Shown: positions 1 to 64,000 of the stretch, one piece after another
Numbering within the stretch: position 1 is the first letter of the stretch
Layout: each line of letters opens with the position of its first letter
Origin: Phycisphaerales bacterium
GTDB taxonomy: Bacteria; Planctomycetota; Phycisphaerae; Phycisphaerales; SM1A02
Direction of reading: 5' to 3'
Assembly: GCA_036475395.1 (NCBI GenBank)
Contig: JAZFYE010000126.1
Span: 6,850-70,849 of the forward strand
Length of the DNA stretch: 64,000 bases
Translations under genes and position numbers: made by a program
Notes under the pieces: generated by a model
What the model was told of the DNA's origin: nothing
Databases searched by the model: none
Seen by the model: only the letters and a program-made list of their open reading frames with translations

Positions 1-369
1 GTCAAGATGTCTGACGACGTTCTCTCCTTCGAACTTCACGTCCATCGACCAGCTATTGAAGTACACCTTCCCTTTGTTCACGCTCGTGATGACGCCCTTC
101 TTCGCAGCGCAGCCCGCCTCGTCACCAGTGCTTTTCTTGAAGTAGGACTTGTTCTTGAGCATGACCTCCTTGCCGCTGATCTTGACCGTCTTGCTGCCGC
201 TTGTAGTATCGCTGGCCATGCCCGTGTTGGGATACGGGATTGGCACGCCAGGTGGAGTGGCGGGGTTCTCCGGCGGCGTGAAGCACACGTCTGGAAAAGC
301 GCAGATCGATTTTCCGTCTCCCGCCTTGCAGGAGATCTCTCGGCCATTGGCAAAAACGTCGTTGGCCAT
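1..369 (-). CDS. PAAR-like (DUF4150-type) T6SS effector; only the N-terminal 123 codons are present and the gene runs off the left edge
   Basis: Absent from the ORF track because no stop lies in the window. Hand translation of the minus strand from ATG 369-367 gives MANDVFANGREISCKAGDGKSICAFPDVCFTPPENPATPPGVPIPYPNTGMASDTTSGSKTVKISGKEVMLKNKSYFKKSTGDEAGCAAKKGVITSVNKGKVYFNSWSMDVKFEGENVVRHLD. This fits the DUF4150/PAAR-like N-domain of Tde2/Tse7-type toxins. ATGA overlap with the stop of the upstream gene (371-369). Confidence 0.8.
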   Translation of the reverse strand, partial: MANDVFANGREISCKAGDGKSICAFPDVCFTPPENPATPPGVPIPYPNTGMASDTTSGSKTVKISGKEVMLKNKSYFKKSTGDEAGCAAKKGVITSVNKGKVYFNSWSMDVKFEGENVVRHLD

Positions 370-1409
370 CAGGCAGCCCTCCCGGATTCGTAGCGCAGAA
401 CCATGGCCGCCCGTTCGGAGCCATCGGCGGCGAAATGACAAAGCACTCCGGGTCCAGGTGCATATCCTTTCTGAACGGCCGCCAGTGACACCGCCAGCAC
501 ACAAGGTACGATGGCGGCGCCCACCTCGCCGATGCAATCGGCTGGGTGCCAAATGTCAAACAGCTCTGTGCGATCCCGCAGCAGCCGATCGAGCCCCAGG
601 GTGGCTTCTTTGAAACCGTATTGTTCACCGCTGAGATCGGTGATGCGGTAATCGAGGTCGGCCAACGTCTGGCCGCTCTCGGCTAGGGCGGCGTTGATGG
701 CTTGGACTATCCCGTCAGCCCGCAAGGGCTCTTCTGAGTCCACCGTGGCTGGTTCCGCGCCGTAGCCGAGACCCAGGCATTGCATCTGCGGAGCGGAGGA
801 GTCCACCGCTGGTCCGAGCAGAACCGCCGCGGCCGCCTCGCCGGGGATGAACCCGTCGGAATTGTCGGCCGTCAGCAGGCGACGCTGCTCGTAATAGTGA
901 TTCAACGAGGCGGTGACAAGCAAAGTGTCTACTCCGCAAACAAGGAGGCGCTGAATCTGCGAATCGCGGTCCATGATCTGCCGAGCGTGCATCAGTGCCT
1001 TGACGCCGCCGATCCGGCCCTCGGCGATCACGGCCGACTGCGGGTGAAACCGCCGCTCGATGCGCTCGGCGATATCGCGCAAGAGCGTTTGATCCAACTC
1101 GGCGAACCGGCCGGGTCGATCAGGTTCACTCAGACACAACAACAGCGGCACGCGCTCGACGGCGTAACGCTCCGCAATGAGCGGCGCCAGCGCTTCTTCG
1201 ATGGCAGGCGCGGCCATCTCGATGAGTTTGCGGCGACCACGGTACGGCGTTTCGAACGGCACGGAGCCGCCCTGAATGAACTCGCCGTCGTACATGAACC
1301 TGGTCTCGACGGAGCCGGTGATCCCCACGCGGATGGCTGCGCAGGACGCCTCCGTGGACCAGCCCACGCCGGTGACCATGCCGGTGCTGAGGACGGCAAG
1401 CGGCGTCAT
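369..1409 (-). CDS. beta-ketoacyl synthase (thiolase-fold)-like accessory protein, apparently non-catalytic
   Basis: 346-aa ORF starting at an ATG. N-terminus MTPLAVLSTGMVTGVGWSTEASCAAIRVGI and the segments ADNSDGFIPGEAAAAVLL and CIGEVGAAIVP follow a KAS-like layout. The positions expected for the active-site Cys (GRIGGVKAL) and His (IGEVGAA) are substituted. ATGA overlaps with both neighbouring genes. Confidence 0.75.
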   Translation of the reverse strand: MTPLAVLSTGMVTGVGWSTEASCAAIRVGITGSVETRFMYDGEFIQGGSVPFETPYRGRRKLIEMAAPAIEEALAPLIAERYAVERVPLLLCLSEPDRPGRFAELDQTLLRDIAERIERRFHPQSAVIAEGRIGGVKALMHARQIMDRDSQIQRLLVCGVDTLLVTASLNHYYEQRRLLTADNSDGFIPGEAAAAVLLGPAVDSSAPQMQCLGLGYGAEPATVDSEEPLRADGIVQAINAALAESGQTLADLDYRITDLSGEQYGFKEATLGLDRLLRDRTELFDIWHPADCIGEVGAAIVPCVLAVSLAAVQKGYAPGPGVLCHFAADGSERAAMVLRYESGRAA

Positions 1410-2518
1410 CCCTCGTCCTCCTCAACGCCGCCGCGAGCGGCGACAAGGGCGCCGAGCGACGGGTAGTAGGTCTTTCCCGTATCGCGAGCACGGTACCATG
1501 CGCGCGACATGCGGCCGATGACGCACTGGCGCATCTCCAACATATTGCGCTTGAGCGGGTGCGAAGCGCGCCAGGTGAGCGTGAACCGGCCGAGGTCGGG
1601 TTCGATCACGATCGTATCGAGAACGGCCTGTACTTCGGTGTGCTCGTAGCTCGCATCGGTGAACTCGACCGGCAGGTCGATCGTGGGCAGGCGGAACGCG
1701 GTGCGGCCCTGCGGCGTGAGGTTGGTCAGCACGACCTCTTCCCCGCCCTTGGGATGTGGGAACTGCTGGTCCAGCGGCGCGCATTGGAAATAGCGCGGGT
1801 CGAAGTCGGCGGGGAGGAACGGGAAAGTGTTGTTCAGCCAGTCGTCGTCGTAGGTGCCGGCGAAGGACGGGCGTGGGGGGAACACGCGACCGATCGGGCC
1901 GAACGACATCGGCTTGAAGTCGCCGACACGATGATCGACGGGCTTGCCGGTCTCGCTGGTGTCGGGCAGCGGCTTGCCGAGAAGCGCCTTGCCGCGGGTC
2001 AGCGGGTAGTAGCCCCTGCCGATGGGGTTGGCCGGGAAGGCCTCGGATTTCTCGGGGTTGTCGGGGTCTGCGTCGGACCCGCCGAAGGCGTTGTCGTAGC
2101 TGATGGGCTTGGAGAGGAACGGCTGGGGCTCGGAGGGGGCGAAAGAGAGGAGCACCTTGTCCCAGACGCGATCACCGTGGACATCGAACCGCTTGGAGCG
2201 GCCCGCGAAGAAAAACTCGACGGTGACCGTTTTTGCGGGCCGGCCGTCTGGAGCGTACGCAGAGCCGTTAAGGAGCACGTCGCAGTAGGGCTTCTCAGGG
2301 GCGTAGTCGCTTTCATAGATCGTGGCTGAGAAGCCTGGGTCGCCCGTGAACTCATCGGCCATGACCAGTTCGACCTGCTCCTCGGCGAGTTCGGGCTCCG
2401 AGCCGTCAGTCGGCAGCGTGAAGGTGCCCTTGATGGCCACGACGGCGCTTTCGCGCCCGTCGGGATCCATGCCGAGGGTGTACCCGGCAACCATTCTGGT
2501 GGCGTTGGTTAGCTCCAT
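1406..2518 (-). CDS. DUF2169-family T6SS adaptor/chaperone
   Basis: 370 aa with an ATG start. N-terminus MELTNATRMVAGYTLGMDPDGRESAVVAIKGTFTLP is typical of DUF2169. It sits between vgrG and a DUF4150 effector, as known adaptor genes do. Confidence 0.85.
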   Translation of the reverse strand: MELTNATRMVAGYTLGMDPDGRESAVVAIKGTFTLPTDGSEPELAEEQVELVMADEFTGDPGFSATIYESDYAPEKPYCDVLLNGSAYAPDGRPAKTVTVEFFFAGRSKRFDVHGDRVWDKVLLSFAPSEPQPFLSKPISYDNAFGGSDADPDNPEKSEAFPANPIGRGYYPLTRGKALLGKPLPDTSETGKPVDHRVGDFKPMSFGPIGRVFPPRPSFAGTYDDDWLNNTFPFLPADFDPRYFQCAPLDQQFPHPKGGEEVVLTNLTPQGRTAFRLPTIDLPVEFTDASYEHTEVQAVLDTIVIEPDLGRFTLTWRASHPLKRNMLEMRQCVIGRMSRAWYRARDTGKTYYPSLGALVAARGGVEEDEG

Positions 2519-2538
2519 ATGGCGCAGCCTCTTGACGT

Positions 2539-3117
2539 TCAGTTGATCTGGACCGAACCGCCCTTGATCTTGTTGACGCCGGACGATCGGCTGAGGACGT
2601 ATGCACCGCGGATCAACACTTTCCCCGCGCGTGTGAGCGTGATGCTCGCCTTACCACACCGGAAAACGATTTCCCGATCAGCGGTAATCACCACTCGTTC
2701 CCCATCGCGTTGAACCTCCACTGCTTCCGTTGGGTCGACCCGGTCCGTCTCCGCGCGGCGGCCGTTGGGCTGCTGACTGTTGAGGACCCCGATCACCACA
2801 GGCCGACGACAATCGCCGCGCTCAAAGACCAGCAGGACCTCACAACCAACATGCCTAGGCTGGAAGTCGAAGGTCGAACGCGCGACAATCGGCTGCGGGT
2901 CCGGGTTCTCCGGGAAATCCACGATCGGCGACGCTGTGTCGGTGATGCCGGCCGCCCGGCCGATCACGGCGCTGGGCATTTGTCGGCGATCGGATGTGTC
3001 CGGTATGTTGCTGACCTGTTTCGCTCGACTGCCGCCAACACCTGCTGGGGCGCCTCTGCCAGGTACGTGCCGCGCCGATTGGCACTTTCGACCGCGCTTT
3101 GCCACGCCATTGTGCAT
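2539..3117 (-). CDS. small gp5/VgrG OB-fold-like protein downstream of vgrG
   Basis: GCEVLLVFERGDCRRPVVIGVLNS parallels the VgrG motif GQEVIVEFLEGDPDRPIITGRVYN in this same window. The C-terminus is beta-rich (ITLTRAGKVLIRGAYVLSRSSGVNKIKGGSVQIN). The track ORF starts at GTG 3144. I prefer ATG 3117, which has GGAGGAG 5 nt upstream. Confidence 0.6.
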   Translation of the reverse strand: MHNGVAKRGRKCQSARHVPGRGAPAGVGGSRAKQVSNIPDTSDRRQMPSAVIGRAAGITDTASPIVDFPENPDPQPIVARSTFDFQPRHVGCEVLLVFERGDCRRPVVIGVLNSQQPNGRRAETDRVDPTEAVEVQRDGERVVITADREIVFRCGKASITLTRAGKVLIRGAYVLSRSSGVNKIKGGSVQIN

Positions 3118-3174
3118 GTCGTCTCCTCCGAACTGAATGTTCACACGTTCGTTGCGTTCTTCCAGCCTTGTGCT

Positions 3175-5268
3175 CTAGTTCTCGAGAATCTTCTTGCCCT
3201 TCATCACGATGTCCTTCGACGCCTTTATGGTGATCTGGCCGGATCCCTTGATCGTGATGTCTTTCCCCTCGATGTTGATGGTGCCGTCCTTTTTCATCAG
3301 TATGCTGGCTTTTCCCGTCTTGATGAGAATCTGATCGCCAGCGTCGATCAGGATGTTCTTCTTAACCTTGGTAGTCTGATTGTTGCCAATCGTTATCGTG
3401 TCGTTGCCCTTGGTGACGGTGAGGTCCCGATCGCCCTCGGCGATGGTGATCGATTCGTTGCCCTTGCTGACCGTCTCGGTGCGGTTGCCCTCCGCGATGG
3501 TGATCGTTTCGTTGCCTTTGCTGACTGTCTCGGTGCGGTCGCCCTTCGCGATCGTAATCGTTTCGTCGCCTTCCTTGACCGTCTCGGTGCGGTTGTTCCA
3601 GATCTCGATCGTCTGGCTGCCGTCGTCTGAATCGGAGTTACCGACGACCAGGACCTGGTTGTTGTGGATCTCGATCGTCTGGTCACCCTTGTCCTTGTCA
3701 TCGAAGCCGACCTTCAGAGTGTCGTTGTTCTCGACGACCCTGTTGTAGTCCCTTTCAGCATGTACGTAAATTTCCTCCTTGTCCTTCTTGTCCTCAAAGC
3801 GGATCTCGTTGAAGTTGTCGCCGGACCCGTCCTTGCTGCTGCGCGACTTGAAACCGCTCTGCGTCTGGTTGTCCGGCAGCGCGTATGGGTACATGTTGTC
3901 GCCGTTGTAGACTCGCCCGGTGATGATCGGCCGATCGGGATCACCCTCAAGGAACTCGACGATCACTTCCTGGCCAATTCGCGGCAGGAACACGCCGCCC
4001 CAATTCGCTCCCGCCCACGGTTGTGAGACTCGAATCCAGCACGAACTCTCCTCATCCGATTCTCCGTATCTATCCCAGTGGAATTGCAGCTTGACGCGCC
4101 CGTGCTTCTCGGTCCAGATCTCCTCACCGTCCTTGCCCACCACCACCGCCGTCTGTGGTCCCTGAATCACCGGCTTAGGCGTGACGCGTGGAGGCCGAAA
4201 CGGCTGCGATGAATCCATCGCGCTGAACTGACACTGGAAGAACACGCCCCCGCCACCGCCAGCCGCCGAGTGATACAAGTCGGATTCGAAATGGATCGTC
4301 GTCGACATGACCAGGTACTCGCGTTCCTGGTCCTCGCGCGTATGGTCCGTCACCTTAAACGTGTACCCGGAGCAGATCCCCCAGGCATCTGATTCTGACG
4401 AGACGATCTCATGCGAGGCCTGGAGCTCCTGGATCCGGACCTTGGCGTAGCTGTCGCCGTCGGCGTTCTCAGTGTATTCACCGGGGTAGTCGAAGATCTC
4501 ATAGTCGGCGGCGGCGTGGTCGCGTTGGATGACTGACCTGGCAAGCAGGTCCTTCTTTGGCTTTTCAAAATCGTAATCGTTGAGCGCATAGACACCCGGC
4601 TGAATCGCCTGTTCGAGGGTCCAGCCGCCAATGTGCTCGATGGGGCTGGTGCTGCCGGCTGGTCGGTATGGAATCTCTTCGTAGCCGGGAAAGGTCTGGT
4701 GGGCGCTGAGGGAATCTGCGAGCACCAGCGTGTGCTTGCCCTCAGCATGCTCAAAGAAATAGTAGATTCCCTCCTGCTCCATCAGCCGGCTGACGAAGTT
4801 GAAATCCGTCTCGCGATACTGGACGCAGTATTCCCGGGTTCGGTAACTGCCGCTCAGTGAGTCGTCGAAATCGGTGAAGCCGGCGTCTCGAAAGACCTCC
4901 TTGATGATTTCGGGAACGGTCTTCTCCTGAAAGATTCTGCAGTCCGCGGTCCGGGTCAGGAGCCAGAGCCAGGGGACGATCGTCGCCTGGTACTCTGCGA
5001 GGTCACCTTCGGCGCGGGTCTGCACAAACCGACTGACGTAGCCGTTGAAGTAGCGCGTTCTGTCGTCCGGCAACTCGAGCTGAACGGTCATGTTCTGCCC
5101 CACGATGTCAGCAAAGTTGATACTCTGCTCTTCGCTGACCAGCGTGAGGTTGTAGTGAAACAGTCGGCTGAGCCGCTCTGTGCCGTTCATGCTCCTGAGC
5201 AAAAGAACGTCGTCGCCGAGCGGGCTGCTGACGGCCACTTTTCTGTATTGTTGTGTGTATTGAGGCAT
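3175..5268 (-). CDS. vgrG: T6SS spike protein VgrG (TssI)
   Basis: 697 aa with an ATG start. MPQYTQQYRKVAVSSPLGDDVLLLRSMNGTERLSRLFHYNLTL is a classic VgrG N-terminus. gp5 OB motif GQEVIVEFLEGDPDRPIITGRVYN is present. The C-terminus is a beta-helix of repeats (ETITIAEGNRTETVSKGN...). Confidence 0.95.
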   Translation of the reverse strand: MPQYTQQYRKVAVSSPLGDDVLLLRSMNGTERLSRLFHYNLTLVSEEQSINFADIVGQNMTVQLELPDDRTRYFNGYVSRFVQTRAEGDLAEYQATIVPWLWLLTRTADCRIFQEKTVPEIIKEVFRDAGFTDFDDSLSGSYRTREYCVQYRETDFNFVSRLMEQEGIYYFFEHAEGKHTLVLADSLSAHQTFPGYEEIPYRPAGSTSPIEHIGGWTLEQAIQPGVYALNDYDFEKPKKDLLARSVIQRDHAAADYEIFDYPGEYTENADGDSYAKVRIQELQASHEIVSSESDAWGICSGYTFKVTDHTREDQEREYLVMSTTIHFESDLYHSAAGGGGGVFFQCQFSAMDSSQPFRPPRVTPKPVIQGPQTAVVVGKDGEEIWTEKHGRVKLQFHWDRYGESDEESSCWIRVSQPWAGANWGGVFLPRIGQEVIVEFLEGDPDRPIITGRVYNGDNMYPYALPDNQTQSGFKSRSSKDGSGDNFNEIRFEDKKDKEEIYVHAERDYNRVVENNDTLKVGFDDKDKGDQTIEIHNNQVLVVGNSDSDDGSQTIEIWNNRTETVKEGDETITIAKGDRTETVSKGNETITIAEGNRTETVSKGNESITIAEGDRDLTVTKGNDTITIGNNQTTKVKKNILIDAGDQILIKTGKASILMKKDGTINIEGKDITIKGSGQITIKASKDIVMKGKKILEN
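3401..3616 (-). repeat. in-frame 54-bp tandem repeats (about 4 units) encoding the VgrG C-terminal beta-helix
   Basis: tcgttgcc recurs at 3401, 3455, 3509 and 3563, a 54-nt (18-aa) period. The corresponding protein units are KGDRTETVSKGNETITIA / EGNRTETVSKGNESITIA. Confidence 0.8.
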
Positions 5269-5653
5269 GGGCTGATACGTCCTCTACCTACAGGTCATCG
5301 AGAGCTGCTGGCCGTGGGGGCGGCAGCCTCAACCCGAATGGTGATGCCAACCGCCTACCAACGTGCCCCGGACAACGGAGCCTGACCGGCGGGGGGCTCG
5401 CACACCCGGCCTTGGGTCTGTGCGGCGCCGGCGCCTATCAAGACAGCCACTGGCGATTTGGCGTTCTTCCCTGCTGCCTTCCATTGGGATTCTTGTCTTC
5501 CCAGAGCCCGATTATTGTACAGGATCCTCTCGTCGCTGCACCGGGCAAAATGGGTTCGCTGGCGGCCTTTGGCTCGCTCTGGGGACAACGGTCCTGTGTA
5601 CTGCTGGCCGATGGCTCGACAGCGCCTCCAGGCCGCGTCTTGGGGCAGGACTC

Positions 5654-5724
5654 GGCCCGTCACCGTCGATTCCGGCCAGAATCAAGCGACTGGAACTTGG
5701 GTTTCCGGGGGCCGCGATGTTACA
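5654..5724 (+). repeat. copy A of a ~70-nt conserved element (inverted partner at 9829-9902)
   Basis: ggcccgtcaccgtcgattccggccagaatcaagcgactggaacttgggtttccgggggccgcgatgttaca. The reverse complement of 9829-9902 is nearly identical. It lies in the 900-bp non-coding gap between vgrG and ORF 6172. Confidence 0.85.
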
Positions 5725-6171
5725 ATAGTCACCGATGCGCACCTGGACAGGTATCTGGCTCAACCCAAATGGGGAATATCAGATAATTGAACCCTCGTGA
5801 GACACGTTTCCGAGCACGCCCAGATCGTGCCGAAAAACGGTGCCGCAGCGCGATCTGGGACTCGTGAACTGGCGTCACCTGCATGCTTGCCGCCCGCAGC
5901 GTCCGATTAAGCCAACGTAGTTCGGGACTCGGTGTGACCGGTCGTCTACCGCTACGGTTCGATGGCAACTGGCAGGCTTCGACTTCGGTCCGATGAAGCA
6001 GGTTCGTCGACCTCGCTTATCAATTTGATTGCGGAAACAGCTTCCGTTATACAATCCGCTAGTGTAATCTGACGGAGTGCCAGAGTTCAAATCATATTGT
6101 CGAATGCCCTCCTTGGATTGAATCCCTGGTAGGGCATAGAGGAATCCGCAGAGCCTTCTGGGAGAACCAAA

Positions 6172-7341
6172 ATGGGATGCAGAGTACCGGGCCCCCTTTG
6201 TATTTCGCGCAGCAACAGCGTCACCCCTGACAAACAAACCCTGGTGCGTGCGCGATCTCTTCCACCTGGCCCAACAGGCAGGGCTGCTGGACGATCACAG
6301 CCTGATGAATCGCACAATGAATTTTGGGGAGACGTTAAAGAAGAATTGAATGAGTTTTTGGAGGGTGTTAAAGAAGAAGCGAATGAATTTTGGGAAGGCG
6401 TTAAAGAGTGGACCGTTGAAGAGCCTCTCGCAATCTGGACCTTGGCGAAACTCTTCGATCAATGGGGTGAAATCAGTCACGAATGGTTCTGGAGGTTCCT
6501 CGCCCATTATCTCACCGGAGACGGTGAAGAGTTTAAGGAATTCAAGACGGTTCCATTCGAGTGGCAGAACGCGATTCGCAAAAACTGGCGAACGAGCCAA
6601 GTGTTTGCGGTTCAGAACAAGTACCCGACTCGCTATCCGAAGGGCAAGAAGTTTCGGATTAAACCGTATGACTGGAAGGGGCTCGATGACTTGACCCGGT
6701 CTCTTGGGCATTTCGATTTGACGTATTCCAAAAAAGATAAGAAAGAGACATACGTTATCGAAGACAGATACGAATTCAACTATTACGATGAAATGAACGG
6801 GAGCCTCTCGGAACATGGAGGGAAGAACGTGAAGCTTCCCAAGTGGTTATCCGAGCAGTTGCTCAGGCTAATGCCGCGAAATGAATACAAGGTTCCGGAG
6901 GGGACAGACAAGGGTAAAGTTCAGAAGTTTACAATGAAACAGAAAGACGAGGATACCTGGGACATTATTTTGCCAACAGGTTGGTTGCAAGAGAACGGTA
7001 AACCTTTTCAGTTTAGAGCCGAGTTTAGTTCCACATTTCACATCGAAGACTATATCGGGACGTTTGATGAAAGTGGGTTTTTTGCCGGCTTGGATGAAGA
7101 TGACTTAGCACATGACTTGATGTTCTTACGAAATTCGAATTCCGTAAGAAAGGTGTTTGAGTCTCTTCAGAAGAATCATGCATCCGAAGGCAAAGAAGTT
7201 GCCGAGCATTACATTCTCGGCTTAGCGGCTCGCCAGTCTTCACCAAAGCTCAGCGATCTGAAAGGCAAGACTAATCTCGTAGACCTGCTCAAAAGCGTTC
7301 TGAAGGATTCTCCCGTCGTTCAAAAGCTGAGTCAGTTGTAA
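6172..7341 (+). CDS. hypothetical protein in a low-GC stretch, with three N-terminal 11-aa repeats; candidate T6SS cargo or orphan gene
   Basis: 389-aa ORF. ATG 6172 is preceded by GGGAG 7 nt upstream. Composition is protein-like (K/E/F/W/Y rich). GC drops to about 43% in hand-counted lines at 6361 and 6901. I recognise no family. Confidence 0.6.
   Translation: MGCRVPGPLCISRSNSVTPDKQTLVRARSLPPGPTGRAAGRSQPDESHNEFWGDVKEELNEFLEGVKEEANEFWEGVKEWTVEEPLAIWTLAKLFDQWGEISHEWFWRFLAHYLTGDGEEFKEFKTVPFEWQNAIRKNWRTSQVFAVQNKYPTRYPKGKKFRIKPYDWKGLDDLTRSLGHFDLTYSKKDKKETYVIEDRYEFNYYDEMNGSLSEHGGKNVKLPKWLSEQLLRLMPRNEYKVPEGTDKGKVQKFTMKQKDEDTWDIILPTGWLQENGKPFQFRAEFSSTFHIEDYIGTFDESGFFAGLDEDDLAHDLMFLRNSNSVRKVFESLQKNHASEGKEVAEHYILGLAARQSSPKLSDLKGKTNLVDLLKSVLKDSPVVQKLSQL
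6316..6414 (+). repeat. 3 x 33-bp in-frame tandem repeat
   Basis: Encodes NEFWGDVKEEL / NEFLEGVKEEA / NEFWEGVKEWT. Confidence 0.8.
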
Positions 7342-7358
7342 CCCGCATCTGCAAACGC

Positions 7359-7931
7359 TCATCTGGCCGATGCCGCCTGAAGCAAATCGAAAAGAAAAGG
7401 GGTTAGGACTCGTGGTTTTGTGTTTTCTGAGCTGGACGAACTCTGGGGCGGCTCATCAAGGGAATGGCCGAGGTCGCCGCCGAACACGCGGTAACCACGC
7501 CGGTCGTATTCACAGCCGCCGGACATCGCGGGAACGTTGCATTTCAACCTTGTGGAGACGTAAGGCGAGACAGCGGGAAGCTCGTCCTTGGGGAAGTACA
7601 GCCTGATCCGGTCCGCAAGTTTGCCCGCAGCGCTGAGGGCATTGGAGCGGATCCATTGCACGCTTTCCTGATAGGCTTCGAGCGGACTCTGGCTGTCAAA
7701 TCGCCTCATGAAGTGGTGTTTTTGCCCATAGTCCAACCAGTGCCCAAGATTGAAAATGTCCCGGATATCTGTGGCCACAACAGCTACCGGCAATGTGGCC
7801 GAACTCAGGCCACGCACTAGCGGATGGCTCGAACAGGACGTGGCCAGTTCTTTAACGGCCTGAGCAATAAGTCTCTTGTGGCCTGCCAGGTCGCTCATCG
7901 TGACAACCCGGTTCCGTGGGCGACAGTTCAC
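7359..7931 (-). CDS. hypothetical protein, convergent with 6172-7341
   Basis: 190-aa ORF, or 179 aa from ATG 7898. Amino-acid composition is more protein-like than the antisense ORF 7464-7820. No convincing RBS and no recognised family. Confidence 0.4.
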   Translation of the reverse strand: MNCRPRNRVVTMSDLAGHKRLIAQAVKELATSCSSHPLVRGLSSATLPVAVVATDIRDIFNLGHWLDYGQKHHFMRRFDSQSPLEAYQESVQWIRSNALSAAGKLADRIRLYFPKDELPAVSPYVSTRLKCNVPAMSGGCEYDRRGYRVFGGDLGHSLDEPPQSSSSSENTKPRVLTPFLFDLLQAASAR

Positions 7932-8060
7932 CAGCCCGTGCCTGCATCTGACCGCCAGCAGAAATGCTGCTGCAGACGGTCACCGGTTACAGATCAGGCT
8001 ACCATAGAGGTATGAACCAAATCATGGCAAGATGAAACTTTGGCGGGATGAACCGGCATA

Positions 8061-9671
8061 GTGTCGGATTCGATCATGGGTGGCACCATGCCGGGACGGA
8101 TGGAATTCGAGTTTCAATTCAGCCAGGCCCAGGCGCGGCCGGCCGCTGCGAGCCGCGACAAGTGGCCGATGCGCATCCTGATCATGGGTGACTTCGGCGG
8201 GCGAGGCCACCGCGGACGGCCTGACGACGCGGCCCCTCTGGGCGATCGGCCCATCATGCGCGTGGACGTTGACAACTTTCAGGACGTGATGTATCGCGTT
8301 GCGCCGCAGCTGCATCTGCGGCTTGGCGGTGCATCCGGACCAGACATGACCGTCCAGTTCAGGCAGCTCGACGATTTTCACCCAGATCAGCTGTATGGAA
8401 AACTGGAAGTGTTTCTGGCCCTGCGGCAGTTGAGAACGCGCCTGCTGGATCCTGCGACCTTTGCCGAGGCGGCGGAGGAACTCAAACGTCCAGCGGGAAC
8501 CCAGACGGCGTCGACTCAACCGAGTGCAGGTTCCGGTGGTTCGGAGGCGGAGGCTGCGGCCGACGGCGTCGAATCGGAGTTTGAGCGGCTGTTGGGAGGC
8601 AAGCCGGTGGCGTCGCAGGCGCGGCCGGGAACCAGTGCCCACCCCGCAGCGCAGCCGGCCGGAGCGCAAGGCGACGTGATGCGGTTCATCCGGCACATTG
8701 TCGCGCCGCACGTTCTACCGGAAACCGATCCACAACAACGGCAGTTTGTGGCGTCGATCGACGTCATGACCGCAGAGCTGATGTGCGACGTCCTGCACGA
8801 CCCGGCCTTCCAGGCGCTGGAGTCGGCATGGCGCGCCGTGCACTGGCTCATAAGCAGGCTTGAAACAGGCCAGGAACTAGGAATCTACTTGCTTGACGCG
8901 ACCAGGGATGAATTGGCAGCGGACATCAGCGCGGTGGGTAGTGATCTGGAGGCCTCCAAAGCCCACCAGCTATTAGGCGAACAGAGCGTGCAGACGCCGG
9001 GGGGTCAGCCGTGGTCACTTCTGGTGGGCAACTTCACGTTTGGGACCCAACGGCATGACGTGGCGCTATTGGCGGCGCTCGGCGCCATCGCTTCACAAGC
9101 CGGTGGGCCGTTTCTCGCGAAGGCCGAGCCGGGTGTCTTGGGTTGCCGTAGCCTGGTCGAGACCCCGGACCCACACGACTGGCGGCTCGACGATCCCGCC
9201 ACCGAAAAGCGCTGGCAGGCACTGCGCACCAGCTCCGGGGCGTCCTGGATCGGACTGGCGCTGCCGCGCGTGATGCTTCGCCTGCCGTACGGCCGCCAGA
9301 CCGACCCGATCGAGCGGTTCGAATTCGAGGAACTCTCGCACCGGCGTGAACACGAGGCGTATCTCTGGGGCAACCCGGCGTTTGCCTGCGCGATGCTGAT
9401 CGCGATGTCGTTCCAGGAACAAGGTTGGTCCATGCGACTGGGCGACCACCTGGTTATCGATGATCTTCCCGTACACACCTACAAGAACAACGCGGACGAA
9501 TCGACCATGAAGCCGTGTGCAGAGGTCTGCCTCAGTGAGAGCGGCGCCGAGGCGATCCTGAAACGCGGTGTCATGCCCGTGATGAGCTATCGCAACCGAA
9601 ATGCAGTTCGCGTGATGCGGTTCCAGTCCGTGGCGGATCCACCGGCACCGCTGGCCGGCCCCTGGGGGTGA
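8061..9671 (+). CDS. single-chain TssB-TssC-like (VipA-VipB-like) sheath-derived fusion protein lacking the TssC C-terminal ~130 aa
   Basis: The N-terminal part parallels the canonical TssB of this window: PMRILIMGDFGG / MRVDVDNFQDVM / VQFRQLDDFHPDQL versus LPFVMGVMADLSG / LEIDVDNFDDRM / ITFESMDDFSPAAV. After a low-complexity linker it parallels TssC: HDPAFQALESAWRAVHWLI, GGQPWSLLVGNFTFG, LALPRVMLRLPYG versus HHPNFQQVEGSWRGLHHLV, GGEPYGCLIGDYDFD, LTMPRFLSRLPYG. The start is uncertain: GTG 8061, or ATG at 8076, 8088 or 8100. Confidence 0.8.
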   Translation: MSDSIMGGTMPGRMEFEFQFSQAQARPAAASRDKWPMRILIMGDFGGRGHRGRPDDAAPLGDRPIMRVDVDNFQDVMYRVAPQLHLRLGGASGPDMTVQFRQLDDFHPDQLYGKLEVFLALRQLRTRLLDPATFAEAAEELKRPAGTQTASTQPSAGSGGSEAEAAADGVESEFERLLGGKPVASQARPGTSAHPAAQPAGAQGDVMRFIRHIVAPHVLPETDPQQRQFVASIDVMTAELMCDVLHDPAFQALESAWRAVHWLISRLETGQELGIYLLDATRDELAADISAVGSDLEASKAHQLLGEQSVQTPGGQPWSLLVGNFTFGTQRHDVALLAALGAIASQAGGPFLAKAEPGVLGCRSLVETPDPHDWRLDDPATEKRWQALRTSSGASWIGLALPRVMLRLPYGRQTDPIERFEFEELSHRREHEAYLWGNPAFACAMLIAMSFQEQGWSMRLGDHLVIDDLPVHTYKNNADESTMKPCAEVCLSESGAEAILKRGVMPVMSYRNRNAVRVMRFQSVADPPAPLAGPWG

Positions 9672-9696
9672 TACCGTCCGACTCACCGCATGGTGC

Positions 9697-9712
9697 TGCG
9701 TCAATTGACGCA
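9697..9712. promoter_or_regulatory. perfect 16-bp palindrome TGCGTCAATTGACGCA (operator-like or hairpin)
   Basis: Read directly from the sequence, 26 nt after the stop of 8061-9671. There is no flanking U-tract on either strand, so it is not a classical terminator. Confidence 0.25.
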
Positions 9713-9828
9713 AAAGTGAACATGGTCATCGTGGCCCGACACGGTCCAGTTCTGACCTAGCTTCTTCTTGACCGACACTTCCCATTTGACCTTCGCTCGA
9801 CTCCACCGCCGAGCTTTCCGAGCACGAG

Positions 9829-9902
9829 TGTAACCGCCCCCCCCCGGAAACCCAAGTTCCAGTCGCTTGCTGCTGACCGGAATCGACGGTGACAGGCGGG
9901 CC
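9829..9902 (-). repeat. copy B of the ~70-nt conserved element, inverted relative to copy A
   Basis: Reverse complement: ggcccgcctgtcaccgtcgattccggtcagcagcaagcgactggaacttgggtttccgggggggggcggttaca. It differs from copy A at only a few positions. Confidence 0.85.
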
Positions 9903-9961
9903 CAGAAAAAGATTCCCCTCCCCTTTTCTTGCCAGCCATGAACAGTTCGCGCTGTAGATCA

Positions 9962-10642
9962 TTAGAAGAAGAAGGGTACTGGCAATTCGATTTGCCCCCA
10001 CATCTTTGACGTAACGATCACCTTGCATGGCATATAGTCGAACAGTGGCCGCTCACTCTGACCAGGGTAGTGGAACAGACTCTTCGCTTTCTGAGCGAGG
10101 GCCGAAAGGTTCGGCCTCTGTTGTGGTTTCGCATTGTAGGGCCACGGATTCTCGGAATTGAGGACTTTCACGCGGACCTCGAAACGATAAGCATCTGTGG
10201 TCTTGCTCCGACTACAATGCTGTTGCAATCCGGCCTTGATCATATCGGTCACGGCCCCCCAAGCTGCCTGGCCCGTCGCCTTGTTCTCGATGAATATGTG
10301 CTGCATTCCTCTTTTCGATTCCCACTTTACTTTGACGTCCGGGTTGGTGTTCGTCCGAATACACATGTGCCCGTGCCCTCCGAAGTGGTTGAGCGCTTGC
10401 GTCAACGTTTCCAGCTCGAACGTCTTCGCTTGCAATTGGATATCCACGTCTGCGGCCCACTTCTTTAGACCGAGTGCCTGTTTCTCGGCGTGCTTCTCAT
10501 TCTTTAGATCATCGGGATGGCTCCCGACGTAGGCCCTTGCATACCCGCTGATATACTTTAGCAATCCAAAGGCATTTCCCACTTCTTGTCTGCACCTCAT
10601 CAGGGAACCGTGCGCTTCCTTCAAGTCACTGTCGATTGTCAT
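9962..10642 (-). CDS. hypothetical protein (orphan, about 50-55% GC)
   Basis: 226 aa. ATG 10642 has GGGGAGGA 8-9 nt upstream. Composition is protein-like. No recognised family. Confidence 0.65.
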   Translation of the reverse strand: MTIDSDLKEAHGSLMRCRQEVGNAFGLLKYISGYARAYVGSHPDDLKNEKHAEKQALGLKKWAADVDIQLQAKTFELETLTQALNHFGGHGHMCIRTNTNPDVKVKWESKRGMQHIFIENKATGQAAWGAVTDMIKAGLQQHCSRSKTTDAYRFEVRVKVLNSENPWPYNAKPQQRPNLSALAQKAKSLFHYPGQSERPLFDYMPCKVIVTSKMWGQIELPVPFFF

Positions 10643-10714
10643 ATTGTAGTTCCTCCCCGACCATTATCGATATCATTGGAATGATAGTAACCATCTCGCT
10701 GGCGAACTGATAAC

Positions 10715-10727
10715 TGATAGGAATTCT
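10715..10727 (-). promoter_or_regulatory. shared 13-mer TGATAGGAATTCT upstream of orphan gene 9962-10642
   Basis: An identical 13-mer recurs at 11795-11807 upstream of the next orphan gene. It contains the near-palindrome AGGAATTCT. A partial extra copy (gaatgatag) is at 10679-10687. Confidence 0.3.
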
Positions 10728-11015
10728 GATCCCCCGTCACGCCTGATGCAACCATGCGACCGCCCTTCTTGCGACTTTGTCCACCCTCGTTTCACCCCTT
10801 CGTCATCTAGTTTTGAGATGGGATCGCGGTTTTCGACCGCGATCTTGCTGCCTGTCTGACGCCGGAGCGTGCGTCGGTCGTGGGGCGGGCGCGGAATGGT
10901 GCCGGTTGGCAGTTCGTCATCGCACCCATACGGCGAACCTTAGGTCGAATCCCCGCTTCTGATTCCTACTCGCGATCTTCCTGCTGTCCAATCTCCCCAT
11001 ATTCCCCTTTCTTGG

Positions 11016-11600
11016 CTATCTCCACCGGGGTTTCGATCCCGAAGGTGGTGGGAGAACGATTCGGGTTTCGTAGGACGCAGTGCCGAGTCCGGGACCGGCA
11101 TGGAATTCTTTGATATCTACTGTGGCGCCCCGAATCGATATCCTGAACGCAAAAATGGTCGGAGCGATCCTAAGAATCCGTCGGATGATCTCATAACCGG
11201 AATTCGACACAACTGCTTGGGGGACCTCCTTGTTGCGGTAGGTAAAAAGCTGTTTGGTTATGATGTGCCCTTCGGCGTTGATTGCCTTCTTTGGCATTCC
11301 GTGCTCGTCTGGCACCTGGTTCGTGTCGCGGAGCCAACCTCGTTGGTCGTTCGTTGCCAGCTGGCGAAAACATCCGTCACGATAAAATGTCTTCACCAGC
11401 TCTTGGATGTCGCAGCCCCGTCTTCTCGAATCTAGCCAGTCCCAGGTGTGGATCACGTTGATCCCAACGTTGTCAGTACCGACACGATCATTTTCTTTTG
11501 CCATCCTCCATCTGGTCGGTTCGCCCAACTGCTGGCTGTCGCGAGCGGCGAGTTTTGCCATTTGTGCCATACTAAAGCGGGGGGGCGGGACTCTACTCAT
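11016..11600 (-). CDS. hypothetical protein (orphan)
   Basis: 194 aa. ATG 11600 has AAGGAG 6 nt upstream. No recognised family. Confidence 0.65.
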   Translation of the reverse strand: MSRVPPPRFSMAQMAKLAARDSQQLGEPTRWRMAKENDRVGTDNVGINVIHTWDWLDSRRRGCDIQELVKTFYRDGCFRQLATNDQRGWLRDTNQVPDEHGMPKKAINAEGHIITKQLFTYRNKEVPQAVVSNSGYEIIRRILRIAPTIFAFRISIRGATVDIKEFHAGPGLGTASYETRIVLPPPSGSKPRWR

Positions 11601-11794
11601 GGCCGTCTCCTTAAGAATAGTCAGGTCGACACCGGATTTGGAAGAGTTGGGAATCTACACACTTCCATACACGACTGCTGGGATTACGGACCCAGCGGAA
11701 CTCTGTCAACGGTAACGGTCGTGGCCGCAATATCATGAGTGCTCCCATCGTCTCAGGCAGCCAGAGCTTCCAACATGCCTACTCGGCGCTTGAA

Positions 11795-11807
11795 TGATAG
11801 GAATTCT
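11795..11807 (-). promoter_or_regulatory. second copy of the 13-mer TGATAGGAATTCT, upstream of orphan gene 11016-11600
   Basis: Exact 13-nt identity with 10715-10727, in the same orientation and 1080 bp away. Confidence 0.3.
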
Positions 11808-11924
11808 CACCCGCGGTACCGGCGTTAGGCTACTCGTTTGGGGCGGAAAAGCAACCAGTGTTTCTCCTCCGAACGGGGGGCAGCCTCAATTCATTGGTCT
11901 GGCACCCGCTGGGCCGCTGTGCAC

Positions 11925-12152
11925 TCATGCAAATCGCGCGGAATGATCTGACAGGGGCAGAAAAGGGGTCAGGACTCTTTGATTGTGCCGGAAGTCGAAC
12001 AACTCGGGTGCGCCGGGGTCGGTCAGCTGCGCCGTCTCATCGAGGTCACGGTAGGGGAATAAGCCGGCGTCCGAGTTGACCTTTGCGCCGTGGAATTCCA
12101 GCTTGATGGCGCGGTCAAAACCTACCCGTAACGCGTCCTTAGCGTACTTCAC
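11925..12152 (-). pseudogene. N-terminal fragment of an IS1380/IS4-superfamily DDE transposase
   Basis: KLEFHGAKVNSDAGLFPYRDLDETAQLTDPGAPELFDFRHNQ matches the conserved N-terminal pattern (..F.GG.lTSDaGlll.relDe.lgLt....l.D.R...n) of IS1380-type transposases. Only about 57 aa of similarity remain and there is no DDE domain. Confidence 0.6.
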
Positions 12153-12404
12153 CCATTGGGGTCGGCGCTTACTCGGTGCTTGGCGGTGCAGATTCGCCGC
12201 AATCTACACCGGTGAACGCCATGATCGGTTGTTCATGAACGCTGATGTTCTCTGAGAAATGTGGGCTTGAGGTGCGGGCCGTAATTCTAACGCCGATGGG
12301 AATAGGCCGTCGATCATGTGCTGGCCGACTTGTTGACTGACACCGCTGGCAAACTTCACTTCTACACTGTTTATCGTTGAAGGAATGTTCGGCGTCCTGG
12401 TCTC

Positions 12405-12450
12405 TCTAGAAAATGACAAAAGAGAAGAACAGTACACTTCGACCAGTACT
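12405..12450 (-). terminator. weak candidate intrinsic terminator after clpV
   Basis: Minus strand reads AGUAC-uggucgaagu-GUACU followed by guucuucucuuuugucauuuu. The stem is only 5 bp and AT-rich. Confidence 0.3.
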
Positions 12451-12472
12451 TACGCTCGCCGGACAAGACCGA

Positions 12473-15307
12473 TCAGTCGAACGCATACGCAAACTGGCCG
12501 TCCGCCGCGCTCACCTGAACGCGGTCGATCTGCTCACCTTCCATCATGCGCGTCAGGAATTCGTGGCTGATCTCCGGCAGCAACGTGTGGGTAAGGATCG
12601 CGTCCACCATGCGAGCGCCGCTCTCCACCTCGGTGCATCGGTCCGCGATCAGATCGATCACCGCGTCATCGTACATGAAGGGAACCTGGTGCTGCTCTTG
12701 CAGACGGTTCTCGATCCGTTTCAACTGGAGACGGATGATCAACTGGATCATCTCGTCGCCGAGCGGAAAGTAGGGAACCACCACGAGCCTGCCCAGGAGG
12801 GCCGCGGGGAAGACCTTGCGCAGCGGCTCGCGCAAGGCTTTGGCGATGCCTTGCGGATCGGGCATCAGCTCGGGATCCTTGCACATGTTCATGATGAGAT
12901 CAGAGCCGACATTGCTGGTCAGCAGGATGATCGTGTTCTTGAAGTCGATCAGCCGGCCCTCACCGTCTTCCATCCTCCCCTTGTCGAAAACTTGGTAGAA
13001 GATCTCATGCACATCGGGGTGGGCTTTTTCGACCTCATCGAGCAAGACGATGCTGTAGGGTCGCCGACGCACGGCCTCGGTCAGAACGCCGCCCTCGCCA
13101 TAGCCGACGTAACCGGGCGGAGCGCCCTTGAGGGTCGAGACCGTGTGCGCTTCCTGAAACTCGCTCATGTTGATGGTGATGACGTTCTGCTCACCGCCGT
13201 AGAGCACTTCAGCGAGGGCCAGGGCGGATTCGGTCTTGCCGACGCCGGACGGGCCCACCAGAAGGAACACGCCGACCGGCCGAGCGGGATTGTCCAGACG
13301 GGCCCGTGAAGTCTGGATGCGCTTTGCGAGTGCCTCAAGCGCGTGCCGCTGGCCAATCACACGCTGCTCCATGGTATCCGCCAGGTTGAGCACCGCTTCG
13401 ATCTCGTTCTTGACCATTCGACCGACGGGGATGCCTGTCCAGTCGGCGACAACTGAAGCGATGGCTTGCTCGTCAACGCTGGGAAGGATCAGTGGATCCT
13501 CGCCCTGGAACTCTTCCAGCTGCGCCTGAAGCCCCCGCAACTCGTCCAGTAGTGCTTGGCGTTGCTCTGCAGTGAGCGGCTCATTATTGCCGCCGTCCCC
13601 AATCGGCGCCGTGGCGGCCACAGTGACCGAAGTTGGGTCGGCCACCGCGCTGGCGACACCGTCGCTCGAATCGACCGGCGGAATCCCCGATCCGCCTTCG
13701 CTGCCCATTTCTTGTTGCTCTGCGTCATCGGCTTCGCTCTCAATCGTACCGGGGGGCTCTTGGCGCAGCTTGCCGCGAATATCAAGGATCTTGCTCACGA
13801 GCTCCCGTTCGGTCCTCCAGCGCTCTTCCAATTCAGACACGCGATTTCGTTCACTTTCGAGTCGTTCGGCGATCTCGGTCCGACGCGCCTCGTGATCCAA
13901 GCCGACCCGCACCTCCCGATCGATGATTTCCAACTCGGTCTCCAGCGCTGCGATGCATCGCCGACAATCGTCAACCTTGGCAGGTGTCGCGTGCTGTGAG
14001 ATCCCCACCCGCGCGCAGGTCGTATCCAGTACGCTGACCGCTTTGTCTGGCAGTTGGCGGTCAGCGATGTACCGATGGGAAAGCCGCACCGCCGCCACCA
14101 ACGCCTCGTCAAGAATCTGAACCTCGTGGTGCTTCTCCAGGGTTGAAGCGAGTCCCCGCATCATCCCTACCGCCTTTTCCTCGGACGGCTCATCCACCTT
14201 GACAACCTGAAATCGCCTGGTGAGCGCAGGATCTTTCTCGATGTACTTCTTGTACTCACCCCACGTTGTGGCGGCCACCGTCCGCAAGGTCCCGCGGGCG
14301 AGCGCAGGCTTGAGCAAATTGGCGGCGTCACCCTGTCCGGCTGCACCACCGGCCCCGATGAGGGTGTGCGCCTCGTCAATAAACAGAATGATGGGCTTGG
14401 GCGAGGCGTGGACTTCCTCTATGACCTGCTTCAGGCGGTTCTCGAACTCGCCCTTCATGCTCGCTCCAGCTTGGAGGAGTCCAAGGTCCAGAGCCCGCAG
14501 GGAGACATCTCGCAGGGCCGGTGGAACGTCGCCCGCCGCGATGCGAAGCGCGAAGCCCTCGACTACCGCTGTCTTGCCCACGCCCGCCTCCCCGGTCAGG
14601 ATCGGGTTGTTCTGTCGCCGACGCATCACGATGTCGACGATCTGCCGAATCTCCCCGTCCCGTCCGACAATCGGGTCAATCTCCCCGTTGCGAGCCTTCT
14701 CGGTAAGGTCAACGGAGAATCTCGCCAGCGCCTCCTGCTTTCCCATCTGGGCAGGTGGGACCGCTCCGCTCGCTTCCCCTGGCGACACGCCGCCTCCCAC
14801 CGCCGAGCCATCGGAAGCGACCAGCGTGTCCTCGACGGACCCACCGACGATCTTGTCAAACGAATCGCTGAGCTCCTCAGCCTTTACGCGGGCGAACTCG
14901 TTGGAGATCGCCAACAGCACGCTACGGAGTCCCGGCGTCTTGAGAATCCCGACCAGAACATACCCCGTGCGAACAACCGAATCGCCAAACATGAGGGTGC
15001 TGTACGTCCATCCCTCGCGTACCGCTTCCTCAAGGTGCGGGGAAAAATCCGAAATCGACGTCGCGCCGCGTGGCAATGCGTCAAGCGACGCGGTCAGGTC
15101 TGTTGCCAGTCGCGACGGATCGATATCGAAGTGATCAACAATCCGATGCCAGTCGGTGTTCTGCGTCTGCAACAGCTGATGAATCCAGTGTGATAACTCA
15201 ACATACGGGTTGCCACGCATCTTGCAGAACACCGTCGCCGCTTCGACGGATTTGTAGGCGAGGCTGTTGAGTTTACCAAAGAGGGATGCCCGGGGGATTT
15301 CTGCCAT
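12473..15307 (-). CDS. clpV: T6SS AAA+ ATPase ClpV (TssH)
   Basis: 944 aa with an ATG start. Clp N-domain start MAEIPRASLFGKLNSLAYKSVEAA. Two Walker A motifs, GEAGVGKTAVVEG and GPSGVGKTESALALAE. It sits after tssG. Confidence 0.95.
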   Translation of the reverse strand: MAEIPRASLFGKLNSLAYKSVEAATVFCKMRGNPYVELSHWIHQLLQTQNTDWHRIVDHFDIDPSRLATDLTASLDALPRGATSISDFSPHLEEAVREGWTYSTLMFGDSVVRTGYVLVGILKTPGLRSVLLAISNEFARVKAEELSDSFDKIVGGSVEDTLVASDGSAVGGGVSPGEASGAVPPAQMGKQEALARFSVDLTEKARNGEIDPIVGRDGEIRQIVDIVMRRRQNNPILTGEAGVGKTAVVEGFALRIAAGDVPPALRDVSLRALDLGLLQAGASMKGEFENRLKQVIEEVHASPKPIILFIDEAHTLIGAGGAAGQGDAANLLKPALARGTLRTVAATTWGEYKKYIEKDPALTRRFQVVKVDEPSEEKAVGMMRGLASTLEKHHEVQILDEALVAAVRLSHRYIADRQLPDKAVSVLDTTCARVGISQHATPAKVDDCRRCIAALETELEIIDREVRVGLDHEARRTEIAERLESERNRVSELEERWRTERELVSKILDIRGKLRQEPPGTIESEADDAEQQEMGSEGGSGIPPVDSSDGVASAVADPTSVTVAATAPIGDGGNNEPLTAEQRQALLDELRGLQAQLEEFQGEDPLILPSVDEQAIASVVADWTGIPVGRMVKNEIEAVLNLADTMEQRVIGQRHALEALAKRIQTSRARLDNPARPVGVFLLVGPSGVGKTESALALAEVLYGGEQNVITINMSEFQEAHTVSTLKGAPPGYVGYGEGGVLTEAVRRRPYSIVLLDEVEKAHPDVHEIFYQVFDKGRMEDGEGRLIDFKNTIILLTSNVGSDLIMNMCKDPELMPDPQGIAKALREPLRKVFPAALLGRLVVVPYFPLGDEMIQLIIRLQLKRIENRLQEQHQVPFMYDDAVIDLIADRCTEVESGARMVDAILTHTLLPEISHEFLTRMMEGEQIDRVQVSAADGQFAYAFD

Positions 15308-15346
15308 AGTGGGCCTCTCAGTACGACGCCAAACCAGCGTCTATTG

Positions 15347-16366
15347 CTATGCCGCAAGCGGCCGAAGAACAACGTCGTCGCGGTCTCGGCAACTCTCTTT
15401 GGTCCTTAGCCACGTTGTCCAACCTAGCTGTCCCAACATGCCGAGTTGAAGGCGCGGCACTTCCTTCGCCTTGAGTACCAATTGCACATCCCAGTCAAGC
15501 TGGTCACCCAGGTAGCTGCGCACCCAAGCAAGAACGCGACAAAATGCTCGCTGCGTCGGAAGGAACCTGCACAGATTCTGGAACGTCAGCGGACCAATGA
15601 CAATACGAAACTTTTGCTGGCAAGACCAAAACCGAGTTCCGATGACCAGAGTCCTGCCCATGACACCTGTGGTCGGTGCCTGACCCAGCGAACACCGGGC
15701 ATCGTCCGGAAGATCGATCCATCGACCAACAAACTGATCGATGCGCGCGGGGACGCCGAAGAAATCGGAAATGATCGCCTCCAGACCCTCTGCGTTCTTG
15801 GACAAGCATGCCAGCCGTCCAGAGTAGTAGAGCTTCGCGTCGTCCTGAACGGCGTCACGGTGCTGCAGCGACTGCATGCCGACCCCGACAAGGCAGGCAA
15901 CATATGTTGCGATTCGATCCTCCCCTGGCCGATCACGTTGTACGGTCTGTTGGCAGCTCGCCCACGCACGGTAGAACAACGAGATTATCCGGTGATGAAA
16001 GATGTCCAGGAACTCTGCTGGGGCGGAGTCCTTATGGTTGAGCTGTCGATCCCGAATGTACGCGGTGACGTGATGAGGCATTGGACCGTTCGGTCCAAGC
16101 AGCCCCGTGAACCGCACGAGGACCCGAAGCACGCGGCCGGGTGATCCAAGTGAGCACCGAGCGATTGTTGATGGCGCGAATGCGAGGGACGGTTCCTGGC
16201 CGAAGCGAGCCGGGTCTTGTTCGGGGCGTTGAGAGCAGCCAATGCGCGGGGCGGTTGGGTGCGCACATTCCAGTCTTCGAAGCGCCTGGAAGACGTCGAA
16301 CGAATAACAGTCTTGAAGCAGACGGTCGATCAGCTGATCGGCCGCAGACCTGCTCTCGTGGGCCAT
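15347..16366 (-). CDS. tssG: T6SS baseplate protein TssG
   Basis: 339 aa. The CYSFDVFQALRRLE motif is typical of TssG/ImpH. It overlaps the end of tssF. Confidence 0.9.
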   Translation of the reverse strand: MAHESRSAADQLIDRLLQDCYSFDVFQALRRLECAHPTAPRIGCSQRPEQDPARFGQEPSLAFAPSTIARCSLGSPGRVLRVLVRFTGLLGPNGPMPHHVTAYIRDRQLNHKDSAPAEFLDIFHHRIISLFYRAWASCQQTVQRDRPGEDRIATYVACLVGVGMQSLQHRDAVQDDAKLYYSGRLACLSKNAEGLEAIISDFFGVPARIDQFVGRWIDLPDDARCSLGQAPTTGVMGRTLVIGTRFWSCQQKFRIVIGPLTFQNLCRFLPTQRAFCRVLAWVRSYLGDQLDWDVQLVLKAKEVPRLQLGMLGQLGWTTWLRTKESCRDRDDVVLRPLAA

Positions 16367-18234
16367 CGCTTTACCTCTCCACGCCGTTCAGTACAGATGA
16401 CCGTTTCCGTAAAGACGTTCGTCGTTACGTACTTGGCAAAGAAACGATCAAGCACTGCACCGAGTAGAAACAATCCGTTCTCATCGAAGGTCGCGTCGTC
16501 CATGGTTACCGTGATCTCAAGACCTCTAGCGAAGGACGTCGGTCCGCCGACTCCAATCCGCCTAACAATCGAGCGACTGTGAACAGCTAGGATGCCGTCA
16601 ATCTGTTTCCGGATTGCTAACTCGCCCGCATCGCCATACAGAGCCAGGAGCTCGCGCAACGATTCGGCAGCCTCATGATGATCCGTATCGAGGATTGACA
16701 GATAATTCAGCGAGAGGTGGCTGACCAATCGCCACGCGAACTCCCCCTCCGCCCACGACGCTCGTGGCGGCGTTGGGCGCCCCAGGCATCGCACCGCCTG
16801 CATCGGCGCTCCGGTATCGAGCGTGAAGTCAGTCGCACCATCTCCCAGCGGCATGTGTAACGGAAGATCACGATTGGTACACCGTGCCTCTACTCCCAGC
16901 TGTTTCAGATCGGCGCGGTACGGAGCTTCCGCGCTGTCCACAAGAGAGATATACATTTCACTGCCCGCGTAGGAAGTGGTTCGTCGATAGCCCAGGCGCT
17001 CGCGTTCTGAGAGCGTCCGGGGAACCCGCTGCACACTGTAGTACCGGCCAGCCCCTTCGCGTGTTTGATCGTGCGCCGCATAGAACGATTCGAAGACCTG
17101 CTCTGTCGAGTGATCCCGTCCTCCATAGCCGGTGACGTTCAGAATCTGATAGATCTCGTAGTCAAGGGGCGCTGTCCGATCGGCCACCACATTGAACTCT
17201 GAAAATCGATCAGAGAGATGGATCCGATCGAGACGCTTCCGGAACAGGTTGATTGCAGGTGTGCAGAACAAGGCAAAGTTCCGATCGGTGATCGCGACAT
17301 CAAGTTCGGGCTCCACCTCATCCAGTAGCACCGAAATATCCACCGCGTTGCCATTGCACCGGGCGAGGCCCTCCAGCAATCCCGCGATCTCGACAAACAT
17401 AAACCGCTGCGGGAAGGCAAAGAATTCCTGAAGTAGGCGGTATCCCTGGAACGATCGCGGGCCGTAGGGAAGCATGGCCTGATCGTCGTCGAACCCAACG
17501 TGGCACACGACCGATGCGGCGAGCTGCTCGGCAAAGGACGGTGGGCGGCTCACCGCGTGTACCACCACCCCGATCACGTGTGTGAAGAACTGCTCGTAGA
17601 TACGCATCGCCTGACTTCGCGGTCCGCGGATATGAACGACCAAGCGATCGAGCGGCAGATCCGAGAATTGGAACCCTTCCGCACAAGTTAATCTCATGCG
17701 AATGACCGCTCGGGCCCCGCGATCGTCCGGCAACCGAAGCTCTCCGATGTCTCGTGAGTGATATCGCGCCTCTGTCAGGGTGATCGGCCAAAGAACGACG
17801 TCATGCCCGGTGGTATAGATGCAGCGCGTCTGCTGCTTTTCGGCAAGGCCACTTCGAAGCGTGCTCCCGCTGGGTATCAGGTATCCCTCCTGGAGCGATC
17901 CCTGAGTCCTGTCCGGCTCGAACTGCAGCATCGCCATTGACGGCGTCTGACTCAAGTAGTGCGGATAGACCGTTTCGAAGATGCTTTGGGTTAGCCGAGG
18001 GAACCCGGCATCAAGCTTCAATTGCACCCGCGCCGTCAAGAACGCACAGCCTTCGAGCAACCGTTCCACAAACGGATCTGGGCACACCTCGGTGCCAGAG
18101 GGATCGAGGCTCAGTCCGCGCGCGATATCCGGATGCTCACGCGCGAACTCGCCGGCGACATACCGGAGGTGCTCCAGCTCGCGCTCGTAGTAGGCGCTGA
18201 GCCGGTGATGATAATGGCGTGCCCCCTCAGCCAC
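16330..18234 (-). CDS. tssF: T6SS baseplate protein TssF
   Basis: SAYYERELEHLRYVAGEFAREHPDIARGL is the hallmark TssF/ImpG N-terminus. The track ORF (to 18495, TTG) runs 270 nt into tssE as Arg/Ser-rich sequence. An in-frame GTG at 18234 overlaps the tssE stop by 8 nt and is the likely start. Confidence 0.9.
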   Translation of the reverse strand: MAEGARHYHHRLSAYYERELEHLRYVAGEFAREHPDIARGLSLDPSGTEVCPDPFVERLLEGCAFLTARVQLKLDAGFPRLTQSIFETVYPHYLSQTPSMAMLQFEPDRTQGSLQEGYLIPSGSTLRSGLAEKQQTRCIYTTGHDVVLWPITLTEARYHSRDIGELRLPDDRGARAVIRMRLTCAEGFQFSDLPLDRLVVHIRGPRSQAMRIYEQFFTHVIGVVVHAVSRPPSFAEQLAASVVCHVGFDDDQAMLPYGPRSFQGYRLLQEFFAFPQRFMFVEIAGLLEGLARCNGNAVDISVLLDEVEPELDVAITDRNFALFCTPAINLFRKRLDRIHLSDRFSEFNVVADRTAPLDYEIYQILNVTGYGGRDHSTEQVFESFYAAHDQTREGAGRYYSVQRVPRTLSERERLGYRRTTSYAGSEMYISLVDSAEAPYRADLKQLGVEARCTNRDLPLHMPLGDGATDFTLDTGAPMQAVRCLGRPTPPRASWAEGEFAWRLVSHLSLNYLSILDTDHHEAAESLRELLALYGDAGELAIRKQIDGILAVHSRSIVRRIGVGGPTSFARGLEITVTMDDATFDENGLFLLGAVLDRFFAKYVTTNVFTETVICTERRGEVKRWPTRAGLRPIS

Positions 18235-18715
18235 GGCTTCGATCTTGAATGTCGCATCGACCAGACTCGAGATCGACCTGTGTCCTGATATAGATTTCTT
18301 CGGGCGACTGTGGCCCCCACAACTGTCCACGGATCTCGAAGGAAACCGCATTGTGCGTCGAATCAATCTTCCGAACGATGAGCGACCCCGCGGTGATCCG
18401 CGGTTCGAAGCGCTGGATGCTCGTTGCGATGCTGCGCTCGAGTTCGCCCTCAGCGAGTTGCGTTTCGGTGAGACCGGAAATCGGTGTAATACCAAAGTTC
18501 AGCACGGATCGCGTGATTTCAGGAAACTCGTCCCACTCCAACGTCGAGGATCGGCAGGAGGTATTGAGGAGCGCTTCAATATCGGCGAGAACGGAATCTC
18601 GATATCGTTGAAGCCAGGGTAGGCGGCGCCCACCCGCTTCATCTCTTTTTCTGTTCGTGATGCGATCGAGCAGCGACGGCAGCCGTCGCTCGGTCGACGC
18701 GGATCGCTCAGCCAT
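18227..18715 (-). CDS. tssE: T6SS baseplate gp25-like protein TssE
   Basis: LPSLLDRITNRK and SIATSIQRFEPRI are gp25/TssE motifs. ATG 18715 overlaps the tagJ stop by 8 nt. The upstream part of the track ORF (to 18943) is Arg-rich and overlaps tagJ. Confidence 0.85.
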   Translation of the reverse strand: MAERSASTERRLPSLLDRITNRKRDEAGGRRLPWLQRYRDSVLADIEALLNTSCRSSTLEWDEFPEITRSVLNFGITPISGLTETQLAEGELERSIATSIQRFEPRITAGSLIVRKIDSTHNAVSFEIRGQLWGPQSPEEIYIRTQVDLESGRCDIQDRSRG

Positions 18716-19535
18716 GGTTGTCTGCCGTTTCCGCCCTGGATTCGGTTCCGTTTTCCATAACGATGTGACGAATCTCAAGCAATGGAAACTCGTTCGCATT
18801 CGAAACCAACATTCGCTGACCGACGCCGACATAGAAGCCGCTCGCCCGCTCCTCCCAGACCGTCGTGCGCGCCATGGCAACTCGGCTGTCGTCGGCCTCG
18901 CTCGAGTGAGGGTAACGCGACGGCACCAAACCGGCCGACTCACCGCCGTTGGCCCACTTGAAGTACGCCCGTACCCATACCACGTCCCGCAGCTCCGTTG
19001 GAGGTTCGATCACGATCTGGCGGATAGCCGAAAACGGTATCCAGAAGTATCGGCCCTCCACAATCGCTTCGAGGATGGGGCCGAGACGGCTGTCGGCATC
19101 ACCGATCCACTCGAATGGCTGACCGTCGATCGACCCGGAAGCCGGTTCAGCTGCGTCGAACGCCTGTTCAAACAAAGCTTGGGCTTGGTCATAGCGACCC
19201 TCAGCAGAAAGCTGGTTGGCGCTGATAAGCCAGCCAATCCACGGCGGCGGTTCCCCGAACACGATCGGCGTTCGCTGACCTAAGAAGACCTGCTCGCGAA
19301 ATGCCTCACTTTGCAGGGCGGGCCGATATACCGCGGCCATGAGCAGGTTGGCCGAGTCCAAGTCAGCTGCAACATTCAGCTGTGTCAGCGCACGATCCCA
19401 TTGGCCGAGGACGCAGAGCAATTGGAACAGAAAGACCCGACGCTCCCCGTCAGAAGGATCGTCCCGAACCGCCTCTTGAAGTTCGGACAAAGCCTCTGAG
19501 AGATCGCCTTCCTTCAGGCTCTGCTCGGCCAGCAT
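18708..19535 (-). CDS. tagJ: T6SS accessory protein TagJ (ImpE family)
   Basis: N-terminus LAEQSLKEGDLSEALSELQEAVRDDPSDGERRVFLFQLLCVLGQWDRALTQL and C-terminus RYFWIPFSAIRQI...LRDVVWVRA...LVPSRYPHS match the ImpE pattern. ATG 19535 has AAGGAAGG 8 nt upstream. Confidence 0.8.
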   Translation of the reverse strand: MLAEQSLKEGDLSEALSELQEAVRDDPSDGERRVFLFQLLCVLGQWDRALTQLNVAADLDSANLLMAAVYRPALQSEAFREQVFLGQRTPIVFGEPPPWIGWLISANQLSAEGRYDQAQALFEQAFDAAEPASGSIDGQPFEWIGDADSRLGPILEAIVEGRYFWIPFSAIRQIVIEPPTELRDVVWVRAYFKWANGGESAGLVPSRYPHSSEADDSRVAMARTTVWEERASGFYVGVGQRMLVSNANEFPLLEIRHIVMENGTESRAETADNHG

Positions 19536-19642
19536 TGAGATCACCTTCCTTCATCACATGCCACAGCGCCGATACACGCCTGTCTGTCGAGCATCGCATC
19601 GACACTGTGCATCGCATGCCAACGACCGCAACCATCTCTGGA

Positions 19643-20128
19643 TCAGTCTTGCTTGTTCGTCTCCAGGTTCCACGTCCGATCCACGGTGGCTCCGGCCGCG
19701 CCGGCCTGATCGATCGGAGTGTACTCCCATTTGATCTTTCCGTAGGCGAAGCTGACTTCCTCCATCGGGCGATCGCCCCCCTGGGAGCCGCTCGGTGAGA
19801 CGGCGCTCACAATCACATCGGTCAAGGTGTACTTCATGAAGCAGTGCTTGTCTTCGGTGGCCAGACAGAACTCCGCCTCGACCGTCGGAATGTGCTTGCC
19901 ATTAGCGCAATAAATGTGCAGATCCGCGGTGGCCTTATCGATGGTCTTCGTGACGCTGAAAGGCATGAAGTCGGCGCGACCGCCTGTGCGACCGCCCGTC
20001 CCACTCGCACCCGACACCGGCTGCGAGACGCCATGGTTGAACGCCACGATCTCGATCCAGTCCGTGTGTCCGTCGTCCGTGCTCTCACCATCTATTCCCT
20101 CGATGCTCAAGAACATATCAGTGGCCAT
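19643..20128 (-). CDS. hcp: T6SS inner tube protein Hcp (TssD)
   Basis: 161 aa. MATDMFLSIEGIDGESTDDGHTDWIEIVAFNHGVSQPV is a canonical Hcp start. AAAGGAG RBS. Confidence 0.95.
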   Translation of the reverse strand: MATDMFLSIEGIDGESTDDGHTDWIEIVAFNHGVSQPVSGASGTGGRTGGRADFMPFSVTKTIDKATADLHIYCANGKHIPTVEAEFCLATEDKHCFMKYTLTDVIVSAVSPSGSQGGDRPMEEVSFAYGKIKWEYTPIDQAGAAGATVDRTWNLETNKQD

Positions 20129-20222
20129 CCAAGACTCCTTTCGTCTTTGTACCTATTTGAATTCAGAACGGAACCAACTCACAAACCCAAGTCTCCCTGC
20201 CTGAGATCGCAGTGCTCTAGCA

Positions 20223-21725
20223 CTACGCACCTTTGACAGAGGGTAGTTTCGAAACCAGTCGCAGTGAGACCGTCAGACCCTCAAGCTGATAATGCGGTCT
20301 CAGGAAAATCTTAGCGGTGTAGTAGCCGGGGTTCCCCTCGACTTCGAGCACCTGGACTTCAGCGGCGGCGAGCGGCTTCCGCGCCTTGTCCTCCTCCGAT
20401 GCCGTCTCCGGGTTCGGCTCAACATAGTTTTGGACCCACCTGTTGAGCCACTTCTCCATGTCGGAGCGCTCCTTGAACGAACCGATCTTGTCACGAACGA
20501 TGCACTTAAGGAAGTGCCCAAATCGAGAGGCCGCGAACATATAAGGTAGTCGCGCGCCAAGGTTCGCGTTTGCCGTCGCATCCGGGTCGTCGTACTCGGC
20601 CGGCTTGTGAAGCGATTGCGCTCCGATGAAGACCGAGTAGTCGGTGTTCTTCCAGTGCGAGAGCGGGATGAGCCCGTTCTTGGCGAGTTCAGCCTCGCGA
20701 CGGTCAGTGATGGCGATCTCAGTCGGGCATTTCATGTCGACACCGCCGTCATCAGTCGGGAAGGTGTGGCAGGGCAAGCCTTCGACCATCCCGCCGCTCT
20801 CCACCCCGCGGATCCGAGTGCACCAACCGTACAGCTTGAATGCCTTATTGATGTTCACCCCCATCGCGTAGGAGGCATTTGACCAAGTGTATTTGCCGTG
20901 ATCGGATCCGTCCGTGGTCTCCTCGAATGCAAACTCCTCGACGGGGTTGGTCTTTGCGCCGTAGGGCAGTCGCGACAGGAAGCGAGGCATTGTGAGTCCG
21001 ATGTATTTGGCATCGTCCGCCTCACGAAGCGACCGCCACGCGGCGTAATCGGCGGTTTGGAAGATCTTCGTGATGTCCCGTGGGTCGCCGAGCTGCTGCC
21101 ACGACTCCATATTCGCCAAGGACGGCGCGGCGGCCGCGAAAAACGGTGCATGAGCGGCGGCCGCGATCTGTGCCATCTCCCCGAGCAATTCGACATCCGG
21201 CGGCGAATTATCAAAATCGTAGTCGCCAATAAGGCATCCATACGGCTCGCCGCCGGGCATTCCGAACTCGTGCTCGTAGATGGCCTTGAACATTGGGCTC
21301 TGGTCCCACAACGTCCCCTTGAACTTCCTCAAAGTCTTGGAAAGCTCCTTCTTGGAGACGTTGAGCACGCGGATCTTGAGCATCTCGTCCGTCTCGGTGT
21401 TGTTGACGAGATGATGAAGGCCTCGCCACGACCCCTCTACTTGTTGGAAGTTGGGGTGGTGGATGATTTGATTGATCTGTTCGGTTAGTCTCTCGTCGAG
21501 CTCGGCGACGTACGCCTCCATCGTCTTGACGGCGTCCTCGGGAACGAGGGCCTTGGATTCCGCGAGCACGTGCTTCGCGAATTCGCGCACCGCGAACTCG
21601 ACCTGAGCCTGCGCGGCGTCGGTTTTCGCGCGAACAGCTCGGCTCATGATGTCAATGAAGACATCCGGATTTTCTTCCTCGACGGCCTGGACCTGCGACT
21701 GTGCCTGTTCATTTGCTTCAGCCAT
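20223..21725 (-). CDS. tssC: T6SS contractile sheath large subunit TssC (VipB)
   Basis: HHPNFQQVEGSWRGLHHLV, GGEPYGCLIGDYDFD, LTMPRFLSRLPYG and NLGARLPYMFAASRFGHFLK are present. ATG 21725 (MAEANEQ...) overlaps the tssB stop by 8 nt. The track start at 21758 is a GTG inside tssB. Confidence 0.95.
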   Translation of the reverse strand: MAEANEQAQSQVQAVEEENPDVFIDIMSRAVRAKTDAAQAQVEFAVREFAKHVLAESKALVPEDAVKTMEAYVAELDERLTEQINQIIHHPNFQQVEGSWRGLHHLVNNTETDEMLKIRVLNVSKKELSKTLRKFKGTLWDQSPMFKAIYEHEFGMPGGEPYGCLIGDYDFDNSPPDVELLGEMAQIAAAAHAPFFAAAAPSLANMESWQQLGDPRDITKIFQTADYAAWRSLREADDAKYIGLTMPRFLSRLPYGAKTNPVEEFAFEETTDGSDHGKYTWSNASYAMGVNINKAFKLYGWCTRIRGVESGGMVEGLPCHTFPTDDGGVDMKCPTEIAITDRREAELAKNGLIPLSHWKNTDYSVFIGAQSLHKPAEYDDPDATANANLGARLPYMFAASRFGHFLKCIVRDKIGSFKERSDMEKWLNRWVQNYVEPNPETASEEDKARKPLAAAEVQVLEVEGNPGYYTAKIFLRPHYQLEGLTVSLRLVSKLPSVKGA

Positions 21726-22311
21726 CGGATTGCGACTCCTCGGGTTGCGACTCTCCACCAGCGACTGCGTCCCCGTTGCCGCCTGCGGCCGCGGTCGGCG
21801 CAGAGGCCAGAGCTTCCAGCAGACCCTTCTTGTTCATTAAATCCACCATGAGTTTCTCAGCCTTCGCCTTCCCGTCCATTTTGGTCAGAAACTCCGAAAG
21901 CTGCGTCCGGGCGTCGAGCAACTCCTTCAGCGCATCGACGTTACGGGCCACCGCGGCGGGAGAAAAGTCGTCCATGCTCTCGAACGTGATATCCACGCTC
22001 AGTTCCCCCTCGTTGGTCAGCGTGTTCGGGACGCGCATGGTCACCTTGGGTTTCAACGCCTTCATGCGATCGTCGAAGTTGTCGACGTCGATCTCGAGGA
22101 ACTTGCGATCGGGGATAGCTCCCCGTGCCGTCTTGTGTTTGTCGTCAACGTCATCGCCCGTCTCTTGCTGGCCGCTCAGATCTGCCATGACCCCCATCAC
22201 AAACGGCAAGCTGATCATCTTCTCTGCCCCGTAGAGCTCGAGGTCGTACTCGATTTGTACTCGCGGAGCGCGGTTGCGGCCGATGAACTTCTGGGCACTT
22301 TTCTTGGCCAT
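21718..22311 (-). CDS. tssB: T6SS contractile sheath small subunit TssB (VipA)
   Basis: MAKKSAQKFIGRNRAPRVQIEYDLELYGAEKMISLPFVMGVMADLSG is canonical VipA. 197 aa. Confidence 0.95.
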   Translation of the reverse strand: MAKKSAQKFIGRNRAPRVQIEYDLELYGAEKMISLPFVMGVMADLSGQQETGDDVDDKHKTARGAIPDRKFLEIDVDNFDDRMKALKPKVTMRVPNTLTNEGELSVDITFESMDDFSPAAVARNVDALKELLDARTQLSEFLTKMDGKAKAEKLMVDLMNKKGLLEALASAPTAAAGGNGDAVAGGESQPEESQSDG

Positions 22312-22390
22312 CGAATTCTCCTTACTTTCTTCCGGAAAACAAAGTCAACGCAGCTGTCCCCGCTCCGGGCCGGAGGCCAAGGGCTTGGCG

Positions 22391-23446
22391 CTAGCCGCCG
22401 TCCCCCCCACTGAAAAGATGGCTGAGATGCTTGAGCGCTTCGGGGCTCAGATACTCAGCGATCTCAACGTAGCTCGCTGACACGAGCCGCTTGGCCCCAC
22501 CCAGCAGCAGGGGCACCGGACTCGAGGGCTCGTGGTTAGCATAATACCGACAAAGCCGGTCAAGTGCCAGGCGGACATCCTCCCGCGAGCGAATCTCACC
22601 GGAGTTCGGGCTTGCCGCTCCGGCGGCGCCGGTCGCTGAAGCCGCCTCGGCGGTCGAGACGCCGATGCCACGGCGAGCCATCTGAGCACGCAGGACCGTC
22701 AGGATCTCGCCCAGGGCACCCAACAGTGGCTTGCCATCGGGCGCTCTCTCAGGACCGACCTTGGACGTGAGGATCCCGTTGATCTGTTCCGCCTCCCCCA
22801 TCGCCGTCACCACGGCCTGCTCCATCGCCGTGAGCCTCTCCGGCGGCGTGTCCTCGAAGGCGCCGTCGATCGTGGCCATTTCTGGCACCTCTTCACCTGC
22901 GGAAACATCCGCGTGAAATCGCTCATCCGAGGCTGCGATCCCAATGTCCCGTAGCGAAAACCGCCCCAGCTGCCGCGAATCGGTTAGCGGACATTCGTAC
23001 AGCTTGCGAATGAACTCGATTCGATCCCTGTAGGCTCCCAGCGGGGTATACAAAGACTCAAGCGTGTTGAGGCGTTCAGTCGGGTCGTTCCCGTCGTCCG
23101 GATCGAGTTGGGGGTGAACTTGGTCCCAGTACTGCTCGAGCGTGCGACGCAAAAGCGCGAGACCTTCCGCAACTCCCTCCCATCCTTCCGTGACCAACTT
23201 CGCCACGCAGAGCAACGTCCCAAGGCGAAGGTCCTTCGTCTGACCCAGCAACTCGGTACAACGATCAAGCACGGCCGGCCAGTCCGGATTTTCCGCCGGC
23301 TTGATTGTCTCGCCAATCTGCTGTTCGGGCATTCCCTTGGCCAGTCCCTCGATCTCGGTATACGCCGCTTCGTAGACCATGCTCCGCCCACATGGATGGT
23401 CTTGATCGACGGGAGTCAACAGCGCTTCTAGATCAAACGAACCCAT
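22391..23446 (-). CDS. tssA: T6SS protein TssA (ImpA_N family)
   Basis: MGSFDLEALLTPVDQDHPCGRSMVYEAAYTEIEGLAK is an ImpA N-domain. The C-terminus HEPSSPVPLLLGGAKRLV is typical. I chose ATG 23446; the upstream part of the track ORF is low-complexity. Confidence 0.85.
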   Translation of the reverse strand: MGSFDLEALLTPVDQDHPCGRSMVYEAAYTEIEGLAKGMPEQQIGETIKPAENPDWPAVLDRCTELLGQTKDLRLGTLLCVAKLVTEGWEGVAEGLALLRRTLEQYWDQVHPQLDPDDGNDPTERLNTLESLYTPLGAYRDRIEFIRKLYECPLTDSRQLGRFSLRDIGIAASDERFHADVSAGEEVPEMATIDGAFEDTPPERLTAMEQAVVTAMGEAEQINGILTSKVGPERAPDGKPLLGALGEILTVLRAQMARRGIGVSTAEAASATGAAGAASPNSGEIRSREDVRLALDRLCRYYANHEPSSPVPLLLGGAKRLVSASYVEIAEYLSPEALKHLSHLFSGGDGG

Positions 23447-23636
23447 GTTCCTTCTTGCCCGGGATGTCGCCGACTGGCGGCTGTTCGACGTCGTCGCGTC
23501 AACCGCCCCTTCGCGTTCTGCTAGGGAAACGGCGGCATCGCCCTTGAACGCCCCGCCGCTCAGTCGCACGACACGGCCCTGTCACAGGTCTCCTCTGGTC
23601 ATTCTACGATTACGGCGCGCGGCGCGCAGCGAACGA

Positions 23637-26600
23637 TTACTCTCCTTGCTCAGGCATCGTCCTGACCGCTTCCAATACGTCCTGGAAAAAACTCTGCGTC
23701 ACGGGAGGCTTGAAATCATCCAAAATGAAGCCTCTCGGCCTGCTGAGTTCGTATCGCGTCGGCCCTGCAATGCTCAGCTCTTGGAGCACTTGATCCAGAA
23801 GACGAAGGTCCGCCAGGGCGACTCGGTTCGCGACGCGTACGAGATAAACTACAAACCCCTCAGGGGTGGTGGCCTCCTTGGCTCTGTCTGCCGTGTCCTG
23901 ATAGTCGTTCCACGCGACCTTAAGTCGATCCCGAACATCGTTAGGCGCGTCCACCGGTGCGAGTTGCTTGTAGCGGTCGAGCGAGCCTTGCGTCAGCGTT
24001 GGATGCATTCTGTCCAAAAGTATTGTGTGTATGTCGGACGGGAAATCGACTCGGGTTTCGCCCGAATCATCAAACAACGCTCTACCGGCAGAGAGCGACT
24101 GTTCCTCCGGGGCGGTGAGCGATCGTGCCCTGATTCGAAGGTTCCGCAGGAGTTCCTCCACAGCCGTGGCGCCCAGTGTGAGTCCCTGCTCAATCTTTTC
24201 GGTCTCTGACTCACGCACCACGGCGCCTGCGATCGTCACGGCGACGTTGGCGTTTGTCGGCCCCTGCGCCGTCAGATCGAAGAAGACTCCATGGGAATGC
24301 ATCAGATCGGCGGAGGTAATCTCTTGCCCAAAGGCCCGCATGATGAAGCCTTGTAACGTGCCCAGGGCGTCGCCGTCACCGTTGGGGTTCGCAAACAGGA
24401 CGATACCGCCTCCCAGCACAATCGGGTTGACGCTGAAGAAGAATCGGCCCCCGGCCACAAAATCAAGGCCTAGATCGAAGATGATGTTGCCGAACGCATC
24501 GATGACGAAACCGGGTTCGCGGCTGAGCAGGAAAATCTGACCCGCGTTCACGATCAAATCACCTAGGGTATTGATGTCACCCAGGGTTGCGGTGCCGCCC
24601 AGCAAATCGATCAGCAGGTCGCCGAGCACGGTCAGCTTTTGATTCTGACCCATCGTGAAGTTCGCGGCGAAGATCCTCAGGTGACCGGTCGAGCCGATGG
24701 TAGCGAACGCGGGTACCGAGTTCAGCGCTTGGTTGAAGATCACGTCGCCGGTCGAATGGATCTCGAAAACCGCGTCGTCAAACAGCATGAAACCGGCCAC
24801 GTCTGTCTCGAACCCGGCCAGCGCCGCGTTGACGCCAATATCACCCTGGAACAGGGCATCTCCGCCAGTCTTGATAAACAGGAGGAATGGCCCGTCGATC
24901 GTGCTGCGGAAGATGATGCCGACGACTCCCAGATCGATGAGGTCTGCATTACCGATGAGGATCACGGCGTCGCCGAACTCCATGCCGTCAAGAACCGTGA
25001 TATCGCCGCCGATGAAGGTGACACCATCGACAAAGAGGTGGCCGACAGCCTCAATGATGTCCTGGAACGTGGTCGTGTCGGCATCGACGGAGAGATCGAA
25101 CGCGTGGCCGTGGATGGCGCCCTCGAACAGGATGTCGTCTCCCTCAAAGAGCGTATCGTGACCGAGGTCAACCTCGCCTTCATAAGTCTGATCGCCGCTT
25201 GTCGTGATCAAGCCGCCGTTGATTTGAACATCATCTTCAACGGTCAGGTCCCCCGCTCGCACGTCGACCGCCCCATCGAGCCGGATGCCAGCGCCTCCGC
25301 CGAGCGTCAGATTGCCGCCCATGGTTTTCGTCAGACTTTCTTGTGCCCATAGCGATCCGGTCACGGCATCGATGCGCTGATTACCGGCGCCGTCCAGTAT
25401 CCCGTCTCCCATGAGGGTGATGTTGTCGCTCGCCGTCAGATCACCCTCGACGGAGAAGTCATCCTGAATCGTCAGGCTGCCGTTGACGACGTCCACGTCG
25501 CCGTTCAGGTCGATGCCGACATTGCCGGCCAGTGTCAGGTTACCGGCGCCCGTCTTGTGCATATCGCCGTCGGCCGTCAGCACGTCGCCTGCGACGACGC
25601 TCTGATTGCCCGTACGATCAAGGACAACCTCGCCCATCAGGTTCAGATCACCGGTCGTCGCCTGCGTCAGCGCGCCGCCCAGCTTGATGGTCGTACCTTG
25701 CAGCGTCAGGTCATCGGTGGCCTTGGTCACGTTCCCGTCGATGTCCAGAATGCCGCCCGCCAAGGCGGTTTGATCACCGGACCCATCAAAGACAACATTG
25801 CCCATCAGGTTCAGATCACCGGTCGTCGCCTGCGTCAGCGCGCCGCCCAGCTCGATGGTCGTACCCTTCAGCGTCAGGTCATTGGTGGCCTTCGTCACGT
25901 TCCCGTTGATATCCAGAACGCCAGTGCCGGCGTCGGCTGTCTGGGCGCCGGTCCCGTCGAAAACAACGTTGCCGTCAAAGAGGATTCCATTGGTGGTCGT
26001 GACGTCGCCGGCCACTTTCGCGTAGCCGACGACCTCCAGGCTCTTCAGCGCCGTGATAGATCCAACATTCCCATCGAAATCGATGGTACCGGCCTCTACG
26101 TTCAAACTCTGGCCACCTGCTGTAAGGGCGTCCACCGTGTCGGTGAAGTGAATGGTGGCCGATCCGCCCGCCATAAGCTCAACATCATCAATGAGGATCA
26201 CAGAACCGTCGTAGGTCTGATCACCCGTCGTGTCGACAGTGGGAGCGACGCCGTTTGACCCGAGCCGAATGTCATAAGCATTGCCAACTGTCATAGTGAC
26301 TTCATGTGCGACAATAGCGCCCGTGTGCTCGATATCACCGGAAGCAGCCGTAAAGACGACTTCACTTCCAGATGCGTCGATCGTGCCGGAGTTATTAATG
26401 GCCATGGCCCACAGGTCGCCCGCGCCAAGAACGACTTGGCCGTTCGTCACACTCAGGGTGCCGGTGTTAGTGACGCCAGTTGTGCCGGCCACAGTGCCAC
26501 CGCCACCGGTGAGCTGAACGCTGACCCCTCCGCCAACCGGCGTGAGCGTGACGCCACTAGCTGAGATCATAGTGATCACACCGCCGTTACCGGCAATAAT

Positions 26601-27140
26601 CGTACCGTGATTGGCGACCGTTTGGCCGAGAAGATGGACGGCATGATTCGCAACAATTTGCCCGTTGTTCGTGACCGGGCCGTTCAAGGTGAAAGTGTTG
26701 ATGTCGTTGATGAAGTTGCTATTGGTGATGTTTCCCGCGGCTGCATAGATTCCGCCCACATTCACGACGGCGTTGTTTCCAAAAATAATCCCGGCTGGAT
26801 TGGCGAAGAAGACAAATCCATTGGCCAGAAGCGTGCCGTCGATGTTGGTCACATCATTGTCGGTGATTCGCATGAGGACTCTCGCAAGAGAGCCCGGTTG
26901 AAGGAACTGAACCGTCTCGAACGACGCGATGTCAAAGGACTGGCATTGGAGAATGGCGTGGTTGCTGGCCTGAATCAACCAGAAGTTCCCGTTCTGGCTA
27001 ATCACGATGTCGCCGTGCTGTACCTGGCACTGGACCGGACCGGCGGTCGTGCTCGGCGCGGTCAGTGCAACACACAAAGCACCGATGGCGAGGCTGGCGA
27101 TCCAACGGCCGCTGCGTAGGTCAAAGCTCAACTTTGTCAT
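23637..27140 (-). CDS. two-partner-secretion exoprotein (TpsA; filamentous-haemagglutinin-type N-terminal TPS domain, beta-helical repeats)
   Basis: Signal peptide MTKLSFDLRSGRWIASLAIGALCVALTAPSTTAG. TPS-domain motifs ILQCQSFDIASFETVQF, IDGTLLANGFVFFANPAGIIFG and VNVGGIYAAAG. ATG 27140 has GAGGAG 6 nt upstream. 1167 aa. Confidence 0.85.
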   Translation of the reverse strand: MTKLSFDLRSGRWIASLAIGALCVALTAPSTTAGPVQCQVQHGDIVISQNGNFWLIQASNHAILQCQSFDIASFETVQFLQPGSLARVLMRITDNDVTNIDGTLLANGFVFFANPAGIIFGNNAVVNVGGIYAAAGNITNSNFINDINTFTLNGPVTNNGQIVANHAVHLLGQTVANHGTIIAGNGGVITMISASGVTLTPVGGGVSVQLTGGGGTVAGTTGVTNTGTLSVTNGQVVLGAGDLWAMAINNSGTIDASGSEVVFTAASGDIEHTGAIVAHEVTMTVGNAYDIRLGSNGVAPTVDTTGDQTYDGSVILIDDVELMAGGSATIHFTDTVDALTAGGQSLNVEAGTIDFDGNVGSITALKSLEVVGYAKVAGDVTTTNGILFDGNVVFDGTGAQTADAGTGVLDINGNVTKATNDLTLKGTTIELGGALTQATTGDLNLMGNVVFDGSGDQTALAGGILDIDGNVTKATDDLTLQGTTIKLGGALTQATTGDLNLMGEVVLDRTGNQSVVAGDVLTADGDMHKTGAGNLTLAGNVGIDLNGDVDVVNGSLTIQDDFSVEGDLTASDNITLMGDGILDGAGNQRIDAVTGSLWAQESLTKTMGGNLTLGGGAGIRLDGAVDVRAGDLTVEDDVQINGGLITTSGDQTYEGEVDLGHDTLFEGDDILFEGAIHGHAFDLSVDADTTTFQDIIEAVGHLFVDGVTFIGGDITVLDGMEFGDAVILIGNADLIDLGVVGIIFRSTIDGPFLLFIKTGGDALFQGDIGVNAALAGFETDVAGFMLFDDAVFEIHSTGDVIFNQALNSVPAFATIGSTGHLRIFAANFTMGQNQKLTVLGDLLIDLLGGTATLGDINTLGDLIVNAGQIFLLSREPGFVIDAFGNIIFDLGLDFVAGGRFFFSVNPIVLGGGIVLFANPNGDGDALGTLQGFIMRAFGQEITSADLMHSHGVFFDLTAQGPTNANVAVTIAGAVVRESETEKIEQGLTLGATAVEELLRNLRIRARSLTAPEEQSLSAGRALFDDSGETRVDFPSDIHTILLDRMHPTLTQGSLDRYKQLAPVDAPNDVRDRLKVAWNDYQDTADRAKEATTPEGFVVYLVRVANRVALADLRLLDQVLQELSIAGPTRYELSRPRGFILDDFKPPVTQSFFQDVLEAVRTMPEQGE
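25620..25955 (-). repeat. 2 x 168-bp near-identical in-frame tandem duplication inside the TpsA gene
   Basis: cccatcaggttcagatcaccggtcgtcgcctgcgtcagcgcgccgccca occurs at 25633 and 25801. The protein units are DINGNVTKATNDLTLKGTTIELGGALTQATTGDLNLMGNVVFDGSGDQTALAGGIL and DIDGNVTKATDDLTLQGTTIKLGGALTQATTGDLNLMGEVVLD... Confidence 0.85.
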
Positions 27141-27207
27141 GGCTTCTCCTCGATTCGAACTGTCACCGCAAGGCACGTCACCCCGCAGCCACCCGTGCGG
27201 TCACGGC

Positions 27208-29517
27208 CTAGTACACGATCGTGGCCGCGAAATGGACTTCACTCGAGCCTGAGTCCACCCGGCCAGGCACGTCCTCCAGGGCAAAGCCCCAGTCCACGCG
27301 AATGCTTAGGTTCGACTGGTATTGTAACTCAAAACCAAAACCGGTGCCGATCAAAGTCTCGTTTTTCTCGAACGAAAACGGCTCGGAGTTGATGGTATGT
27401 CCGATATCCAAGAAACCGCGGAGGATGAGATCCCAGTCGGCAGGTCCGTAGGCATGCTGAGGCCGCCATCGGAATGGTTTCCCGAGGAACTGGCCCGGGT
27501 TGGGCTCAAAGCCGAACGCGTGAGAGACGTGGAATCGGTATTCGACGGTTCCAAGCAGCACGGTATCGCCGACCACCACCGACTCGGGATAGCCGCGAAC
27601 GGAGTACAGGCCGCCAGCAACCTGCTCCTCCTGTGGGATCAAACGGTTCTCGAACGCATACTGGCCACGAAACCGCAAGGCGATCTCGTGTGTGAGCGAT
27701 GGCGGCTGGGACGAGTCAGCCCCGAAACCGCGGAATAGCGGCTCGAGATAGAACGACTGCGCAACATCCCACCGCAATACCGTCCAATCGTCGTCAGGAA
27801 AGAGACGTCCGAGGCGGTTTATCGCACGCCGGTCAACGTCGGTGACACTCGCGACGTTCCACTCGATCGTAGCCGAGACATCTGTTCGTGCCTCCTCCGT
27901 GTGCCGCTGGAGCCGAAGGCCGGCGTACGGGAGAAAGAAATCTTCTTCGCCGCGAAGGCCGACGATTTGGTTGTCGACTTCGATGTTCTCGTAGCGAGCT
28001 CCGCCGACGAGGTCCAGGAAGAGTTGCCGGTCCTGGAAGACGTTCCAGACCAGCTCACCGCCGACCTGCCACGACTCACCAGTGAAGCGCTCATCGGCGA
28101 AGCCGACTTCGGAGGCAATGAACTGGCTCCACAACGCATAGGCGCGCCATCGCCAGTAGTCCGAATCAAACACTCTAGCGTCATACGAGCCGCTCACCGC
28201 GTGCGACTCGTCGAAACCCGCGGTGATGTACTCGAAATTGAACAGGTCGTCGTTTCCCGTAAGCTGGTTGTGAAAGAGTCCAAAGCGGTACCGCCATTCG
28301 TCGGTTTGTTCGGTTCCCGTGTTGGAGATCTGCGAGTAGAAGAGGATCTCTTTGTTTTCGCTGACGAGATAGTCGAGCGAAACACCGAACGTCTCTGTCG
28401 CAGGGGCCAGCGAGGCGTCGACGCGACGACCAGGGTGCCGCGATAGGCGGAAGAGGAAGTCGTCGAGTTGGTCCTTCTTGAGAATGTCACGTCGCGGCTC
28501 GTCGCCTTCCTCATACGGCTGGAACGGCGAGGACGCTCTGATGAACGCGTGGCGCTTGTTGTCCTCACGCTCTTCCAGCGGAATCCGATCGCCGGCGGCG
28601 AGCGTGCGAACCTGCGTGACAAGACCGGTGATGATGAGCAGATCAAGCTCGGTGCGCCCTTCCCGAAGGTCGCGTCCCTGGTTGAGGTCCAGTTGACCTT
28701 GTGCGGGCACAACCTGAACGGCCATGAACTCGCGATCGGTCAAATACTTCAACACTCCTTCCAGGACCATCTGGATGGCACCGGCCGTGAATGTTTCCGC
28801 CCGGTCGCCGCTCATATCCGCCGGTCGAAACGTCATCGACTCAATGTCGGGACGCCACGCGACGTACTCCGCGTCGGTCTGCGTCAAGCTGGCTTCGGCA
28901 GATGCCAGCACTTCATCCAGAGGTGGCAACTCGGGGTGATCACCAGCGGAGTAGGACAGATTGAACCGGCTTATCTGGAATGATGGACCTTCGTAGGAGA
29001 TCAAGAGCCGCAGCTTGGTCCGCTCGCGGGGGCGCAGATCCTGTCCCGTTGTCGGATCGATATCGTTGGGGCTCGGAGCCACCAGCACGTTCAGCGATAC
29101 CTCTCGCCTCGCGAACGAGTCAGCGATTGCTTGGCGGATCACATCGATAGCGCTCGCGTAGAGCCTGATCGGACCCGATGCGGTGAGTTGCTGAATCGTC
29201 AATTGCTCCGTTGGTGATCCGGGACGGGGTGCGACGTAGCCGTCCGCGGTCGGACTCAGCTTGATCTCCAGAACGGGGAGCGTGGTGTTGCCCACTTCTG
29301 AGATTGACGGCAGAAACGGAAGCCCTCGCACATATTGAGCCTCGAACGTGCCGACAACATAGCTCGGGCCATCTGCATCAAGCGGTTGCACGACACTCTC
29401 GGTCATCTCGCGATCCTGCGAATACGCGCTGGCCAGGCCAAACCAACACAGCGCAAGTGGGTTCCACAAAAGGAGGACCACTAGGATTCTTGCTGCTTGC
29501 CTGAGTGACTGGGTCAC
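27208..29517 (-). CDS. TpsB-type outer-membrane transporter (ShlB/FhaC/HecB family)
   Basis: The C-terminal barrel motif QVAGGLYSVRGYPESVVVGDTVLLGTVEYRF is ShlB-like. The likely start is GTG 29517 (AGGAG 7 nt upstream), giving signal peptide (M)TQSLRQAARILVVLLLWNPLALCWFGLASAYSQ. The upstream 93 codons of the track ORF are Arg-rich filler. Confidence 0.8.
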   Translation of the reverse strand: MTQSLRQAARILVVLLLWNPLALCWFGLASAYSQDREMTESVVQPLDADGPSYVVGTFEAQYVRGLPFLPSISEVGNTTLPVLEIKLSPTADGYVAPRPGSPTEQLTIQQLTASGPIRLYASAIDVIRQAIADSFARREVSLNVLVAPSPNDIDPTTGQDLRPRERTKLRLLISYEGPSFQISRFNLSYSAGDHPELPPLDEVLASAEASLTQTDAEYVAWRPDIESMTFRPADMSGDRAETFTAGAIQMVLEGVLKYLTDREFMAVQVVPAQGQLDLNQGRDLREGRTELDLLIITGLVTQVRTLAAGDRIPLEEREDNKRHAFIRASSPFQPYEEGDEPRRDILKKDQLDDFLFRLSRHPGRRVDASLAPATETFGVSLDYLVSENKEILFYSQISNTGTEQTDEWRYRFGLFHNQLTGNDDLFNFEYITAGFDESHAVSGSYDARVFDSDYWRWRAYALWSQFIASEVGFADERFTGESWQVGGELVWNVFQDRQLFLDLVGGARYENIEVDNQIVGLRGEEDFFLPYAGLRLQRHTEEARTDVSATIEWNVASVTDVDRRAINRLGRLFPDDDWTVLRWDVAQSFYLEPLFRGFGADSSQPPSLTHEIALRFRGQYAFENRLIPQEEQVAGGLYSVRGYPESVVVGDTVLLGTVEYRFHVSHAFGFEPNPGQFLGKPFRWRPQHAYGPADWDLILRGFLDIGHTINSEPFSFEKNETLIGTGFGFELQYQSNLSIRVDWGFALEDVPGRVDSGSSEVHFAATIVY

Positions 29518-29925
29518 GCTTGTCTCCTGATTGAGTCTTCGGCGAATCCGGGGGAGGTCACCTGAATGTCGCGTCGATGATCGATCTGCGCTAGTAGGGT
29601 GGTCAAGCAATCTCCGCCGACCCTGGAATCCGTCCTCGGGGTGTAGCCCGACCTGTCCGGTCGCTCTGTTCGATACGGGCCTGACCGGGAGATACCAGCT
29701 CCAGGAGCGAGAGGCAAACATTCGTTGGCCGGGCGATTCGGCGCGACCTCGTGAGTATCTGGACGTTTCGCCCGCACGATCGCCATCCTCTAACAACTCC
29801 CATTACCTACAGCCGCCATCCTACCTCGTCCTGGAACGGCACGTCAAGCTGGGGGTGATGGAACCAACAGTAGCGAATCCGCCCACTCTGCTCCTTGAAG
29901 CGAGGCCCGATGGCCATAAGTCCCC

Positions 29926-30972
29926 TTATCCGAGGTTCGACGAGCCCAACTCGTGGATTGCCTCGTTCGTTGCCTCCTCGACAAGCTGACGTGTCCGCTC
30001 GGCGAACTCGTCTTCGACCGAGTAGGGGACTTCAGTGGTAAGAGGAAGTTCCGCGGGGGGCACACGGAGACAGAAGAAGTGACTCGCCGTCACCGGTCCC
30101 AAAAGGAGATCGACCCAGTCGGCGTCGATCGGGCAAATGACCCACATTGGCACTCCATCGGCCAGCATTTGGCGGAGGAAGGTCGCCCAGGCGACAAACG
30201 CCCCCGAGGCTGAATCGGCGCAGCGCGGGACGCGCATCGCACTGGAAGAGAGCGTGGCGGCCCGCGTTCGCCATGTCGTTTTGCGATCACTTTCCCCCTG
30301 CTGCCGGCAGCACTCAGGCAAGTCCCGATCGATGTGATACAGCAGTCGGATCAGTCCCGTTCGGTCGGCACCCATCTCGGTGCACTGGGCGAGGGTCGCC
30401 AGTGACGACATCCCGGATGGATGGTCGTCCGATCCCATCAGGGTCGTCATCTCGGTTCGCATCTCCGCCGAATGGCGCGAGAGAATTGCGCCCACCTCAT
30501 CTCCTGTTACCGCGGATCTGCACTGATCCTCCAACCGTTCCAATCGTTGAAAGGCCAGCGGTGCAGCTTCCGAGAAAGAGACATGCGGCGTTTCCAGGCA
30601 GACCGCCATCGGATACCGCGATCGCCCCTTCCCATCCACTGAGGACCAGATCCGTCCGAACACCCAGCTTCCCTGATCGTACCAACCGAAAAAGTGGTGA
30701 AAGCCCGGCAGCGTGCGTTCGGGGCCGAGTTCATCCCATGCACCGGAATCGATGTTGCCGCCGATGCCTTCAACGTAGAGCACCTGCTTTGCCTGCGTGA
30801 GACGCTCGGTTTCCAGTCCCAGATCGGGGATGTGATCATCCCAGGCTGGATGCTTGCCGAAGGCGCCGAGATGCAGTTGGGGCATGGTGTCGGGGCGGCG
30901 CCCTGTCAGCTTGCGGATCATGTTCCCAAACAGGGGTATGACAGTCCTCCTTCGGCTCACGGCCGAGGTCAA
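29926..30972 (-). CDS. tagF: T6SS-associated protein TagF (DUF2094-like)
   Basis: LGAFGKHPAWDDHI resembles the TagF N-terminal GfyGKlPxxGDF motif. It lies immediately after tssM, as in many T6SS loci. The start is uncertain: TTG 30972 overlapping the tssM stop, ATG 30921 or ATG 30885. Confidence 0.65.
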   Translation of the reverse strand: MTSAVSRRRTVIPLFGNMIRKLTGRRPDTMPQLHLGAFGKHPAWDDHIPDLGLETERLTQAKQVLYVEGIGGNIDSGAWDELGPERTLPGFHHFFGWYDQGSWVFGRIWSSVDGKGRSRYPMAVCLETPHVSFSEAAPLAFQRLERLEDQCRSAVTGDEVGAILSRHSAEMRTEMTTLMGSDDHPSGMSSLATLAQCTEMGADRTGLIRLLYHIDRDLPECCRQQGESDRKTTWRTRAATLSSSAMRVPRCADSASGAFVAWATFLRQMLADGVPMWVICPIDADWVDLLLGPVTASHFFCLRVPPAELPLTTEVPYSVEDEFAERTRQLVEEATNEAIHELGSSNLG

Positions 30973-33900
30973 GGTGCGTGGTCGGGGTCCTCATTCGGCC
31001 ATTTTTCGAGGGGCGGAGGATCTACCTGGTTGAATTGAATTGTCAGCCAGACCGAATACTCCTCCTTGTTACCCTTCTTCCGGATAATCAACTCGGCTTC
31101 CCAGATCTGTTCCCCGTCTTCAGCCACAGAAGATTCGAGTGGCTCGCCCTTGCAGGCGTACAGAAGGTGGAGAATGGCCCACGGACCTTCAAAGACGAGC
31201 TCCCGGTCGTTCCCGTCGAGGTCAACCATCACCACGTTTGGGTCATGGTCCTGCGAATCCACGTCCGAGTAGAAGCGAAGATACAGCTTCTTGGAATCGG
31301 GGTACTGGACTAGGCGCAGGAGTTGATCATCGCCTGCGAGAATGTTCTTTCGACCCAACCTATCCTTCGCGTTCAGATCAATGACGCAATCCACGTAGTG
31401 CCATATCTGACCGGCACTACCCTTGCCAGGAATCACATAGAGATCTGCTTCATATCTTTCGTCCTTGCCGGGCAGCGCTGCAAGCAGGTCGCGCCATTTC
31501 TCGAATCTCACCTTCTCATTACCCGCGAGCGGTGAGCTAAGGTTCTTCAGCGCCGGCGCGACCCTGGCGGCGACCGTCCCTGACGGTCGACCAAAGTTCG
31601 TTGAAGCGGAGTCCTGCGACGCTTTGGCAAGTATCTTCCCGACCAACTGCTTTGCCCGAATGACATCGTTGTGGGAAAGTTGACTGGCTCCATGGCGCGC
31701 GATTGGGAACCGCCGAAGCGTCAAGAGCTCGTCCAACACATCCTTCGTTCCGTCTTGCACGGCCTTTACTAAGAGCCCAAGGGCATCGAAACTGAACTGC
31801 TGCCAAAAGCGGTGGACAAACTCCTCTGCATACGTGCCTGTCGGACTGTTCTTGAGCGAGTAGTCGGTGACGAACGTTTGAATTTCGAGCCTGCGCAAGA
31901 CCTCTCTGGCTTGCGATGGGTTGCTCTCAAGCGCCTGCCAATTGCTCAGGATCTTCGTGTAGTCGTCACGACGGAGCTCAGCCGAAAGGCCCGCGTCTTG
32001 GATTTTCTTTACCCGTTTCTCAAAGTCAGGGAGGACTGTCGGCTTCACCGGGCCCGTATCCATAGTTTCCAGAAGCTCGGTCAGCCTCCTCGTGACCTCA
32101 GTGCCAAGATCAATCAGTGGTTGCGTGATCGCCACCTCGTCATAGTGCCCGAGATCATCGACGAGTTCCGCCCACGTCCCGCTCTTCAGCCTCAGCAGGT
32201 CGTGGAAAATCCCTTCCGACCAGTACTCGTAGTATGTCTCGGCGTACATCTTGAGCGCATCACTCTCGAAGTCTGGGTCGGCCTGCGACATCGCAGCCCA
32301 GTCCCGGAACAACGGCATTGCGAGCGGCGGGTAGTATCTCGTGTCAAGCTTCAGACCGGTTAGCGGGACCGCCGGTAGCTCATACTTCTTCTCTGGTTGA
32401 TCCTCCGCACCATCTTCCCTGTCGGCGGCGAGACTCTTGATCTTGCTCGCGAGCTCGGGCCCGGATCGAATTTCATCAATCACGTTTTCCTGGAAGTCTC
32501 TGACAATGACCCCGTAGAGATGCTGCCTCGCCGTGGCGTCTGCGACCGCCTCGCAAAGCGTTACCGCCTTATCAAAGCGGTCATCGAGCGTCTCGCCATC
32601 ATAGGCTTCCCCGGTGTCGTCTGGCTTCTGCTGTTTCAAGTTACCGAGCGTCTCTTTCGCACCGTCGATCGCTGTACTGGCGACCGTGAATCTCCGCGCG
32701 GTAACCCCAAACCTGAGATCCGACTGAGGCTCTTCAGCGGCGAACAGGTCATGCACCGTCTCGTACATGGCGAACCGAAGTTCATATAGCCGCTTGAATT
32801 CGGAGCGTTCTGGGTCGCGGACCTGCCCCAAGTAGAACTCGTCCGCACGCCTAAGATCATCCGCTGGCAGCTCTGCCTTGCGCTTGAACTGAGTCCAGAG
32901 TCCCTCGAGGCGACGCGTGACTTCGCTGTCATCGAATGACGGAGGGTCGACATTCGCAATCGTCAAGCCGTCGTCTCCGGTCGCAGCCCGCAACAACGTA
33001 GTAAGGATGTCCTCCAGCCGCTTGTTCGCTTCCGACAAGGCCTCTTGGAGCGTCATGACACCGCCGGTATTCAATCCGGCTTCTCTGATCGCCTCATTCA
33101 GCTCCTTTCGCTCCGTTGCTTCCGCATCCTTCGTCAGTTGAAGAGCGTCGAAGCGATGGTCCCAAAGCTGCTTGTCGACACGCGCGCCTTCAGCGAGACG
33201 TAGCAACTCGTCCTCAGCATTTTCGAAAGCTAGCACGGCGTCCAGAACTTCTTTCAGCCGTTGCACTTGACCCTGCGCGCCGGCAAGCCAGTACCGTTCC
33301 AGTTTGGAGAGCGCGTTTTCGATTGCTTTGTGGTTGCGCCGCAGCAGATGACCATCCGGTAGTGCGACTGGGTCGCCGTCTTCCGTGTAGACGCCCCGTA
33401 GGATATCTTGTAATTGCTCCGCATCGTCGGCGATATCGATGTACTTCTCGCCCAACAGGAACTGGAGCTGATCGGGAACGAAGTTCTTACGTATGACGCC
33501 GCGTTCCTGGATTTGGATGAGGTGCGCCAGCGCGTTTGTCTCGTCCTCCGACCAACTGTCCGTCTTGGTGAATTGATTACGAACATCCAGAAGTGGACAA
33601 AGGACGGCCTGGTCAAACAGATGTCGGAAGGCGTCTTGCCGCTCTGTCTTGAAACCGATTTCATCGTGAATCAACGCCACCGGCCGGAACGTCCAGGGTG
33701 TGGAGATCTGGTCCTCGTAACGCTCGTCGGCCATGACAAGAATATTGAAGAGATTCGATCTTTCCTTACTAACCCCTACCTCAGGCAACCCTTCCTCACG
33801 CCGCTTGTCGTTCCACTGCTTCTTCCAGTAGTCCACGATTGTTTCTTCGCGTGAGATAAAGGATCCACCCATGTAGAAAAAGCCACCGTCATCGGGAACC

Positions 33901-35408
33901 ACGATCGGAAGGATCTTGGATTCACCATCCACAACGGTCGTCGCAACGTTTTGCCAGAACGCGACGTGCGACTTGATCTTCGTCTCAAATGACCGCCAGC
34001 TAACGAAACTCAGTGCCAGGATGAGTATGGCGGCGGCGAAGCCGCTCCCCAGCAAGGCGATTCTGCGTCGGCGCTGCACCCTGCGGATATTGGTATGCCC
34101 CGTCACCAGCCCCCATTCCTTGAAGATTTTCTCTTGGAACACATCTCGGAGGAAGTACGCCTTGTCCTCCGTCCAGGCGGCCTCCTGAAGAGATTCGATA
34201 GGAACATTCAGCGCGTCCGCCAACTCCAGATCGAGCGCCTGCCCGTGCTGCATCGACGACGTGAAGTAGATGCCGCGCAGGAACAACGGCTTGGAGGACC
34301 AGATGCCGGTGGTAAAGATCAACTCGAGGTAGCGTTGAAGTCGCGAGGCGATTCGCTGAACCGCTTCCGGAAAGGCATAGAGTTCATCGATCTGATCGGT
34401 CCGCCTCGCCGACTGGTCCTCGGTGTTCACCGGATCCTGGAGCAACGCGAGTCTTTTTCGGTCCAGACGCTCTCTTATCTGATCGACGGAGGTCTTGATC
34501 GAAGAAGGATCAAAGGGATCATCCAGTTGCGTCGCGTTGGACCAGCCAAGCATCTGAGCCTGCGCCTGGGGGTCTCGAAACTCGCTGAAGAACTGACGGA
34601 ATCCGGTGAGCTTGTCCGCCTTGGTGACGAGAACATACACGGGAAACCTCACGCCCAGCATTCGCTGAAGCTGGTCCATCTCACGGGCGATCTTCCCGGC
34701 CTTTTGCTCGATCTCGGTCGCGTCGTCCTGGATCAGGCTGTCGATCGGAATGGCTAACAGGAGCCCATTGATCGGGCAATGTCTTCGATGCTTTTGCAAC
34801 AAGCGAAGGAACTCATGCCATTCCTTGGTGTCGACACTCTCGACGTCACCAAACACGATCCGCCCGGCCGTGTCGAGGATGACACCGTGGTCCGTGAACC
34901 ACCAGTCCATGTTGATGGTGCCGCCCGTGCCTTGCAGTTCATCCTGCAGGCCCGGCGGAAACTTGATGCCACAATGGCGGATCGCCTCCGTCTTGCCGGA
35001 TCCGGATTCCCCAATGAAGACGTACCAAGGAACAGTGTAAAGATCTTTACCGCGGTCGCGGAACTTCACGATCCCTTCTTCGAACCTCTTGCGCATGCCG
35101 TCCAGATGAGCCCGATCAGCAACGTCGCTGACACCCTGGGGAACGGCGCTGCTGCTGGCCTTGATCTCGCTCTCGAAGGGCTTGGCCTTGCGCTTCTTGA
35201 GGTGTTTGCGGAGCATCCGGTAGGCCAGGAGCATCACCACCACGACGCAGATTCCGATGGCAACGATCCCCAACAACGGCCAGTTCAACCCCTGCGAGCC
35301 ACTCGCGAGAGCGATCACAATCGCCAAGATCGAAACTCCCGTCATCGCCATGAGCGCTATCTGCACCGGCCGTGGGATATCGGCGAATTGTGAAATCAGC
35401 CTTCTCAC
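30969..35408 (-). CDS. tssM: T6SS membrane complex protein TssM (IcmF family)
   Basis: 1479 aa. N-terminal TM segments, Walker A YVFIGESGSGKTEAIRHCG, and a large periplasmic part. The GTG start overlaps the tssL stop (GTGA). Confidence 0.95.
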   Translation of the reverse strand: MRRLISQFADIPRPVQIALMAMTGVSILAIVIALASGSQGLNWPLLGIVAIGICVVVVMLLAYRMLRKHLKKRKAKPFESEIKASSSAVPQGVSDVADRAHLDGMRKRFEEGIVKFRDRGKDLYTVPWYVFIGESGSGKTEAIRHCGIKFPPGLQDELQGTGGTINMDWWFTDHGVILDTAGRIVFGDVESVDTKEWHEFLRLLQKHRRHCPINGLLLAIPIDSLIQDDATEIEQKAGKIAREMDQLQRMLGVRFPVYVLVTKADKLTGFRQFFSEFRDPQAQAQMLGWSNATQLDDPFDPSSIKTSVDQIRERLDRKRLALLQDPVNTEDQSARRTDQIDELYAFPEAVQRIASRLQRYLELIFTTGIWSSKPLFLRGIYFTSSMQHGQALDLELADALNVPIESLQEAAWTEDKAYFLRDVFQEKIFKEWGLVTGHTNIRRVQRRRRIALLGSGFAAAILILALSFVSWRSFETKIKSHVAFWQNVATTVVDGESKILPIVVPDDGGFFYMGGSFISREETIVDYWKKQWNDKRREEGLPEVGVSKERSNLFNILVMADERYEDQISTPWTFRPVALIHDEIGFKTERQDAFRHLFDQAVLCPLLDVRNQFTKTDSWSEDETNALAHLIQIQERGVIRKNFVPDQLQFLLGEKYIDIADDAEQLQDILRGVYTEDGDPVALPDGHLLRRNHKAIENALSKLERYWLAGAQGQVQRLKEVLDAVLAFENAEDELLRLAEGARVDKQLWDHRFDALQLTKDAEATERKELNEAIREAGLNTGGVMTLQEALSEANKRLEDILTTLLRAATGDDGLTIANVDPPSFDDSEVTRRLEGLWTQFKRKAELPADDLRRADEFYLGQVRDPERSEFKRLYELRFAMYETVHDLFAAEEPQSDLRFGVTARRFTVASTAIDGAKETLGNLKQQKPDDTGEAYDGETLDDRFDKAVTLCEAVADATARQHLYGVIVRDFQENVIDEIRSGPELASKIKSLAADREDGAEDQPEKKYELPAVPLTGLKLDTRYYPPLAMPLFRDWAAMSQADPDFESDALKMYAETYYEYWSEGIFHDLLRLKSGTWAELVDDLGHYDEVAITQPLIDLGTEVTRRLTELLETMDTGPVKPTVLPDFEKRVKKIQDAGLSAELRRDDYTKILSNWQALESNPSQAREVLRRLEIQTFVTDYSLKNSPTGTYAEEFVHRFWQQFSFDALGLLVKAVQDGTKDVLDELLTLRRFPIARHGASQLSHNDVIRAKQLVGKILAKASQDSASTNFGRPSGTVAARVAPALKNLSSPLAGNEKVRFEKWRDLLAALPGKDERYEADLYVIPGKGSAGQIWHYVDCVIDLNAKDRLGRKNILAGDDQLLRLVQYPDSKKLYLRFYSDVDSQDHDPNVVMVDLDGNDRELVFEGPWAILHLLYACKGEPLESSVAEDGEQIWEAELIIRKKGNKEEYSVWLTIQFNQVDPPPLEKWPNEDPDHAP

Positions 35409-36115
35409 TGGTCGGATCCCTCAGATTTGACCGCCGACGGAACGCCCGCGAGGTCGCCGAGGGCCGTCTCAAGATCGTCTGTAGCCTTACCATACAAGTA
35501 GAAGTTGGCGGCAAGAACAATGAGCACGAGCCCCGCCAGCGCGATGGCAATCCCCACCAGCTTTGCGCCGGGGGGCTCGGTCAGAACCCTTCTGTCCGTA
35601 TGCTCGTACGCCTGCGGGCATATCTTGGCCGCTTCGTCCGGATCCATCTCGCGTCTCAGCCGAACCGCAGCCTCGCTCATCTTGCGTCTGAGATGGGTGT
35701 GCTGGCCCGCGTACCACCCGGTGAACCCGAGACCCAGACAGGTGTAGAGCACGCCGAGACGCTCCGTCGCCGCTTGGCTCTTGTCGACCAGCGTTTCCTC
35801 CAAGATATCAAAGAACTTCTCGTCGCCGGCCCGTTCGTGGCGGTCGTAGGCGAGACGATTCTCGTGCCACTCCGCCGCGAACGGGAGTTGGCTCTCGGCA
35901 ATCATCGAATCAACGAAGAAGATCAGAGCGACCTCGATCCGCTCGAACTGTTCGGAGAGACCGGGAGTCGAAAGGGCAGCGCTGCGCATGTCGGCGAGGA
36001 TCGCCTCGATCTCACTGCGCGCTTGTCGGTAGTCGCTCGTGGCACCCTTGCGAGCCGAGCGGTTCAACCGACACACATGAAGGAACAGGGGTTCACACAG
36101 ATCACGGAGTGTCAT
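35405..36115 (-). CDS. tssL: T6SS membrane complex protein TssL (DotU family)
   Basis: MTLRDLCEPLFLHVCRLNR and ALIFFVDSMIAES are present, with a C-terminal TM segment LVGIAIALAGLVLIVLAANFYLY. ATGA overlap with tssK. Confidence 0.85.
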   Translation of the reverse strand: MTLRDLCEPLFLHVCRLNRSARKGATSDYRQARSEIEAILADMRSAALSTPGLSEQFERIEVALIFFVDSMIAESQLPFAAEWHENRLAYDRHERAGDEKFFDILEETLVDKSQAATERLGVLYTCLGLGFTGWYAGQHTHLRRKMSEAAVRLRREMDPDEAAKICPQAYEHTDRRVLTEPPGAKLVGIAIALAGLVLIVLAANFYLYGKATDDLETALGDLAGVPSAVKSEGSDQ

Positions 36116-37494
36116 TGGCCCGCTCCTCCAGGCTCAACGGTCATGTAGAGCGTGAGCTTCTCCTCCGCCACCTCCGAGTTGGGCCACTGGGCCGTGATCG
36201 CCCGGTCCTGCTGGACTCGCTCCCAAGTTCGAGGGCTATCATCGCGGGCCAGGCGAAAATAGCTGAGTCCGACTTCGGAGGGAAGCTGGAGCGGCGGATG
36301 ACGCTCCTCGATGAGCGCCACGCCGTGGATTGCCCTGCCCGTCATCGATTCGGGCATGAGTTTGAATTTGTCGGCATCCTGGACCAACTCGGCCAACCCG
36401 CCCGGATCTTGCTTTGAGCGGATGCCGAGGAAATAGGCGATGGGACGCGTCACTTGTTCGTCGGTCAGCCGGGCGATGAAAACGCTAGCCTCTCGCACGA
36501 AATCAACCTTCAAGATCGAGGGCGGCTCAACAGGAACGAGCTCTCGCCGTATACGCTCGGCCAGATCGGCAAAGACGTTCGACGGCTCGTCGTGATCATA
36601 GCTCGGAACGTCAAGCATCTCCGGTCGCGGCTGCAAAGCTGACAACTCACCCAAGAGGCCTCTCCATTCCAGGCAAAGCTGAAAAGGTGTCGTCGCGTCC
36701 GATTCCACGAGATGATTCAACCTGGCGCCGTATCGACTGAGCGTCTGCAGGCGGAGCAGCTGACCGAATTGCGCGCCGCGCATCGTCTCCATGTTGAAGC
36801 CGGATTGAATCATTCTGTCGACGGCAACTCTCCGGCTAGCGTCAACGGCGTTGGCGATGTCTCGCGCCATCTTGGTCAACGCGCTGCTCCCATGAATCAC
36901 GAAACATGGAGGAATGAACTCGGGGTCAATGAGCGGAAGACCGACTTGCTCTCCCGTCCCGTGAAGCACCCGCAGGAGCGGCAGGACTTCCAGATCAGTC
37001 TGGTCGTCGCCATCCAGCAGGAGCCGGGCGTTGATGTGCCTGATTCGGATCGGCAGTGGGTTCTCGCCGGTGTTCTCGTCGGCGGCCTCGCATTCGGAGA
37101 CGCGATAGATGCGCTTTGCGCGCGCATCCGCACCACCATTGCTCTCAATCGCATTCGCCCTCTGGGCGTACCAATACGGCACACCGAGGGACACGTTCAG
37201 CGGCCCATCGCTCGCTTCGAAGGCCTTGGAAATGTCGAAAGGAGGTAGCGCGGCATTACCAGGGACATCGACGAGCACTCCGCTCGGCATTATCGCGCGC
37301 AATCGATCAAATCGCACGAGCATATTCCGAAGCTCGTCGTGCGAGATCTGCACCTCTATGACACCGTAGGGGTAGGCCCGAAGGAGTCGGCGCTCCTGCA
37401 CGACCCTGCTGATGGTCTGCTGCTGCAGAAGCTGCAAGTGGTGCGGCTGCAAAAACAGCCCTTCTTCCCAATGAATGTCGCCAAGGATTGCCAT
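36112..37494 (-). CDS. tssK: T6SS baseplate protein TssK
   Basis: MAILGDIHWEEGLFLQPHHLQLLQQ is the hallmark TssK N-terminus. 460 aa. Confidence 0.9.
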   Translation of the reverse strand: MAILGDIHWEEGLFLQPHHLQLLQQQTISRVVQERRLLRAYPYGVIEVQISHDELRNMLVRFDRLRAIMPSGVLVDVPGNAALPPFDISKAFEASDGPLNVSLGVPYWYAQRANAIESNGGADARAKRIYRVSECEAADENTGENPLPIRIRHINARLLLDGDDQTDLEVLPLLRVLHGTGEQVGLPLIDPEFIPPCFVIHGSSALTKMARDIANAVDASRRVAVDRMIQSGFNMETMRGAQFGQLLRLQTLSRYGARLNHLVESDATTPFQLCLEWRGLLGELSALQPRPEMLDVPSYDHDEPSNVFADLAERIRRELVPVEPPSILKVDFVREASVFIARLTDEQVTRPIAYFLGIRSKQDPGGLAELVQDADKFKLMPESMTGRAIHGVALIEERHPPLQLPSEVGLSYFRLARDDSPRTWERVQQDRAITAQWPNSEVAEEKLTLYMTVEPGGAGQ

Positions 37495-37507
37495 CACTTC
37501 GTTCGTC

Positions 37508-38455
37508 CTAGGTCACCGGCCGGTTTCGCTCCAAGAGTTCAGTCGCTGTCGCCCCTACCGCCTGAAGAATCTCCCGCTCGATGGAATCCGGATCGAGCGC
37601 TCCGCCAGCGAGTTCCTCAAACTTACGCCAGCGCTTGGCCTCCTTGCTCCCCGCGAGGAATCCACCTCCCTCGACTTCAACGAGGCGCGAGATGGCCTCG
37701 ATAGAGAACGTATCACAATGCGTGCGCGCGAACGTTCCGGCACCACCTCGAATGCCGCCGATCAGCGCGGCTACCAGCTGGCTAAGACGCTCGAGGTCCC
37801 GAGAGACCATGGTGGGATCGACATCCTGGGCGCCAGCCACGAATCGCGTCAGCCGATGCTCAAACTCGCTTCCGCCCCCTCTGATTTTCGAACGGTGATC
37901 GATCTCGCGCCACGTTGTCCAGACGACCTTGTTCATGCCCTTGACACACTTGGCGAGCACGGCCAGCAACTCGAGTGCTCTCGATACATCGATCTGGTGT
38001 TGGTCATCAAGCTGGAACTCAGTGCGGGTCGCCTTGGTGATTGCCTCCTGCCACCCAGGATCCGGGCGGTTGTATGCCAAGCCAGCGGCAGCCAAGCGGT
38101 CGCGGATGACTTGCCGAACCTCCTCGCTCAAGGTCGCCGCAAGATCCGAGAGGCGGGAGACGAGGAAGCTCCAGTCGTTCAGATCTTTCTCGTCCGCGGC
38201 CGAACGAAGCGCTCCCTGCTCCGACGGCCGCGACACATCGACCTGCGTGTCCCATGCGGGGAAGCGTTGCCGCAACTGTTCGAGATACTCCGCACGCTGC
38301 CCCGGCGGAACCGAGCCCAGTTGTCGCTTGACTTCTTCGGCCAGGTACGACTCGCGTACCTCCTCAGCCTCTTCGATCAGGTCAAGTTGGATCAACCGCA
38401 ACCGATTCGCCGACGCATCGATCTCTCGCATCGATCCACGTCCGGTGTTCGCCAT
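37508..38455 (-). CDS. hypothetical T6SS-locus protein immediately upstream of tssK
   Basis: 315 aa from ATG 38455 (GAGAGGA 7 nt upstream); the track ORF starts at ATG 38479. Helical, charged composition. No recognised family. Confidence 0.6.
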   Translation of the reverse strand: MANTGRGSMREIDASANRLRLIQLDLIEEAEEVRESYLAEEVKRQLGSVPPGQRAEYLEQLRQRFPAWDTQVDVSRPSEQGALRSAADEKDLNDWSFLVSRLSDLAATLSEEVRQVIRDRLAAAGLAYNRPDPGWQEAITKATRTEFQLDDQHQIDVSRALELLAVLAKCVKGMNKVVWTTWREIDHRSKIRGGGSEFEHRLTRFVAGAQDVDPTMVSRDLERLSQLVAALIGGIRGGAGTFARTHCDTFSIEAISRLVEVEGGGFLAGSKEAKRWRKFEELAGGALDPDSIEREILQAVGATATELLERNRPVT

Positions 38456-38685
38456 CCTGATTCCTCTCGCGACTCCCATCTGTCGGACACTGGATTATAC
38501 GACATTCGCCGCCGAACGAGTAGCTGCATCCGGCCCGGCCAGCCTCCACAACGGTGTTTCGGGTTATGACGGTCATGCCGGATACCCCACCTGCACCAGC
38601 CGTAGCGGCGACATCCCGGCTTCAGTGTACCGCGTGGCCGGCCGATCCTCATTGGCCACAGGACCCCGGATCTGGAGGAGCTCCG

Positions 38686-38967
38686 ATGTTTGAGCCTCGC
38701 TCGCAAAGTCGTCTGATTGCGGTACTGGTCGGTCTCGCACTTGGAGGCTGCGCGTACCAACGTGCGGAGCCCATCGCCACCGGCCCGTGGGCGGAGATTT
38801 CGGCGGAGACGGCGGCAACGCCAGTTGCCTCGCCTCCCCGCATCGCGTATCTGGGAGCCGGCGACAGCTTTGGGCAGACGCTCTACCGGCAATACCTCGC
38901 CAGCCTCCAGGACGCTGATCACGCTGTTGCCGAAGCCTCAGCCTCCGGACAGCCCTCCCCCGACTAG
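38686..38967 (+). CDS. small putative lipoprotein on the opposite strand to the surrounding T6SS genes
   Basis: MFEPRSQSRLIAVLVGLALGGCAYQ has a signal peptide plus lipobox L-G-G-C. GGAGGAG lies 5 nt upstream of ATG 38686. It occupies an otherwise empty 510-nt gap. Confidence 0.5.
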   Translation: MFEPRSQSRLIAVLVGLALGGCAYQRAEPIATGPWAEISAETAATPVASPPRIAYLGAGDSFGQTLYRQYLASLQDADHAVAEASASGQPSPD

Positions 38968-38988
38968 CAAGCCCAACCCCCAACCGCG

Positions 38989-41900
38989 TCAGGAGCCGTC
39001 CGAGCTGCCTTGGGGCGGATCGGTCGTGTCTGCGGCCAAAACGAACGGTGGGGTCGGATCCATCAACTCTGCAAGCCGTCTTTCCCAACTCTTTTTGAGC
39101 GGCCCGGCCGTAAACGCGAGCCGGAAACCGACGTCGGAGCGGCCAATCTCCTGGTCTGGTCGCTGAATCTGCTGCGCTTCCATCACCCGAACCTTTACCC
39201 AATCGGAGAGGGCCGAGCCTCCAATGACCTGCAAGGGAAGGTTCTCTCTTTGGTCGCGCAGTGAGATGCGAATCTCGTCGAGAGAACGAAACTCTCTTTT
39301 AAGAATCGAACTGTGGTCTCGCCACACGAATTCCGCCACGTTGCCGATGATGTTTCGGAACCGACCACCGTCTTGAGACGTCGCATCTTGAGACGTCCGT
39401 CGGAACCACAGCGTTTCGTCATCCCACTCCACTCCCTGGCCTTCCTCTGGATTGCGCGGGGAGCCAAACCACTCCGGCAAACTAAGGCTGCGGCGTCGCG
39501 GGCCCGGTGGAATCGTCCCCCTCAGGCCAGCGAGGTAGTCCCGCTGCCTCCGCCAGGTCTCGTCCCGGAGATTCGGGAGCTCTTCATCAAGGGCGGAGAA
39601 TTCAACGGCCCTCCTCCACTTCTCTTCCGGCGATGGTCCAGTGAGGATCTTCTGCACATCCACAGGCCCCACGGCCTGCTCCCACTCCTTAACGGTAGGG
39701 AGGCGGCAATCGATGAGTCGAGCCACGTAGATCGCCGCCGCGGGTGTTATCTGTTGGATTGGATGAACATCGGCGGGCGTATCCACGTCCACGCTGACTC
39801 CGTAGTAGTCGGGCTCGGCGTCCGGCATCCACTTTTTCGTGAAAATGATGCCCCTCGGTGAGGACACCCCGTCCCACTTCCACGCCACAGGACCGGGTGG
39901 GTTACCGCCCGGGATCGCCTCTGCTAGGCCTTCCCAAATTAAACTTCCCCAAGGTAGGCCATTCATCAGAGCGTTGTCCGTACGATGGGTGACCAGGTCC
40001 CAGAACAGCCCAACAGAAACTTCATCGATCGAGAGGTACGTGACTGGGCCTTCATCGCCCGACCGGACTTGTCTGAACGTGAGCCGGTGATCAGGACGGC
40101 GAGGCCGCTGATCAAAACGGGGAGCAGAACCCCTCCAGATGTACGAGAGGATCCCGTTCTCCAGATCGCTTTGCTGCTCATCGTAATCCCAGCGGACAAA
40201 GGTACCTTTGAAACCGGGCACCCCTCCACCCCCCCCCGACGAATATGTGAAGACAGGGCCGATCTCGCGCGGATTCGGTCCAGTCTTCTCGTCGTCGCGA
40301 AGATCGATGAAGTCATCAAGGACACCACGGGCATTTGCTCGCAGATCCGGCTGGTCTCTTGCACCATCGATGAACTCCTCGATTTTCTTTCTTTGCTGCT
40401 GTTCGTCTTCGGCTTTGGCATCGGTCTCGTGCCATTGCTTTAGCTCTTCGAGGGCGATGTTGAAGGTGAGCCGCGCATCGAGCCTCTCGTCGTCGATGTG
40501 AAACGTTCCGCGCTGCGCCAAGAGCGGAGGATAGTCGTCGCGCTCGGTCAACTCTTGCTCGCGTGCAAGCCAGCGGTTGGCGACCTCCCCCTTGAGAACT
40601 CCTTGCCGGACCGCTGATTGGAGACCGCCGATCACCTCATTGACGACCCCAAGCAGCTCGATCTCTGCCTCGGGCATCTTCGGCTCAGGTTTCACGAGTT
40701 CGCAGTGCTTTCGCCAGGCGGCAACCGTAAACGCCGGATCTTCCACGCGTCGGTCGAGCACGATGTCGATCTCGGCTTGAAGTCCATCGAACGTCACGTT
40801 CTCAACGCGCTTGATCCGATCAATTCGATCGCGGACCTCCTCGACGATCGGCTGCATATTCTCGTACTCTTCACCAGTCCAGTTGGCGTGGAGTCGTGCG
40901 ATCGTGTCGGGGTCGTCCGCGCCGAGGAATCCCTCATACACACCGAACGCATCATCAAGTCGATCACCGATGCGAACGTAGTCGTTCAACAAGTCCTTTC
41001 GCTTGGCAAGCCATTTGTTGAAGTCCTCTTCCTCCCATAAGTCCAGTGTCTCGCCGATTGACCTCCAATCACCACCATCACGGTCGGGTTCGGAGATCTC
41101 GTCCGCGATCTGTTTCAAGCCTTCCTGCCTGTAGCGTTGCACGACAGGGCTGAAGGTGGCCTGCCAGGGAATCCCGGACAGGTCCACGGGCGTCCCGAGC
41201 GTGTTCTCGATTGCTAAGAGAGCTTGCCTGTGTAGATCAACATCGTCCCGTGCGCTCTTGATTTCGCTCCTGAGCGTTCCATATTTGTCACTGTTTGGAT
41301 CAAGCCCTTGCGACCGTGACTCAAATTCCTCAAGCTTATCTTTCCAACGTTGGCGCAGGGCCTCCTGCAGGAAGTCCACCCCCAGTCCTGGCGAGTGAAT
41401 GCTCGGCCTTAGCAGCACGATCAAGGTCTCTACCCTCTCGACCCAGCCCTTGAAAGCGAGCCCAAGGACCATGTTTTTCTCCACCCATTTCTCGAGTCGA
41501 TCAATGTAATCATCTAGGGGACCCTCTACCGAGGTCAGGAGGCCAAGAAGATCCTCGCTCATTGTTTCGGTGCGTTGCTCCGCTTCTTTCCTATTCTCAT
41601 CGTCGACATCACCATCATCGATCATCCGCTTCCGATCGGCGAGCGCAGCGGGCTGGCCTTCGAGCTTCGCGAGCGCGCTCCGAAGATCCTGCAGGTTCTC
41701 GATTACTTTGTTCTCGAGATCCGGGTCGTCGGCAAGGGCGATGATCGCCCCATCATTCGGCTGGGGCTCGCCGAGTTCGCGGGAAACTGCCTTGAATGCG
41801 TCCCGCAAGCCGGTGAGCTCATCATCAATGTCTTCAAAGAGGCCGCTCTCGGCAAAGTCGGCAGCCGTGTCCCACGCGGTTTTGACCTCCTCCCACTTGG

Positions 41901-43275
41901 TGTCCGCGAGCGGCTCAGGGAAAGTTGCATTATGTACAAGCCCGTCCAAGATGCCCGCGGCTTGTTCCCACTTGATATCCCTGTACCTACGAGTTTGCTG
42001 GACCAGCGCTTCCGGTCTCCATACGATCAAGGTTTGTTTGATCTCGTTGACCGCTGTCAGCGCATCGGTCACTATCCCTTCGGTGCGAATTTCTCTGAAT
42101 TTGTTCGCGATGCCCTCGGCTCCGGTGTTCACGTTCTCACAGAGCAGCGAGATGTCGCCGTTATAGTTGAAAGGCTCACCACTGATCGCGTCGGCAAGGC
42201 TCTCGATAGGCGGCCAAAGATGATCGATCGTTTCGCGCAATCCGGCGAACTCGGAGAGGGCCGTGCTGTCGGAACTGAATGCGCTCTCATCGACAACGAT
42301 GCGTTTCACCTGTTGTAACCATCCCGGTTTTTCTTCCGCATCCGTACCTATGCCTATCTTGTCCGTGCCGAGAGCGTCACACACCTGGCACAGCTGTTCT
42401 TCGAGCGTCAAGCCGGGGAGTGGCGGAGGTTTGAGCCAGAGCGGGTATACGAGTATCGCGACAGCCGCGAGCAGAGCGATACCGCCGAGGGCGGCCGCCC
42501 AGCGCCATGCCCCGGCGGCGGCGCGGGGGCGAAGACGCTCGAGGCGATCGACGAGTTCCTCGAGCGAAAGCGGCTCGCCCGCATCGGGCGGGGCAAGCAG
42601 CGCGTTGCACAGCTCACACCATTGGCCCGCATGCAGGCCAATTGCCAGCCACGTCTTGTCGGGCTCAATCGGCCACGCGGCCGGCCCTGGGTACCGCCCG
42701 TGGGTGATGAGCCCGTACAGGAGTTCGCCCAGGGCGTGCCGATCGAAGGCGGCGTCACGGTCGTGATCGATCCGAGAGGTGGGAAGCGGGTCCGATAAGA
42801 CCGCCCGGGCTGAACCGCCGCGGCGACCCATCCTGATGAGCACATTCGTTAGCTTGAGGTTCCCGTGTGGTCGGCCGGCCGCACGCTGAAGTTCCAGGAG
42901 TCCCTTGGCGGCGCCGCTCAGGACGTCGAACAGGTTGGACTCACTGAGCTTCGCTCTGCCGTGAATCAGCTGGCTAGCGTGGACATCGAAGCGGTCTGTG
43001 ACATAGAAGGCGGTGTCGGCAAGCTTGCCGAGCTCATGCACCGGAGCCCAATGCGCTCCCGTGATGGAGGCGACGGCGCGCTGCGCCTCGGCCTGTTCAA
43101 GGAAAAGCTGAAGCTGCCGCTCCGCGTCCTCATCGGTCGCAAACGCGAACGGCCGGAAGACCTTGACAACGTAGTCGTCTCCACCGGTGCGGTCGACCCG
43201 ACGCGCCGTTTCTATGGTCGCAACGGCGCCGCGCGACAGAACACGAACGGTCTCGAATTGACCGTAGACGGGCAT
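38989..43275 (-). CDS. PpkA-like membrane Ser/Thr kinase-fold protein (predicted pseudokinase) with a ~1150-aa periplasmic region ending in an FGE-sulfatase-like domain
   Basis: Kinase-fold landmarks are YVVKVF (VAIK-like), HGNLKLTNVLI (in place of HRDLKPxN), VLSDP (DFG position) and HALGELLYGLITH. TM segment WRWAAALGGIALLAAVAILVYPLWL. C-terminal motifs IGNVAEFVW, VIGGSALS and SDVGFRLAF resemble the FGE-sulfatase motifs GNVWEW / RGGSW / GFR. Confidence 0.85.
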   Translation of the reverse strand: MPVYGQFETVRVLSRGAVATIETARRVDRTGGDDYVVKVFRPFAFATDEDAERQLQLFLEQAEAQRAVASITGAHWAPVHELGKLADTAFYVTDRFDVHASQLIHGRAKLSESNLFDVLSGAAKGLLELQRAAGRPHGNLKLTNVLIRMGRRGGSARAVLSDPLPTSRIDHDRDAAFDRHALGELLYGLITHGRYPGPAAWPIEPDKTWLAIGLHAGQWCELCNALLAPPDAGEPLSLEELVDRLERLRPRAAAGAWRWAAALGGIALLAAVAILVYPLWLKPPPLPGLTLEEQLCQVCDALGTDKIGIGTDAEEKPGWLQQVKRIVVDESAFSSDSTALSEFAGLRETIDHLWPPIESLADAISGEPFNYNGDISLLCENVNTGAEGIANKFREIRTEGIVTDALTAVNEIKQTLIVWRPEALVQQTRRYRDIKWEQAAGILDGLVHNATFPEPLADTKWEEVKTAWDTAADFAESGLFEDIDDELTGLRDAFKAVSRELGEPQPNDGAIIALADDPDLENKVIENLQDLRSALAKLEGQPAALADRKRMIDDGDVDDENRKEAEQRTETMSEDLLGLLTSVEGPLDDYIDRLEKWVEKNMVLGLAFKGWVERVETLIVLLRPSIHSPGLGVDFLQEALRQRWKDKLEEFESRSQGLDPNSDKYGTLRSEIKSARDDVDLHRQALLAIENTLGTPVDLSGIPWQATFSPVVQRYRQEGLKQIADEISEPDRDGGDWRSIGETLDLWEEEDFNKWLAKRKDLLNDYVRIGDRLDDAFGVYEGFLGADDPDTIARLHANWTGEEYENMQPIVEEVRDRIDRIKRVENVTFDGLQAEIDIVLDRRVEDPAFTVAAWRKHCELVKPEPKMPEAEIELLGVVNEVIGGLQSAVRQGVLKGEVANRWLAREQELTERDDYPPLLAQRGTFHIDDERLDARLTFNIALEELKQWHETDAKAEDEQQQRKKIEEFIDGARDQPDLRANARGVLDDFIDLRDDEKTGPNPREIGPVFTYSSGGGGGVPGFKGTFVRWDYDEQQSDLENGILSYIWRGSAPRFDQRPRRPDHRLTFRQVRSGDEGPVTYLSIDEVSVGLFWDLVTHRTDNALMNGLPWGSLIWEGLAEAIPGGNPPGPVAWKWDGVSSPRGIIFTKKWMPDAEPDYYGVSVDVDTPADVHPIQQITPAAAIYVARLIDCRLPTVKEWEQAVGPVDVQKILTGPSPEEKWRRAVEFSALDEELPNLRDETWRRQRDYLAGLRGTIPPGPRRRSLSLPEWFGSPRNPEEGQGVEWDDETLWFRRTSQDATSQDGGRFRNIIGNVAEFVWRDHSSILKREFRSLDEIRISLRDQRENLPLQVIGGSALSDWVKVRVMEAQQIQRPDQEIGRSDVGFRLAFTAGPLKKSWERRLAELMDPTPPFVLAADTTDPPQGSSDGS

Positions 43276-43313
43276 GAATCGGGGTCTGCGTTCGGTACTA
43301 CCCAGCGCCGCAA

Positions 43314-43847
43314 TTAGTCCGGCGCTCGCGGAGGCGGATTAACCGTGATCTGACTCGGCATAATAGAGATCATCACACGCTGCCGGCGAACGTACGAGCA
43401 TGAGTCAATTGGGAGTTGCTTGAGCACCTGGCTGTCACCGGTCAGACCCTCCACGGCCACGCCCTGGGCGTAGATGAACAGGTGCATCGCTCCCGACTTT
43501 TCCCACGTCTCCCAGATCGGATCGTTCGCGGATACCCAAATCGGGCCAAGTTGTCCATTGGGCGTGAACTCCGCGATTCTGCGGATCAACCCCAGATCAT
43601 CAGCGTTCACGCGCAGATGATAGTTCGGCTCCCAATATTTTCCCGGCGGGTCTTGGGTCCATTTGTCCCGCTCCCCCTCTTTCACGCCAACCAGATGCAC
43701 CTCCACGCCCCTGTTCTGAAGTTTCTCATGGCGCTCGATCCCAAGGTTCAACTTTACCATCCTAGGCTTCGACTGGCATCCGATTGCCGAGGCGACCATC
43801 AGGGCAAGCATCAACACTCCAAAGCAACGTTCGATTGACCTGAGCAT
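43314..43847 (-). CDS. outer-membrane lipoprotein, candidate TssJ
   Basis: MLRSIERCFGVLMLALMVASAIGCQSK has a lipobox A-I-G-C. 177 aa, the typical TssJ size. AAGGAG RBS. It is the only lipoprotein co-directional with tssK/L/M. Similarity to SciN-type TssJ is weak (VEVHLVGVKE, HLFIYAQGV). Confidence 0.55.
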   Translation of the reverse strand: MLRSIERCFGVLMLALMVASAIGCQSKPRMVKLNLGIERHEKLQNRGVEVHLVGVKEGERDKWTQDPPGKYWEPNYHLRVNADDLGLIRRIAEFTPNGQLGPIWVSANDPIWETWEKSGAMHLFIYAQGVAVEGLTGDSQVLKQLPIDSCSYVRRQRVMISIMPSQITVNPPPRAPD

Positions 43848-43952
43848 CGATCCACTCCTTCGTCGTTGTGCGCCTCCGGGACGGGTCCGAGCCTGCCTTG
43901 AGACCCAGGTCGCGGCTGCGCGTGTTAGGCTCTCCAGACCAATGCACGAGAT

Positions 43953-45950
43953 TCAGGCTGTTTCCGGTACCTGCGTTTGCTCTTTGCGTAGGCCGACGGC
44001 ATATTTCCGGATTACGCCGTGAATCTCGCGATTCGCCGCCCAGTCTACCACAATCAGGCTCCGAGAGCGGCGGAGGAGATCCTCCAGCTCGCTCACAATC
44101 GGATCAAAGACCTTGTGCAACCCGCCAGCGGGGGCATCGCCGAGATCGCGGCAGAGACTGTCGGGACCAATTCCCGGGAACATCTGCACGATCAGAGCAA
44201 GCGTCTGGTACCAAAGCTGTGGTGGAACGAGGTCAAGCGCCTCGACGAGTCCAAGCTCCTCACGGACGAGGCGATGGGGACCGAGCTGCTCGAGCCACTT
44301 CGGCTCCTTTGAGACGATCCGCTCGACTCGTCCCGGCAACGGTGACTGCTCATCAAACTCGTGTGCCACCTGCCTGGCCAGACTGAGCACTTCGTCGAGC
44401 GCAACTGGGAGTCGCTGCTGTGTATCTACCAAGAGACTCTGAACTGCCAAGACTCCCAGCGAAAACATGTCGAAGGGCGTGGACAGGAATGGCACGACCT
44501 CGAAGGGAATGTCGTCCATCGGGATCCCTTCGAGGCTCCGCAGTGCTGATTGCCGATCCTCCCCTACATCCTGCGGAACCGTTCGAAAACGAAGCTCGCC
44601 CTCGGCGATTGCGCGATCTCCGACGGCGTGGGCATAGAGATCTGCGCTGTCGCGATCGAGTTGGACGCGAAACCACAAGAGATCGCTGTGGGCGAGCTGA
44701 ATCGGCTCGTCGGTGTACAACGTTCCATCCACGACAATTCTACCGTCTGCTTCCTCAATGACCTGCCGAATCCGTATTGACGCCCGCTGTCGAAAAGTCG
44801 ACTTGCCCGACTCGGGCCAATAGATTGACGTACCTTCGTCGCCGCGGAGGTAGTACTGAAGGTCTGAGCCTTCCACCGGTAGCGGAACCGCATGTCCGGG
44901 ATCGGCCAGACGGACGGTCGTGGTCCAGAGAAACGGCAATCCAACGGCCGGATCGCCCAGTTGGATCTGGAAACTGTCGGCCCGCAGGTTCAATAGCGGC
45001 TCCTGTGTCCGCGATACGAACTCTCGAACTGACGTGACAAGATCGACAAGAAGTCGAAGCTTCAAGTGCAGGACCTCAAGGACCCGCACGGAGGAGCCTC
45101 GTCCGGCAACATGCAAGTGCCCATCCGCCAGGCGCTGGTGCATCGTCCGCTGGGAAAGAGCGCGAAGCGGACCGCCGAGGTCCAGCTCGTTTTCCCCATG
45201 GAAGACGCCGCTCCAAGATCCGCCGCCAAGAATGTCGACATAGGTTTCCAAGCGTACCGGACTGTAGCGGCGAACAAGGAGAAGGCCGCATCGTGGATTG
45301 AAGGGAACGCCGCGACGGTCATCGTTGGTCACTTCTTGAAGCGGCCGGGTTGACGGGCTGGTCGGAGCATCGCGTGTGACAGGTACAAACGGAGTGTCCT
45401 TGCCGAACTCAGAGATATAAAGATAGCGGTGCAAGGACGCGCTGTATGGCGGCAGTCCGTGCCCAAGCAGGAGTGAGTCGTCCTCGCACAGCCGAAAGAC
45501 GAAACCACTCTCAGGTTCCTTTGGATGAAACACTTCCCATTCGCCGAGGTCGATGAACGTCGGAAGGGGATGTTGTTCTTCGAAACCCGTTCGTAGCAAC
45601 TGCCGCGGTTCGATCTCTGCCAGAGCTCGACTCTCTTGAACCCATCGTCGATCGATGATCGTGTTGGACAGCCGAATACGAACCGCTTCGGGCGAAGCAC
45701 CCAGACAGTCGGGATCTTGAACGCGAATCTCCACCCAATCGTGTATCACGCCACCGTGATCAACGATACACCCAAGGTAGGCCCGGCTCGTCAACAGATT
45801 CCGAACAACAACGAGGTTGCCACAGCCGTTCTCCGCAACTGCTCGCACGAGCACGCAAACCCTCATCGCCGCATGCTCCTGGAACGTGTCGATTGGGAGA
45901 GCCCTGTAGCCCGCCGGAAGATCGGTTGGTGATCCAATGTCGTTGCTCAT
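43953..45950 (-). CDS. hypothetical 665-aa protein, first gene of the T6SS membrane-complex block
   Basis: Long ORF with an ATG start and balanced composition, followed by a 500-bp intergenic region. No recognised family. Confidence 0.7.
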   Translation of the reverse strand: MSNDIGSPTDLPAGYRALPIDTFQEHAAMRVCVLVRAVAENGCGNLVVVRNLLTSRAYLGCIVDHGGVIHDWVEIRVQDPDCLGASPEAVRIRLSNTIIDRRWVQESRALAEIEPRQLLRTGFEEQHPLPTFIDLGEWEVFHPKEPESGFVFRLCEDDSLLLGHGLPPYSASLHRYLYISEFGKDTPFVPVTRDAPTSPSTRPLQEVTNDDRRGVPFNPRCGLLLVRRYSPVRLETYVDILGGGSWSGVFHGENELDLGGPLRALSQRTMHQRLADGHLHVAGRGSSVRVLEVLHLKLRLLVDLVTSVREFVSRTQEPLLNLRADSFQIQLGDPAVGLPFLWTTTVRLADPGHAVPLPVEGSDLQYYLRGDEGTSIYWPESGKSTFRQRASIRIRQVIEEADGRIVVDGTLYTDEPIQLAHSDLLWFRVQLDRDSADLYAHAVGDRAIAEGELRFRTVPQDVGEDRQSALRSLEGIPMDDIPFEVVPFLSTPFDMFSLGVLAVQSLLVDTQQRLPVALDEVLSLARQVAHEFDEQSPLPGRVERIVSKEPKWLEQLGPHRLVREELGLVEALDLVPPQLWYQTLALIVQMFPGIGPDSLCRDLGDAPAGGLHKVFDPIVSELEDLLRRSRSLIVVDWAANREIHGVIRKYAVGLRKEQTQVPETA

Positions 45951-46471
45951 TAATCTCGTGCGCGCCTACCCGCTGATTCTACCACACTGAGAATGGTCCG
46001 CACACTATGTGTTCGACCAGGGCGAGTCACAGCTGGAACCGTCGACTAAGCCTCGTGCTCAAATGTTTCCGACGGCACAAGCCGCTCGGTGACGGACCAA
46101 CGGTGGCGATGGACGCCTCTGAAACGTAGATCGATACGCTAGAGCCATGTCACAAATGGCACGTCCGTTCTTCAAGGCGTGTGAGCGGACGGCCTCGAGA
46201 GGCGCAACCTCGCGGATTTCCATCCTACCAAGCTCATAGCGCGAGCCGAGCGATTATCAGACCAAGGCCCGCCCAGACCCAACGAAATAACTCTAGACGG
46301 ATTATCGGCCACTCCGTCGAGCACGGGTGCCGCTGCCCCTGACTCCGTCGTGCAGATTCGAGATGCTGGTTCGACTGAGTCGATAGGCCACATCCCCCGA
46401 CATCCGTTTGTCCCCTCACCGCCGAGGGCTTCTCGGGCGGTCGTAGCCACTCGTTGAAGGAGCCGGAACCG

Positions 46472-47758
46472 ATGACTGTTTCGCCCTATCCATGGACCAG
46501 CCTGGCAAGTTCGGGTTCCACAAACCAGATCGCTGCCGCACGAACGTCGGTCGCGACCCACGCCTTTCCATTCCTCGCTGCCATCATCATGCTATTCGTC
46601 GTCGCGCTGACCGAGGCGCTGGTGATGCCGGTGCTCCGGTCGCTGACCATCGATCGCTACAACATAACCCCGGGTCTAGCCCACGCTTTCATCTACGCCA
46701 AACTTCTAGGCATGATCGGTGGTGCAGGACTGTTAAGAGTCTTCAATCTGCGCAAGACCGGCGCGAACCTGTTTGTAGGGGCCGCGATCGCCAACGGCAT
46801 CATCCTTGCCAGCATCGCTATGCCGGTCGGGTTTGGGGCGACGGTTGTGCTTCGGATGCTTGAGGGCGCAGCTTCGATCTACATCTATTGGATCTTGTCA
46901 TCCAGCGTGATCAACTCGTCGGCGATCAAAGCGCCCGCTCAGCGATCAGCGGTTGGTGCGACCGCATTCACGCTTGGTCTCGCGACAGGGTTCGGCGCGG
47001 GCGGTCTAATCGGATCTCACAGCGCAGCTCACTGCGTGTGGCTGGGAGCCGCGATATGGTGGGGCCTGGCGCTTATCACCTTGATCTTCCTTCGTCGATG
47101 CTGCACCTTTACCGAACCCACGAGGATAAATGACCCCCATGAGATTCGCGCCAAGGCCGACGGTCCGGTAACACGGCCAGTCAGGCTGACCCGCCTGACT
47201 GAGCGGCTGCTCCTGTTGACGCTCGTGGCGACAGTTCCCCTGTTTCTCGAAACGACTGGGCACTGGAACACCGCAATAGTCGGCGCCCTTCTCGCGGTGT
47301 CCGCCTTGATTGCCGCATTCTCCCTCCTCTCGGCAGGCCTGATGGCTGACCGGCCCGGGAAAGGGGTCCTTCGCCTTCCTGCGGGTGTCGTGTTGGCAGG
47401 CGCTGTTGGATCTCTTCCGTTTGCCGCTGCCACGCACATTGCCGTCATGGGTGCTGTCCTTGCCCTGGCCGGTGTTGCGGCGGCCTCTCTTGTCAAGACC
47501 TCCCTCGAAACCGCGCGGGAAGAGGGTGCGATTGTTGGCATCGGCTTCCTCCTACTTGCAGTGTTGTGTGCCACCGGACTCCTCGGTATGTTCGGCGGAA
47601 CTGGCGCACAGAACCTCGCTTTCACCATTCTGCCCGGAGTGGCGCTCCTGCACCTCGCCTCGTTAGCATTGGCACTTCTATTCACACGCGCCAAATGGTC
47701 GGCGGCAGGGTTCACGGCACGCGCCACCGAATCACGGACGATGTTCGCAACGAAGTAG
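46472..47758 (+). CDS. MFS-type transporter
   Basis: About 12 hydrophobic segments, for example FPFLAAIIMLFVVALTEALVMPVL, VVLRMLEGAASIYIYWILSS and LAVSALIAAFSLLSAGLMADRPGKG. ATG 46472 has GAAGGAG 9 nt upstream. Confidence 0.75.
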   Translation: MTVSPYPWTSLASSGSTNQIAAARTSVATHAFPFLAAIIMLFVVALTEALVMPVLRSLTIDRYNITPGLAHAFIYAKLLGMIGGAGLLRVFNLRKTGANLFVGAAIANGIILASIAMPVGFGATVVLRMLEGAASIYIYWILSSSVINSSAIKAPAQRSAVGATAFTLGLATGFGAGGLIGSHSAAHCVWLGAAIWWGLALITLIFLRRCCTFTEPTRINDPHEIRAKADGPVTRPVRLTRLTERLLLLTLVATVPLFLETTGHWNTAIVGALLAVSALIAAFSLLSAGLMADRPGKGVLRLPAGVVLAGAVGSLPFAAATHIAVMGAVLALAGVAAASLVKTSLETAREEGAIVGIGFLLLAVLCATGLLGMFGGTGAQNLAFTILPGVALLHLASLALALLFTRAKWSAAGFTARATESRTMFATK

Positions 47759-47790
47759 TCCTCGAGTTTTCTCCATACCGCTGACCTTTC

Positions 47791-48201
47791 TCAGCATTGT
47801 GCAAAGTATCGGGCGGCGGGGTCGTGGAGCATCTCCATCGCGGTCTCCTTGGCTCGAGTCTGGCCATGCAGAACGTGATGGGCCTCTTCGATCACAATCA
47901 CCAGCTGCAGCTTCTCCCGCTGGACAGTAGCCAGATGCAGTTGGTAGAGCCAGAGTGCGAGAACTGGGATGAGGAGCGCTTTGCTGGCGGCTGATAGAGC
48001 GTCGAGTTCGACGATCGTGCTCTGGTGGCGGAGCTTCTCCACCAAGTCGCTCTGCCTCACACCATCCGAGGTCATCAGCCAAGCAGGCTTCAGACTCTCC
48101 AGGGCCCGGATGGCGGAGATTTTCCACCCGCGGACGCGGTAGTTCTCGGAGACAAAGTCGGGGCGCAAAACAGGGCGCGCATCGCCATTTGTTCGGCGCA
48201 C
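47791..48201 (-). pseudogene. fragment of a HerA/DUF87-like P-loop ATPase
   Basis: STIVELDALSAASKALLIPVLALWLYQ...REKLQLVIVIEEAHHVL resembles the Walker-B region (..lvieEAH..) of HerA-type ATPases. Only about 130 aa remain and there is no Walker A. It is adjacent to a tRNA fragment. Confidence 0.35.
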
Positions 48202-48261
48202 GTTAGGCGCGACTCAAAGAGAATACCCCACTATCGCTATCGTCAGCGGGGGTTTGGGGTA

Positions 48262-48308
48262 AGCCACCCGGGGGACTCGAACCCCCGACCTGAGCTTTAC
48301 GAAAGCTC
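48262..48308 (-). pseudogene. 3' portion of a tRNA-Thr(CGU): anticodon arm to acceptor end only; candidate att-site remnant
   Basis: Minus strand reads gagct-TTCGTAA-agctc aggtc ggggg-TTCGAGT-ccccc gggtggc t. That is an anticodon arm with CGT, a 5-nt variable loop, a canonical T-arm and a 3' acceptor strand. Upstream there is no matching 5' acceptor strand (GCCACCC) and no D-arm. Confidence 0.6.
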
Positions 48309-49006
48309 CAGTCATTCGCTTCTGCCGATACCAAGAATGCAGGTTTTTGAGGCCTCTCACAGCAAAATGCCCACTACGTACCCGCTACGACCCTGATATC
48401 TACCTACCCAATAGGGCGCGCATTCGGGCGCGCCTCCTGCATTTCAGCGGGTTTGGGGCGCAGTTTCGGGCGCAGGTTTGAAGGCGTCCGAGAGCGGTGC
48501 CACGCCCGCGCCGCGGCAGCGCAAGGTTTGCCGTCGCCCAATTGTTTGGCGACCCACGGGAGACGCGAAGCGGGAATCCCTTTGAAATTGTTCTTTCGGT
48601 CCAATTGACTTCGTAACAGAAACACGGTATTGGCCAGCCGCGCGCGTCAAGGATCCGGACTGTTTCACTAGCCGCCACGAACAAGTGTCGCACACGATGA
48701 TCCAACACCCAACAAACGCCCGGATGAGGTTTTCGCCACCCAGGGGCGTGGGCGACGGCGGCGTACTGGGGAGCTGAAATGAGGCGCGCACGTAGCGAAT
48801 TGTGAATATAGGTGAACTGAGCGCTTTCGGAAAGCAGAACCAATCCGGTGGGCTGGGCATCCTGGTAGGGGCAGACGAGCCAAAAAGAGCAGATCCAGCG
48901 CATCGAGCTTGCCCGTGGCACCGCGGCGAGGCCTCAGAAACCCTTGTGAATTATCGGCTTGTGGCTTGCAGAGCCTGTCTGTCGCTGGTAGATTGGCGGC
49001 GTTCGG

Positions 49007-49825
49007 ATGGAGAAAGAGATGACCTTTTTGCGGGAGCAAGCGCTTCGCTTGGCGACAGCGGCTGCGATGGTGACGGCGCTGGCAGGGAACGCCTACGCCG
49101 ACGAACTATCGTTCCACTTCGAGCTCTCCAACGGCACGCAGTCGGCCAGCGCTGATTTCACCTTCAGCGATGCGGGGGGGGGTCCGGTGGCGCTAAACAT
49201 CGTTCTGACCAACACGATGACAACCAACGCTGGACCGAATTGGCTCACGGGTCTGTTCTTCAATCTGGCCGGGCCGGCCGGGTCTCCAACGCTGAACTAC
49301 GTACGCTTATCGGCCGACGGGCACATGATCACGCTGGAGGGCACCACGCAATCGGACTTTTTCTACGATGAGGATGAGAACGAGCCAGGTCTGCCCGGCA
49401 ACTTCTGGGCCTTTCGCCAGGATAGCGATCTACCCGGCGAGTTGCCGTTCGGCGATCAACAGTACGGGCTTGGCGCGGCGGGACTCGACGTGTTCGGCCT
49501 CGCCGACATGCTCGACCAACCTCCCGACTCCATCTTGCCACAGCCTGCTGGTTCCGACGGCGGAATCCTGGCCGACATCCTGGGCCTAGAGGTACCGCCG
49601 GGACACGAAGGGAGGCCGTTCGTGCTCGGCTCCTTGGGGTTCGACTTCTTGTTGCCGGGGGTTTATGACCTGGACGATCTGAGCGTGAGCGATATCGCGT
49701 TCATCTTCGGCACGGGCTTTGAGGAGGTCGTGCTGATTCCGCTTCCGCTACCCGTGGCGATGGCGGGGGCGGGCCTGATAATTGTCGTATGCTTCCGGCG
49801 TCGGCTCGTGGCGCTCGGGAGATAG
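49007..49825 (+). CDS. secreted protein with a PEP-CTERM-like (PLP variant) C-terminal sorting signal
   Basis: Signal peptide MTFLREQALRLATAAAMVTALAGNAYA. The C-terminus VVLIPLPLPVAMAGAGLIIVVCFRRRLV has a motif, TM segment and Arg cluster. Confidence 0.7.
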   Translation: MEKEMTFLREQALRLATAAAMVTALAGNAYADELSFHFELSNGTQSASADFTFSDAGGGPVALNIVLTNTMTTNAGPNWLTGLFFNLAGPAGSPTLNYVRLSADGHMITLEGTTQSDFFYDEDENEPGLPGNFWAFRQDSDLPGELPFGDQQYGLGAAGLDVFGLADMLDQPPDSILPQPAGSDGGILADILGLEVPPGHEGRPFVLGSLGFDFLLPGVYDLDDLSVSDIAFIFGTGFEEVVLIPLPLPVAMAGAGLIIVVCFRRRLVALGR

Positions 49826-50193
49826 TCCTCCCTCGTCAACACAGACTGGTTTGTGGCTTCAGCGACGCTTCTTGCTGCCACAACGATCACCGTCCGTCCG
49901 TTCGACCAGTGGTCGTCTCGCGCAGCGCTTGTGCATCCGACGACACCTCAGGGGCAATCACCATCGCCCTGGCCGCGGAACCAGGCCATCACCTGGGGCG
50001 CGATTGCCGTCGTCTGTGTAGCTCGTTGGCCGGCGTGATCGCTATCCGATGGTCCTATAATCACGTAGCCAGCGCGGCCTGGAGGCAGCAGCGACGACAC
50101 ATCACGTCAAACCCTATGGAAATCCCGCACCCGATGTAGGATAATGCAGGCGCCTTGGTACAGGGTCCGAGCCGACCTCGCCGGACTGTGCAT

Positions 50194-51795
50194 ATGTGGT
50201 ACGTCGAAATCAAAAAGAGGGGCCGCCGCGGGGTTCGGCGGTTGGAGTTGGACGACCGGGCGGTCACCATCGGTCGCGCACCGACCAACACATTGGTGCT
50301 TCACGACACGGGGGTCAGCCGGCACCACTGTGTACTCGAGAGCATGGGTGGCGCGTGGCACATTCGTGATCTCGGGTCGCGCCATGGGACGCACGTCAAC
50401 GGCGAGCGTTTGGAAGAGTCCGGCCTCTCGGACGGTGATCGCATTCGCATTGGTCCCTACCAACTCTCCCTTGTCACCGTGGACCCAAGCGACCAGCCAA
50501 CGGTCAACGGTGCGCCCTCACAGCGACGCCGGGCCAAGTCAAGAAAGGGCGGACATACGGAAGGTGACCCCCACCGCACGGCACAGAGCGAAGACGTGCA
50601 GAAGGATGCGTCGCTACCGGCGGCAACACGCGATGAGCTTGGAGAACTTCGGGAGGCTGTGTCGGCGCTGGAGCAAGGCCTGGAGTCCCGGTTGTCGGCA
50701 CTTGAAACGCAACTCCAACAGTCGCAAGCCACCTCCGGGCAGTTGCAACAACACATCGAGGAAAACGCCGCCTCTCTTGTCGGCCAGGCAACACACTTCG
50801 AGCGGATCGAGTCTGAGCATGGTGATTTGAGCGGACGAGTCGACGAAACACAGGCCCAGCTCGCGGCAGCGACTGACAAGCTGCATCACGCGTTGACCAC
50901 TGTGCAACGGCTGACTGACGAGTTCGAGCCAACCTCGGCGCAAGTGGCCGAACTGAAGACTCGTCTAGACGAGACCATAAACTCATGGTACCGAGCGTCC
51001 GAGCAAGCCGGCGAAGCGCAAGACCGCTGCGATGAGCTTTCGCAGAAGCTGAACGATATGGAGCAGGAGAAGGATGCTCGTTTTGCCGAGGCTGCGAAGT
51101 TGGAGTCGCAGTTGGATGAGGTCCGTCGCGCATCGGAGAACGCCCAACAGACCGCGTCCGACGCGCAGCAGGAGCGGGAACAAACGCACGAAAGGATCGA
51201 GGAACTGCACGCTGTGGCGCAGAAGGCCTTGGTTGTGGCAGAAGAAGCGAAGTCGCAAACCGCCGCGGCGCAAACCCAGTTGGCGACAATCGAGTCTCGC
51301 CAGCCGACCTCGGACACAACCGTCGAGGTTGCGAAGATGGAGTCGCAGTTGGATGAGGTCCGTCGCGCATCGGAGAACGCCCAACAGACCGCGTCCGACG
51401 CGCAACAGGAGCAGGAGCAAACGCACGAAAGGATCGAGGAACTGCACGCTTTGGCGCAGCAAGCCTTGGTCGTAGCGGAGGAAGCGAAGTCGCAAACCGC
51501 CGCGGCGCAGGCCCAGTTGGCGACAGTCGAGTCTCGCCATGAAACCTTAGTCAAATTGAGTGAAGCTGCAGATGAGGAAGCGATCTCGTCTGGTCCTCTT
51601 CATGCGCATCGGAACGCTCCAGGGGCTCAAAAGCAACGTCACAAGGGCCGGCGCGTTCCATCCCTGCTCGACAACCTCAAGGGATCCATCCGGGGATATC
51701 GGGACGATCGGGACTACGGAGCGTGGATCGTTGCTATCGCCTTGACCTTGATCGGAATCACGGCGATTGTCCTGACTTTATTGTTCACGCGCTGA
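50194..51795 (+). CDS. FHA-domain protein with a long coiled coil and a C-terminal TM anchor
   Basis: FHA motifs are VTIGRAPTNTLVLHDTGVSRHHCVLES...WHIRDLGSRHGTHVNGERL...GDRIRIGPYQL. The middle is Q/E/A-rich coiled coil. C-terminal TM segment WIVAIALTLIGITAIVLTLLF. ATG 50194. Confidence 0.85.
   Translation: MWYVEIKKRGRRGVRRLELDDRAVTIGRAPTNTLVLHDTGVSRHHCVLESMGGAWHIRDLGSRHGTHVNGERLEESGLSDGDRIRIGPYQLSLVTVDPSDQPTVNGAPSQRRRAKSRKGGHTEGDPHRTAQSEDVQKDASLPAATRDELGELREAVSALEQGLESRLSALETQLQQSQATSGQLQQHIEENAASLVGQATHFERIESEHGDLSGRVDETQAQLAAATDKLHHALTTVQRLTDEFEPTSAQVAELKTRLDETINSWYRASEQAGEAQDRCDELSQKLNDMEQEKDARFAEAAKLESQLDEVRRASENAQQTASDAQQEREQTHERIEELHAVAQKALVVAEEAKSQTAAAQTQLATIESRQPTSDTTVEVAKMESQLDEVRRASENAQQTASDAQQEQEQTHERIEELHALAQQALVVAEEAKSQTAAAQAQLATVESRHETLVKLSEAADEEAISSGPLHAHRNAPGAQKQRHKGRRVPSLLDNLKGSIRGYRDDRDYGAWIVAIALTLIGITAIVLTLLFTR
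51094..51540 (+). repeat. 237-bp in-frame tandem duplication (about 1.9 units) in the FHA/coiled-coil gene
   Basis: gcgaag(t/a)tggagtcgcagttggatgaggtccgtcgcgcatcggagaacgcccaacagaccgcgtccgacgcgca starts at 51094 and again at 51331. Protein units are AKLESQLDEVRRASENAQQTASDAQQEREQTHERIEELHAVAQKALVVAEEAKSQTAAAQTQLATIESRQ and AKMESQLDEVRRASENAQQTASDAQQEQEQTHERIEELHALAQQALVVAEEAKSQTAAAQAQLATVESRH. Confidence 0.9.
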
Positions 51796-52048
51796 CGAAG
51801 AGACTTGGGGTTCCGTGGGCGCCGTAATGGTCGCTCTGTAGTCATCTAAGATTTGGTTCGGGCCGCCGGTGCGCCGTGGCAGTAGCGCGTGGAGTGCAGA
51901 TTATCGGCCGAGCCGCCATGCTCATCAGATGCCTTCGCCGCGAAACGCTTGGCCGTTCTCGACCGAGCGTGAGCAGCGTCCAGAATGAGGAAACAAAAGC
52001 GGCTCCGCAGCGCCCAAGTCGCGGTCATCCGAAGCCGACGAAGGATGG

Positions 52049-53266
52049 ATGGGGTCTCTGCGAAGATCAGCTCGAAGCGACGATCTGCGGCGCAGCAGAC
52101 GATGGCCCGACCTGGCGCTGGTGGGCCTGGCAGGGATTGCGCTGTCGATCAATCCGCGTTTACCCGCCCGTGACAATCTTCAGCCTGACCTCCAGAGCGA
52201 GTTCGATCGACAACTCGATGATTGTCCGGCTCAGGACGTCGCTGCACGTCTTCGCTTGATCAACTGGGCATTGGATCAGGGCTTAAAGGAGCAGGCAGAG
52301 GCGCTTTACCGCGAAATCCTGGCTCAAGCTCCGACCCATCAACGCGCCTATGAGGGATTGCTTCGGCTGGCGAAGCGTCGGTCACTGGCCGGCGCCTCTG
52401 AGACCCTCACCGCCACGCGCCGTGTGCTACCTAAGGGGTTCCGTGCCCACGAAACCGCGCGATACATCATTCTTTCGAATGCGAATGCTCGGTGGACTCG
52501 AACCCAAGCAAAGCGCCTGGAGCGCACGTGTGATGAGTTCTACCGGCACACGAAGCGGCTGGGGTTGCGCCCACTTCCTCTCAAACACAAGCTGGTGTGC
52601 GTGCTCTTTCGAAACCGCAAGGAATTCAACGCCTTCGCCGCCCAGCACGATCACCTGAATCTTCATTCGTGGAACTTGGGCTATTACTCGCAGCGGAACG
52701 ATCGTATCGTGCTTTTCGACGGCACTTCAGAGGCGGATGCGGACGAATTCACCAAAGAGCGAACGGTAGCCACGACGATTCACGAAGCGGTGCACCAGCT
52801 GCATTATCACACCTGTGTTATGAACGTACATCTGCAGTATCCGTTGTGGATCTGCGAAGGTTTGGCGACGGCCTTCGAAGCCGGATCGACAAATCATGCG
52901 TTCGGCCCGGAGCACGATTTCGAGCCTCGCCAACGGCATTTCCTTGCGCTCTTGGAACGCAAAGACCTGATGCCATTACGATCGCTCGCGCAACTTGACG
53001 CCCTGCCCGACACCAGTCAGCAGACGAGCTTCACCGCCTACAACCAGAGCTATGCGTTGGTGTCGTGGTTGGCCCGAAAGCGCCGCAGTCAATTGCGCGA
53101 TTATCTTATGCTTCTGCTCGCTGAGCCGACGGGGCGTCCAACTGCTCAACGACGCCTTCAGCTGTTCGAAAAGGCCTTCGGAGATGTAGATCGGCTCGAG
53201 CAAGAGTGGCTCAGGGATGAACGACGGCGACATACGAGTACGCTACGCAAGGAGAGTCGGAAATGA
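52049..53266 (+). CDS. DUF1570-like protein (HExxH-containing, Planctomycete-type)
   Basis: RYIILSNANARWTRTQAKRLERTCDEFYRH, TIHEAVHQLHYH and WICEGLATAFE fit DUF1570 as I remember it. Confidence 0.7.
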   Translation: MGSLRRSARSDDLRRSRRWPDLALVGLAGIALSINPRLPARDNLQPDLQSEFDRQLDDCPAQDVAARLRLINWALDQGLKEQAEALYREILAQAPTHQRAYEGLLRLAKRRSLAGASETLTATRRVLPKGFRAHETARYIILSNANARWTRTQAKRLERTCDEFYRHTKRLGLRPLPLKHKLVCVLFRNRKEFNAFAAQHDHLNLHSWNLGYYSQRNDRIVLFDGTSEADADEFTKERTVATTIHEAVHQLHYHTCVMNVHLQYPLWICEGLATAFEAGSTNHAFGPEHDFEPRQRHFLALLERKDLMPLRSLAQLDALPDTSQQTSFTAYNQSYALVSWLARKRRSQLRDYLMLLLAEPTGRPTAQRRLQLFEKAFGDVDRLEQEWLRDERRRHTSTLRKESRK

Positions 53267-53796
53267 AACGAACCATCGCGACGGGCCTTTTGGTTACAAC
53301 AACTCTCCTTCTTGGGTGCGCGGTATATCAGGCGTATCCGGGGAACGCACGGCCGCGCGCCGAGGTTGCCGTACTCTTCGTGCCGTGGACCAGCATGACC
53401 GTGGACGGGGAACCGGTGATTACGAAGAACGTGAGTCGGATCGAGCTTCTGCCCGGGTCTCATGTCATTGAGTGGGTGTTTGTCTATCCCAATGACTTCA
53501 AAGAGAGCAAGCGGCTGGAATTTGTGGCCGAGGCGGGGAAGCGCTACCGGCTCGGCCAACTGTTCTTTGCGGCTGCCGGCTTGGGCGGAGTCATCGTGGC
53601 GGTCGCCGACTTGGCGCTCGACACAGCGCTTGTACCGCTCAAGCTCCTGCTAGGATCCGAGGCGCCAGCGGCCGCACCCGAGGGCGAGTACTACACGTGG
53701 ATTCTGGAGCGGCAAACTCGACACGTGGTGGCGGGGATGGCTCCCGATGTGCCGCAGGTCCATCAGACGATCACGTACGTACCCGCCGACGAGTGA
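53263..53796 (+). CDS. lipoprotein, function unknown
   Basis: MKRTIATGLLVTTTLLLGCAVYQ has lipobox L-L-G-C. AAGGAGAG RBS. 4-nt overlap with the upstream gene. Confidence 0.7.
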   Translation: MKRTIATGLLVTTTLLLGCAVYQAYPGNARPRAEVAVLFVPWTSMTVDGEPVITKNVSRIELLPGSHVIEWVFVYPNDFKESKRLEFVAEAGKRYRLGQLFFAAAGLGGVIVAVADLALDTALVPLKLLLGSEAPAAAPEGEYYTWILERQTRHVVAGMAPDVPQVHQTITYVPADE

Positions 53797-54144
53797 TAGC
53801 GACCATTTCGCGCGTCCAACTGGTCCTGGAGCCAAAACACGCGGTTGGGCCGCCAGGGGAGCGGTTCTGTCCGTAAACCATGATATTCCAGAATGTTACA
53901 GCAATTTGCTGAGCTGATGTTCCGGTCCGCAGGTACGCTGTCTCTTCAAAAACCCAGAAAAAAACACCAAATCTACCATCTTGCCTTGCCCTCTTCGCCG
54001 ACCTAGGTACCCTATTTGGCGGTAGCGCAAGGTGATCCGGCTCTCGTAGATGACTGTGTGGAGCCGCGAGCGCGCGACGAAGCGGGTTCCCATGCCTCCG
54101 CCAGGATGGAGGGGGTAGGGGCGAGAAAGACGGAGATAGGGCTT

Positions 54145-54867
54145 GTGGTTGGTGTAAAGTGCGCATGGATAACTAGCCTATCGCTAGGCTTGGCACTGTC
54201 GAGTGCTGCGCACGGGTCGTTTCTCGATCCGTTTGAGTATGCGGGCAGTGAAGGAACGCTGCTGGGCCTGATGCAGCAAGACGCCGGCGACGGTCAGGGG
54301 GGAGCCGGCGTATTCGCCGGCGCCGGATTTGGGTCCAACATGGTCAACGTGTTCCTGGCGGATTTGTCCAACGCCTCCTCGGGAATGAGTAACGCCGGCA
54401 TGACCCTGTTTGTGATGTGGGGCAACGGCGAAGACCTCGCCAGCGACTATAGCGCCACTATTTCATTCACGGACATGTTCAACGTCGGTGAAGACGGTGT
54501 CTTCACGGACGGGGTGTCAGAGATCTTTGCCCTTGGTGAAGGTGTGACCATTGTCGACGGGCTCATCGCTCTCACCGCAAACGGCCCCGGTTTTGGGAGT
54601 ATCGACCCGAGTACCGAGACGCCACGCGGATTTGCGATCACCAATTTGCAAGCCGTCGACGAAGGTGAGTTAGTGCTCGCGTTCTTGTTACTGCAGGGGT
54701 CGATCCAAGAGGCCGGCCTCTTCAACTATGGCGATCCCAATCCCGAGCTGATCGACGGCGACTTGCACATACCACTGCCGGTGATGATGCCCCTACCACC
54801 TCCGCTTGGTCTGGCGCTGGCAGGCTTGATCGGCGTGGTGTTATTCCGCCGGCGTATGACCTCCTAA
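54145..54867 (+). CDS. secreted protein with a PEP-CTERM-like (PLP variant) C-terminal sorting signal
   Basis: The C-terminus HIPLPVMMPLPPPLGLALAGLIGVVLFRRRMTS has the same architecture as 49007-49825. The likely start is GTG 54145 (GGAGA upstream), giving signal peptide (M)VGVKCAWITSLSLGLALSSAAHG. The track ORF begins at 54016. Confidence 0.65.
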   Translation: MVGVKCAWITSLSLGLALSSAAHGSFLDPFEYAGSEGTLLGLMQQDAGDGQGGAGVFAGAGFGSNMVNVFLADLSNASSGMSNAGMTLFVMWGNGEDLASDYSATISFTDMFNVGEDGVFTDGVSEIFALGEGVTIVDGLIALTANGPGFGSIDPSTETPRGFAITNLQAVDEGELVLAFLLLQGSIQEAGLFNYGDPNPELIDGDLHIPLPVMMPLPPPLGLALAGLIGVVLFRRRMTS

Positions 54868-54906
54868 GGCTAGCTACGCGCACAGTTTAATAGGCAAAAA
54901 CAGGCA

Positions 54907-54929
54907 GGGCCGATCACGAGGATCGGCCC
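54907..54929. terminator. bidirectional intrinsic terminator between convergent genes
   Basis: GGGCCGATC-acgag-GATCGGCCC is a 9-bp GC-rich stem. The minus strand continues tgccuguuuuug and the plus strand cauuguuaag. It lies between the stops at 54867 (+) and 54992 (-). Confidence 0.55.
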
Positions 54930-54991
54930 CATTGTTAAGAGGAAGTTCGGCGCCCGGGAGAATCAGGGAGGATGTTTAAGTCGCCGGGTGC

Positions 54992-57900
54992 TCATCGTTC
55001 GCTCAATCCGATCGTTGTCGCTCTTTGTTCAACAACTGGTCGCGCTTGGTCGAGGCGCTGCTGGATTTGCTCGATCCGCGCCGCCACAGCCCTGTCTGCG
55101 CCGGGCGCTTTAGCCGCCGCGCCCCGAGCGACTGCCAACTCGACCTCTGCGCCATCGAAGCGAGACTGGCCGATGAGGCACTCTACCAGAGTGAGACGCA
55201 AGTCTGGGTCGTTGGGCCGCGCCGAGACCGCCAGCCGTGCATTGCGCTCCGCCTCATCCAACCGGTCCAACCCGATTAGCGCCTGTGCATACGTATCCAG
55301 CACCCCCGGGTTCCCTGGGTCAATCTTGATTGCGCGTAAGGCGAGCGCCGCGGCCTCGTTGTATTTTCCGGCTAGTTGGATAAGTGCGTAGGCAAGATTG
55401 TTGAGCGCGACCACGTGCCTTGGTTGAAGTTCCAGCACCTTGCCGTAATGAAGTTCCGTGGCGGGAAGATCGCCGCGGTAGGATGCGATAGTCGCACGCA
55501 GCAGGTGCACCTGAACGATCGGTGCTCCTGCAGACTCAGCGGTATTGGCAAGATTCTCACCCCGCTCGTAGTAACTCGGATCATCGGCACGTCGACCCAG
55601 GTCTGCCCACGCCTTAGCCAACATCACGGTGCCCTCAGGCGTTTCCGTGAGGACCGGCTCGATCAACTCTAGAAGCTCGTAGCACGAGTTGTCCTCGAGC
55701 ACCAGCGCCAGCGCCAGCAGCTGATTGTGCCATCGCTGAGCCTCGGACGCCAACTGCTGAATCAGCAACGCAGCGTGATCGATCTGCCCGCCAAGCAACA
55801 ACGCCCGCAGCCAGAGCATTACCTGATCGGGGAAGCGCGCACGCTGATCCCAAATGCGGTCGACGTGGGGCGCAAGTCGTTTGACCGCGGAGGCGGGACT
55901 CCCCAACTCGAGGTGCACTGACGCAATGAACGTGTCGGGTCCGATGACCCTAACGAACGAACGTCGCCGCCAGGTCTGGGCTGCATAAACGGATTCGTCT
56001 AGACGGCCTGCATCAAAGAGCATGCGCGCAGCCCATTCGGCGGGCCTCGGGTCATTGGGCAGGCGAGCAGCGGCTCGATTCGCCAACCCTACCGCCTCGT
56101 CGACACGGCCCGACTGCACGTGCAGCATGACACTCAGCTGCCACGCGGGCAAGAATGAAGGATGATCGAGCACAAGTTGCTGGGCATCAACGAGATCGCC
56201 AGCAGTCGGCGCTAGCGCGCCTCGATCGTCCTTCGCTTGGACAAGCAGTCTCAGCGTGGCCCGCAACGGCTCATGTTCTCTCCCGAGGGTTTTGATCAAC
56301 CGCAAGGCTTCCTCGCGTGTTGTGCCGTTGGTGCTGATGCTGGCAATCGCCAGGGTTGTCAGGAGCGCGCCGTTCTTCGAATCGACCTCCAGGCCGCGGA
56401 GCGCGGCCTGCCGTGCGTCGTCGGGGCTGCCAATCGCCAGATAATTCACGGCCAATCTGTTCCAAGCCTCTGTGCTCCCTGGCGAAATCTCCACTGCTCG
56501 TTGGAAGAACCGACCGGCCTCATCAAGATCGCCGTGATCCTGGTGAAACAAGCCGAGCATCAACAGCTTGCTTGCAGAGTCACCATCGATCTCAAGTGCC
56601 TGGAGCAACGCCAAGCCCTTGTGAAATCGGCCCCTCTGGGCATAGAAGTCGGCGGCACGTCTCACCGCCATCTCGCTTCGCTCAGGCGAGGCGAGTAGCC
56701 GTGTGTAGATCTGCTCGGCGTCGTCGTAGCGCCCGGCCCGCAAGTAAAGTGACGCCAGGGGGAGCTGCTCGGACTCGTCTGACGTCTCATCCACCAATTG
56801 GCTGATCCTGGCAATGCACGTCTTCAAGTCACCCGGGGCTAGGTCAACCTGGGCTAGGAGAAGCTGCAGCTCGGCTCGGCGTATCGCAGAATCTCGATAC
56901 GGCCGTGATGCCAGCCTTTTCAGGTATTGCCCCGCCTCTCCGAGGTCGCCCACCTTCTGCGACAGAGAAATCAGTCGGGGATAGAGCGTGACGTCGGAAG
57001 GATAAAGGTTGATCGCTCGCTTGAGGTGCTGAATCGCAATTTCCGGTCGTGCGTCTTCACCAGCCACGAGAAGCGACGCCATCAGCGTGAGCGCATGTTT
57101 GGAATCGGGTGTACGCTGCAGGACATCACGAACCAGACCGGTTGCATGCGCGATCGATGCCGGGTCGTCTCGCTGGAAACGGTACCGGTATGTTGCCTCG
57201 GCGAGCATGGCCCGCGGCGAGTGATCGCCAACCGTCCGGCTCAGCGTGTCGATCGCCGCCCTGATGATCGCGGCGTCCTTCCACGCTTCCTCCTGTCCAA
57301 GCGCGAACTCGGCCGCAGCCAGCGAGTTCGGTTCGTGCGCCAGCAGTTGCGCAATGCCTGCGAGCGCTTTCTCATCGCCTTCGACGAGCATGAGCTGGGT
57401 CCGGATCAGTTGCGCCTGTACCGCGGTATGACTCCGGTCGGCCACCGTCGCGAAGGTGCGGTCCACCAGGGCATAGGCCTCATCAGCGCGACCAAGGTGC
57501 ATCAGGATTCGCGCCTGACGACCGGCGAGCGCCAGCGTCAAACCGGACCGCTCCCCGCTACGAGCCAACAGCCGTTGTTCATAGCTGAGCTCCCACTGCT
57601 GACTGATTTCGGCCAACCGTGTCAACGTACGGACGTCAGTCTGGTCATCCCGCAGCACGCGCTCGATGAGGGCGACGGCATTATCCGAATCTCCTCGCCG
57701 CAAGTACGCTTCTGCCAGCAGCGACAATATCTCGGCGTGCAACGGAAACTGCTCATCAAGTGCAAGCAGCAACTTGAGCACATCCGACTCTCGTTCGAAA
57801 CCTGGGTCGGCTAATCCTACCTGGTCAGGGGCGCTGTCAAATGCGAGCCACGCTTTCGCCAGGAGAAGGTAGGCGCGCAGGCCGGCATTGGGCGCTCGCC

Positions 57901-59272
57901 GGATAACTTTCCTCAGGTCCTCGAAGGCTTCCGCGTGGCGGCCAAGAGCAAGAAACGATTCGGCCTGAGCAAGTTGTATCGCCATCCAATGGGGATCGAG
58001 CCGTTCCGCGCGCTCTAGAATTGAGAGTGCGAGATCATGCTCGCCAACTCCGTGATACGCTTTTGCTAGAAGATACTGCAAGACAGCATCGTTGGGTTCA
58101 AGTGCAAGCGCTCGCTCATACGACGCAAGGGCGTCAAGCCAGTTCGATTCGGAAACGTACTGACTGGCACGGATCGCCTCCACCCAGCCGCGACTGGCGT
58201 CCCGATCCGCCGATCCGCTTGCTTCAGCTAGGCTCGATAGTTTCTCAAGCGCCTTGTTCGCCTCGTCACGCTCGCCCCCGACCGTGTGCAGCAGGGCCCG
58301 CCACCGGAGAAGGTTCATCTGAGTGTCGCCAAAGGCCTCTTCGGCCTGCGCGAGCACCTCCAATGCGTCCTCGATTCGCAACGCCTGCCATAGCCGACGT
58401 ATCGCCGTTTCGAAGACCCAAGGTTCGTTGGGAAACTTCGATCGTTCTTCAACCAGGAGCTCTTCGGCGAGTTCCCGCAAGCCCATCAACTCGAGTATTT
58501 CCACCATAGCCTCAAGCACTTCTTGCGAATCAGCTCCAAGCTTGACCGCCTCAACCAGCTCCTCTTTGGCTTGTTGCAGGTGACCGTATCCAGCCAGAAC
58601 CTCTACCTTGAGCAGTCGGAAGCGGCCGTCACGCTCGTCCTCGGCGATCCATTCATCACACACGTCGAGGACGGCGCGTTCGCTGACATCCTGCCGCTGT
58701 AGACACTTGACGTAGAGAACTCGCCAGCCGATCTTCCGAGGTTCGAGCTTGCAGAGCTTCCGGGCGATGTCGGCTGTCTGTTTGAGTCGCCCCTGCTGGA
58801 AGGCAGCGGCGGCTTTCATCGACCAGGCATCGATGTGTTCAGGCTCAAGCGCAATGATTCGATCCGCTACATCCGCGCCCTCGACGCGGTGGCCAAACCG
58901 GCGGTAAAGCACCAGCAGGTGCTCCAGCGCCTCACGGTTTTCGGAGTGCACGCGCAGCACCGCCTGATACCGCTGTACTGCCTCCCGCAAGTGGCCGTTG
59001 TTGACACTGGGAACCTTCGAGCGAGCGTCAGCGAAAGCGAGCAGGACTTCCAAATCACGCTTGCGGTACGTCAGGTAATAGCTGAGCCTGCCCAGGGCTG
59101 TTTCATAATGTCCATCGCTGTAGGCCTCCATCCCTTGGATGCGAGCTTCAGTTACCAGGCGCTCAATCTGCGCGGTCCTGATGACTCGCCACCCCCAGAT
59201 CCCGCATACTCCCACACCGATAACCACCGCGAGCACGAGCGCACGCCGTTTGGCTCGCCGACTAAGACGCAT
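54992..59272 (-). CDS. very large TPR-repeat protein with an N-terminal TM anchor (exosortase-locus associated, PrsT-like role possible)
   Basis: 1426 aa from ATG 59272 (MRLSRRAKRRALVLAVVIGVGVCGIWGW). TPR-like A/L/Y/G periodicity runs throughout. 1-nt overlap with the upstream sugar transferase stop. Confidence 0.8.
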   Translation of the reverse strand: MRLSRRAKRRALVLAVVIGVGVCGIWGWRVIRTAQIERLVTEARIQGMEAYSDGHYETALGRLSYYLTYRKRDLEVLLAFADARSKVPSVNNGHLREAVQRYQAVLRVHSENREALEHLLVLYRRFGHRVEGADVADRIIALEPEHIDAWSMKAAAAFQQGRLKQTADIARKLCKLEPRKIGWRVLYVKCLQRQDVSERAVLDVCDEWIAEDERDGRFRLLKVEVLAGYGHLQQAKEELVEAVKLGADSQEVLEAMVEILELMGLRELAEELLVEERSKFPNEPWVFETAIRRLWQALRIEDALEVLAQAEEAFGDTQMNLLRWRALLHTVGGERDEANKALEKLSSLAEASGSADRDASRGWVEAIRASQYVSESNWLDALASYERALALEPNDAVLQYLLAKAYHGVGEHDLALSILERAERLDPHWMAIQLAQAESFLALGRHAEAFEDLRKVIRRAPNAGLRAYLLLAKAWLAFDSAPDQVGLADPGFERESDVLKLLLALDEQFPLHAEILSLLAEAYLRRGDSDNAVALIERVLRDDQTDVRTLTRLAEISQQWELSYEQRLLARSGERSGLTLALAGRQARILMHLGRADEAYALVDRTFATVADRSHTAVQAQLIRTQLMLVEGDEKALAGIAQLLAHEPNSLAAAEFALGQEEAWKDAAIIRAAIDTLSRTVGDHSPRAMLAEATYRYRFQRDDPASIAHATGLVRDVLQRTPDSKHALTLMASLLVAGEDARPEIAIQHLKRAINLYPSDVTLYPRLISLSQKVGDLGEAGQYLKRLASRPYRDSAIRRAELQLLLAQVDLAPGDLKTCIARISQLVDETSDESEQLPLASLYLRAGRYDDAEQIYTRLLASPERSEMAVRRAADFYAQRGRFHKGLALLQALEIDGDSASKLLMLGLFHQDHGDLDEAGRFFQRAVEISPGSTEAWNRLAVNYLAIGSPDDARQAALRGLEVDSKNGALLTTLAIASISTNGTTREEALRLIKTLGREHEPLRATLRLLVQAKDDRGALAPTAGDLVDAQQLVLDHPSFLPAWQLSVMLHVQSGRVDEAVGLANRAAARLPNDPRPAEWAARMLFDAGRLDESVYAAQTWRRRSFVRVIGPDTFIASVHLELGSPASAVKRLAPHVDRIWDQRARFPDQVMLWLRALLLGGQIDHAALLIQQLASEAQRWHNQLLALALVLEDNSCYELLELIEPVLTETPEGTVMLAKAWADLGRRADDPSYYERGENLANTAESAGAPIVQVHLLRATIASYRGDLPATELHYGKVLELQPRHVVALNNLAYALIQLAGKYNEAAALALRAIKIDPGNPGVLDTYAQALIGLDRLDEAERNARLAVSARPNDPDLRLTLVECLIGQSRFDGAEVELAVARGAAAKAPGADRAVAARIEQIQQRLDQARPVVEQRATTIGLSER

Positions 59273-60723
59273 CAGGCTCGACTCCCCAGCAGCAGCACCC
59301 ACGCGGTCTTGAAGCAGAGTTTCAGATCGTACCAGAAGCTGGCCCGACGAACGTATTCCATGTCATACCTGATCCACTCCTGGAAATCCTCGCCCGGCGC
59401 GCGTGTCCGCCGAACCTGCCAGAGGCCGGTGATCCCAGGGCGAACGCTGAGCCGCAGGTCGCGCCACGCCGGGCAGTACTGGTTTTCTTGATCCGGACTG
59501 GGGCGCGGGCCGACAATGCTCATCTGACCGCGCAGAACGTTGAAGAACTGAGGGAACTCGTCGATCTGAAAACGACGTAAGATGGCGCCGATCCGTGTGA
59601 TACGGGGATCATTCTTGATCAACACCTGCGGGCCGTCACAGAGGTTCCGGTCGGCAAGCTCAGTTTCCATCCTTTCCGCTTCGCGACTCATCGTGCGGAA
59701 TTTCCAGCACCGGAAAAGTCGCCCGCCTCGAGATTGGCGTACATGCCCAAAGAACACCGGCCGCCCATCGTCCAACAAGATGCAGACCGCGACGGTCGCG
59801 AACAACGGTGCAGCCAGCAGGATGACAACGGCGCTCATGACGATGTCGAAGATTCGCTTGGCGGCGCCGGTACCGAAGTTCGACGCGGGCAACTCCTGCA
59901 GATCCTGGGGGATGTGCCCAAGATCGACATTGCGGATATCGCGGACCCCGGGGTTGGCCCTATCCCAACCAAGGCTTGGCTGTTGATCCGCCATCCAGGC
60001 CGGTCCAACCACGCATGCGCCCGGCTCGACGGCATCACCGTTTCCAAGCCAGATCGGACCAATAACATCTGCGTCGCGGGCGAGCTCAGCCCCAGCTATT
60101 GCCCAGACGCCGTCAGCGATCTGCTCGATCCCGTCGACCACACGCGCCGGATCAGGCCAGGTCGCCACCAATTCACTGATCAGTGATCCCTCCTCTTTGG
60201 TACTGCCTTCGGTAAAGCACCGGCCGGTACAGCGCCAATGATCTAGCTTCGACCAAGCGACGGACCGTCGGACCTGATCCCACCCGACACGTCGACTCGA
60301 TGCGGCCGCCCAGAGTTCGGCGATCGTTCGGCTCGCGGTCAACATGACCCGATAGGCACATCGAGCCCGAGGTCGATACACACGTTCGATCTTTGTAACC
60401 AAGCCATACTCATCAATAACGACCCGCTCGCGGTAGGGCTCACCGTCCTCGTCAACAATCCGCAAGCGTGTAACTGTCGCCTTTCGCCAGATGAGCCGAT
60501 CGATGAGCTTGGCGAGATCGAAGAGGACCAGTTGGCCCGGCTCCATGAGGAGATACAGTTCCGCGGCGCCTTGGGTGGGTCGGATCGTCCCGCGCCGGAC
60601 GCAGTCTACTCCCCGGGCGCGCCAATAGGCGTCGTGGAGTTCGCGCGCGCTCAAACCCCATACGGCCACACCATTGGTGCCGCACGAGACGGACGACGCT
60701 TCTGGTCGCTCGACGATTTGCAT
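59272..60723 (-). CDS. polyprenyl-phosphate glycosyl-1-phosphate (sugar) transferase, EPS initiating enzyme (WbaP/EpsB-like C-domain)
   Basis: The bacterial sugar transferase block is KRIFDIVMSAVVILLAAPLFATVAVCILLDDGRPVFFGHVRQSRGGRLFRCWKFRTM...DPRITRIGAILRRFQIDEFPQFFNVLRGQMSIVGPRP. Confidence 0.85.
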   Translation of the reverse strand: MQIVERPEASSVSCGTNGVAVWGLSARELHDAYWRARGVDCVRRGTIRPTQGAAELYLLMEPGQLVLFDLAKLIDRLIWRKATVTRLRIVDEDGEPYRERVVIDEYGLVTKIERVYRPRARCAYRVMLTASRTIAELWAAASSRRVGWDQVRRSVAWSKLDHWRCTGRCFTEGSTKEEGSLISELVATWPDPARVVDGIEQIADGVWAIAGAELARDADVIGPIWLGNGDAVEPGACVVGPAWMADQQPSLGWDRANPGVRDIRNVDLGHIPQDLQELPASNFGTGAAKRIFDIVMSAVVILLAAPLFATVAVCILLDDGRPVFFGHVRQSRGGRLFRCWKFRTMSREAERMETELADRNLCDGPQVLIKNDPRITRIGAILRRFQIDEFPQFFNVLRGQMSIVGPRPSPDQENQYCPAWRDLRLSVRPGITGLWQVRRTRAPGEDFQEWIRYDMEYVRRASFWYDLKLCFKTAWVLLLGSRA

Positions 60724-60752
60724 TCGGTTCTGTTTCGTTGAATTTGGCGGCG

Positions 60753-63032
60753 TCAGTCGTCAGGCCAGTGATGCCGCGACGCGGATTCCATCGCGCGAAC
60801 TAGCGCATTCTCCCTACTAATCGAGGCGCCGAGCGTAACGTTATTGCCGGCACCTGCCGAGTCTGCGTCCTCGTGATCTCGTGCAGCGCGTGCTCGGGTG
60901 AGAGAGGACCCAGACACATAGCGATCGCAGTCTGAGGATGCAGCGTAATTGAGCACAACCCCGAAGCAGGCCGTTCCGACGGTTTCAAGGTCCTTGATGC
61001 AGTCCTCCAGCCGCGAGCGCCGCCTGCCCCGGCGAACCGACAGGAGCACGGCATCGGCAGCAGACGCGACGGGAAGAGCTTCTAGGCTGCCCGGTAGCGG
61101 CCCTGTATCGACAAGGATCACGTCGAACTTGGCCCGCAGTTGGGCGAATAGTTCGTCCAGGTCGTCCTGGCGAATCGCCTCCGGCCCATACGTCGCGCTG
61201 GCACCGGCTGGCAGAAAGCTGAGATTGGGAACCGTCAGCGAGACGAACTCCCCGTCGACTCGCCCCGAGCGCAAGACTTCCTTGAGTCCCTGTTGGCCAC
61301 TGTAACCCAATTGGGAGGTCAGGCTCTGACCCGAGATGTCGCAGTCCACAAGAACGGTCCGATGACCCGCGGACGCGTACGACCAGCCCAGCGCGAGGAC
61401 GATGCTCGTTTTCCCGTCACCCTGGTATGGACTGCTCACGGCCAGTACAAAGCTTGCGTTCCGATCGCGCATAGCCTCGATGTGATTGCGAATCTGGTGT
61501 GCACAGTGAGCAGCCACCGCACAAGACTGCTCATCCACGACGCCTCTGGCCAAATCAGGAAGTACGCCCAGGCAGCGCAATCCGGTGCGCCGATCGGTGA
61601 TTTGCGCGGAGGCGTAGGCCCGGCGGTCGATCGCACTGACGAAAAAGAACAACCCGAAGGTCAGGGCGAAACCGCTGACGGCGCCCACCGCTGCGAGTTT
61701 ACGACGACGGTCACTCGAGGGAGCCACCGGCCTTTCTCCCAGAGCCGCGATCATGCTTCTCCCGGTGCGACCAGATTGCTGCTCGATTTCCAGGTATTTG
61801 ATTCGCTCGGCCACTTCGCCCAGATCGCTTTTGATATCGTCAGCTTCAGCTCGAAAGGACTCCAGGGCATTTTGCTCGGTCACCACTTGGCGGATCTGTG
61901 TGCGGCACACATCGGCCTTCTCCGACAGCCTTTGCAGCTCACGCTCAAGCTCCTTACGAGAGCGGGCCGCGCCGATGATTGGAGCGTCGACGAGGCCTTG
62001 CTCACGGGCGGTTTCCCACTCGGCAAGCGCGATCTTCTCCCGCTCGACGACGAGCTGTTCGAACTCTTGGAGTTCCCTTTCGAGCCGGATGTATGCTTGG
62101 TAGGTGGGTTTCCATCGGACCTTGGCCTGTTCGAACCGAATTCGAAGACCGTTCCGCCATTGACGCAAATCAGCCAGCTGGGGATCGAAAGCGTCCAGGT
62201 GATGGGCCACCGTCCCGCTCACTGCCGGCGCGCGGGGTTCCGCAGTTTGGGTCGGCGACGGTGTTAGCGAGAGGACTTCTTCCACCGCTTCGATGTCGTA
62301 CTCGATCTGCCCGAGCCGCGCGTACTTGCTGTCCAACAGTCGCCCGAGATCGCCAGCGCCGTATTCCGCGTCTCGAACCAACTCCTTAATCTGGTTGCGC
62401 ATATCGACACGTTGCCGTTTCAGGTCACCTTCGCGCAGGCGCAGCGTTCGCAGCGTCTTTGCTGCTCCGTCCCTACCGGATCCGTAGATGTCGTCGTAGG
62501 ATTTGATGACAGCATTGACCACCACCTGAGCGACATCCGGAGAGTCCGCATCGAACCGAACTTCAATCAGCTCGGTGCCGCGTTTAGCCTCCACCTGCAG
62601 TTGTCTCTTCAGAACTCGAAGCACACCTGGCTGTTGGGCCCACGCCAACGAAGAAAGCGTGTCATCCTCAAGGGCCTTGGCCAGAACGCGACGACTCAAA
62701 AGCAACCGGGCCTGGGTCTGAACGAAGTTCTGATACATCGGCAGCAATCCAGTCTCCGGCGTCGCGCGCAGGATCGGCGAGATCATCGGCGCGATCCGGA
62801 TCAATCCGGCGCTTTGGTACTTTGGTACCGTGGAGAAGTATGCCGCTACGCCTAAGAGCGTGCCAAGGATGACCCCGGTAATCAAAGCTGATCGCCAGCG
62901 GCCTCGGAGCCGATTATCGACGACAGCCCACAGGCTCCTGGCGCTTCCGTCTTCGAACGGCTCTGCGTGATCATAGTTCACCGGGGGCCGTGAAAGTACG
63001 ACTGCCGATTCGCGTTCTTCATGCATCATCAT
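60753..63032 (-). CDS. polysaccharide co-polymerase / tyrosine autokinase-like protein (Wzc/GumC/EpsG type)
   Basis: N-terminal Wzz-like TM segment (ALITGVILGTLLGVAAYF), long coiled coil, second TM segment, and a C-terminal P-loop domain SSPYQGDGKTSIVLALGWSYASAG ... VLVDCD ... ILVDTGP. ATG cluster at 63024-63032. Confidence 0.85.
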   Translation of the reverse strand: MMMHEERESAVVLSRPPVNYDHAEPFEDGSARSLWAVVDNRLRGRWRSALITGVILGTLLGVAAYFSTVPKYQSAGLIRIAPMISPILRATPETGLLPMYQNFVQTQARLLLSRRVLAKALEDDTLSSLAWAQQPGVLRVLKRQLQVEAKRGTELIEVRFDADSPDVAQVVVNAVIKSYDDIYGSGRDGAAKTLRTLRLREGDLKRQRVDMRNQIKELVRDAEYGAGDLGRLLDSKYARLGQIEYDIEAVEEVLSLTPSPTQTAEPRAPAVSGTVAHHLDAFDPQLADLRQWRNGLRIRFEQAKVRWKPTYQAYIRLERELQEFEQLVVEREKIALAEWETAREQGLVDAPIIGAARSRKELERELQRLSEKADVCRTQIRQVVTEQNALESFRAEADDIKSDLGEVAERIKYLEIEQQSGRTGRSMIAALGERPVAPSSDRRRKLAAVGAVSGFALTFGLFFFVSAIDRRAYASAQITDRRTGLRCLGVLPDLARGVVDEQSCAVAAHCAHQIRNHIEAMRDRNASFVLAVSSPYQGDGKTSIVLALGWSYASAGHRTVLVDCDISGQSLTSQLGYSGQQGLKEVLRSGRVDGEFVSLTVPNLSFLPAGASATYGPEAIRQDDLDELFAQLRAKFDVILVDTGPLPGSLEALPVASAADAVLLSVRRGRRRSRLEDCIKDLETVGTACFGVVLNYAASSDCDRYVSGSSLTRARAARDHEDADSAGAGNNVTLGASISRENALVRAMESASRHHWPDD

Positions 63033-63729
63033 CACCTTCTTTCCATACGTCAAGGGCTCTAAGCACGCCTGGCAAAGCCTCCAGCAGTTCGTTCGCCTCG
63101 GAGAGCGCCGTCTCGTCGCTGATGATCAGCGATGAAATGATTTGGAGTTGAGCGACACCCAACGACGCCACACTCAGACGATCCGCAAGTTTGCTGATGT
63201 CGTCCCGCTCTGGCGTCAAAGACCCGTCCGGCAAGACGAACACGTTCAAAATGCGAATTCGGGTCTCCAAGCCGATCTCGCTGAACCGGCTGAACATGTA
63301 CACGGCGACGGGAAGATCCTTATCCTTGAGCGTGAGTGAGTCACGCCGGCTGGAAACCAACTTCCATCCCGCGCTGGGGTAACAATTGGGTGGGTAATGT
63401 CCGCCCATATCGCGCGCGTCAGTACAGTGAACAAGTAAAAGGTTGATCGAGGGTCCTCCATCGATCGGCTCGAATCGCCGACTGAGAATGGCATTGGGAT
63501 GAAGGAGTTCAATGGCGGCCGGTGGAATCTCGATTGGTGTACTGATCCAGCGACCAACCCGATACGGCACCGCCATCACCGCCTGCTTGACTGCTTCAAG
63601 TTTACTGAGCGTTGCTGGGTCGACGCTTGTACTGTTCGGGAACATGATTGCCAAGGCCACGAGCAAGCCAGCCGTCATCAACGGAGCGGTATACCTCAGG
63701 GCCTTCAGGGCTGCGAGGCGGCAGGTCAT
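63019..63729 (-). CDS. EpsI-family exosortase-associated protein
   Basis: AVPYRVGRWISTPIEIPPAAIELLHPNAILSRRF and GGHYPPNCYPSAGW match the EpsI pattern (..igGW.g....l.....L......Y ... HsPe.ClpGaGW). ATG 63729 makes an ATGA overlap with the exosortase stop. Confidence 0.75.
   Translation of the reverse strand: MTCRLAALKALRYTAPLMTAGLLVALAIMFPNSTSVDPATLSKLEAVKQAVMAVPYRVGRWISTPIEIPPAAIELLHPNAILSRRFEPIDGGPSINLLLVHCTDARDMGGHYPPNCYPSAGWKLVSSRRDSLTLKDKDLPVAVYMFSRFSEIGLETRIRILNVFVLPDGSLTPERDDISKLADRLSVASLGVAQLQIISSLIISDETALSEANELLEALPGVLRALDVWKEGDDDA

Positions 63730-64000: not shown

Follow-up and report, generated by a model that had tools for sequence, protein, structure and literature searches.

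Gene content and inverted repeats of the vgrG-clpV region

The 64-kb stretch of Phycisphaerales DNA analysed here (hereafter the window, to which all positions refer) contains a T6SS locus, and in the variable cargo region between its vgrG and clpV genes lies a segment of about 4 kb with three genes, bracketed by a pair of inverted repeats. The first gene (6172–7341, plus strand; GC ~46–50%) is a 389-aa orphan without a Pfam or NCBIfam match; it had one relative only, with 44% identity, in a non-T6SS context and with no copy of the repeat unit described below nearby. The second (7359–7898, minus strand) is a 179-aa orphan, likewise without a family match in Pfam or NCBIfam, of which only the 5′ part (window position 7721 onward) is common to the related locus L029. 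The third (8076–9671, plus strand) is full-length and encodes a 531-aa fused VipA+VipB sheath-like protein, as assigned by Pfam. A total of 2074 homologs of the fused gene was found, and the 120 listed were 481–584 aa in length and all had both domains; with homologs matching in length and domain content, truncation of the fused gene by the adjacent repeat was rejected. This gene content is as described in an earlier note on the same DNA. A literature search on fused TssB-TssC genes and on planctomycete MITEs found nothing specific.

The inverted repeat proposed in the earlier note is real, with a left arm at 5655–5711 (plus strand) and a right arm at 9841–9897 (minus strand), each 57 nt, which are 93% complementary (53 of 57 positions identical) and separated by 4129 nt. 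The longest exact match is 29 nt and begins at 5683; this 29-nt sub-core and a 21-nt sub-core each occurred exactly twice in the window, and none of 100 shuffles gave two sub-core matches. The reported size of ~57–70 nt described the core correctly but not the full extent, as each arm is the best-preserved piece of a longer unit of ~150 nt, located at 5613–5788 (plus strand, copy A) and 9943–9772 (minus strand, copy B). Only ~57–70 nt look alike by eye because copy A has diverged in its middle part, 5712–5770. The absence of further copies from the window likewise held for the core, but not for the insertion sequence (IS) from which the units derive, the left end of which is found at ~11989–12268 on the minus strand.

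The repeats are right-end relics of an IS1380-family element

An intact parent IS of ~1.70 kb was identified in locus L018, consisting of a left inverted repeat (CCGGATTTCCCAGATGACC), a gene for a 448-aa DDE transposase, a ~245-nt 3′ untranslated part and a right inverted repeat (...GGTCAAATGGGAAATGTCGG). The element spans from CCGGATTTCCCAGATGACC to the reverse complement of CCGACATTTCCCATTTGACC, with an inverted match between the termini at ~15/20 positions. The transposase matched the NCBIfam model NF033539 (IS1380 family transposase) with 371 bits at a cut-off of 180, covering profile positions 1–417 of 419, as well as Pfam DDE_Tnp_1_4 (7e-131), and the transposase gene is followed by the repeat unit. 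Transposase type, a length of ~1.6–2 kb and short terminal inverted repeats thus all agree with the IS1380 family, and the element resembles ISEcp1 and ISPme1 in its DDE transposase, its ~1.7 kb length and its short terminal inverted repeats starting with CC, but is found in an uncultured Phycisphaerales/Planctomycetota lineage rather than in Proteobacteria. This IS1380-family element of Phycisphaerales/Planctomycetota has apparently not been described so far. The repeat originally noted in the window corresponds to the last ~125–170 nt of this parent IS.

Copy A (5613–5788, plus strand) is a solo right-end relic equivalent to approximately IS positions 1536–1702. In BLAST comparison with the L018 element, 5613–5711 corresponded to IS 1536–1635 at 94%, and a unit profile built from 28 related copies matched at 5640–5788 on the plus strand (score 103, E = 2e-30). 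It is of the type designated class I, which has IS 3′ UTR sequence on its left side; the middle part (5712–5770) is degenerate, and a terminus-like end (...CAAATGGGGAATATCAG) at ~5788 is directed into the segment. Copy B (9772–9943, minus strand) is a canonical right-end unit, in which 9897–9772 corresponds to IS 1579–1702 (94% over 126 nt by BLAST), with a profile match at 9902–9766 on the minus strand (score 141, E = 3e-42). Its terminus, GGTCAAATGGGAAGTGTCGG, ends at 9772 and points inward, where the fused sheath-like gene lies with its 3′ end nearest, while the other side of the unit carries a class II leader of ~40 nt (GGCAAGAAAAGGGGAGGGGAATCTTTTTCTGGGCCC, at 9905–9943), which was also recognised by the class II profile (9943–9881, E = 8e-18).

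The sole transposon terminus (...GGTCAAATGGGAAATGTCGG) of each copy is thus on the inner side, at 5788 and 9772, which places the bodies of the elements outside the 4-kb segment. Neither BLAST against the IS nor a search for termini detected a left end next to copy A or copy B, and no transposase gene was present in the window, where tblastn gave only a 70-residue local alignment to the transposase N-terminus (residues 6–75) at 12140–11940. The two copies, starting only at IS positions ~1536 and 1579, therefore do not constitute autonomous elements with a transposase and both ends.

Comparison with copies from other genomes showed that the two units did not arise together. Copy A differs from the copy in locus L006 at a single position over the same 57-nt arm and is thus closer to copies of other genomes than to copy B, so that the pair is no local duplication. 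Copies A and B also belong to different sub-families with different left parts, which indicates independent insertions, and the insertion site of copy B is the same in L029 while the left side differs there, which points to different histories for the two ends of the segment. Very probably, one IS1380-family IS, or non-autonomous derivatives of it, inserted on two separate occasions into the variable cargo region that separates vgrG from clpV in this Phycisphaerales T6SS locus, and the two repeats are the relics of these events. In such a scenario the IS would have inserted and most of the element would subsequently have been deleted, leaving the right ends behind.

The unit is dispersed in Planctomycetota

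The unit profile gave 39 matches in 187 kb of related Planctomycetota loci, including four co-oriented copies within 8 kb of L013, and the units usually stop shortly before a co-oriented gene. Back-to-back copies at divergent genes are found in L028. The exact 20-mer ACTGGAACTTGGGTTTCCGG was found on 26 contigs, 17 from genomes (mostly Planctomycetota MAGs, one of which has four) and nine from metagenomes. In the genome studied here, three IS pieces were found in the 71 kb examined (the 64-kb window and 6.8 kb of locus L001), all of them inside the T6SS variable region. Intact copies of the IS are far fewer than right-end relics, and the relics include sub-families with recurrent left boundaries, two features which set them apart from ISEcp1 and ISPme1. 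Internal-deletion derivatives of the MITE type, in which the left end of the IS is joined to the right end, were found in L004, L002 and L015. Class II comprises 10 copies that are solo right ends with a recurrent left boundary and without left inverted repeat. That the class II leader is a repeat in its own right, or marks the end of a second element, is at best a weak lead, as 10 of its 11 matches (allowing up to 5 edits) were fused to units. Within the window, a class II look-alike at 11948–11980 was marginal (E = 0.008), and another at 7393–7418 was not detected by the profile.

Like bacterial MITEs, the units are short, multi-copy, dispersed, intergenic and IS-derived. Unlike MITEs, the copies in the window consist of the right end only, with the left inverted repeat at 12266 located 2.3 kb from copy B and two genes in between, and we thus regard them as relics rather than as mobilisable MITEs. 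A short (4–5 bp) target-site duplication is a feature of the IS1380 family. TCAA is present on both sides of 12266–9772 in the window and TAA (3 bp) in L015, but neither the IS in L018 nor the MITE in L004 has a target duplication, and given this inconsistency among complete elements target-site duplications were rejected as proof of transposition.

Orientation of the fused sheath-like gene

The earlier note proposed that the segment is an invertible or historically inverted cassette, in which recombination between the repeats flips 5712–9840 and thereby switches the fused gene between being co-directional with and opposite to the rest of the locus. The repeats are indeed inverted (93% over 57 nt, including an exact core of 29 nt), and among the T6SS-type genes only the fused one was seen on the plus strand. 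Like the segments of the Hin/Gin/Cin systems, the shufflons and the Bacteroides invertons, this one measures a few kb and is bracketed by inverted repeats. Against this, a fused gene on the plus strand between clpV and vgrG on the minus strand was also found in the distant loci L031, L032 and L033 (51–59% identity of the fused proteins, among the homologs listed), which do not have the units, and the sister locus L028 retains vgrG on the minus and the fusion on the plus strand, with its two units located elsewhere and not flanking the gene. The independent assembly L030 is colinear with the window, with 99.98% identity over 20,642 nt and identical junctions. Inverted repeats are present at the boundaries, but both orientations were not seen among close strains: L028, L029 and L030 all showed the relative gene orientations of the window, as compared in consensus assemblies. 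A dispersed, abundant repeat found in one orientation only was the outcome that the note itself had named as contradicting its proposal, and this is largely what we obtained.

No resolvase/invertase or integrase domain was recognised among the called genes of L001 (window 1–15268 and 6.8 kb beyond); no dedicated serine or tyrosine recombinase is thus on record there, and the four local orphans match no family in Pfam or NCBIfam, so that one of them might conceivably be a recombinase of a novel kind. This differs from Hin/Gin/Cin, shufflons and Bacteroides invertons, which have an adjacent site-specific recombinase; in addition, the repeats described here are dispersed IS relics of different sub-families rather than a dedicated recombination site, a single orientation is seen in independent assemblies, and loci without the repeats have the enclosed gene in the same, conserved orientation. 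Exact homology of 29 nt is near the lower limit for RecA-dependent exchange, which also speaks against flipping by homologous recombination. Inversion of the segment, either ongoing or in the past, is hence very unlikely, and comparison of the loci indicates that the position of the fused gene on the opposite strand is a conserved, ancestral feature of this type of T6SS and not the product of a flip. The IS relics would not be expected to move or invert the segment, and would at most offer 29–57 nt of homology for rare RecA-dependent events.

Possible transposition of the segment or of an adjacent module

The other proposal of the earlier note was that a single insertion, flanked by MITE-like ends, brought in the whole segment with the fused gene and the two orphans. 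The IS-derived nature of the repeats, the low GC content of the 389-aa gene and the difference from L028 in the content between vgrG and the fused gene are consistent with this, and two inverted IS-derived sequences around a few genes are also the architecture of composite transposons such as Tn5 and Tn10. In Tn5 and Tn10 the outer ends are present, whereas here both termini (5788 and 9772) point inward, with no outer ends and no transposase in the window; this arrangement is opposite to that of a composite transposon, and the 4-kb segment is therefore not one. Moreover, L028, L029 and L031–L033 also have the fused gene in this ancestral position, L029 shares the site of copy B although its left side differs, and no direct repeats flank 5613 and 9943. 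A relative with an empty site, in which DNA upstream of vgrG is joined directly to the right of 9943 with a short duplication, was not found. The mention of MITE-like ends thus came near the mark, since the repeats are IS relics and MITE-type derivatives of this IS do exist in other loci, but a composite insertion is extremely improbable with termini facing inward, no left end and no transposase.

The third IS piece in the window is a left end (11989–12266, minus strand), which consists of the left inverted repeat GCCCACATTTCTCAGAGAAC (12266–12247), the 5′ UTR and the first ~55 codons of the transposase gene. By BLAST, 12268–11989 corresponded to IS 3–279 with 89% identity over 280 nt, the match breaking off at IS position 279, and tblastn with the transposase N-terminus showed that the called 75-aa ORF at 11925–12152 (minus strand) is a transposase stub. 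Between this left end and copy B are two orphan genes (9962–11600, minus strand; GC ~51–57%), encoding proteins of 226 aa (9962–10642) and 194 aa (11016–11600), neither of which matched Pfam or NCBIfam; the 226-aa protein matched only itself in 5.8 billion proteins. These two genes may have arrived as passengers in a module derived from the IS, or may be native to the variable part of the T6SS locus.

In the former case, copy B would not be a solo relic. It would close, on the right, an IS-derived module of 2.5 kb (12266 to 9772, minus strand), made up of the left inverted repeat, the transposase stub, the 194-aa and 226-aa orphans and the right end. This module would have been mobilised in trans and would have placed its two genes between clpV and the fused gene, in a way comparable to the transposable modules of ISPme1 and ISEcp1. 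Copy B and the left end share a strand and have the correct mutual orientation, and the same TCAA is found directly outside both termini, at 9768–9771 next to copy B and at 12267–12270 next to the left inverted repeat (both read on the minus strand). This is a possible 4-bp target-site duplication, albeit a weak one, with a chance of ~1/256 at fixed boundaries. The enclosed genes are also orphans of lower GC content, and elements of the IS1380 family can mobilise adjacent DNA (PMC9330008). Such a module predicts an empty site in which the clpV 3′ flank, ...GGCCCGCACC-TCAA-GAAGAAGCTAGG..., is joined to the 3′ flank of the fused gene. Conversely, the complete elements in L018 and L004 lack a target duplication and that of L015 is only 3 bp, no second copy of the module or its genes was found in 5.8 billion proteins, and the comparison with L029 stops inside copy B, where L029 ends. 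In distant loci, furthermore, the interval from clpV to the fused gene also contains small variable genes, one to three in number and for the most part on the strand of clpV, and hence the two orphans may be native cargo framed by separate insertions. We therefore put forward the 2.5-kb module only as a tentative alternative, less likely than a solo origin of copy B.

Position relative to genes and putative promoter activity

The units show a preference for the 5′ ends of genes, as co-oriented ORFs of at least 150 aa started within 60 nt past the 3′ end of 15 of the 28 units, versus 4/28 past the 5′ end (Fisher p = 0.004), and 14/32 units were followed by ORFs of at least 200 aa, compared with 18% of random positions (binomial p = 7e-4). 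The downstream genes are functionally unrelated, encoding FAD oxidases, a sulfatase, a hydrolase, a beta-lactamase-like protein, a GGDEF-EAL protein, an ECF sigma factor and a glyoxalase, and a riboswitch-like regulon was rejected on this basis.

The location of units directly upstream of co-oriented genes would also fit a structured RNA (a cis-regulatory leader or small RNA), or alternatively a repeated coding motif, instead of transposon DNA. The four differences between copies A and B are codon-like in one frame, PVTVDSGQ[N/Q]QATGTWVSGG, where they are synonymous or conservative. The functional diversity of the downstream genes argues against both possibilities, as does the coincidence of the 3′ boundary of the unit with the inverted repeat of the IS. 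RNAalifold analysis of 32 copies gave −3.7 kcal/mol with essentially no covariation (1/10 pairs with a compensatory change), and there was no Rfam match at E ≤ 1; with neither a conserved fold nor a family match, a structured RNA was rejected. A coding repeat was likewise rejected, since the unit ends at the IS inverted repeat and ORFs cross it in all three frames in different loci, which indicates that there is no coding constraint on the unit. An RNA or coding function as the origin of the repeat is thus scarcely probable.

Both ISEcp1 and ISPme1 carry complete outward promoters, IS1380-family elements mobilise adjacent DNA, and a ~200-bp remnant of ISEcp1 has been kept upstream of blaOXA-232 (PMC9330008). 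The relics described here resemble that remnant in consisting of the 3′ (right) end only and in being biased to positions just upstream of co-oriented genes (PMC9330008). By analogy, the right end of the IS may carry an outward promoter, as in ISEcp1 and ISPme1. The relics appear to persist at this locus and dozens of others mainly at sites where a gene begins directly after the right end, and an outward promoter in IS1380-family right ends would be the likely reason for this persistence. Unlike in ISEcp1 and ISPme1, the putative promoter has no visible σ70 consensus, which a scan did not detect inside copy A or copy B, and the window copies are not immediately upstream of a gene start. An ECF-type promoter (GGAAC-N-CGTT) spanning the G-run was not supported either, as the spacer varies from 16 to 24 nt across copies; a promoter may lie elsewhere in the unit.

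Copies A and B are atypical for the family in that neither is immediately upstream of a gene start: copy A lies 383 nt from the next gene, which is the co-oriented 389-aa orphan, and the gene ahead of copy B is convergent and presents its 3′ end to the unit. If they did act as promoters, transcription from copy A would run toward the 389-aa orphan and that from copy B, in antisense, into the fused sheath-like gene. A more far-reaching version would see the ~130–170-nt right-end unit as a portable expression cassette, spread by the IS1380-family element upstream of unrelated genes in marine Planctomycetota and forming a transposon-built, co-regulated set of promoters, with the inward pair in the window driving a newly acquired orphan and the antisense strand of the accessory fused sheath-like gene, and the 2.5-kb module delivering two more orphan cargo genes. 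We regard this combination as speculative and rather unlikely.

Implications for T6SS loci of Planctomycetota

The assignment of both repeats to IS relics removes a false lead, as there is no phase-variable or flipped T6SS cassette at this locus. It also has consequences for annotation, since the unit accounts for spurious ORFs (such as 5458–5790 and 9726–10028), for the 75-aa "gene" at 11925–12152, and for contig breaks, for instance those at both ends of L029. Relatives differ in gene content right beside the units, and this coincidence of the relics with points of gene-content difference among related T6SS loci fits the general picture of a remodelling of T6SS cargo regions by insertion sequences. 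If a promoter of the ISEcp1 type applies to these right ends, they would represent promoter donation by a transposon outside the setting of antibiotic resistance.

Inverted repeats in the vgrG-clpV region

A repeat search of the window identified two arms of 57 nt at 5655-5711 and 9841-9897 (93% complementary, spacing 4129 nt), which confirmed the inverted repeat described in an earlier note on this sequence. The longest exact match between the two copies (copy A, plus strand, and copy B, minus strand) was 29 nt, and sub-cores of 29 nt and 21 nt occurred exactly twice each in the 64-kb window with up to 3 mismatches allowed; none of the shuffled sequences yielded two sub-core matches. The copies bracket a segment of the T6SS locus between vgrG (3175-5268, minus strand) and clpV (12473-15307, minus strand), and its gene content was as previously described: a low-GC orphan of 389 aa (6172-7341, plus strand), an ORF of 179 aa (7359-7898, minus strand) and a VipA-VipB (TssB-TssC-like) fused gene (8076-9671, plus strand). 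The 389-aa orphan contains three tandem 33-nt repeats (6316-6414) encoding 11-residue repeats (NEFWGDVKEEL-like), and its sole relative (44% identity, L034) is flanked by a flotillin-like and a T2SS-F gene in a non-T6SS locus. The cargo set downstream of vgrG (369-3144; 12152-16953 in locus L001) is a typical one, with DUF6484, DUF2169, an unannotated protein of 346 aa and a PAAR-like protein that carries a Tox-GHH2 nuclease domain; a likely immunity gene comes next. The PAAR-toxin tail of the sister locus L028 differs from that of the window.

The repeats as right-end relics of an IS1380-family element

In the species-representative genome collection, the core 20-mer ACTGGAACTTGGGTTTCCGG was present on 17 contigs (four of them from one MAG), nearly all from Planctomycetota/Phycisphaerae MAGs; it was also present on 9 metagenome contigs. 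Alignment of the copies showed a conserved unit of ~135-150 nt rather than 57 nt, in which the left boundary varies among copies but the 3′ boundary (...GGTCAAATGGGAAATGTCGG) is sharp and constant. A profile of this unit detected 39 copies across the window and 187 kb of retrieved loci, so that the core, whose copy number the earlier note had left to be established, belongs to a dispersed family. Copies A and B were placed at 5640-5788 (plus) and 9902-9766 (minus), with copy A diverged in its middle third; three copies were found in L007, and four co-oriented units lie within 8 kb of L013 (438-7126). In L028, a divergent intergenic region contains two units (8346-8798) placed back-to-back, each aimed at the start of the flanking gene (31 nt and ~130 nt away).

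In three loci (L018, L025 and L026), the unit directly follows a transposase gene. The L018 protein is an IS1380-family transposase, matching Pfam DDE_Tnp_1_4 (7e-131) and NCBIfam NF033539 (371 bits, cut-off 180). Since the unit follows the transposase, and CCGGATTTCCCAGATGACC, ~100 nt upstream of the L018 transposase gene, is an inverted match (~15/20 positions) of the unit 3′ end CCGACATTTCCCATTTGACC, the unit is the right-terminal part of a ~1.70-kb IS, with its sharp 3′ boundary as the right inverted repeat. This was confirmed by internal-deletion derivatives, with the IS left end and first transposase codons joined in L004 to the final 67 nt of the unit, the transposase start joined to its last codons and followed by the 3′ UTR and unit in L002, and additional deletion forms in L015. 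The parent element agrees with the IS1380 family in transposase, length and terminal inverted repeats, and this element and its relic family in Phycisphaerales are apparently undescribed.

A BLAST comparison of the window with the complete L018 IS located three pieces: copy A (IS 1536-1635 at 5613-5711, plus strand, 94%), copy B (IS 1579-1702 at 9897-9772, minus strand, 94%) and a left-end piece (IS 3-279 at 12268-11989, minus strand, 89%), the last containing the left inverted repeat, the 5′ UTR and the first ~55 transposase codons, with the 75-aa ORF called at 11925-12152 (minus strand) as transposase stub. The core does occur exactly twice, as noted earlier, but the left-end piece had been missed. 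No further transposase sequence or units were detected in the window or in the 6.8 kb of contig beyond its start.

Both copies have the transposon terminus at the inner side (~5788 in A, 9772 in B) and lack the left end. The element bodies were located outside the 4-kb segment, the reverse of a composite transposon, and the proposed composite insertion was rejected. Within the 57-nt arm, copy A has 1 difference from the L006 copy and 4 from copy B, and the left parts of A and B are unlike each other; A and B are therefore two independent family members rather than a local duplication. Both are solo right-end relics; they are not autonomous ISs and, as the left end is missing, not strict MITEs; the suggestion of MITE-like ends was correct in its mobile-element flavour, but not in the strict sense.

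In ~10 units, a ~40-nt 'class II' leader GGCAAGAAAAGGGGACGGGAGTCTTTTTCGGGACCGGCC, found almost only joined to units, replaces the IS 3′ UTR; copy B is of class II, and copy A, with IS 3′ UTR sequence on its left, of class I. A 26-nt direct repeat AGAAAAGGGGTYAGGACTC... (85%; 7393-7418 and 11959-11984, both plus strand) is similar to this leader, with one copy adjoining the break of the IS left end; the class II leader profile gave a marginal match at 11948-11980 (E=0.008) and did not detect the 7393 copy. All units contain a G-run of variable length (window 9838-9846; alignment A1 columns 74-88), with 9 G in copy B and up to 8 plus 4 in L015, which shifts the spacing of the two most conserved unit blocks by up to 8 nt and could be a slippage-prone tract. 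At one insertion site with the same downstream GGDEF-EAL gene (L017 and L025), the metagenome contig has an intact transposase 3′ end followed by the unit, whereas in the MAG the upstream part is swapped for another repeat common to L010 and L012, which is evidence of ongoing element turnover at a fixed site. A structured RNA was rejected (RNAalifold -3.7 kcal/mol, practically no covariation, no Rfam match), as was a coding repeat, since ORFs cross the unit in all three frames across different loci.

Conserved orientation of the fused gene

The earlier note had proposed that the segment may be an invertible or historically inverted cassette, with the fused gene co-directional with vgrG in the flipped state. 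The fused protein had 2074 matches at E≤1e-20, and the 120 matches listed all contained both domains (481-584 aa); it belongs to a widespread full-length family, and copy B did not truncate it. The family (~515 aa) combines VipA (TssB-like) with the VipB N-terminal domain and lacks the VipB_2 C-terminal domain; the window's strain (L030) also encodes a canonical TssC, and a literature search on the fused VipA-VipB protein returned nothing specific. In L031, L032 and L033 (51-59% protein identity; fused gene at 8001-9550, plus strand), the fused gene is opposite to clpV as in the window, and in the window, L031 and L032 it lies between clpV and vgrG and opposite to both. As the unit profile found no units in these three distant loci, the opposite strand is a conserved feature of this T6SS type. 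In every larger locus examined, the fused gene and clpV were on opposite strands, and the same held for vgrG where the contig included it.

Close relatives likewise contained no flipped state. The sister locus L028 (84% protein and 87-90% nucleotide identity) has vgrG on the minus and the fused gene on the plus strand, with its two units pointing outward between a LysM gene and a 224-aa gene and not flanking the fused gene. L030 comes from an assembly (GCA_044232185.1) other than that of the window's contig (JAZHCB012035791.1, GCA_044232445.1); it is colinear with the window over 1-20642 (99.98%) and has the same junctions. The only differences over these 20.6 kb are four SNPs, all in vgrG and clustered within 44 nt (4459-4502), which points to a polymorphic patch or a small tract of recombination or gene conversion. 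Among the called genes of the neighbourhood, none has a recombinase domain on record. With the orientation conserved without the repeats, and the assemblies colinear, a site-specific invertible segment was rejected; a dispersed repeat with a single orientation, which the earlier note had itself named as speaking against inversion, is largely what was found at the assembly level.

Gene-content variation at the relics

The window and L028 are homologous up to 5584, 28 nt short of where copy A starts to match the IS, and again from 7975 to 9689, a point 18 nt past the fused-gene stop and 83 nt before the copy B terminus. L029 (91% protein identity) aligns to window 7721-9822 at 90.7%; as the alignment runs through the copy B terminus, this copy predates the split of the two genomes. 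To the left, L029 carries another unit at another place, 225 nt from the point of divergence at 7721. IS relics are located at or near the borders of blocks that differ among relatives, which fits remodelling of the cargo region by IS insertion and IS-associated deletion or replacement, as an association and not a demonstrated mechanism.

Copy B and the IS left end share one strand and the correct mutual orientation, enclose two orphans of 194 aa and 226 aa (minus strand, GC 51-57%), and have the same four bases, TCAA, directly outside both termini of the 2.5-kb interval (12266-9772). The interval might be an IS-derived module that delivered both genes, comparable to the transposable modules of ISPme1 and ISEcp1, but we consider this doubtful, as other complete elements lack a consistent duplication, small variable genes are also present at the equivalent position in distant loci, mostly on the strand of clpV, and the 226-aa protein has no relatives.

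Possible function of the units

Typically, 10-60 nt separate the unit 3′ end from the start codon side of a co-oriented gene, and these genes are unrelated in function. Of 28 units, 15 had a co-oriented ORF (at least 150 aa) starting within 60 nt beyond the 3′ end, and 4 had one beyond the 5′ end (p=0.004), and gene starts past the 3′ end were enriched ~2.5-3-fold over random positions. Complete outward promoters at the 3′ end are a textbook trait of IS1380-family elements such as ISEcp1 and ISPme1. Deletion remnants of ~200 bp are also described, in which only the promoter-bearing end is left upstream of a gene (PMC9330008). The units resemble these remnants in consisting of the right (3′) end only, upstream of a gene, and by this analogy we infer that many relics may persist through a contribution to expression of the downstream gene.

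A promoter scan found no sigma-70-type consensus in the window units; an ECF-like GGAAC...CGTT motif was present in units, with a spacer of 16-24 nt that varies because of the G-run length. Both window copies are atypically placed: 383 nt separate copy A from the 389-aa gene, and copy B faces the 3′ end of the fused gene. It is improbable that the units form a transposon-spread expression cassette acting on the T6SS cargo and antisense to the fused gene; outward transcription from copy B, if any, would be antisense to the fused gene.

Follow-up and report, generated by a model that had tools for sequence, protein, structure and literature searches.

Copies A and B, the two arms of an inverted repeat in the window (the whole 64,000-nt stretch of DNA analyzed), probably belong to a family of dispersed, portable modules, each consisting of a regulated promoter and a conserved 5′ leader placed before unrelated genes. 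We put the probability of this reading, which comes from comparing sequences and includes the view that the genes served are largely accessory and often exported, at roughly 0.6. The arms, at 5655-5711 (+) and 9841-9897 (-), span 57 nt and are 93% complementary, as seen with a repeat finder and by reading both loci, and their similarity is far beyond chance. The motif GTTACA is located at 5719-5724 and 9834-9829. A second block of the form CAAATGGG(G/A)A is present in both copies (CAAATGGGGA at 5766-5775 and CAAATGGGAA at 9788-9779), 41 and 40 nt past GTTACA, respectively, and the stretch between differs. The core contains, as sequence, the hairpin CTGGAA-cttgggt-TTCCGG and the CCAG/TCAG...CTGG pairing, and the 12-mer tttccgagcacg occurs at both 5807-5818 and 9815-9826. 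A sequence-only reading of the window had described these features correctly, and had proposed a structured RNA (a small RNA, a cis-regulatory RNA or a guide-like RNA of a mobile element) rather than a bare recombination site. Our data support a cis-regulatory element, with the second block as the most conserved part of a probable transcribed 5′ leader.

BLAST and profile HMM (nhmmer) searches detected ∼70 full or partial copies in the window's own genome (G000; a 3.89-Mb assembly in 437 contigs, 61% GC, 78% complete). Identity among dozens of these loci is 85-94% over 60-150 nt (BLAST, nhmmer). In the window itself, a relaxed profile search returned only copies A and B. The unit is conserved over ∼150 nt, and the majority of copies resemble copy B. 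Family alignments gave the consensus ...CTGTCACCGTCGATTCCGGTCAGAAGCAAGCGACTGGAACTTGGGTTTCC-G(4-9)-GCGTTACACTCGTGCTCGGAAAGCTCGGCGGTGGAGCCGGGCGAAGGTCAAATGGGAAATGTCGG, after which the sequences diverge.

The build of the element is modular. The portion to the left of GACTGGAAC exists in three versions: the first follows the conserved 3′ end of genes for a dockerin-like C-terminal domain, the second begins with CAAGAAAAGGGGACGGGAGTC, and the third has tandem AGGTGACAGCT repeats. Copies with only the left or only the right half exist besides full ones. Upstream of 'type iii' copies on G000 contigs C330, C76, C71, C45 and C248, three to five tandem 15-nt repeats (AGGTGACAGCTAGTC) sit ∼60-150 nt before the -35, and in the other left versions a GGTGACAG box is found once or twice, inverted. 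This GGTGACAG/AGGTGACAGCTAGTC box is a candidate regulator-binding site. C325, C17, C188, C341 and other contigs of G000 encode related secreted proteins whose C-terminus carries a dockerin-like motif twice (CPWDLDGSGxVGASDLLALLxxWGPC). The final ∼170 coding nucleotides of these genes and ∼110 nt of their 3′ flank are conserved along with the element that comes next.

Neither window copy has terminal inverted repeats of at least 8 nt, the left end of the element (CAAGAAAAGGGG...) is unrelated to its right end (...ATGTCGG), and no match to the end of a known IS or MITE, including the terminal inverted repeats of such families, was recognized. The view that the element is not a bare recombination site thus stands. 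We rejected the idea that A and B delimit a composite transposon or an invertible segment, because the two belong to a ∼70-copy family, lack terminal inverted repeats and have no recombinase nearby; for the annotation of the window, inverted repeats flanking the 4.1-kb segment are no evidence for an invertible or transposable unit. The proposed comparison with Rfam also identified no relevant family: Rfam 15, which includes JUMPstart and riboswitches, gave no relevant match at E ≤ 10 for window positions 4500-11500, and no match at E ≤ 5 for 10 element loci from 8 genomes.

Both window copies are longer than had been given. Copy A extends over ∼5617-5787 (+). Its upstream module (5617-5696, +; nhmmer, family-profile positions 4-93) carries the type-i left flank (cgacagcgcctccaggccgcGTCTTGGGGCAGGACTCGG), a CCGTCACC box and an imperfect dyad, TTCCGGCC...GACTGGAA, that terminates at the -35. 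The putative promoter follows at 5697-5726 (+), with TTGGGT (5697-5702), an 18-nt G-rich spacer and TACAAT (5721-5726). The leader (5727-5787, +) is of 'variant 2', a rarer alternative right half shared by copy A, the G000:C45 copy and two loci of genome G004, as defined by alignment with G000:C45, G004:C74 and G004:C283. In copy A the leader hairpin is decayed and has lost 3 of the 7 pairs seen in G000:C45; the conserved block CAAATGGGGAATATCAG lies at 5766-5782. Two covariance models were used, R1 for the whole unit and R2 for the leader alone, and copy A matched R2 weakly (19.7 bits). The homology upstream of vgrG in G004 ends at 5584, so that the element of copy A starts beyond this position. 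Copy A is situated, as described previously, in the gap between vgrG and ORF 6172, and the latter, the nearest long co-oriented ORF, starts 385 nt after it.

Copy B (9771-9931, -) is near-consensus. Its upstream module (9856-9931, -; nhmmer 142.9 bits, profile positions 7-147) has the type-ii left end (CAAGAAAAGGGGAGGGGAATCTTTTTCTGGG), a CTGTCACC box and the dyad TTCCGGTC...GACTGGAA. The putative promoter (9827-9855, -) shows TTGGGT (9855-9850), a 17-nt spacer with nine consecutive G residues and TACACT (9832-9827). The consensus leader (9771-9826, -; R2 match of 80.8 bits) is composed, in order, of CGTGCTCGGAAA, the hairpin GCTCGGC-GGTGGA-GTCGAGC (9814-9795) and GAAGGTCAAATGGGAAGTGTCGG (block 9788-9772). 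The differing stretch between GTTACA and the second block had been taken as the variable part of a conserved-variable-conserved architecture. We find instead that the middle of copy B is the family consensus and that of copy A is variant 2; the pattern arises from comparing two different right-half variants, and not from a variable guide segment.

The two copies lie in a type VI secretion system (T6SS) region, with genes for VgrG (3175-5268, -), a tssBC-like VipA/VipB fusion with Pfam VipA/VipB matches (8061-9671, +) and ClpV (12473-15307, -). The leader of copy B is aimed antisense at the 3′ end of the tssBC-like gene, and the left end of this copy (9931) lies ∼30 nt past the stop of ORF 9962-10642. 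The 12-mer tttccgagcacg at 5807-5818 (+) is the reverse complement of the consensus leader start CGTGCTCGGAAA, and by inspection the similarity around it is confined to the 12 nt; it may be the remnant of an oppositely oriented copy. The corresponding variable region of the orthologous T6SS locus in G004 carries two back-to-back copies and a variant-2 leader, at positions unlike those of A and B, and there the variant-2 leader directly precedes a 260-aa ORF. Copies A and B are probably orphans, by-products of cargo turnover in the vgrG-clpV variable region, copy A being a decaying copy without adjacent gene and copy B an orphan facing the end of the tssBC-like gene. Window positions 5819-5859, ∼35 nt past the copy A leader, contain a 9-bp inverted repeat (CCCAGATCG...CGATCTGGG) around a second small hairpin, with no T-run after it.

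The 57-nt core is most likely promoter DNA, judging from its hexamers: TTGGGT, a G-rich spacer of mostly 15-17 nt, and TACACT. TTGGGT is separated from the -10 hexamer most often by 16 nt, and by 15-17 nt in 42 of 51 copies (82%), a spacing that would fit a sigma-70-type promoter, where 16-18 nt are expected. The -10 variants (TACACT, TACAAT, TATACT, TGCACT, and TATAGT in G000:C45) retain T1, A2 and T6, and TTG is retained at the -35 position. In the most divergent copies, GGAAC is lost and the -35 hexamer reads TTGACA or TTGACT. Copies with only the right half show other hexamer pairs at an equivalent distance from the leader, for example TTGACC-N17-TGCAAT, and homologues in other families have TATATT, TAGAAT or TATACT 11-12 nt ahead of the hairpin. 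The hexamers match the E. coli consensus at 7-8 of 12 positions, and a generic sigma-70 scan called the putative promoter of neither copy A nor copy B.

The G-run within the spacer is conserved across families, which is unusual for a sigma-70 spacer and could point to another sigma factor or to a different function. The length of this tract ranges from 4 to 9 among copies (G9 at window positions 9845-9837), and the differences move the hexamer spacing from 13 to 22 nt; the variable tract could tune or phase-vary promoter strength. GGAAC...CGTT in the core resembles an ECF-type promoter. An ECF-sigma promoter is nevertheless less likely, because AAC and CGT are most often 19 nt apart, exceeding the usual 16-17 by about 2-3 nt, and because divergent copies lose GGAAC and gain TTGACA or TTGACT.

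The proposal of a structured RNA may hold for one half of the element only. In the core, the hairpins show no covariation beyond shuffles among 71 copies, and folding energies are ordinary (z between +1.2 and -1.4). In the leader, a 7-bp hairpin is followed by the near-invariant 15-mer AAUGGGAAAUGUCGG, and the hairpin covaries in order-wide homologues. With 32 order-wide sequences and the 7-pair hairpin, 11 double-change cells were observed vs. 4.9 ± 1.9 in shuffles, and 0 of 500 shuffles attained the observed score; this alignment was fitted to the model and includes three near-identical copies from genome G078. Compensatory stem changes are exemplified by GGGA/CCC in G078 and CCUGG/CCAGG in G111. 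Among the 71 close copies, leader hairpin covariation is barely above shuffles, RNAalifold on close copies yields next to nothing, and fold z-scores are near -1. At the same position, variant 2 has another complementary stem. The 15-mer is nearly invariant among the order-wide homologues as well, and no pairing partner is predicted for it. An RNA beginning at the predicted start (∼7 nt past the -10) would read ...CUCGGAAA, the 7-bp hairpin and a purine-rich single strand with AAUGGGAAAUGUCGG. Conservation ends at GTCGG, often with a ribosome-binding site and ATG within the following 10-50 nt.

The same features could be read as the signature of a regulon acting at the DNA level only, in which the 150 nt would be promoter plus operator, the palindrome and the block would bind a repressor or activator, and RNA structure would be irrelevant. 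Palindromic DNA under repressor binding would yield the same pair pattern as an RNA hairpin. The sequence of stem and loop is strongly conserved rather than freely covarying, the 15-mer lacks a predicted partner, the upstream boxes (CTGTCACC and tandem AGGTGACAGCT) likewise resemble protein-binding sites, and the enrichment of the gene set for exported proteins is regulon-like. We nevertheless consider this reading unlikely: variant 2 swaps the stem for an unrelated complementary pair at the same position, homologues across the order show the compensatory changes given above, and the hairpin, 11-12 nt past -10 boxes that differ, coincides with the predicted RNA 5′ end. A DNA palindrome would still be compatible with each of these observations.

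Three other interpretations of leader segments were considered. An upstream peptide beginning at the conserved ATG of CAAATGGG was rejected: its reading frame can be as short as 5 codons and differs in length between copies, several copies have CTG or ACG in place of the ATG, and TGA comes after it in two. A long-range pairing of CCGTCGATTCC with GGAAATGTCGG, seen by eye, would have its left arm upstream of the predicted start, and RNAalifold detected nothing. A leader bound by CsrA would be expected to have at least two GGA motifs near the translation start, one of them in a hairpin loop. GGA motifs occur in the leader (CGGAAA, the loop GGUGGA and UGGGAAA) and a CsrA gene is present at C279, but the loop of distant homologues is GGCGUA, without GGA, which weakens the idea of a CsrA site.

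If the portable-module reading holds, RNA polymerase would start ∼7 nt past the TACACT box, itself 16 ± 1 nt downstream of TTGGGT. The upstream CTGTCACC box or boxes together with the TTCCGGTC...GACTGGAA dyad, or the tandem AGGTGACAGCT repeats, would be the likely regulator-binding region. A short stem-loop (GCYCGGC-loop-GCCGGGC) would lie only a few bases into the transcript, followed by a single-stranded purine-rich tail carrying the near-invariant AAUGGGAAAUGUCGG and then by the gene's own ribosome-binding site. The hairpin and invariant tail most likely work in the mRNA, for example by stabilizing its 5′ end or by docking a single trans-acting factor through which the whole set would be co-regulated. 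The family would spread and be reshuffled by recombination in variable gene islands, and would move between genera.

The position of the element relative to genes was scored in the 51 copies whose right end is intact and whose neighbor could be called. The next ORF is co-oriented in 45 of them (88%), at a median raw gap of 14 nt, a value affected by over-extended ORF starts. In the other six, copy B among them, the next gene is oppositely oriented. When 47 downstream ORFs were compared all-against-all by BLASTP, one cluster of 5 was obtained, sharing only a common C-terminal domain of ∼55 aa; duplication of a gene together with its upstream region was rejected, since the downstream ORFs are unrelated. 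Their Pfam domains are diverse and include S8 (subtilase) and S9 (prolyl oligopeptidase) peptidases, lipase 3 (class-3) and patatin, and other proteins encoded by downstream ORFs are a Tle1-like phospholipase, NHL/PEP-CTERM and BNR proteins and a thioredoxin-reductase fusion (TrxR-Grx). A hydrophobic N-terminus is predicted for 23 of 41 downstream proteins vs. 29.5% of background ORFs (p = 3e-4, by a crude test).

These data bear on the earlier proposal that the copies might be small RNA genes in their own right or encode a guide-like RNA belonging to a mobile element. A promoter-like region followed by ∼60 nt of conserved sequence with a hairpin would suit such a gene, as would the orphan copies A and B, which have no gene to serve. 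Terminator-like sites are absent after both copies, however, 88% of copies abut a co-oriented ORF, and the conserved sequence stops at GTCGG, usually with a ribosome-binding site and start codon within tens of bases. No transposase partner or associated nuclease gene was found with the copies, the downstream genes are unrelated, Rfam gave no match, and the 'variable segment' consists of two fixed variants rather than a diversifying guide. A discrete small RNA or guide RNA is, in our estimate, very improbable.

The copies cluster in variable islands, where they form same-orientation arrays with a spacing of 0.6-3.4 kb; the C339 island has 4 copies in 8.1 kb and the C17 island 5-6 copies in 7.4 kb. 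G004 has ∼3.7 kb of DNA without the element in place of both islands, within flanks of 75-78% identity. G000 and G003 have flanks that are 92% identical, and their synteny stops exactly at the left end of an element; the right end of one island falls 12 nt past an element. Islands close with an 'extra' element that lacks a gene behind it (C339:20351 and window copy B). A clean empty site between species was not found; the sole syntenic pair has the element in both, and whole islands differ.

Such an arrangement would suit a cassette boundary, that is, a DNA site for the capture, exchange and loss of gene blocks by an integron-like or other site-specific system, in which conservation reflects the recombinase and the promoter and leader features are secondary or coincidental. 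The arrays, the wholesale replacement in G004, the synteny breaks, the gene-less closing elements and a patchy occurrence across families with the element alone in common all speak for it. Against it, the best match to the integron integrase model TIGR02249 in G000 scored 81.8 bits vs. a cut-off of 265 bits in a genome that is 78% complete, and the element contains neither an attC-like long imperfect palindrome with R′′/L′′ and L′/R′ boxes nor terminal inverted repeats. The break points of partial copies are scattered, with starts at profile positions 23-26, 43-52, 59-62, 74-82, 88-95 and 104 and ends at 50-52, 76-78, 93 and 110-138; they are not confined to GTTACA, and a single crossover point is not seen. 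The strong orientation bias toward the start of the next gene, and the single copies upstream of genes in other families, also disagree with a mere boundary. The missing integrase, the lack of terminal inverted repeats and the scattered break points disfavor a classical MITE or attC site, and we hold the cassette-boundary explanation as a whole to be doubtful.

Elsewhere, the element was found in many copies in 4 of 4 other species of the genus. Of 150 other genomes in the order, 14 have homologues, with 1-9 matches each, and belong to families f2, f4, f5 and f6; promoter and leader are of low copy number in these 14 genomes. In the window's own family, models R1 and R2 detected the element in 0 of 39 other genomes. 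In a phylum-wide sample, 2 of 150 genomes besides G000 match, one of them within the same order. In G023, from another family, the element is 80-87% identical and the flanks are not shared; that the element alone is in common points to horizontal spread of the module. In G078, also from another family, contigs C4, C13, C65, C111 and C112 begin 30-44 nt ahead of a leader copy, suggesting a multi-copy family that breaks the assembly there. Two short contigs with near-consensus copies (L068 and L064) are binned in Alphaproteobacteria and Gemmatimonadetes MAGs, and are probably mis-binned Planctomycetota. The other carriers are labeled Planctomycetota or Phycisphaerae MAGs, and one carrier MAG, KW1-S15, comes from deep-sea ferromanganese-nodule sediment (PMC10367259); the idea of a sponge-symbiont origin was given up.

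A search of the literature on Planctomycetes promoters and repeats returned no relevant report. Putative mobile promoters (PMPs) have been defined by at least 80% identity over at least 50 nt before non-paralogous genes (Matus-Garcia, Nijveen and van Passel, 2012; PMC3575422). Some PMPs are common to different genera or families, most match no mobile element or Rfam family, their mobilization mechanism is unknown, and most PMP families are pairs (PMC3575422). The element family, with 85-94% identity over 60-150 nt upstream of different genes, and with a single cluster of 5, sharing a ∼55-aa domain, among 47 adjacent ORFs, fits this operational definition, and PMPs appear, from the sequences, to be the closest known kind. 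The family differs in having ∼50-70 members in a roughly 5-Mb genome rather than pairs, and in its interchangeable upstream parts, two leader variants, concentration in variable islands and order-wide leader motif.

Correia (Neisseria), ERIC and BOX repeats are 100-200 nt long, multi-copy and intergenic, can carry promoters, and enter mRNAs, altering expression or stability; BOX is modular, and Correia and ERIC, which can insert either way round, carry terminal inverted repeats and show target-site duplications. The element family is likewise multi-copy, intergenic, of similar length and promoter-like, and is modular as BOX is. In contrast to Correia and ERIC, it lacks terminal inverted repeats, and 88% of its copies face the next gene. 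Integron attC sites, for example the Vibrio cholerae repeats, follow promoterless cassettes and have a fixed crossover in GTT. Like attC arrays, the element is a species-specific repeat of ∼120-150 nt, ∼90% identical, between unrelated same-orientation genes in a variable region. The absence of IntI and of the R′′-L′′/L′-R′ palindrome, the scattered breaks and the spread of copies over many contigs set it apart, and the element, unlike attC, provides a promoter-like region 5′ of genes.

The JUMPstart/ops leader element is recognized by RfaH-type NusG paralogues. The family resembles it as a short conserved element near the start of the 5′ leader of many operons that are horizontally acquired and related to the cell surface or to secretion, and there is a loose likeness between ops (GGCGGTAG) and the hairpin loop (GGCGGTGGAG or GGCGGCGTAG); unlike JUMPstart, it has no Rfam match at E ≤ 5-10. 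G000:C97:12594-13082 (locus L158, 1252-2091, -) encodes a specialized, RfaH/UpxY-like NusG paralogue, with a DegT-family aminotransferase gene on one side and the gene of a LuxR-type response regulator on the other. Of 150 other genomes in the order, 55 have the paralogue. It is present in 9 of 14 leader-positive vs. 46 of 136 leader-negative genomes, and was not found in G023, a genome with many element copies. With this weak co-occurrence and the G023 counter-example, recruitment of the NusG paralogue in an RfaH/ops-like manner was set aside as a lead only.

5′-terminal stem-loops that stabilize mRNA, such as the E. coli ompA leader and the B. subtilis STAB-SD type, are single-gene features. 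Similarly to these, the leader would have a hairpin a few nt from the predicted 5′ end, followed by a purine-rich Shine-Dalgarno-like stretch (GAAGG, GGGAAA). It differs as a 70-copy family with a sequence-invariant tail, and the invariance of the tail suggests a specific partner rather than generic protection. A more far-reaching interpretation is that the hairpin and AAUGGGAAAUGUCGG form an undescribed, order-specific cis-regulatory RNA motif on a portable cassette-border promoter, read by a dedicated trans-acting factor. Under this interpretation the factor would be an RNA-binding protein, a NusG-like antiterminator or a small RNA that switches on a secretome or accessory program, and the whole would amount to a promoter-carrying counterpart of integron cassettes, exchanged between genera. 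We regard the combination as speculative and improbable.

If the reading of the family as portable promoter and leader modules is right, ∼1 gene in 50 of an uncultured marine Planctomycetota lineage would depend on one promoter and leader. The genes served would be mostly accessory, with many exported hydrolases and adhesin-like proteins, and some beside the T6SS cargo region. The family would then be an unusually large, modular case of promoter and leader 'reuse', and would offer a handle on a co-regulated secretome in a phylum in which promoters and post-transcriptional control are almost unstudied. The conserved 60-nt leader with its invariant 15-mer could be used to fish for a binding partner.

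A peculiar arrangement of the leader is found at G000:C29:896-970 (locus L101). Two leader fragments overlap there in inverted orientation and build a long palindrome, in the order reverse complement of the block, hairpin and block. Divergent genes flank the palindrome, one of them a PP2C/SpoIIE-like ORF, and it could be a bidirectional leader or provide an antisense partner of the invariant block.

Follow-up and report, generated by a model that had tools for sequence, protein, structure and literature searches.

A conserved single-chain TssB–TssC(N)-like sheath paralogue of type VI secretion clusters with a predicted ClpV docking peptide in its linker

The stretch of DNA analysed here, the window, comprises 64,000 nucleotides of a Phycisphaerales bacterium (contig JAZFYE010000126.1) and carries on its minus strand a type VI secretion system (T6SS) cluster that includes canonical tssB (21718..22311) and tssC (20223..21725; VipB and VipB_2, with an N-terminus of the non-LLDEII type), as the preliminary description of this DNA had noted and as full-length Pfam and NCBIfam matches above cutoff bear out. 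On the same strand lie tssE (18227..18715), encoding a gp25-like sheath initiator (Pfam GPW_gp25), clpV (tssH; 12473..15307) and vgrG (3175..5268). Divergently transcribed from vgrG, on the plus strand, stands an additional gene, here called FUS (8088..9671), which encodes a single-chain TssB-like plus TssC(N)-like sheath paralogue of 527 amino acids. An open reading frame of 536 amino acids, as initially reported, is indeed present (8061..9671, plus strand) if read from GTG 8061, but the start is almost certainly ATG 8088 (MPGRMEFEF...), because all relatives begin at that methionine, MPGR... being the family-wide start; in the close relatives L085 and L086 the start has been called from the equivalent methionine. 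A promoter and terminator scan of positions 7300-10100 found nothing on the plus strand upstream of 8088.

The FUS polypeptide joins a VipA-like and a VipB-like region in one frame, and the respective Pfam models match both regions that had been proposed from the letters. The VipA/TssB-like region (8160..8459, plus strand), consisting of the β2/β3 strands and helices, is partially covered by T6SS_VipA (PF05591; aa 34-133, profile positions 25-125 of 155, E 8.5e-13, 48.8 bits versus a gathering cutoff of 24), by profile matches to TssB chains in the PDB and by BLASTP to the TssB of the window (27% identity, FUS 26-119 to TssB 35-138), and scores 44.8 with the NCBIfam TssB model (TIGR03358), under the cutoff of 97.25. 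The C-terminal tail of TssB is missing. Equally, a sequence comparison with TssB of the same loci, in which SSQKFIARNRA precedes PRVQIEYDVE, finds the TagJ/HsiE1-binding N-terminal helix of TssB absent from FUS, with MPGR standing directly before the arm. The TssC/VipB N-terminal-domain homologue (8742..9632, plus strand), which corresponds to the middle and outer sheath layers, matches PF05943 (aa 228-524, profile positions 2-300 of 301, E 1.4e-66) and is recovered as well by Foldseek and by profile search of the PDB. With the NCBIfam TssC equivalog (TIGR03355) FUS reaches 223.4 bits, under the cutoff of 271.5, over profile positions 24-353 of 473 only, and with the TssC of the window it shares 30% identity (BLASTP, FUS 197-518 to TssC 46-375). 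Since this alignment stops at residue 375 of 500, about 125 C-terminal residues are missing, close to the previously estimated shortfall of approximately 130. The gpW/gp25-like C-terminal handshake domain (VipB_2, PF18945), matched by the TssC of the window at E 7.7e-44, has no Pfam match in FUS. A tblastn search with the C-terminal 128 aa of TssC returned only tssC itself and noise, and the absence of a VipB_2-like coding remnant downstream of FUS rules out a split gene. Where a canonical TssC would run on into the handshake domain, FUS finishes with the family-specific end LAGPWG (9651..9668, plus strand).

The AF2 model of FUS (pLDDT 78, pTM 0.81) superposes on TssC chains (Foldseek, 5n8n_B at E 4.7e-21; 5urx and 3j9g with an rmsd of ~3 Å over ~307 columns), and because the last seven residues (521-527) are modelled with a pLDDT of 87, the C-terminal end is likely to fold back against the domain. 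According to the solved structure of the TssB1C1 sheath, TssC β11/β12 form the inner handshake sheet together with the donor strands TssC β13 and TssB β1, and TssB β2-3 interlaced with TssC β1-4 and β8 form the middle layer (PMC5807055). Projected onto this geometry, what FUS retains corresponds precisely to the middle and outer layers of the sheath and a β1-like arm. The arm, MPGRMEFEFQF (8088..8120, plus strand), would correspond, as position and pattern suggest, to donor strand β1 of TssB (in the window, APRVQIEYDLE); in the AF2 model it is unstructured (pLDDT <50). It is conserved from the initiator methionine on in both lineages of the family, with the pattern M-P-G-R-[ML]-x-F-x-F among the RLLG-class and M-P-x-P-[IF]-S-F-G-E-[LI]-x-[FV] among the LLD-class relatives.

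Between the two regions extends a disordered, compositionally simple linker (8496..8666, plus strand) of ~57 aa, in agreement with the ~60 residues of low complexity perceived earlier and with an AF2 pLDDT of 24-32 over residues 137-193. In the family alignment this linker is variable and gappy with the exception of a short motif, F-E-R-L-L-G, located within ESEFERLLGGKP (8580..8597, plus strand), in which L is found in 121/121, G in 120/121 and R in 113/121 sequences, L169 and G170 being invariant in alignment A1. By profile, SEFERLLGG aligns with the N-terminal LLDRII helix of the solved TssC 9n4v_A; the first ~45 residues of TssC, initially recorded as absent, are thus not simply absent, and the motif is a relic of the TssC N-terminal helix. 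Two motif classes occur in the family, Φ-E-R-L-L-G as in the window versus LLD(Q/E)ΦΦ in the other lineage. The latter is essentially the LLDEII motif through which VipB binds the N-domain of ClpV (PMC4239648), and ΦERLLG is unlike FASLLNQEI, the TssC motif of the same class. New in this analysis is the recognition of this short motif as the sole conserved element of the linker, with a class that agrees with those of the local ClpV and TssC in every testable locus. The preliminary description had missed the motif, which is the most informative feature and co-varies with the ClpV/TssC class.

The motif class can be set against the groove residues of the cognate ClpV, which are R/D in 14/14 loci with the ΦERLLG class and L,I/A,S in 11/11 loci with the LLD class; the N-terminal motif class of TssC is concordant in 9/9 and 15/15 loci, respectively, and not a single locus among all testable ones is discordant between linker motif class and ClpV or TssC class. 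An LLDEII-type motif is present in 28 LLD-class relatives, and in each of the 11 with a readable ClpV groove the groove is open (L,I/A,S). The window does not combine an LLDEII-type motif with an open hydrophobic groove, as its FUS carries FERLLG and its ClpV R6 and D87, the charged groove by which the ClpV1-type class has been defined (PMC4239648). The covariation of motif and ClpV traces to one evolutionary split (Fitch count 1) and is therefore statistically one event. Furthermore, N-domains of the ClpV1 type have a blocked groove, and ClpV1-N failed to bind the N-terminal peptide of HsiC1 (PMC4239648), so that ΦERLLG may be read by something other than the ClpV groove; direct groove binding by analogy with VipB is weakened for the motif of the window. 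The linker peptide is considered a predicted ClpV docking peptide, with the ClpV of the window as its proposed reader.

Fusion and truncation point (ending LxGPW) are kept in hundreds of proteins of 480-585 aa from Gamma- and Betaproteobacteria, Acidobacteriota, Desulfobacterota, Nitrospirota and Planctomycetota, which upholds the initial view of an evolved in-frame TssB–TssC(N) fusion rather than a read-through. Lengths of 481-584 aa and the same two domains characterise each of the best 120 database clusters. Species-representative genomes contain at least 560 candidate loci, the best 80 of which are near full-length with 40-54% identity and come from many phyla; the closest relatives among those matches stem from Gammaproteobacteria-type MAGs. 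Cultivable carriers include Methylobacter sp. sgz302048, Methylomicrobium sp. Wu6 and Rugamonas apoptosis and, for TssCL, Leisingera and Phaeobacter. The orthologue comparison suggested at the outset equally finds the end point conserved, with L522, G524, P525 and W526 at the very C-terminus invariant or nearly so in alignment A1. With a dN/dS of 0.27-0.30 overall and 0.19-0.23 in the VipB-like part, FUS is under purifying selection; in the closest pair, the N-terminal dN/dS of ~1 is based on very few substitutions. Not counted as a family member is a 646-aa 'T6SS-associated protein' of Ralstonia solanacearum SL3022 (L090 13932-15872; covering 92% of the query), because it is placed exactly where tssB and tssC belong and equals the two in combined length; a whole-gene read-through or an assembly frameshift is the probable origin.

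The preliminary description knew of no T6SS component of this kind. Such a protein has, however, been named, as a long roseobacter relative called 'TssCL' was reported as a TssB–TssC fusion on the basis of bioinformatics only (Suria et al., 2022, Front Microbiol, PMC9515649). TssCL was given no function and was believed to be confined to Alphaproteobacteria (Suria et al., 2022). It was reported from most of the roseobacter T6SS clusters surveyed (PMC9515649). In a neighbour-joining tree, midpoint-rooted and without bootstrap, FUS, TssCL and an Eleftheria variant are monophyletic versus 26 canonical TssC proteins. Mirror-tree analysis of 15 loci indicates that FUS co-diverges with the T6SS core (r 0.63-0.79), with no single partner standing out among TssE, TssF, TssC, TssB and Hcp (partial r -0.10 to 0.20; TssE -0.1). 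By these sequence comparisons, the FUS family is real and old.

In most loci with enough flanking sequence FUS is embedded in a T6SS cluster, and wherever the relevant part of the FUS-bearing cluster is in view, canonical tssB and tssC are present. In most loci of Proteobacteria, Desulfobacterota and roseobacters the gene adjoins vgrG, either divergently or lying directly upstream of it, and the divergent pairing of vgrG and FUS seen in the window recurs in most gammaproteobacterial relatives. The position on the strand opposite to the T6SS genes, correctly described for the window, is nevertheless not a feature of the family, since the genes run clpV, FUS, vgrG on a single strand in Desulfobacterota and FUS, tssB, tssC in Acidobacteriota, where vgrG was not detected in the stretch covered. 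None of the small open reading frames that flank FUS in the window recurs beside FUS elsewhere.

With a confidence that falls a little short of even, we interpret FUS as an accessory subunit that is conserved in T6SS clusters of the TagJ/H1-like and related types and would be a single-chain mimic of one sheath protomer; docking of the arm, binding of ClpV and position are the conjectural parts. FUS keeps the interlaced TssB/TssC middle-layer β-sheet domain, the outer helical layer and the putative N-terminal donor β-arm of TssB and has lost the inner-layer handshake domain, acceptor strands and C-terminal donor strand alike. With the donor arm kept and the handshake domain lost, FUS could therefore attach to a handshake acceptor and could not propagate the sheath. 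The acceptor might be the inner domain of canonical TssC or the gp25-like TssE, for which the product of tssE in the window is a candidate. Few copies of FUS would then be expected, placed at one end of the sheath–baseplate assembly rather than distributed over the length of the sheath. [quoted passage not shown] As an outcome, FUS might either tether ClpV at the machine or serve as a ClpV-removable end subunit that couples termination or initiation of the sheath to recycling.

A more specific version, doubtful in its entirety and put forward tentatively, sees in FUS the missing end-piece of sheaths of the TagJ/short-TssA type. Six copies would form a ring with their TssB-like arms in free handshake slots, either on TssE, as a 'ring zero' in which FUS and TssE together make up one split sheath protomer, or, as a chain terminator, on the final disc of the sheath. 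The exposed peptide would hold ClpV there and couple the site of initiation or termination to recycling, and TssCL would work in the same way, with a multivalent brush that binds ClpV.

Alternatively, FUS might be a soluble regulator or decoy outside the machine. Its exposed motif would titrate ClpV or concentrate it in advance, or act likewise on a different protein that reads the TssC N-terminal helix, and would thereby set the disassembly threshold, with the arrays of TssCL as multivalent hubs. Exposure of the motif in a disordered linker and its multiplication up to dozens of times in TssCL are in line with such a role, as are the divergent transcription in the window, which would allow independent dosage, and the mirror-tree result with its lack of a partner-specific coevolution signal. 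A decoy would, however, need the peptide alone, whereas a whole sheath-like fold of ~450 aa together with the arm is under full-length purifying selection, and in Desulfobacterota and Acidobacteriota the gene resides within structural operons; we thus regard this role as unlikely.

Markedly less probable is an alternative sheath subunit that co-polymerises with TssB/TssC and alters sheath mechanics or recognition by ClpV. Retention of the middle and outer layers and of the tri-helix elements that pack vertically between protomers, and the location directly upstream of tssB-tssC in Acidobacteriota, would suit a co-polymer, and other contractile systems (Afp/PVC) use several sheath paralogues. 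All known contractile sheaths are, however, held together by handshake acceptor strands and a C-terminal donor strand, of which FUS is devoid. Each incorporated copy would break the mesh, and the Hcp-contacting inner layer is missing as well.

The neighbourhood of vgrG, on the other hand, could point to a chaperone or adaptor for the loading of VgrG or effectors, in which a sheath-like fold has been re-used for the handling of spike or cargo. Such a function is scarcely probable, as FUS is located upstream of tssB in the Acidobacteriota, where no vgrG was detected in the stretch covered, does not vary with cargo modules and has nothing in its fold that points to spike binding, and as the known adaptor families DUF2169 and DUF4123 are separately present. 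A decaying tssB-tssC duplicate, also raised in the preliminary description with relaxed selection (dN/dS near 1) as its mark, is rejected: the C-terminal shortness relative to TssC, the NCBIfam scores under the curated cutoffs and, on very few substitutions, the N-terminal dN/dS of the closest pair would agree with a truncated pseudogene, but the constant architecture and end point in hundreds of proteins over many phyla, the low dN/dS, the conserved family-specific motifs and the confidently predicted fold argue against it.

Accessory factors of the T6SS have been catalogued almost entirely from a few model Proteobacteria. As FUS-type proteins occur in many phyla and TssCL in most surveyed roseobacter clusters, this family marks a large share of environmental T6SS diversity. 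FUS can be seen as a natural dissection of the sheath protomer, with the outer layers and one arm present and the polymerising core absent. If FUS indeed resides at a sheath end and recruits ClpV, this would bear on the capping and termination of sheaths in short-TssA systems, on substrate recognition by ClpV1-type ATPases despite their blocked groove and on the role of the huge acidic arrays of TssCL. Equally, ΦERLLG and LDxLLG peptides are candidate ligands for ClpV1-type systems.

Among known systems, the closest is TssCL, encoded in an H1-like T6SS cluster between clpV and vgrG. Like TssCL, FUS combines VipA and VipB domains in one polypeptide alongside separate tssB and tssC and is without VipB_2. 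The whole of FUS can be aligned with the last ~500 aa of TssCL (29-33% identity), through both the linker motif (SxFQ[QR]LIG in TssCL) and the LxGPW motif, and the two fall in one clade apart from canonical TssC; by these sequence resemblances they share a common descent. TssCL differs by its length of 1,063-1,684 aa, a huge acidic N-terminal array of LDxLLG/VLDGL motifs and a C-terminal acidic tail ending ...AELAALLxxL. In the N-terminal extension of Leisingera TssCL, 9 strict and 35 loose motif copies were counted versus 0.3 and 3.0 in shuffles, and all 120 TssCL-type matches listed end in a six-residue motif of the ALLxxL type (typically ...MDAELAALLxxL-COOH). Whereas the long TssCL, with more than 1,000 aa, possesses a second VipA domain or acidic arrays in a roseobacter or alphaproteobacterial host, FUS with its 527 aa has one motif and no extensions and ends at GPW. 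Neither the missing handshake domain nor the motif arrays of TssCL are discussed in the original report (PMC9515649). Literature searches found no described TssB–TssC fusion other than TssCL, and a 2026 review of T6SS accessory factors has no entry resembling FUS.

With the canonical TssB–TssC pair (VipA–VipB, HsiB1–HsiC1), FUS has in common the homologous middle and outer layers, the TssB-like N-terminal arm and the relic of the TssC N-terminal helix, and its best structural matches are the canonical sheath protomers 5n8n, 5urx and 3j9g. In contrast to this pair, FUS is one chain and not two, with ~30% identity, has no inner handshake domain (PF18945), is deprived of the TssB helix that would bind TagJ, which binds the N-terminus of HsiB1 (PMC4239648), and carries the TssC N-terminal helix as what is now an internal linker peptide. 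A second TssC of the TssC40 type (Agrobacterium, Rhizobium, Azospirillum; group 5 T6SS) is, like FUS, an extra sheath paralogue encoded beside tssB-tssC, and in A. tumefaciens TssC40 is not redundant with TssC41 for Hcp secretion (PMC3702570). Proteins of this type, however, retain VipB and VipB_2 and have no VipA part (Rhizobium and Azospirillum copies); they have lost the N-terminus and kept the handshake domain, the opposite end from the FUS truncation. With this different architecture FUS is not a TssC40 of the Agrobacterium type, and neither is it the TssW of Acidovorax citrulli, an unrelated outer-membrane protein.

Sheath terminators, caps and initiators such as T4 gp15/gp25, Afp16/Pvc16, TssE and the TssA caps interact with the handshake at one end of the sheath and do not propagate it. 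The anatomy of FUS, with the donor arm kept and the acceptor lost, would permit the same logic, although FUS has no sequence or fold relationship to these proteins and derives from the sheath subunit itself. The cap, terminator or assembly regulator considered early on is a plausible role, consistent with a protomer that has lost its acceptor domain together with the C-terminal arm.

The ORF at 8061-9671 (+) exists and, as the preliminary description had held, encodes beside the canonical tssB (21718-22311, -) and tssC (20223-21725, -) an additional, C-terminally short TssB-TssC-like fusion of 536 aa (working label FUS); this core description is right. Both domains are matched by Pfam, T6SS_VipA (PF05591) at FUS residues 34-133 (profile 25-125 of 155, E 8.5e-13) and the VipB N-terminal sheath domain (PF05943) at residues 228-524 (profile 2-300 of 301, E 1.4e-66); no Pfam match in FUS was obtained for VipB_2, a C-terminal domain of gpW/gp25 type that the canonical TssC of the window does have. 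FUS scores under the curated cutoffs of the NCBIfam equivalog models for TssC (223 bits, cutoff 271.5) and TssB (44.8, cutoff 97.25). Identity amounts to 27% with window TssB (FUS 26-119, TssB 35-138) and to 30% with window TssC (FUS 197-518, TssC 46-375), leaving TssC residues 376-500 without counterpart, and as the missing TssC segment used as tblastn query gave no match downstream of FUS, the gene is not split. Both the family alignment and the way the gene is called in close relatives indicate ATG 8088 (MPGRMEFEF...) as the true start, with a product of 527 aa.

The AlphaFold2 model of FUS, built on a 35-sequence alignment (pLDDT 78, pTM 0.81), shows residues 1-21 and 137-193 as disordered. 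Against solved sheaths, Foldseek retrieved the TssC chain 5n8n_B (E 4.7e-21) and superimposed the TssC chains of 5urx, 3j9g and 5urw with an rmsd of about 3 Å across about 307 columns, and a PDB-sequence profile search placed TssC chains at profile positions 205-511 and TssB chains at ~20-138. The H1 sheath protomer consists of three layers, an inner handshake sheet of TssC β11/β12 joined by two donor strands (TssC β13, supplied within the protofilament, and TssB β1, supplied by a neighbour of the same disc), a middle layer with TssB β2-3 interlaced with TssC β1-4 and β8, and an outer tri-helix (Salih et al., PMC5807055). Mapped on this protomer, FUS corresponds to the middle and outer layers together with a β1-like arm, and lacks the handshake acceptor strands as well as the C-terminal donor. 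Both FUS lineages conserve this arm, beginning with the initiator Met, as M-P-G-R-[ML]-x-F-x-F in the first and M-P-x-P-[IF]-S-F-G-E-[LI]-x-[FV]-[ED]-[IV] in the second (TssB arm for comparison: (A/P)PRVQI(E/T)YDVE); TssB, however, carries a TagJ-binding segment ahead of the arm, which FUS does not.

The otherwise variable linker holds one near-invariant element, E-D-D-x-x-[TM]-[LF]-E-R-L-L-G, with its L conserved in 121, G in 120 and R in 113 of 121 sequences (motif in the window at nt 8580-8597). Profile alignment places this motif on the N-terminal LLDRII helix of the solved TssC 9n4v_A, and in Vibrio the same TssC segment (LLDEII motif) is the binding site of the ClpV N-domain (PMC4239648). 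A motif survey of 85 sequences (84 loci and the window) distinguished an RLLG class (Φ-x-R-L-L-G; 54 loci, the window included) and an LLD class ((S/T)G(S/N)-LLD(Q/E)ΦΦ-E; 28 loci), besides two sequences with neither motif and one truncated. ClpV groove positions 6 and 87 are R/D in the RLLG class (14/14) and L,I / A,S in the LLD class (11/11), the TssC N-terminus is non-LLDEII (FASLLNQEI) in the former (9/9) and of GLLDQIVE type in the latter (15/15), and no surveyed locus has a motif class at odds with its ClpV or TssC class. Since the RLLG/LLD change is a single transition on the FUS tree, the class match counts as one evolutionary event; FUS and TssC (about 31% identity) separated before this split and have the LLD motif in common within an unalignable linker, which speaks for selection through a common reader. 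The class-matched linker element, a candidate docking motif, is mechanistically suggestive. The window TssE N-terminus (18650-18715, -) begins MAERSASTERRLPSLLDRIT, its SLLDRI segment being equal in form to the LLD-type motif of TssC and FUS; Leisingera TssE has PSLLDRLT.

FUS is a sheath-derived single chain that has kept the middle and outer layers and one β1-like donor arm and has lost the polymerising core, with a conserved exposed peptide that descends from the TssC N-terminal helix. It might dock by β-augmentation on a handshake acceptor, either TssE or a terminal TssC, and would then be unable to propagate the sheath; attaching without propagating, it would be expected at one end of the sheath in low copy number. 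The linker peptide would be read by ClpV, a prediction that homology makes strong for the LLD class and that is weaker for the class of the window, as ClpV1-type grooves are blocked and the HsiC1 peptide was not bound by ClpV1-N (PMC4239648). The main rival to a sheath-end role is that FUS acts as a soluble regulator titrating ClpV. Co-polymerisation along the sheath is unlikely, as FUS is devoid of the handshake domain.

At E<=1e-5 the FUS query matched 2,074 proteins; the top 120 all have 481-584 aa with PF05591, PF05943 and no other domain. Scanning one genome per species yielded at least 560 candidate loci, and the best 80, near full-length and 40-54% identical to FUS, span Gammaproteobacteria (Competibacter, Sedimenticola, Methylobacter, Methylomicrobium), Betaproteobacteria (Rugamonas), Acidobacteriota, Desulfobacterota, Nitrospirota, Planctomycetota, Rokubacteria/Methylomirabilota, Eisenbacteria and Bacteriovoracaceae. 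Conservation extends from end to end including the very C-terminus (L522, G524, P525, W526), so the truncation point is ancestral. Nei-Gojobori dN/dS, computed with two close relatives of 84% and 91% aa identity, is 0.27-0.30 for the whole gene and 0.19-0.23 for the VipB-like part. Most loci with sufficient flanking sequence have FUS inside a T6SS cluster, recurrently as vgrG<- ->FUS, clpV->FUS->vgrG or FUS->tssB->tssC, with canonical tssB and tssC wherever that part is in view. Pairwise FUS distances correlate with those of core T6SS proteins (r 0.63-0.79), no single core protein standing out as a specific partner, and FUS has travelled together with the cluster. FUS is conserved within T6SS clusters under purifying selection, and a pseudogene or decaying duplicate is refuted by the conserved family, this selection and the ancestral truncation point.

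The T6SS of the window is complete, with every gene on the minus strand: tssA (22391-23569), tssB, tssC, hcp (19643-20128), tagJ (18708-19544), tssE (18227-18715), tssF, tssG and clpV (12473-15307) stand in the order of the P. aeruginosa H1-T6SS, and tssK (36112-37497), tssL (35405-36115) and a TssM-like gene (30969-35408) form a further block. FUS lies between clpV and the divergent vgrG (3175-5268, -), which is followed by DUF6484 and DUF2169 genes. Window ClpV has R6 and D87, a charged groove of ClpV1 type (Förster et al., PMC4239648). An inserted two-partner secretion pair (23637-29796, -) separates tssA from the tssM-tssL-tssK block; it consists of a TPS-domain exoprotein of 1179 aa (23637-27176) and a ShlB/FhaC-type transporter (27208-29796). 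An atypical membrane complex is suggested by the 1479-aa TssM-like protein, whose one recognised domain is the IcmF-related N-terminal one, by TssJ not being found at this T6SS, and by ORFs of unknown kind flanking tssM and tssK (29926-30972 and 37508-38479, -), whose homologues occur in a T6SS locus of Pirellulales. Between vgrG and FUS, GC content is low (6001-8000; 0.51 versus about 0.60), and the two ORFs there (6172-7341, +; 7359-7931, -), without Pfam match and not conserved beside FUS in other loci, probably represent acquired cargo or an effector-immunity pair. A 1428-aa protein (38989-43275, -) with a weak FGE-sulfatase (TagR-like) domain close to its C-terminus and a separate FHA-domain protein (TagH/Fha-like; 50155-51795, +) may belong to a pathway of post-translational T6SS activation. 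The region 54992-63849 (-) looks like an exopolysaccharide/PEP-CTERM-type locus unrelated to the T6SS: an all-TPR protein of 1436 aa is accompanied there by a sugar transferase (Bac_transf), a P-loop ATPase of chain-length type and a DUF3485 protein.

A protein-level search among plasmids found distant FUS relatives on roseobacter T6SS plasmids, placed between clpV and vgrG and 28-33% identical end to end, the homology covering the C-terminal ~500 aa of 1,063-1,370-aa proteins. These are TssCL of Suria et al. (2022; PMC9515649), who recognised the VipA and VipB fusion, reported TssCL in roseobacter genomes only and the architecture otherwise in Alphaproteobacteria only, and proposed no function. 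The name had no further use in the literature searched, and a 2026 review on accessory genes of the T6SS includes no FUS-like factor. An NJ tree groups FUS and TssCL with a 592-aa variant from Eleftheria terrae in a single clade, outside which all 26 canonical TssC fall. The N-terminal extensions of TssCL are acidic (28-35% D+E) and repeat LDxLLG / VLDGL motifs in arrays (in Leisingera, 9 copies by the strict and 35 by the loose pattern, versus 0.3 and 3.0 in shuffles), and the last six residues form an ALLxxL-type motif in all TssCL-type proteins among the matches listed (120/120; typically ...MDAELAALLxxL-COOH). Several TssCL-type proteins are named 'pilus assembly protein FimV' in JGI/NCBI, likely a systematic mis-annotation that presumably stems from the acidic repeat arrays. 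The Eleftheria variant lies directly after tssK in a plasmid T6SS cluster with four tandem hcp (NZ_CP106952.1; locus positions 1-17713); clpV, tssL and tssM were not seen within the 33 kb viewed, and R-body (RebB) genes follow 13 kb downstream. In Ralstonia solanacearum SL3022 (megaplasmid CP023017.1; locus positions 13932-15872) a 646-aa 'T6SS-associated protein' takes the place of tssB and tssC, at about the summed length of both products; it is probably a whole-gene read-through due to an assembly indel, possibly a genuine full-length fusion, and is not a member of the truncated FUS family.

FUS differs from the Agrobacterium-type second TssC (TssC40), which has kept VipB and VipB_2 and has no VipA part. 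While the TssCL fusion in roseobacters was already known (PMC9515649), the FUS family is far wider than previously recognised; new here are its spread far past the reported range of TssCL and the previously unnoted class-matched linker motif, and FUS represents a distinct short form of the barely described lineage of the 1,063-1,370-aa TssCL.

Follow-up and report, generated by a model that had tools for sequence, protein, structure and literature searches.

The window, a stretch of 64,000 nucleotides from a Phycisphaerales bacterium, contains two neighbouring, co-oriented genes, tpsB and tpsA, that are embedded in a T6SS locus and separated by 67 nt (Table 1). Their products make up a two-partner secretion (type Vb) pair of the classical kind, consisting of an Omp85-type outer-membrane transporter and a Sec-dependent beta-helical fibre with a TPS domain. 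Judged by its recurrence in related genomes, the pair is an accessory module that is conserved in the short-TssA, TagJ/TagF-type T6SS of Phycisphaerae. We found no published description of such a TPS pair within a T6SS cluster. With moderate confidence, we favour the reading that the T6SS has recruited an autonomous surface fibre as an accessory of its membrane and regulatory block, for contact, tethering or sensing.

Table 1. Features of the tpsB-tpsA region and its conserved neighbours (positions in the window)
Feature	Position	Strand	Description and evidence
tpsB	27208..29517	(-)	Omp85/ShlB-family outer-membrane transporter, 769 aa, with signal peptide
Two tandem POTRA-like periplasmic modules of ~125 aa, TpsB N-terminus	28633..29373	(-)	internal BLASTP 34% identity, E = 4e-10
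tpsA	23637..27140	(-)	TPS-domain beta-helical exoprotein, 1167 aa, ATG 27140 to stop
TPS secretion domain of TpsA	26355..27011	(-)	residues 56-274 of the 1179-aa frame; PF05860, E = 2.1e-15
Variable central beta-helix shaft of TpsA	25540..26700	(-)	no alignment with close strain L135; flanks 93-95% identical
In-frame tandem duplication in the shaft, 168 bp	25617..25922	(-)	Tandem Repeats Finder: 1.8 copies, 92% matches
Conserved C-terminal module of TpsA, ~420 aa	23640..24899	(-)	last beta-helix turns, disordered linker, helical domain
C-terminal helical domain of TpsA	23640..24170	(-)	residues ~1003-1179 of the 1179-aa frame; undescribed domain family
TagF-like gene	29926..30972	(-)	348 aa, conserved upstream neighbour of the pair; weak TagF_N matches
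tssM	30969..35408	(-)	1479 aa, membrane block linked to the pair; IcmF-related_N 203.7 bits
tssA, short type	22391..23446	(-)	351 aa, conserved downstream neighbour of tpsA; TIGR03363 221.5 bits
Non-coding spacer 5' of tpsB	29518..29925	(-)	408 nt; 82% identity to a same-genus relative
tpsA-tssA spacer	23447..23636	(-)	190 nt; sole frames 24 and 28 aa, Arg-rich; no credible ORF

The longest frame of tpsB extends from 27208 to 29796 (862 aa). The GTG at 29517 was taken as start codon; an AGGAGA ribosome-binding site lies 6 nt 5' of it, and the signal peptide begins there. TpsB matches the Pfam family ShlB (PF03865) with 38.7 bits (cut-off 22.7) and possesses the Omp85 loop-6 VRGY/F motif in the form GGLYSVRGYPE, which is invariant across the alignment. 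Its homologues, found at more than 524 loci, share 40-88% identity. TpsB residues 140-266 and 271-390 (862-aa frame) both align in tblastn to one and the same segment of a homologue; the first of these two copies is an extra one and is absent from most homologues. They were assigned as POTRA-like by position and internal repeat only. The TPS domain of TpsA reaches 57.8 bits with PF05860 (cut-off 33.5) and 61.4 bits with TIGR01901, and it contains an ANPAGI motif; an N-terminal signal peptide is seen in the translation. The nearest solved structures are those of EtpA (E = 5e-20), HMW1 (E = 1e-16) and HxuA (E = 3e-14). The pairing of tpsB with tpsA is kept in all related loci. With ShlB, PF05860 and TIGR01901 all above their cut-offs, the TPS pair that a sequence-only reading had recognised inside the T6SS locus is genuine.

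All neighbours of the pair lie, as tpsB and tpsA do, on the minus strand. Upstream of tpsB there are TssK, TssL, TssM and then a 348-aa ORF, and downstream of tpsA there are TssA (true start ATG 23446, 'MGSFDLEALL'), TssB, TssC, Hcp, TagJ, TssF, TssG and ClpV. The sequence-only reading had placed the pair between tagF and tssA on the same strand. Position and strand are correct; however, the upstream gene is only weakly TagF-like. TagF_N (PF09867) matches the 348-aa protein with E = 0.015 and 15.7 bits (cut-off 27), nine of 18 homologues match weakly as well (best E = 2e-4, all below the cut-off), and a solved-structure profile search gave no TagF match. In all linked loci this gene comes directly after tssM, and in many of them it is fused to a kinase-like/FGE protein. 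In approximately 21 related loci the kinase-like/FGE gene, often as such a fusion, takes the place of the 408-nt spacer, so that it directly separates the TagF-like gene from tpsB. The pair marks the junction between a membrane block (TssK, TssL, TssM, the TagF-like protein and a PpkA/TagR-like kinase-like protein) and a sheath block (TssA, TssB, TssC and Hcp).

The GC content of the pair (0.55-0.62) resembles that of the flanks (0.56-0.66), and both spacers, 408 nt before tpsB and 190 nt after tpsA, are as described earlier. Their length makes a separate transcription possible at the window locus, where the own promoter proposed by the sequence-only reading is a candidate. The 408-nt spacer gave no match in Rfam and contains a promoter-like TTGACG-18-TAGGAT that is conserved in the same-genus relative, and there is no terminator-like site in the 190-nt spacer. 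A scan for promoters and terminators at the pair performed no better than chance.

Among 40 relatives, the order tssM, tagF-like, tpsB, tpsA, tssA, TssB, TssC is present in all four T6SS-positive genomes, and the order of the window is also found in families from other classes of the phylum. In a sample of 401 genomes of the class, the pair adjoins tssA in 25 of the 31 decidable short-TssA T6SS loci. It is missing beside tssA in the other six, four of which belong to one genus, and one genome has no TPS domain anywhere. Within the same sample, none of the approximately 28 long-TssA T6SS genomes contains a TPS domain. Of the 80 best TpsB loci from 185,579 species, approximately 44 have T6SS genes as neighbours. 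The distances of TssM and TpsB co-vary (Mantel r = 0.82), a sign of long co-inheritance, and the position of the pair is retained down to about 40-45% identity of both proteins and across classes. With this recurrent place inside T6SS clusters across many genomes, tpsB and tpsA can be counted among the T6SS-associated ('TAG') genes. Since the pair is found inside most related clusters and is not specific to one strain, it is a standing accessory of the T6SS rather than a recently inserted element or a cassette for a toxin. A contiguous tagF-tssA with the TPS pair located elsewhere is not what most relatives exhibit, in line with the earlier view that the insertion is not recent. In the close strain L135, other genes follow tpsA and homology with the window ends at 23506.

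The gap from tpsA to tssA is mostly below 150 nt in the relatives (median approximately 77 nt, range -4 to about 150 nt), and the closest spacings are a 4-nt overlap in two loci of different lineages and a 2-nt gap in one. That the two genes are often less than 100 nt apart or overlap argues for a single transcript running into tssA, and in most lineages the pair is indeed spaced as if it were co-transcribed with tssA.

Within the TpsA family, sequence comparison shows the C-terminal ~420 aa to be the most conserved and constrained part, and variation falls in the central shaft. The shaft is also in other close pairs the part with the lowest identity and many indels. All homologues that were compared keep the C-terminal module, whether or not they are linked to a T6SS, and the module is 91-97% identical in the close strain whose shaft fails to align. 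It was modelled by AlphaFold with a mean pLDDT of 83.7, and the model of its helical domain has a pLDDT of 82.8 and a pTM of 0.75. The sequence-only reading had called the C-terminal ~200 aa unrecognised. This is true insofar as sequence-profile searches of Pfam and the PDB with the C-terminal domain gave no match and Foldseek found nothing below E = 1 in the PDB for the helical domain; yet the region is conserved across the TpsA family. The family of the helical domain comprises 1052 cluster representatives, and those of the 150 best listed matches that are full-length proteins have the domain at their extreme C-terminus.

According to the favoured reading, TpsB would export the fibre without help of the T6SS. 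The variable shaft would be the exposed part that contacts the ligand, and the conserved C-terminal module might anchor the fibre or remain in the envelope, a topology for which FhaB and CdiA are the sole basis. In T6SS-positive cells such as that of the window, the fibre might serve in contact, tethering or sensing together with the membrane and regulatory block of TssL/TssM, the TagF-like and the PpkA/TagR-like protein, so that assembly or use of the weapon would take place at a site where the cell has hold of another. That the fibre coordinates contact with T6SS firing is a reasonable candidate idea.

The pair also occurs outside complete T6SS loci. A block of TssL, TssM, TagF-like, kinase-like, TpsB and TpsA genes is found without TssK or TssA; 13 of 15 genomes of this kind lack the sheath gene TssC, which was present in five of five controls, and one such block was seen to have intact genes. 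Moreover, TPS pairs of the same family exist in five genomes (94-96% complete) without any TssM, and three of them were shown to have the same C-terminal module. The occurrence of pairs without TssM implies that the fibre needs no part of the T6SS, and the short-TssA T6SS loci that lack the pair imply that the T6SS does not need the fibre. This persistence in genomes without sheath or TssM qualifies the idea of contact coupled to firing.

It is conceivable, though somewhat unlikely in our view, that the pair works on its own, as a surface adhesin or biofilm fibre that shares the T6SS cluster, or is co-regulated with it, with no mechanistic interaction. The stand-alone pairs, the T6SS loci without a pair, and the long spacers of the window with conserved promoter-like hexamers 5' of tpsB would fit such an adhesin, as would the linkage to the T6SS, which switches at least eight times on the TpsB tree. 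However, an independent adhesin hardly explains why the position is kept over such large distances and across classes or why, in two lineages, the stop codon of tpsA overlaps the start codon of tssA. Since the pair also stays with TssL, TssM, the TagF-like and the kinase-like genes after loss of the sheath, chance neighbourhood is hard to invoke.

A more far-reaching proposal is that TssL, TssM, the TagF-like protein, the PpkA/TagR-like protein and TpsB/TpsA form one trans-envelope machine, a surface fibre or contact-sensing device, that serves as contact trigger of the T6SS where a tail is present, as in the window, and as an independent device in tail-less lineages. We regard this as unlikely; in such a machine, the T6SS membrane complex would be connected to a type Vb system, and lineages that lost the tail would have kept the machine independently.

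It is more doubtful that TpsB and the C-terminal module of TpsA dock on a divergent periplasmic part of TssM and take the place of TssJ, which in other systems provides the anchor in the outer membrane, in a trans-envelope assembly that can persist without contractile tail. Such a structural role is suggested by the block kept in the 13 genomes without TssC, by TssM being the fastest-evolving core gene between two congeners (66% identity compared to 92-95% for its neighbours), and by TssJ (PF12790) and IcmF_C (PF06744) being undetectable in the genome of the window (78% complete) and in five linked genomes. However, neither of these two could be detected in five long-TssA T6SS genomes without TPS either, so their absence is not specific to linked loci, and neither the TPS pairs in genomes without TssM, three with the same C-terminal module, nor the short-TssA T6SS loci without TPS are expected of a structural partner.

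Contact-dependent delivery of a toxin at the C-terminus of TpsA, which would complement the T6SS in a CDI-like or cytolysin-like manner, would fit the gene order tpsB-then-tpsA, as in cdiBA, and the lack of annotation of the C-terminal domain. This reading, raised earlier in its CDI-like form, is very improbable and on the sequence evidence already largely refuted, since the C-terminus is the best-conserved region and recognisable family-wide, TpsA contains no VENN motif and no FHA-1 or FHA-2 repeats (TPS is the sole Pfam family matched), profile and Foldseek searches found no toxin fold in the C-terminus, and the frames in the gap to tssA leave no space for a plausible immunity gene. TpsA was therefore ruled out as a CDI toxin. 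The pair resembles CdiB/CdiA in gene order, in the filamentous TpsA and in the proposed role at cell contact, but its variability is reversed, with a variable shaft and a conserved C-terminus.

EtpB/EtpA, HMW1B/HMW1, HxuB/HxuA and FhaC/FhaB share with the pair the Omp85-type TpsB with VRGY beside a TpsA with signal peptide, TPS domain and beta-helix. In contrast to these classical type Vb systems, the pair of the window is embedded in a T6SS cluster, its TpsB has the extra duplicated POTRA-like module and is too divergent for a profile match to any solved TpsB, and a conserved helical domain without known relative forms the C-terminus of its TpsA.

There are also parallels to accessory components of other T6SS. 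TasL, TslA and TagM1 are 'Target Recognition Factor' accessory genes of T6SS (review PMC13584744). TasL from the T6SS2 island of Vibrio fischeri (PMC13584744) is, like TpsA, a large envelope or surface protein from a T6SS locus, is thought to promote cell-cell contact and is optional and not part of the core. However, TasL is a lipoprotein and TpsA a TPS passenger with a predicted function, and the two are not homologous. In the TagQRST-PpkA-TagF control of the P. aeruginosa H1-T6SS, TagQ and TagR form a sensor from the outer membrane to PpkA that acts via an FGE domain (PMC13713981). The cluster of the window likewise encodes TagJ, a TagF-like protein and a PpkA-like membrane protein with a TagR-like FGE domain, and an outer-membrane component encoded alongside could pass a surface signal to the switch; in the window, this component would be the TpsB/TpsA pair and not a TagQ lipoprotein. 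A common control of T5SS and T6SS is described for Xanthomonas citri, where the TagK regulon comprises the T6SS locus plus a predicted T5SS of two genes (review PMC13584744). The window likewise combines a T5SS with a T6SS, whereas the review, where it describes this regulon, counts the two T5SS genes of X. citri apart from the T6SS locus.

The sequence-only reading had located a two-partner secretion (TPS) pair inside the T6SS locus, and the gene calls, the Pfam and TIGR matches and the neighbouring genes bear this out. TssK, TssL, TssM and a 348-aa ORF (orf348) lie upstream of the pair, and TssA, TssB, TssC, Hcp, TagJ, TssF, TssG and ClpV downstream; all genes treated here are on the minus strand. 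orf348 is weakly TagF-like, with a Pfam TagF_N match below threshold. The spacers have the sizes first given, 408 nt and 190 nt, and no difference in GC content was measured between the pair and its flanks, as had also been stated.

The GTG start of TpsB is supported by an AGGAGA ribosome-binding site located 6 nt upstream and by a typical signal peptide that begins there. The protein matches the Pfam ShlB/FhaC/HecB family (38.7 bits, cut-off 22.7), and the loop-6 motif of Omp85 proteins is present (GGLYSVRGYPE). A module of approximately 125 aa occurs twice (residues ~49-173 and ~176-295; 34% identity, E = 4e-10), and its first copy is absent from most homologues. Pfam scans gave no family for the N-terminus of TpsB, and a TpsB profile matched none of the solved structures. 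The TPS domain of TpsA is recognized by PF05860 (57.8 bits) and TIGR01901 (61.4 bits), and no further Pfam family was found in TpsA. The nearest TPS domains of solved structure belong to HxuA and to two adhesins, EtpA and HMW1. The genome of the window encodes a second, stand-alone TpsB/TpsA pair with no T6SS genes nearby (L024, G000:C20:5286-8206), whose TpsB is 48-49% and whose TPS domain is about 42-46% identical to the window proteins; its TpsA frame (706 aa) has no match to the C-terminal module described below.

Features of the TPS pair and its surroundings (window positions)
Feature	Position	Strand	Remarks
tssM	30969-35408	minus	
orf348	29926-30972	minus	348 aa
Spacer upstream of tpsB	29518-29925		
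Promoter-like match	29847-29818		TTGACG-18-TAGGAT
tpsB	27208-29517	minus	769 aa; GTG start at 29517; open frame extends to 29796
tpsA	ATG 27140 to stop 23637	minus	1167 aa, signal peptide and TPS domain
Variable shaft of tpsA	~25540-26700		
tssA	start ATG 23446	minus	true start

Among 40 relatives, TssA is present in four (one of the same genus, two of the same family and one of another family of the order), and all four show the order TssM-orf348-TpsB-TpsA-TssA, with TssB and TssC next wherever the fetched stretch reaches. Contiguous tagF and tssA genes with the pair elsewhere were thus found in none of these four. The pair had been described as not obviously a recent insertion, and the shared gene order agrees: synteny rules out a recent strain-specific insertion of tpsBA. 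In a sample of 401 genomes of the phylum, TssA scores above the family cut-off in 87, only nine of which have any TPS domain; in seven of these nine, TssA directly adjoins the C-terminal end of TpsA, and the seven include genomes from two families that lie outside the class.

Within the class (401 Phycisphaerae genomes), two T6SS types can be distinguished by TssA length, about 350-400 aa versus 520-590 aa. None of the approximately 28 genomes with the long TssA has a TPS domain. The short type is found in about 39 genomes, 25 of which have the pair inside the cluster and six elsewhere or not at all; the remaining eight were left out of this count owing to contig breaks. Linkage was established from coordinates on the same contig in 20 genomes, from a TpsA C-terminus at a contig end beside TssA in four, and from a variant order (TssA...TssM, orf348, TpsB, TpsA) in one. 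Four of the six genomes without the pair in the cluster belong to one genus, and one of the six lacks any TPS domain. By its distribution, the TPS pair is a conserved accessory of a single type of T6SS, the one with the short TssA. Over 524 relatives were retrieved when 185,579 species genomes were searched with a TpsB profile. The 80 top-ranking loci come almost exclusively from MAGs of Phycisphaerales or Phycisphaerae, and T6SS genes flank about 44 of them. For 32 linked loci, TpsB distances co-vary with TssM distances (Mantel r = 0.82, 0 of 2000 permutations), which points to an old linkage and is no proof of function, since shared ancestry alone would give the same result. One relative (L127, G450:C41) has vgrG between tpsA and tssA. 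Two loci labelled as Acidimicrobiales (L061) and Cyanobacteria (L076) contain a TssL, TssM, TagF-like and TpsB block of planctomycete type, and these records are probably mis-binned contigs.

The pair also occurs outside complete clusters. In 15 genomes the locus comprises (orf323), TssL, TssM, the TagF-like protein, a kinase-like/FGE protein, TpsB and TpsA without TssK or TssA. TssC is absent genome-wide from 13 of them (L040, L041, L046, L049-L051, L058, L063, L079, L087, L102, L105 and L111), the remaining two being ordinary full systems, and it is present in all five control genomes with TssA after TpsA. In one reduced block, every gene is intact. To judge from its gene content, the reduced block represents the membrane and regulatory part of a T6SS, which stayed together with the TPS pair when the contractile tail was lost. 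Moreover, TssM is missing from five genomes (94-96% complete) in the window's taxonomic family that encode a TPS pair belonging to the same protein family as the window pair, and the conserved C-terminal module was confirmed in three of them. Since full, reduced and TssM-less contexts all exist, the pair would work alone, beside just the membrane and regulatory genes, or as part of a full T6SS, and as a secretion system it can be regarded as autonomous on this genomic evidence.

In about 21 linked loci, the TagF-like gene and tpsB are separated only by a kinase-like/FGE gene, which in many cases forms a fusion with the TagF-like gene. The TagF-like part then forms the N-terminus of frames of 790-1660 aa that run on into the kinase-like/FGE part, giving a TagF-PpkA/TagR-like fusion (L041, L044, L046, L050, L054, L055, L058, L063, L065, L071-L073, L075, L076, L080, L100 and L108).

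The C-terminus of TpsA had been considered a possible CDI-like toxin region. However, the region is conserved, no VENN motif was found in TpsA, and the 190-nt gap between tpsA and tssA holds no plausible immunity ORF. The last ~420 residues align in all homologues examined, whether T6SS-linked or not, at total lengths from 916 to 4323 aa. An AlphaFold model built from 21 sequences (mean pLDDT 83.7) predicts a beta-helix up to about residue 950, a disordered linker and a helical domain, which was also modelled by itself (pLDDT 82.8, pTM 0.75). A toxin fold did not emerge: Pfam scans and a PDB sequence profile gave no family, and no PDB entry reached an E-value under 0.4 when the 470-aa C-terminal model or the isolated helical domain was searched with Foldseek. 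With a profile built from the helical domain, 1052 cluster representatives were retrieved from 1.84 billion proteins, which defines a sizeable unannotated TpsA C-terminal domain family; among the best 150 listed, the domain is the extreme C-terminus of the full-length proteins, which reach 6151 aa. A 499-aa frame after tpsA in one reduced-block locus (L040) was discarded as a gene, being an Arg-rich shadow frame.

Comparison with a close strain (L135, a Logan contig from SRR29093005, set against window positions 23506-29592) revealed a mosaic. TpsA is 91-97% identical in its signal peptide and its C-terminal half, whereas its central shaft cannot be aligned and is of another length. At the nucleotide level, tpsB and the tpsA ends are 93-95% identical. 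The L135 shaft is the shorter one, and homology ends at 23506, within the tpsA-tssA spacer, beyond which L135 has FG-GAP and dockerin-like genes in place of tssA. A 168-bp in-frame duplication is present inside the variable shaft. In other close pairs, the middle of TpsA is likewise most variable and the last bin usually most conserved. The alignments indicate a variable shaft and a constrained C-terminus, and this pattern is opposite to that of CdiA. On the sequence criteria used here, TpsA is not a CDI toxin and its C-terminus is not a toxin cassette.

Accessory genes set when and where a T6SS fires, and to our knowledge only a handful of target-recognition factors have been described, almost all of them in Proteobacteria. 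We suggest that the fibre is a contact, tether or sensor factor associated with the block of TssL/TssM, TagF-like and PpkA/TagR-like proteins. This role would be functionally similar to that of the Target Recognition Factors TasL, TslA, TagM1 and TagQRST (PMC13584744). TagR of P. aeruginosa is a protein of the FGE superfamily and, based on modelling and loop mutants, has been suggested to relay an outer-membrane signal from TagQ to PpkA (PMC13713981). The recent review of accessory genes that covers the Target Recognition Factors includes no TPS system, and it describes the TagK regulon of X. citri as the T6SS locus together with two genes predicted to encode a T5SS (PMC13584744).

A less likely reading is that the pair is a hitchhiking adhesin. 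T6SS-linked loci group strongly on the TpsB tree, but the linkage has changed there at least eight times. That the pair is a structural outer-membrane partner of TssM seems improbable; the sole comparative test of TpsB replacing TssJ does not discriminate, since TssJ and IcmF_C are undetectable in TPS-linked and TPS-less Phycisphaerae T6SS genomes alike. Pfam recognizes only the N-terminal IcmF-related domain in TssM of the window. No core gene of the cluster evolves faster than tssM, its product being 66% identical to that of the congener (L019/L036) as compared with 92-95% for TssK, TssL, TssC and ClpV.

We found no published description of a TPS pair inside T6SS clusters. A type Vb fibre is retained in such clusters throughout a planctomycete class, and also with T6SS membrane and regulatory genes alone after tail loss. 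If the link between the fibre and the T6SS is functional, two secretion systems would be coupled in a novel manner, and the pair would also offer an entry point for studying how bacteria whose envelopes are unusual get their targets close enough. The present analysis adds the split into short and long TssA, the linkage counts, the stop/start overlaps of tpsA and tssA, the modelled and conserved C-terminal domain family, for which there is no known fold, the close-strain mosaic and the reduced-block check.

Rfam gave no matches in 23300-30100, and the promoter and terminator scan detected no terminator-like sites in the 408-nt or the 190-nt spacer and promoter-like sites no more frequently than in shuffled sequences. 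The 408-nt spacer is 82% identical to that of the congener, approximately the same as the adjacent coding DNA, and one promoter-like match is kept there; a pseudokinase/FGE gene takes its place in about 21 of the related loci. The gap between the tpsA stop and the tssA start is 190 nt in the window and in the congener, and ranges from -4 to 495 nt over 21 loci (median ~77 nt). Two loci have ATGA-type overlaps, and in one a 2-nt gap places the ribosome-binding site within the end of tpsA.
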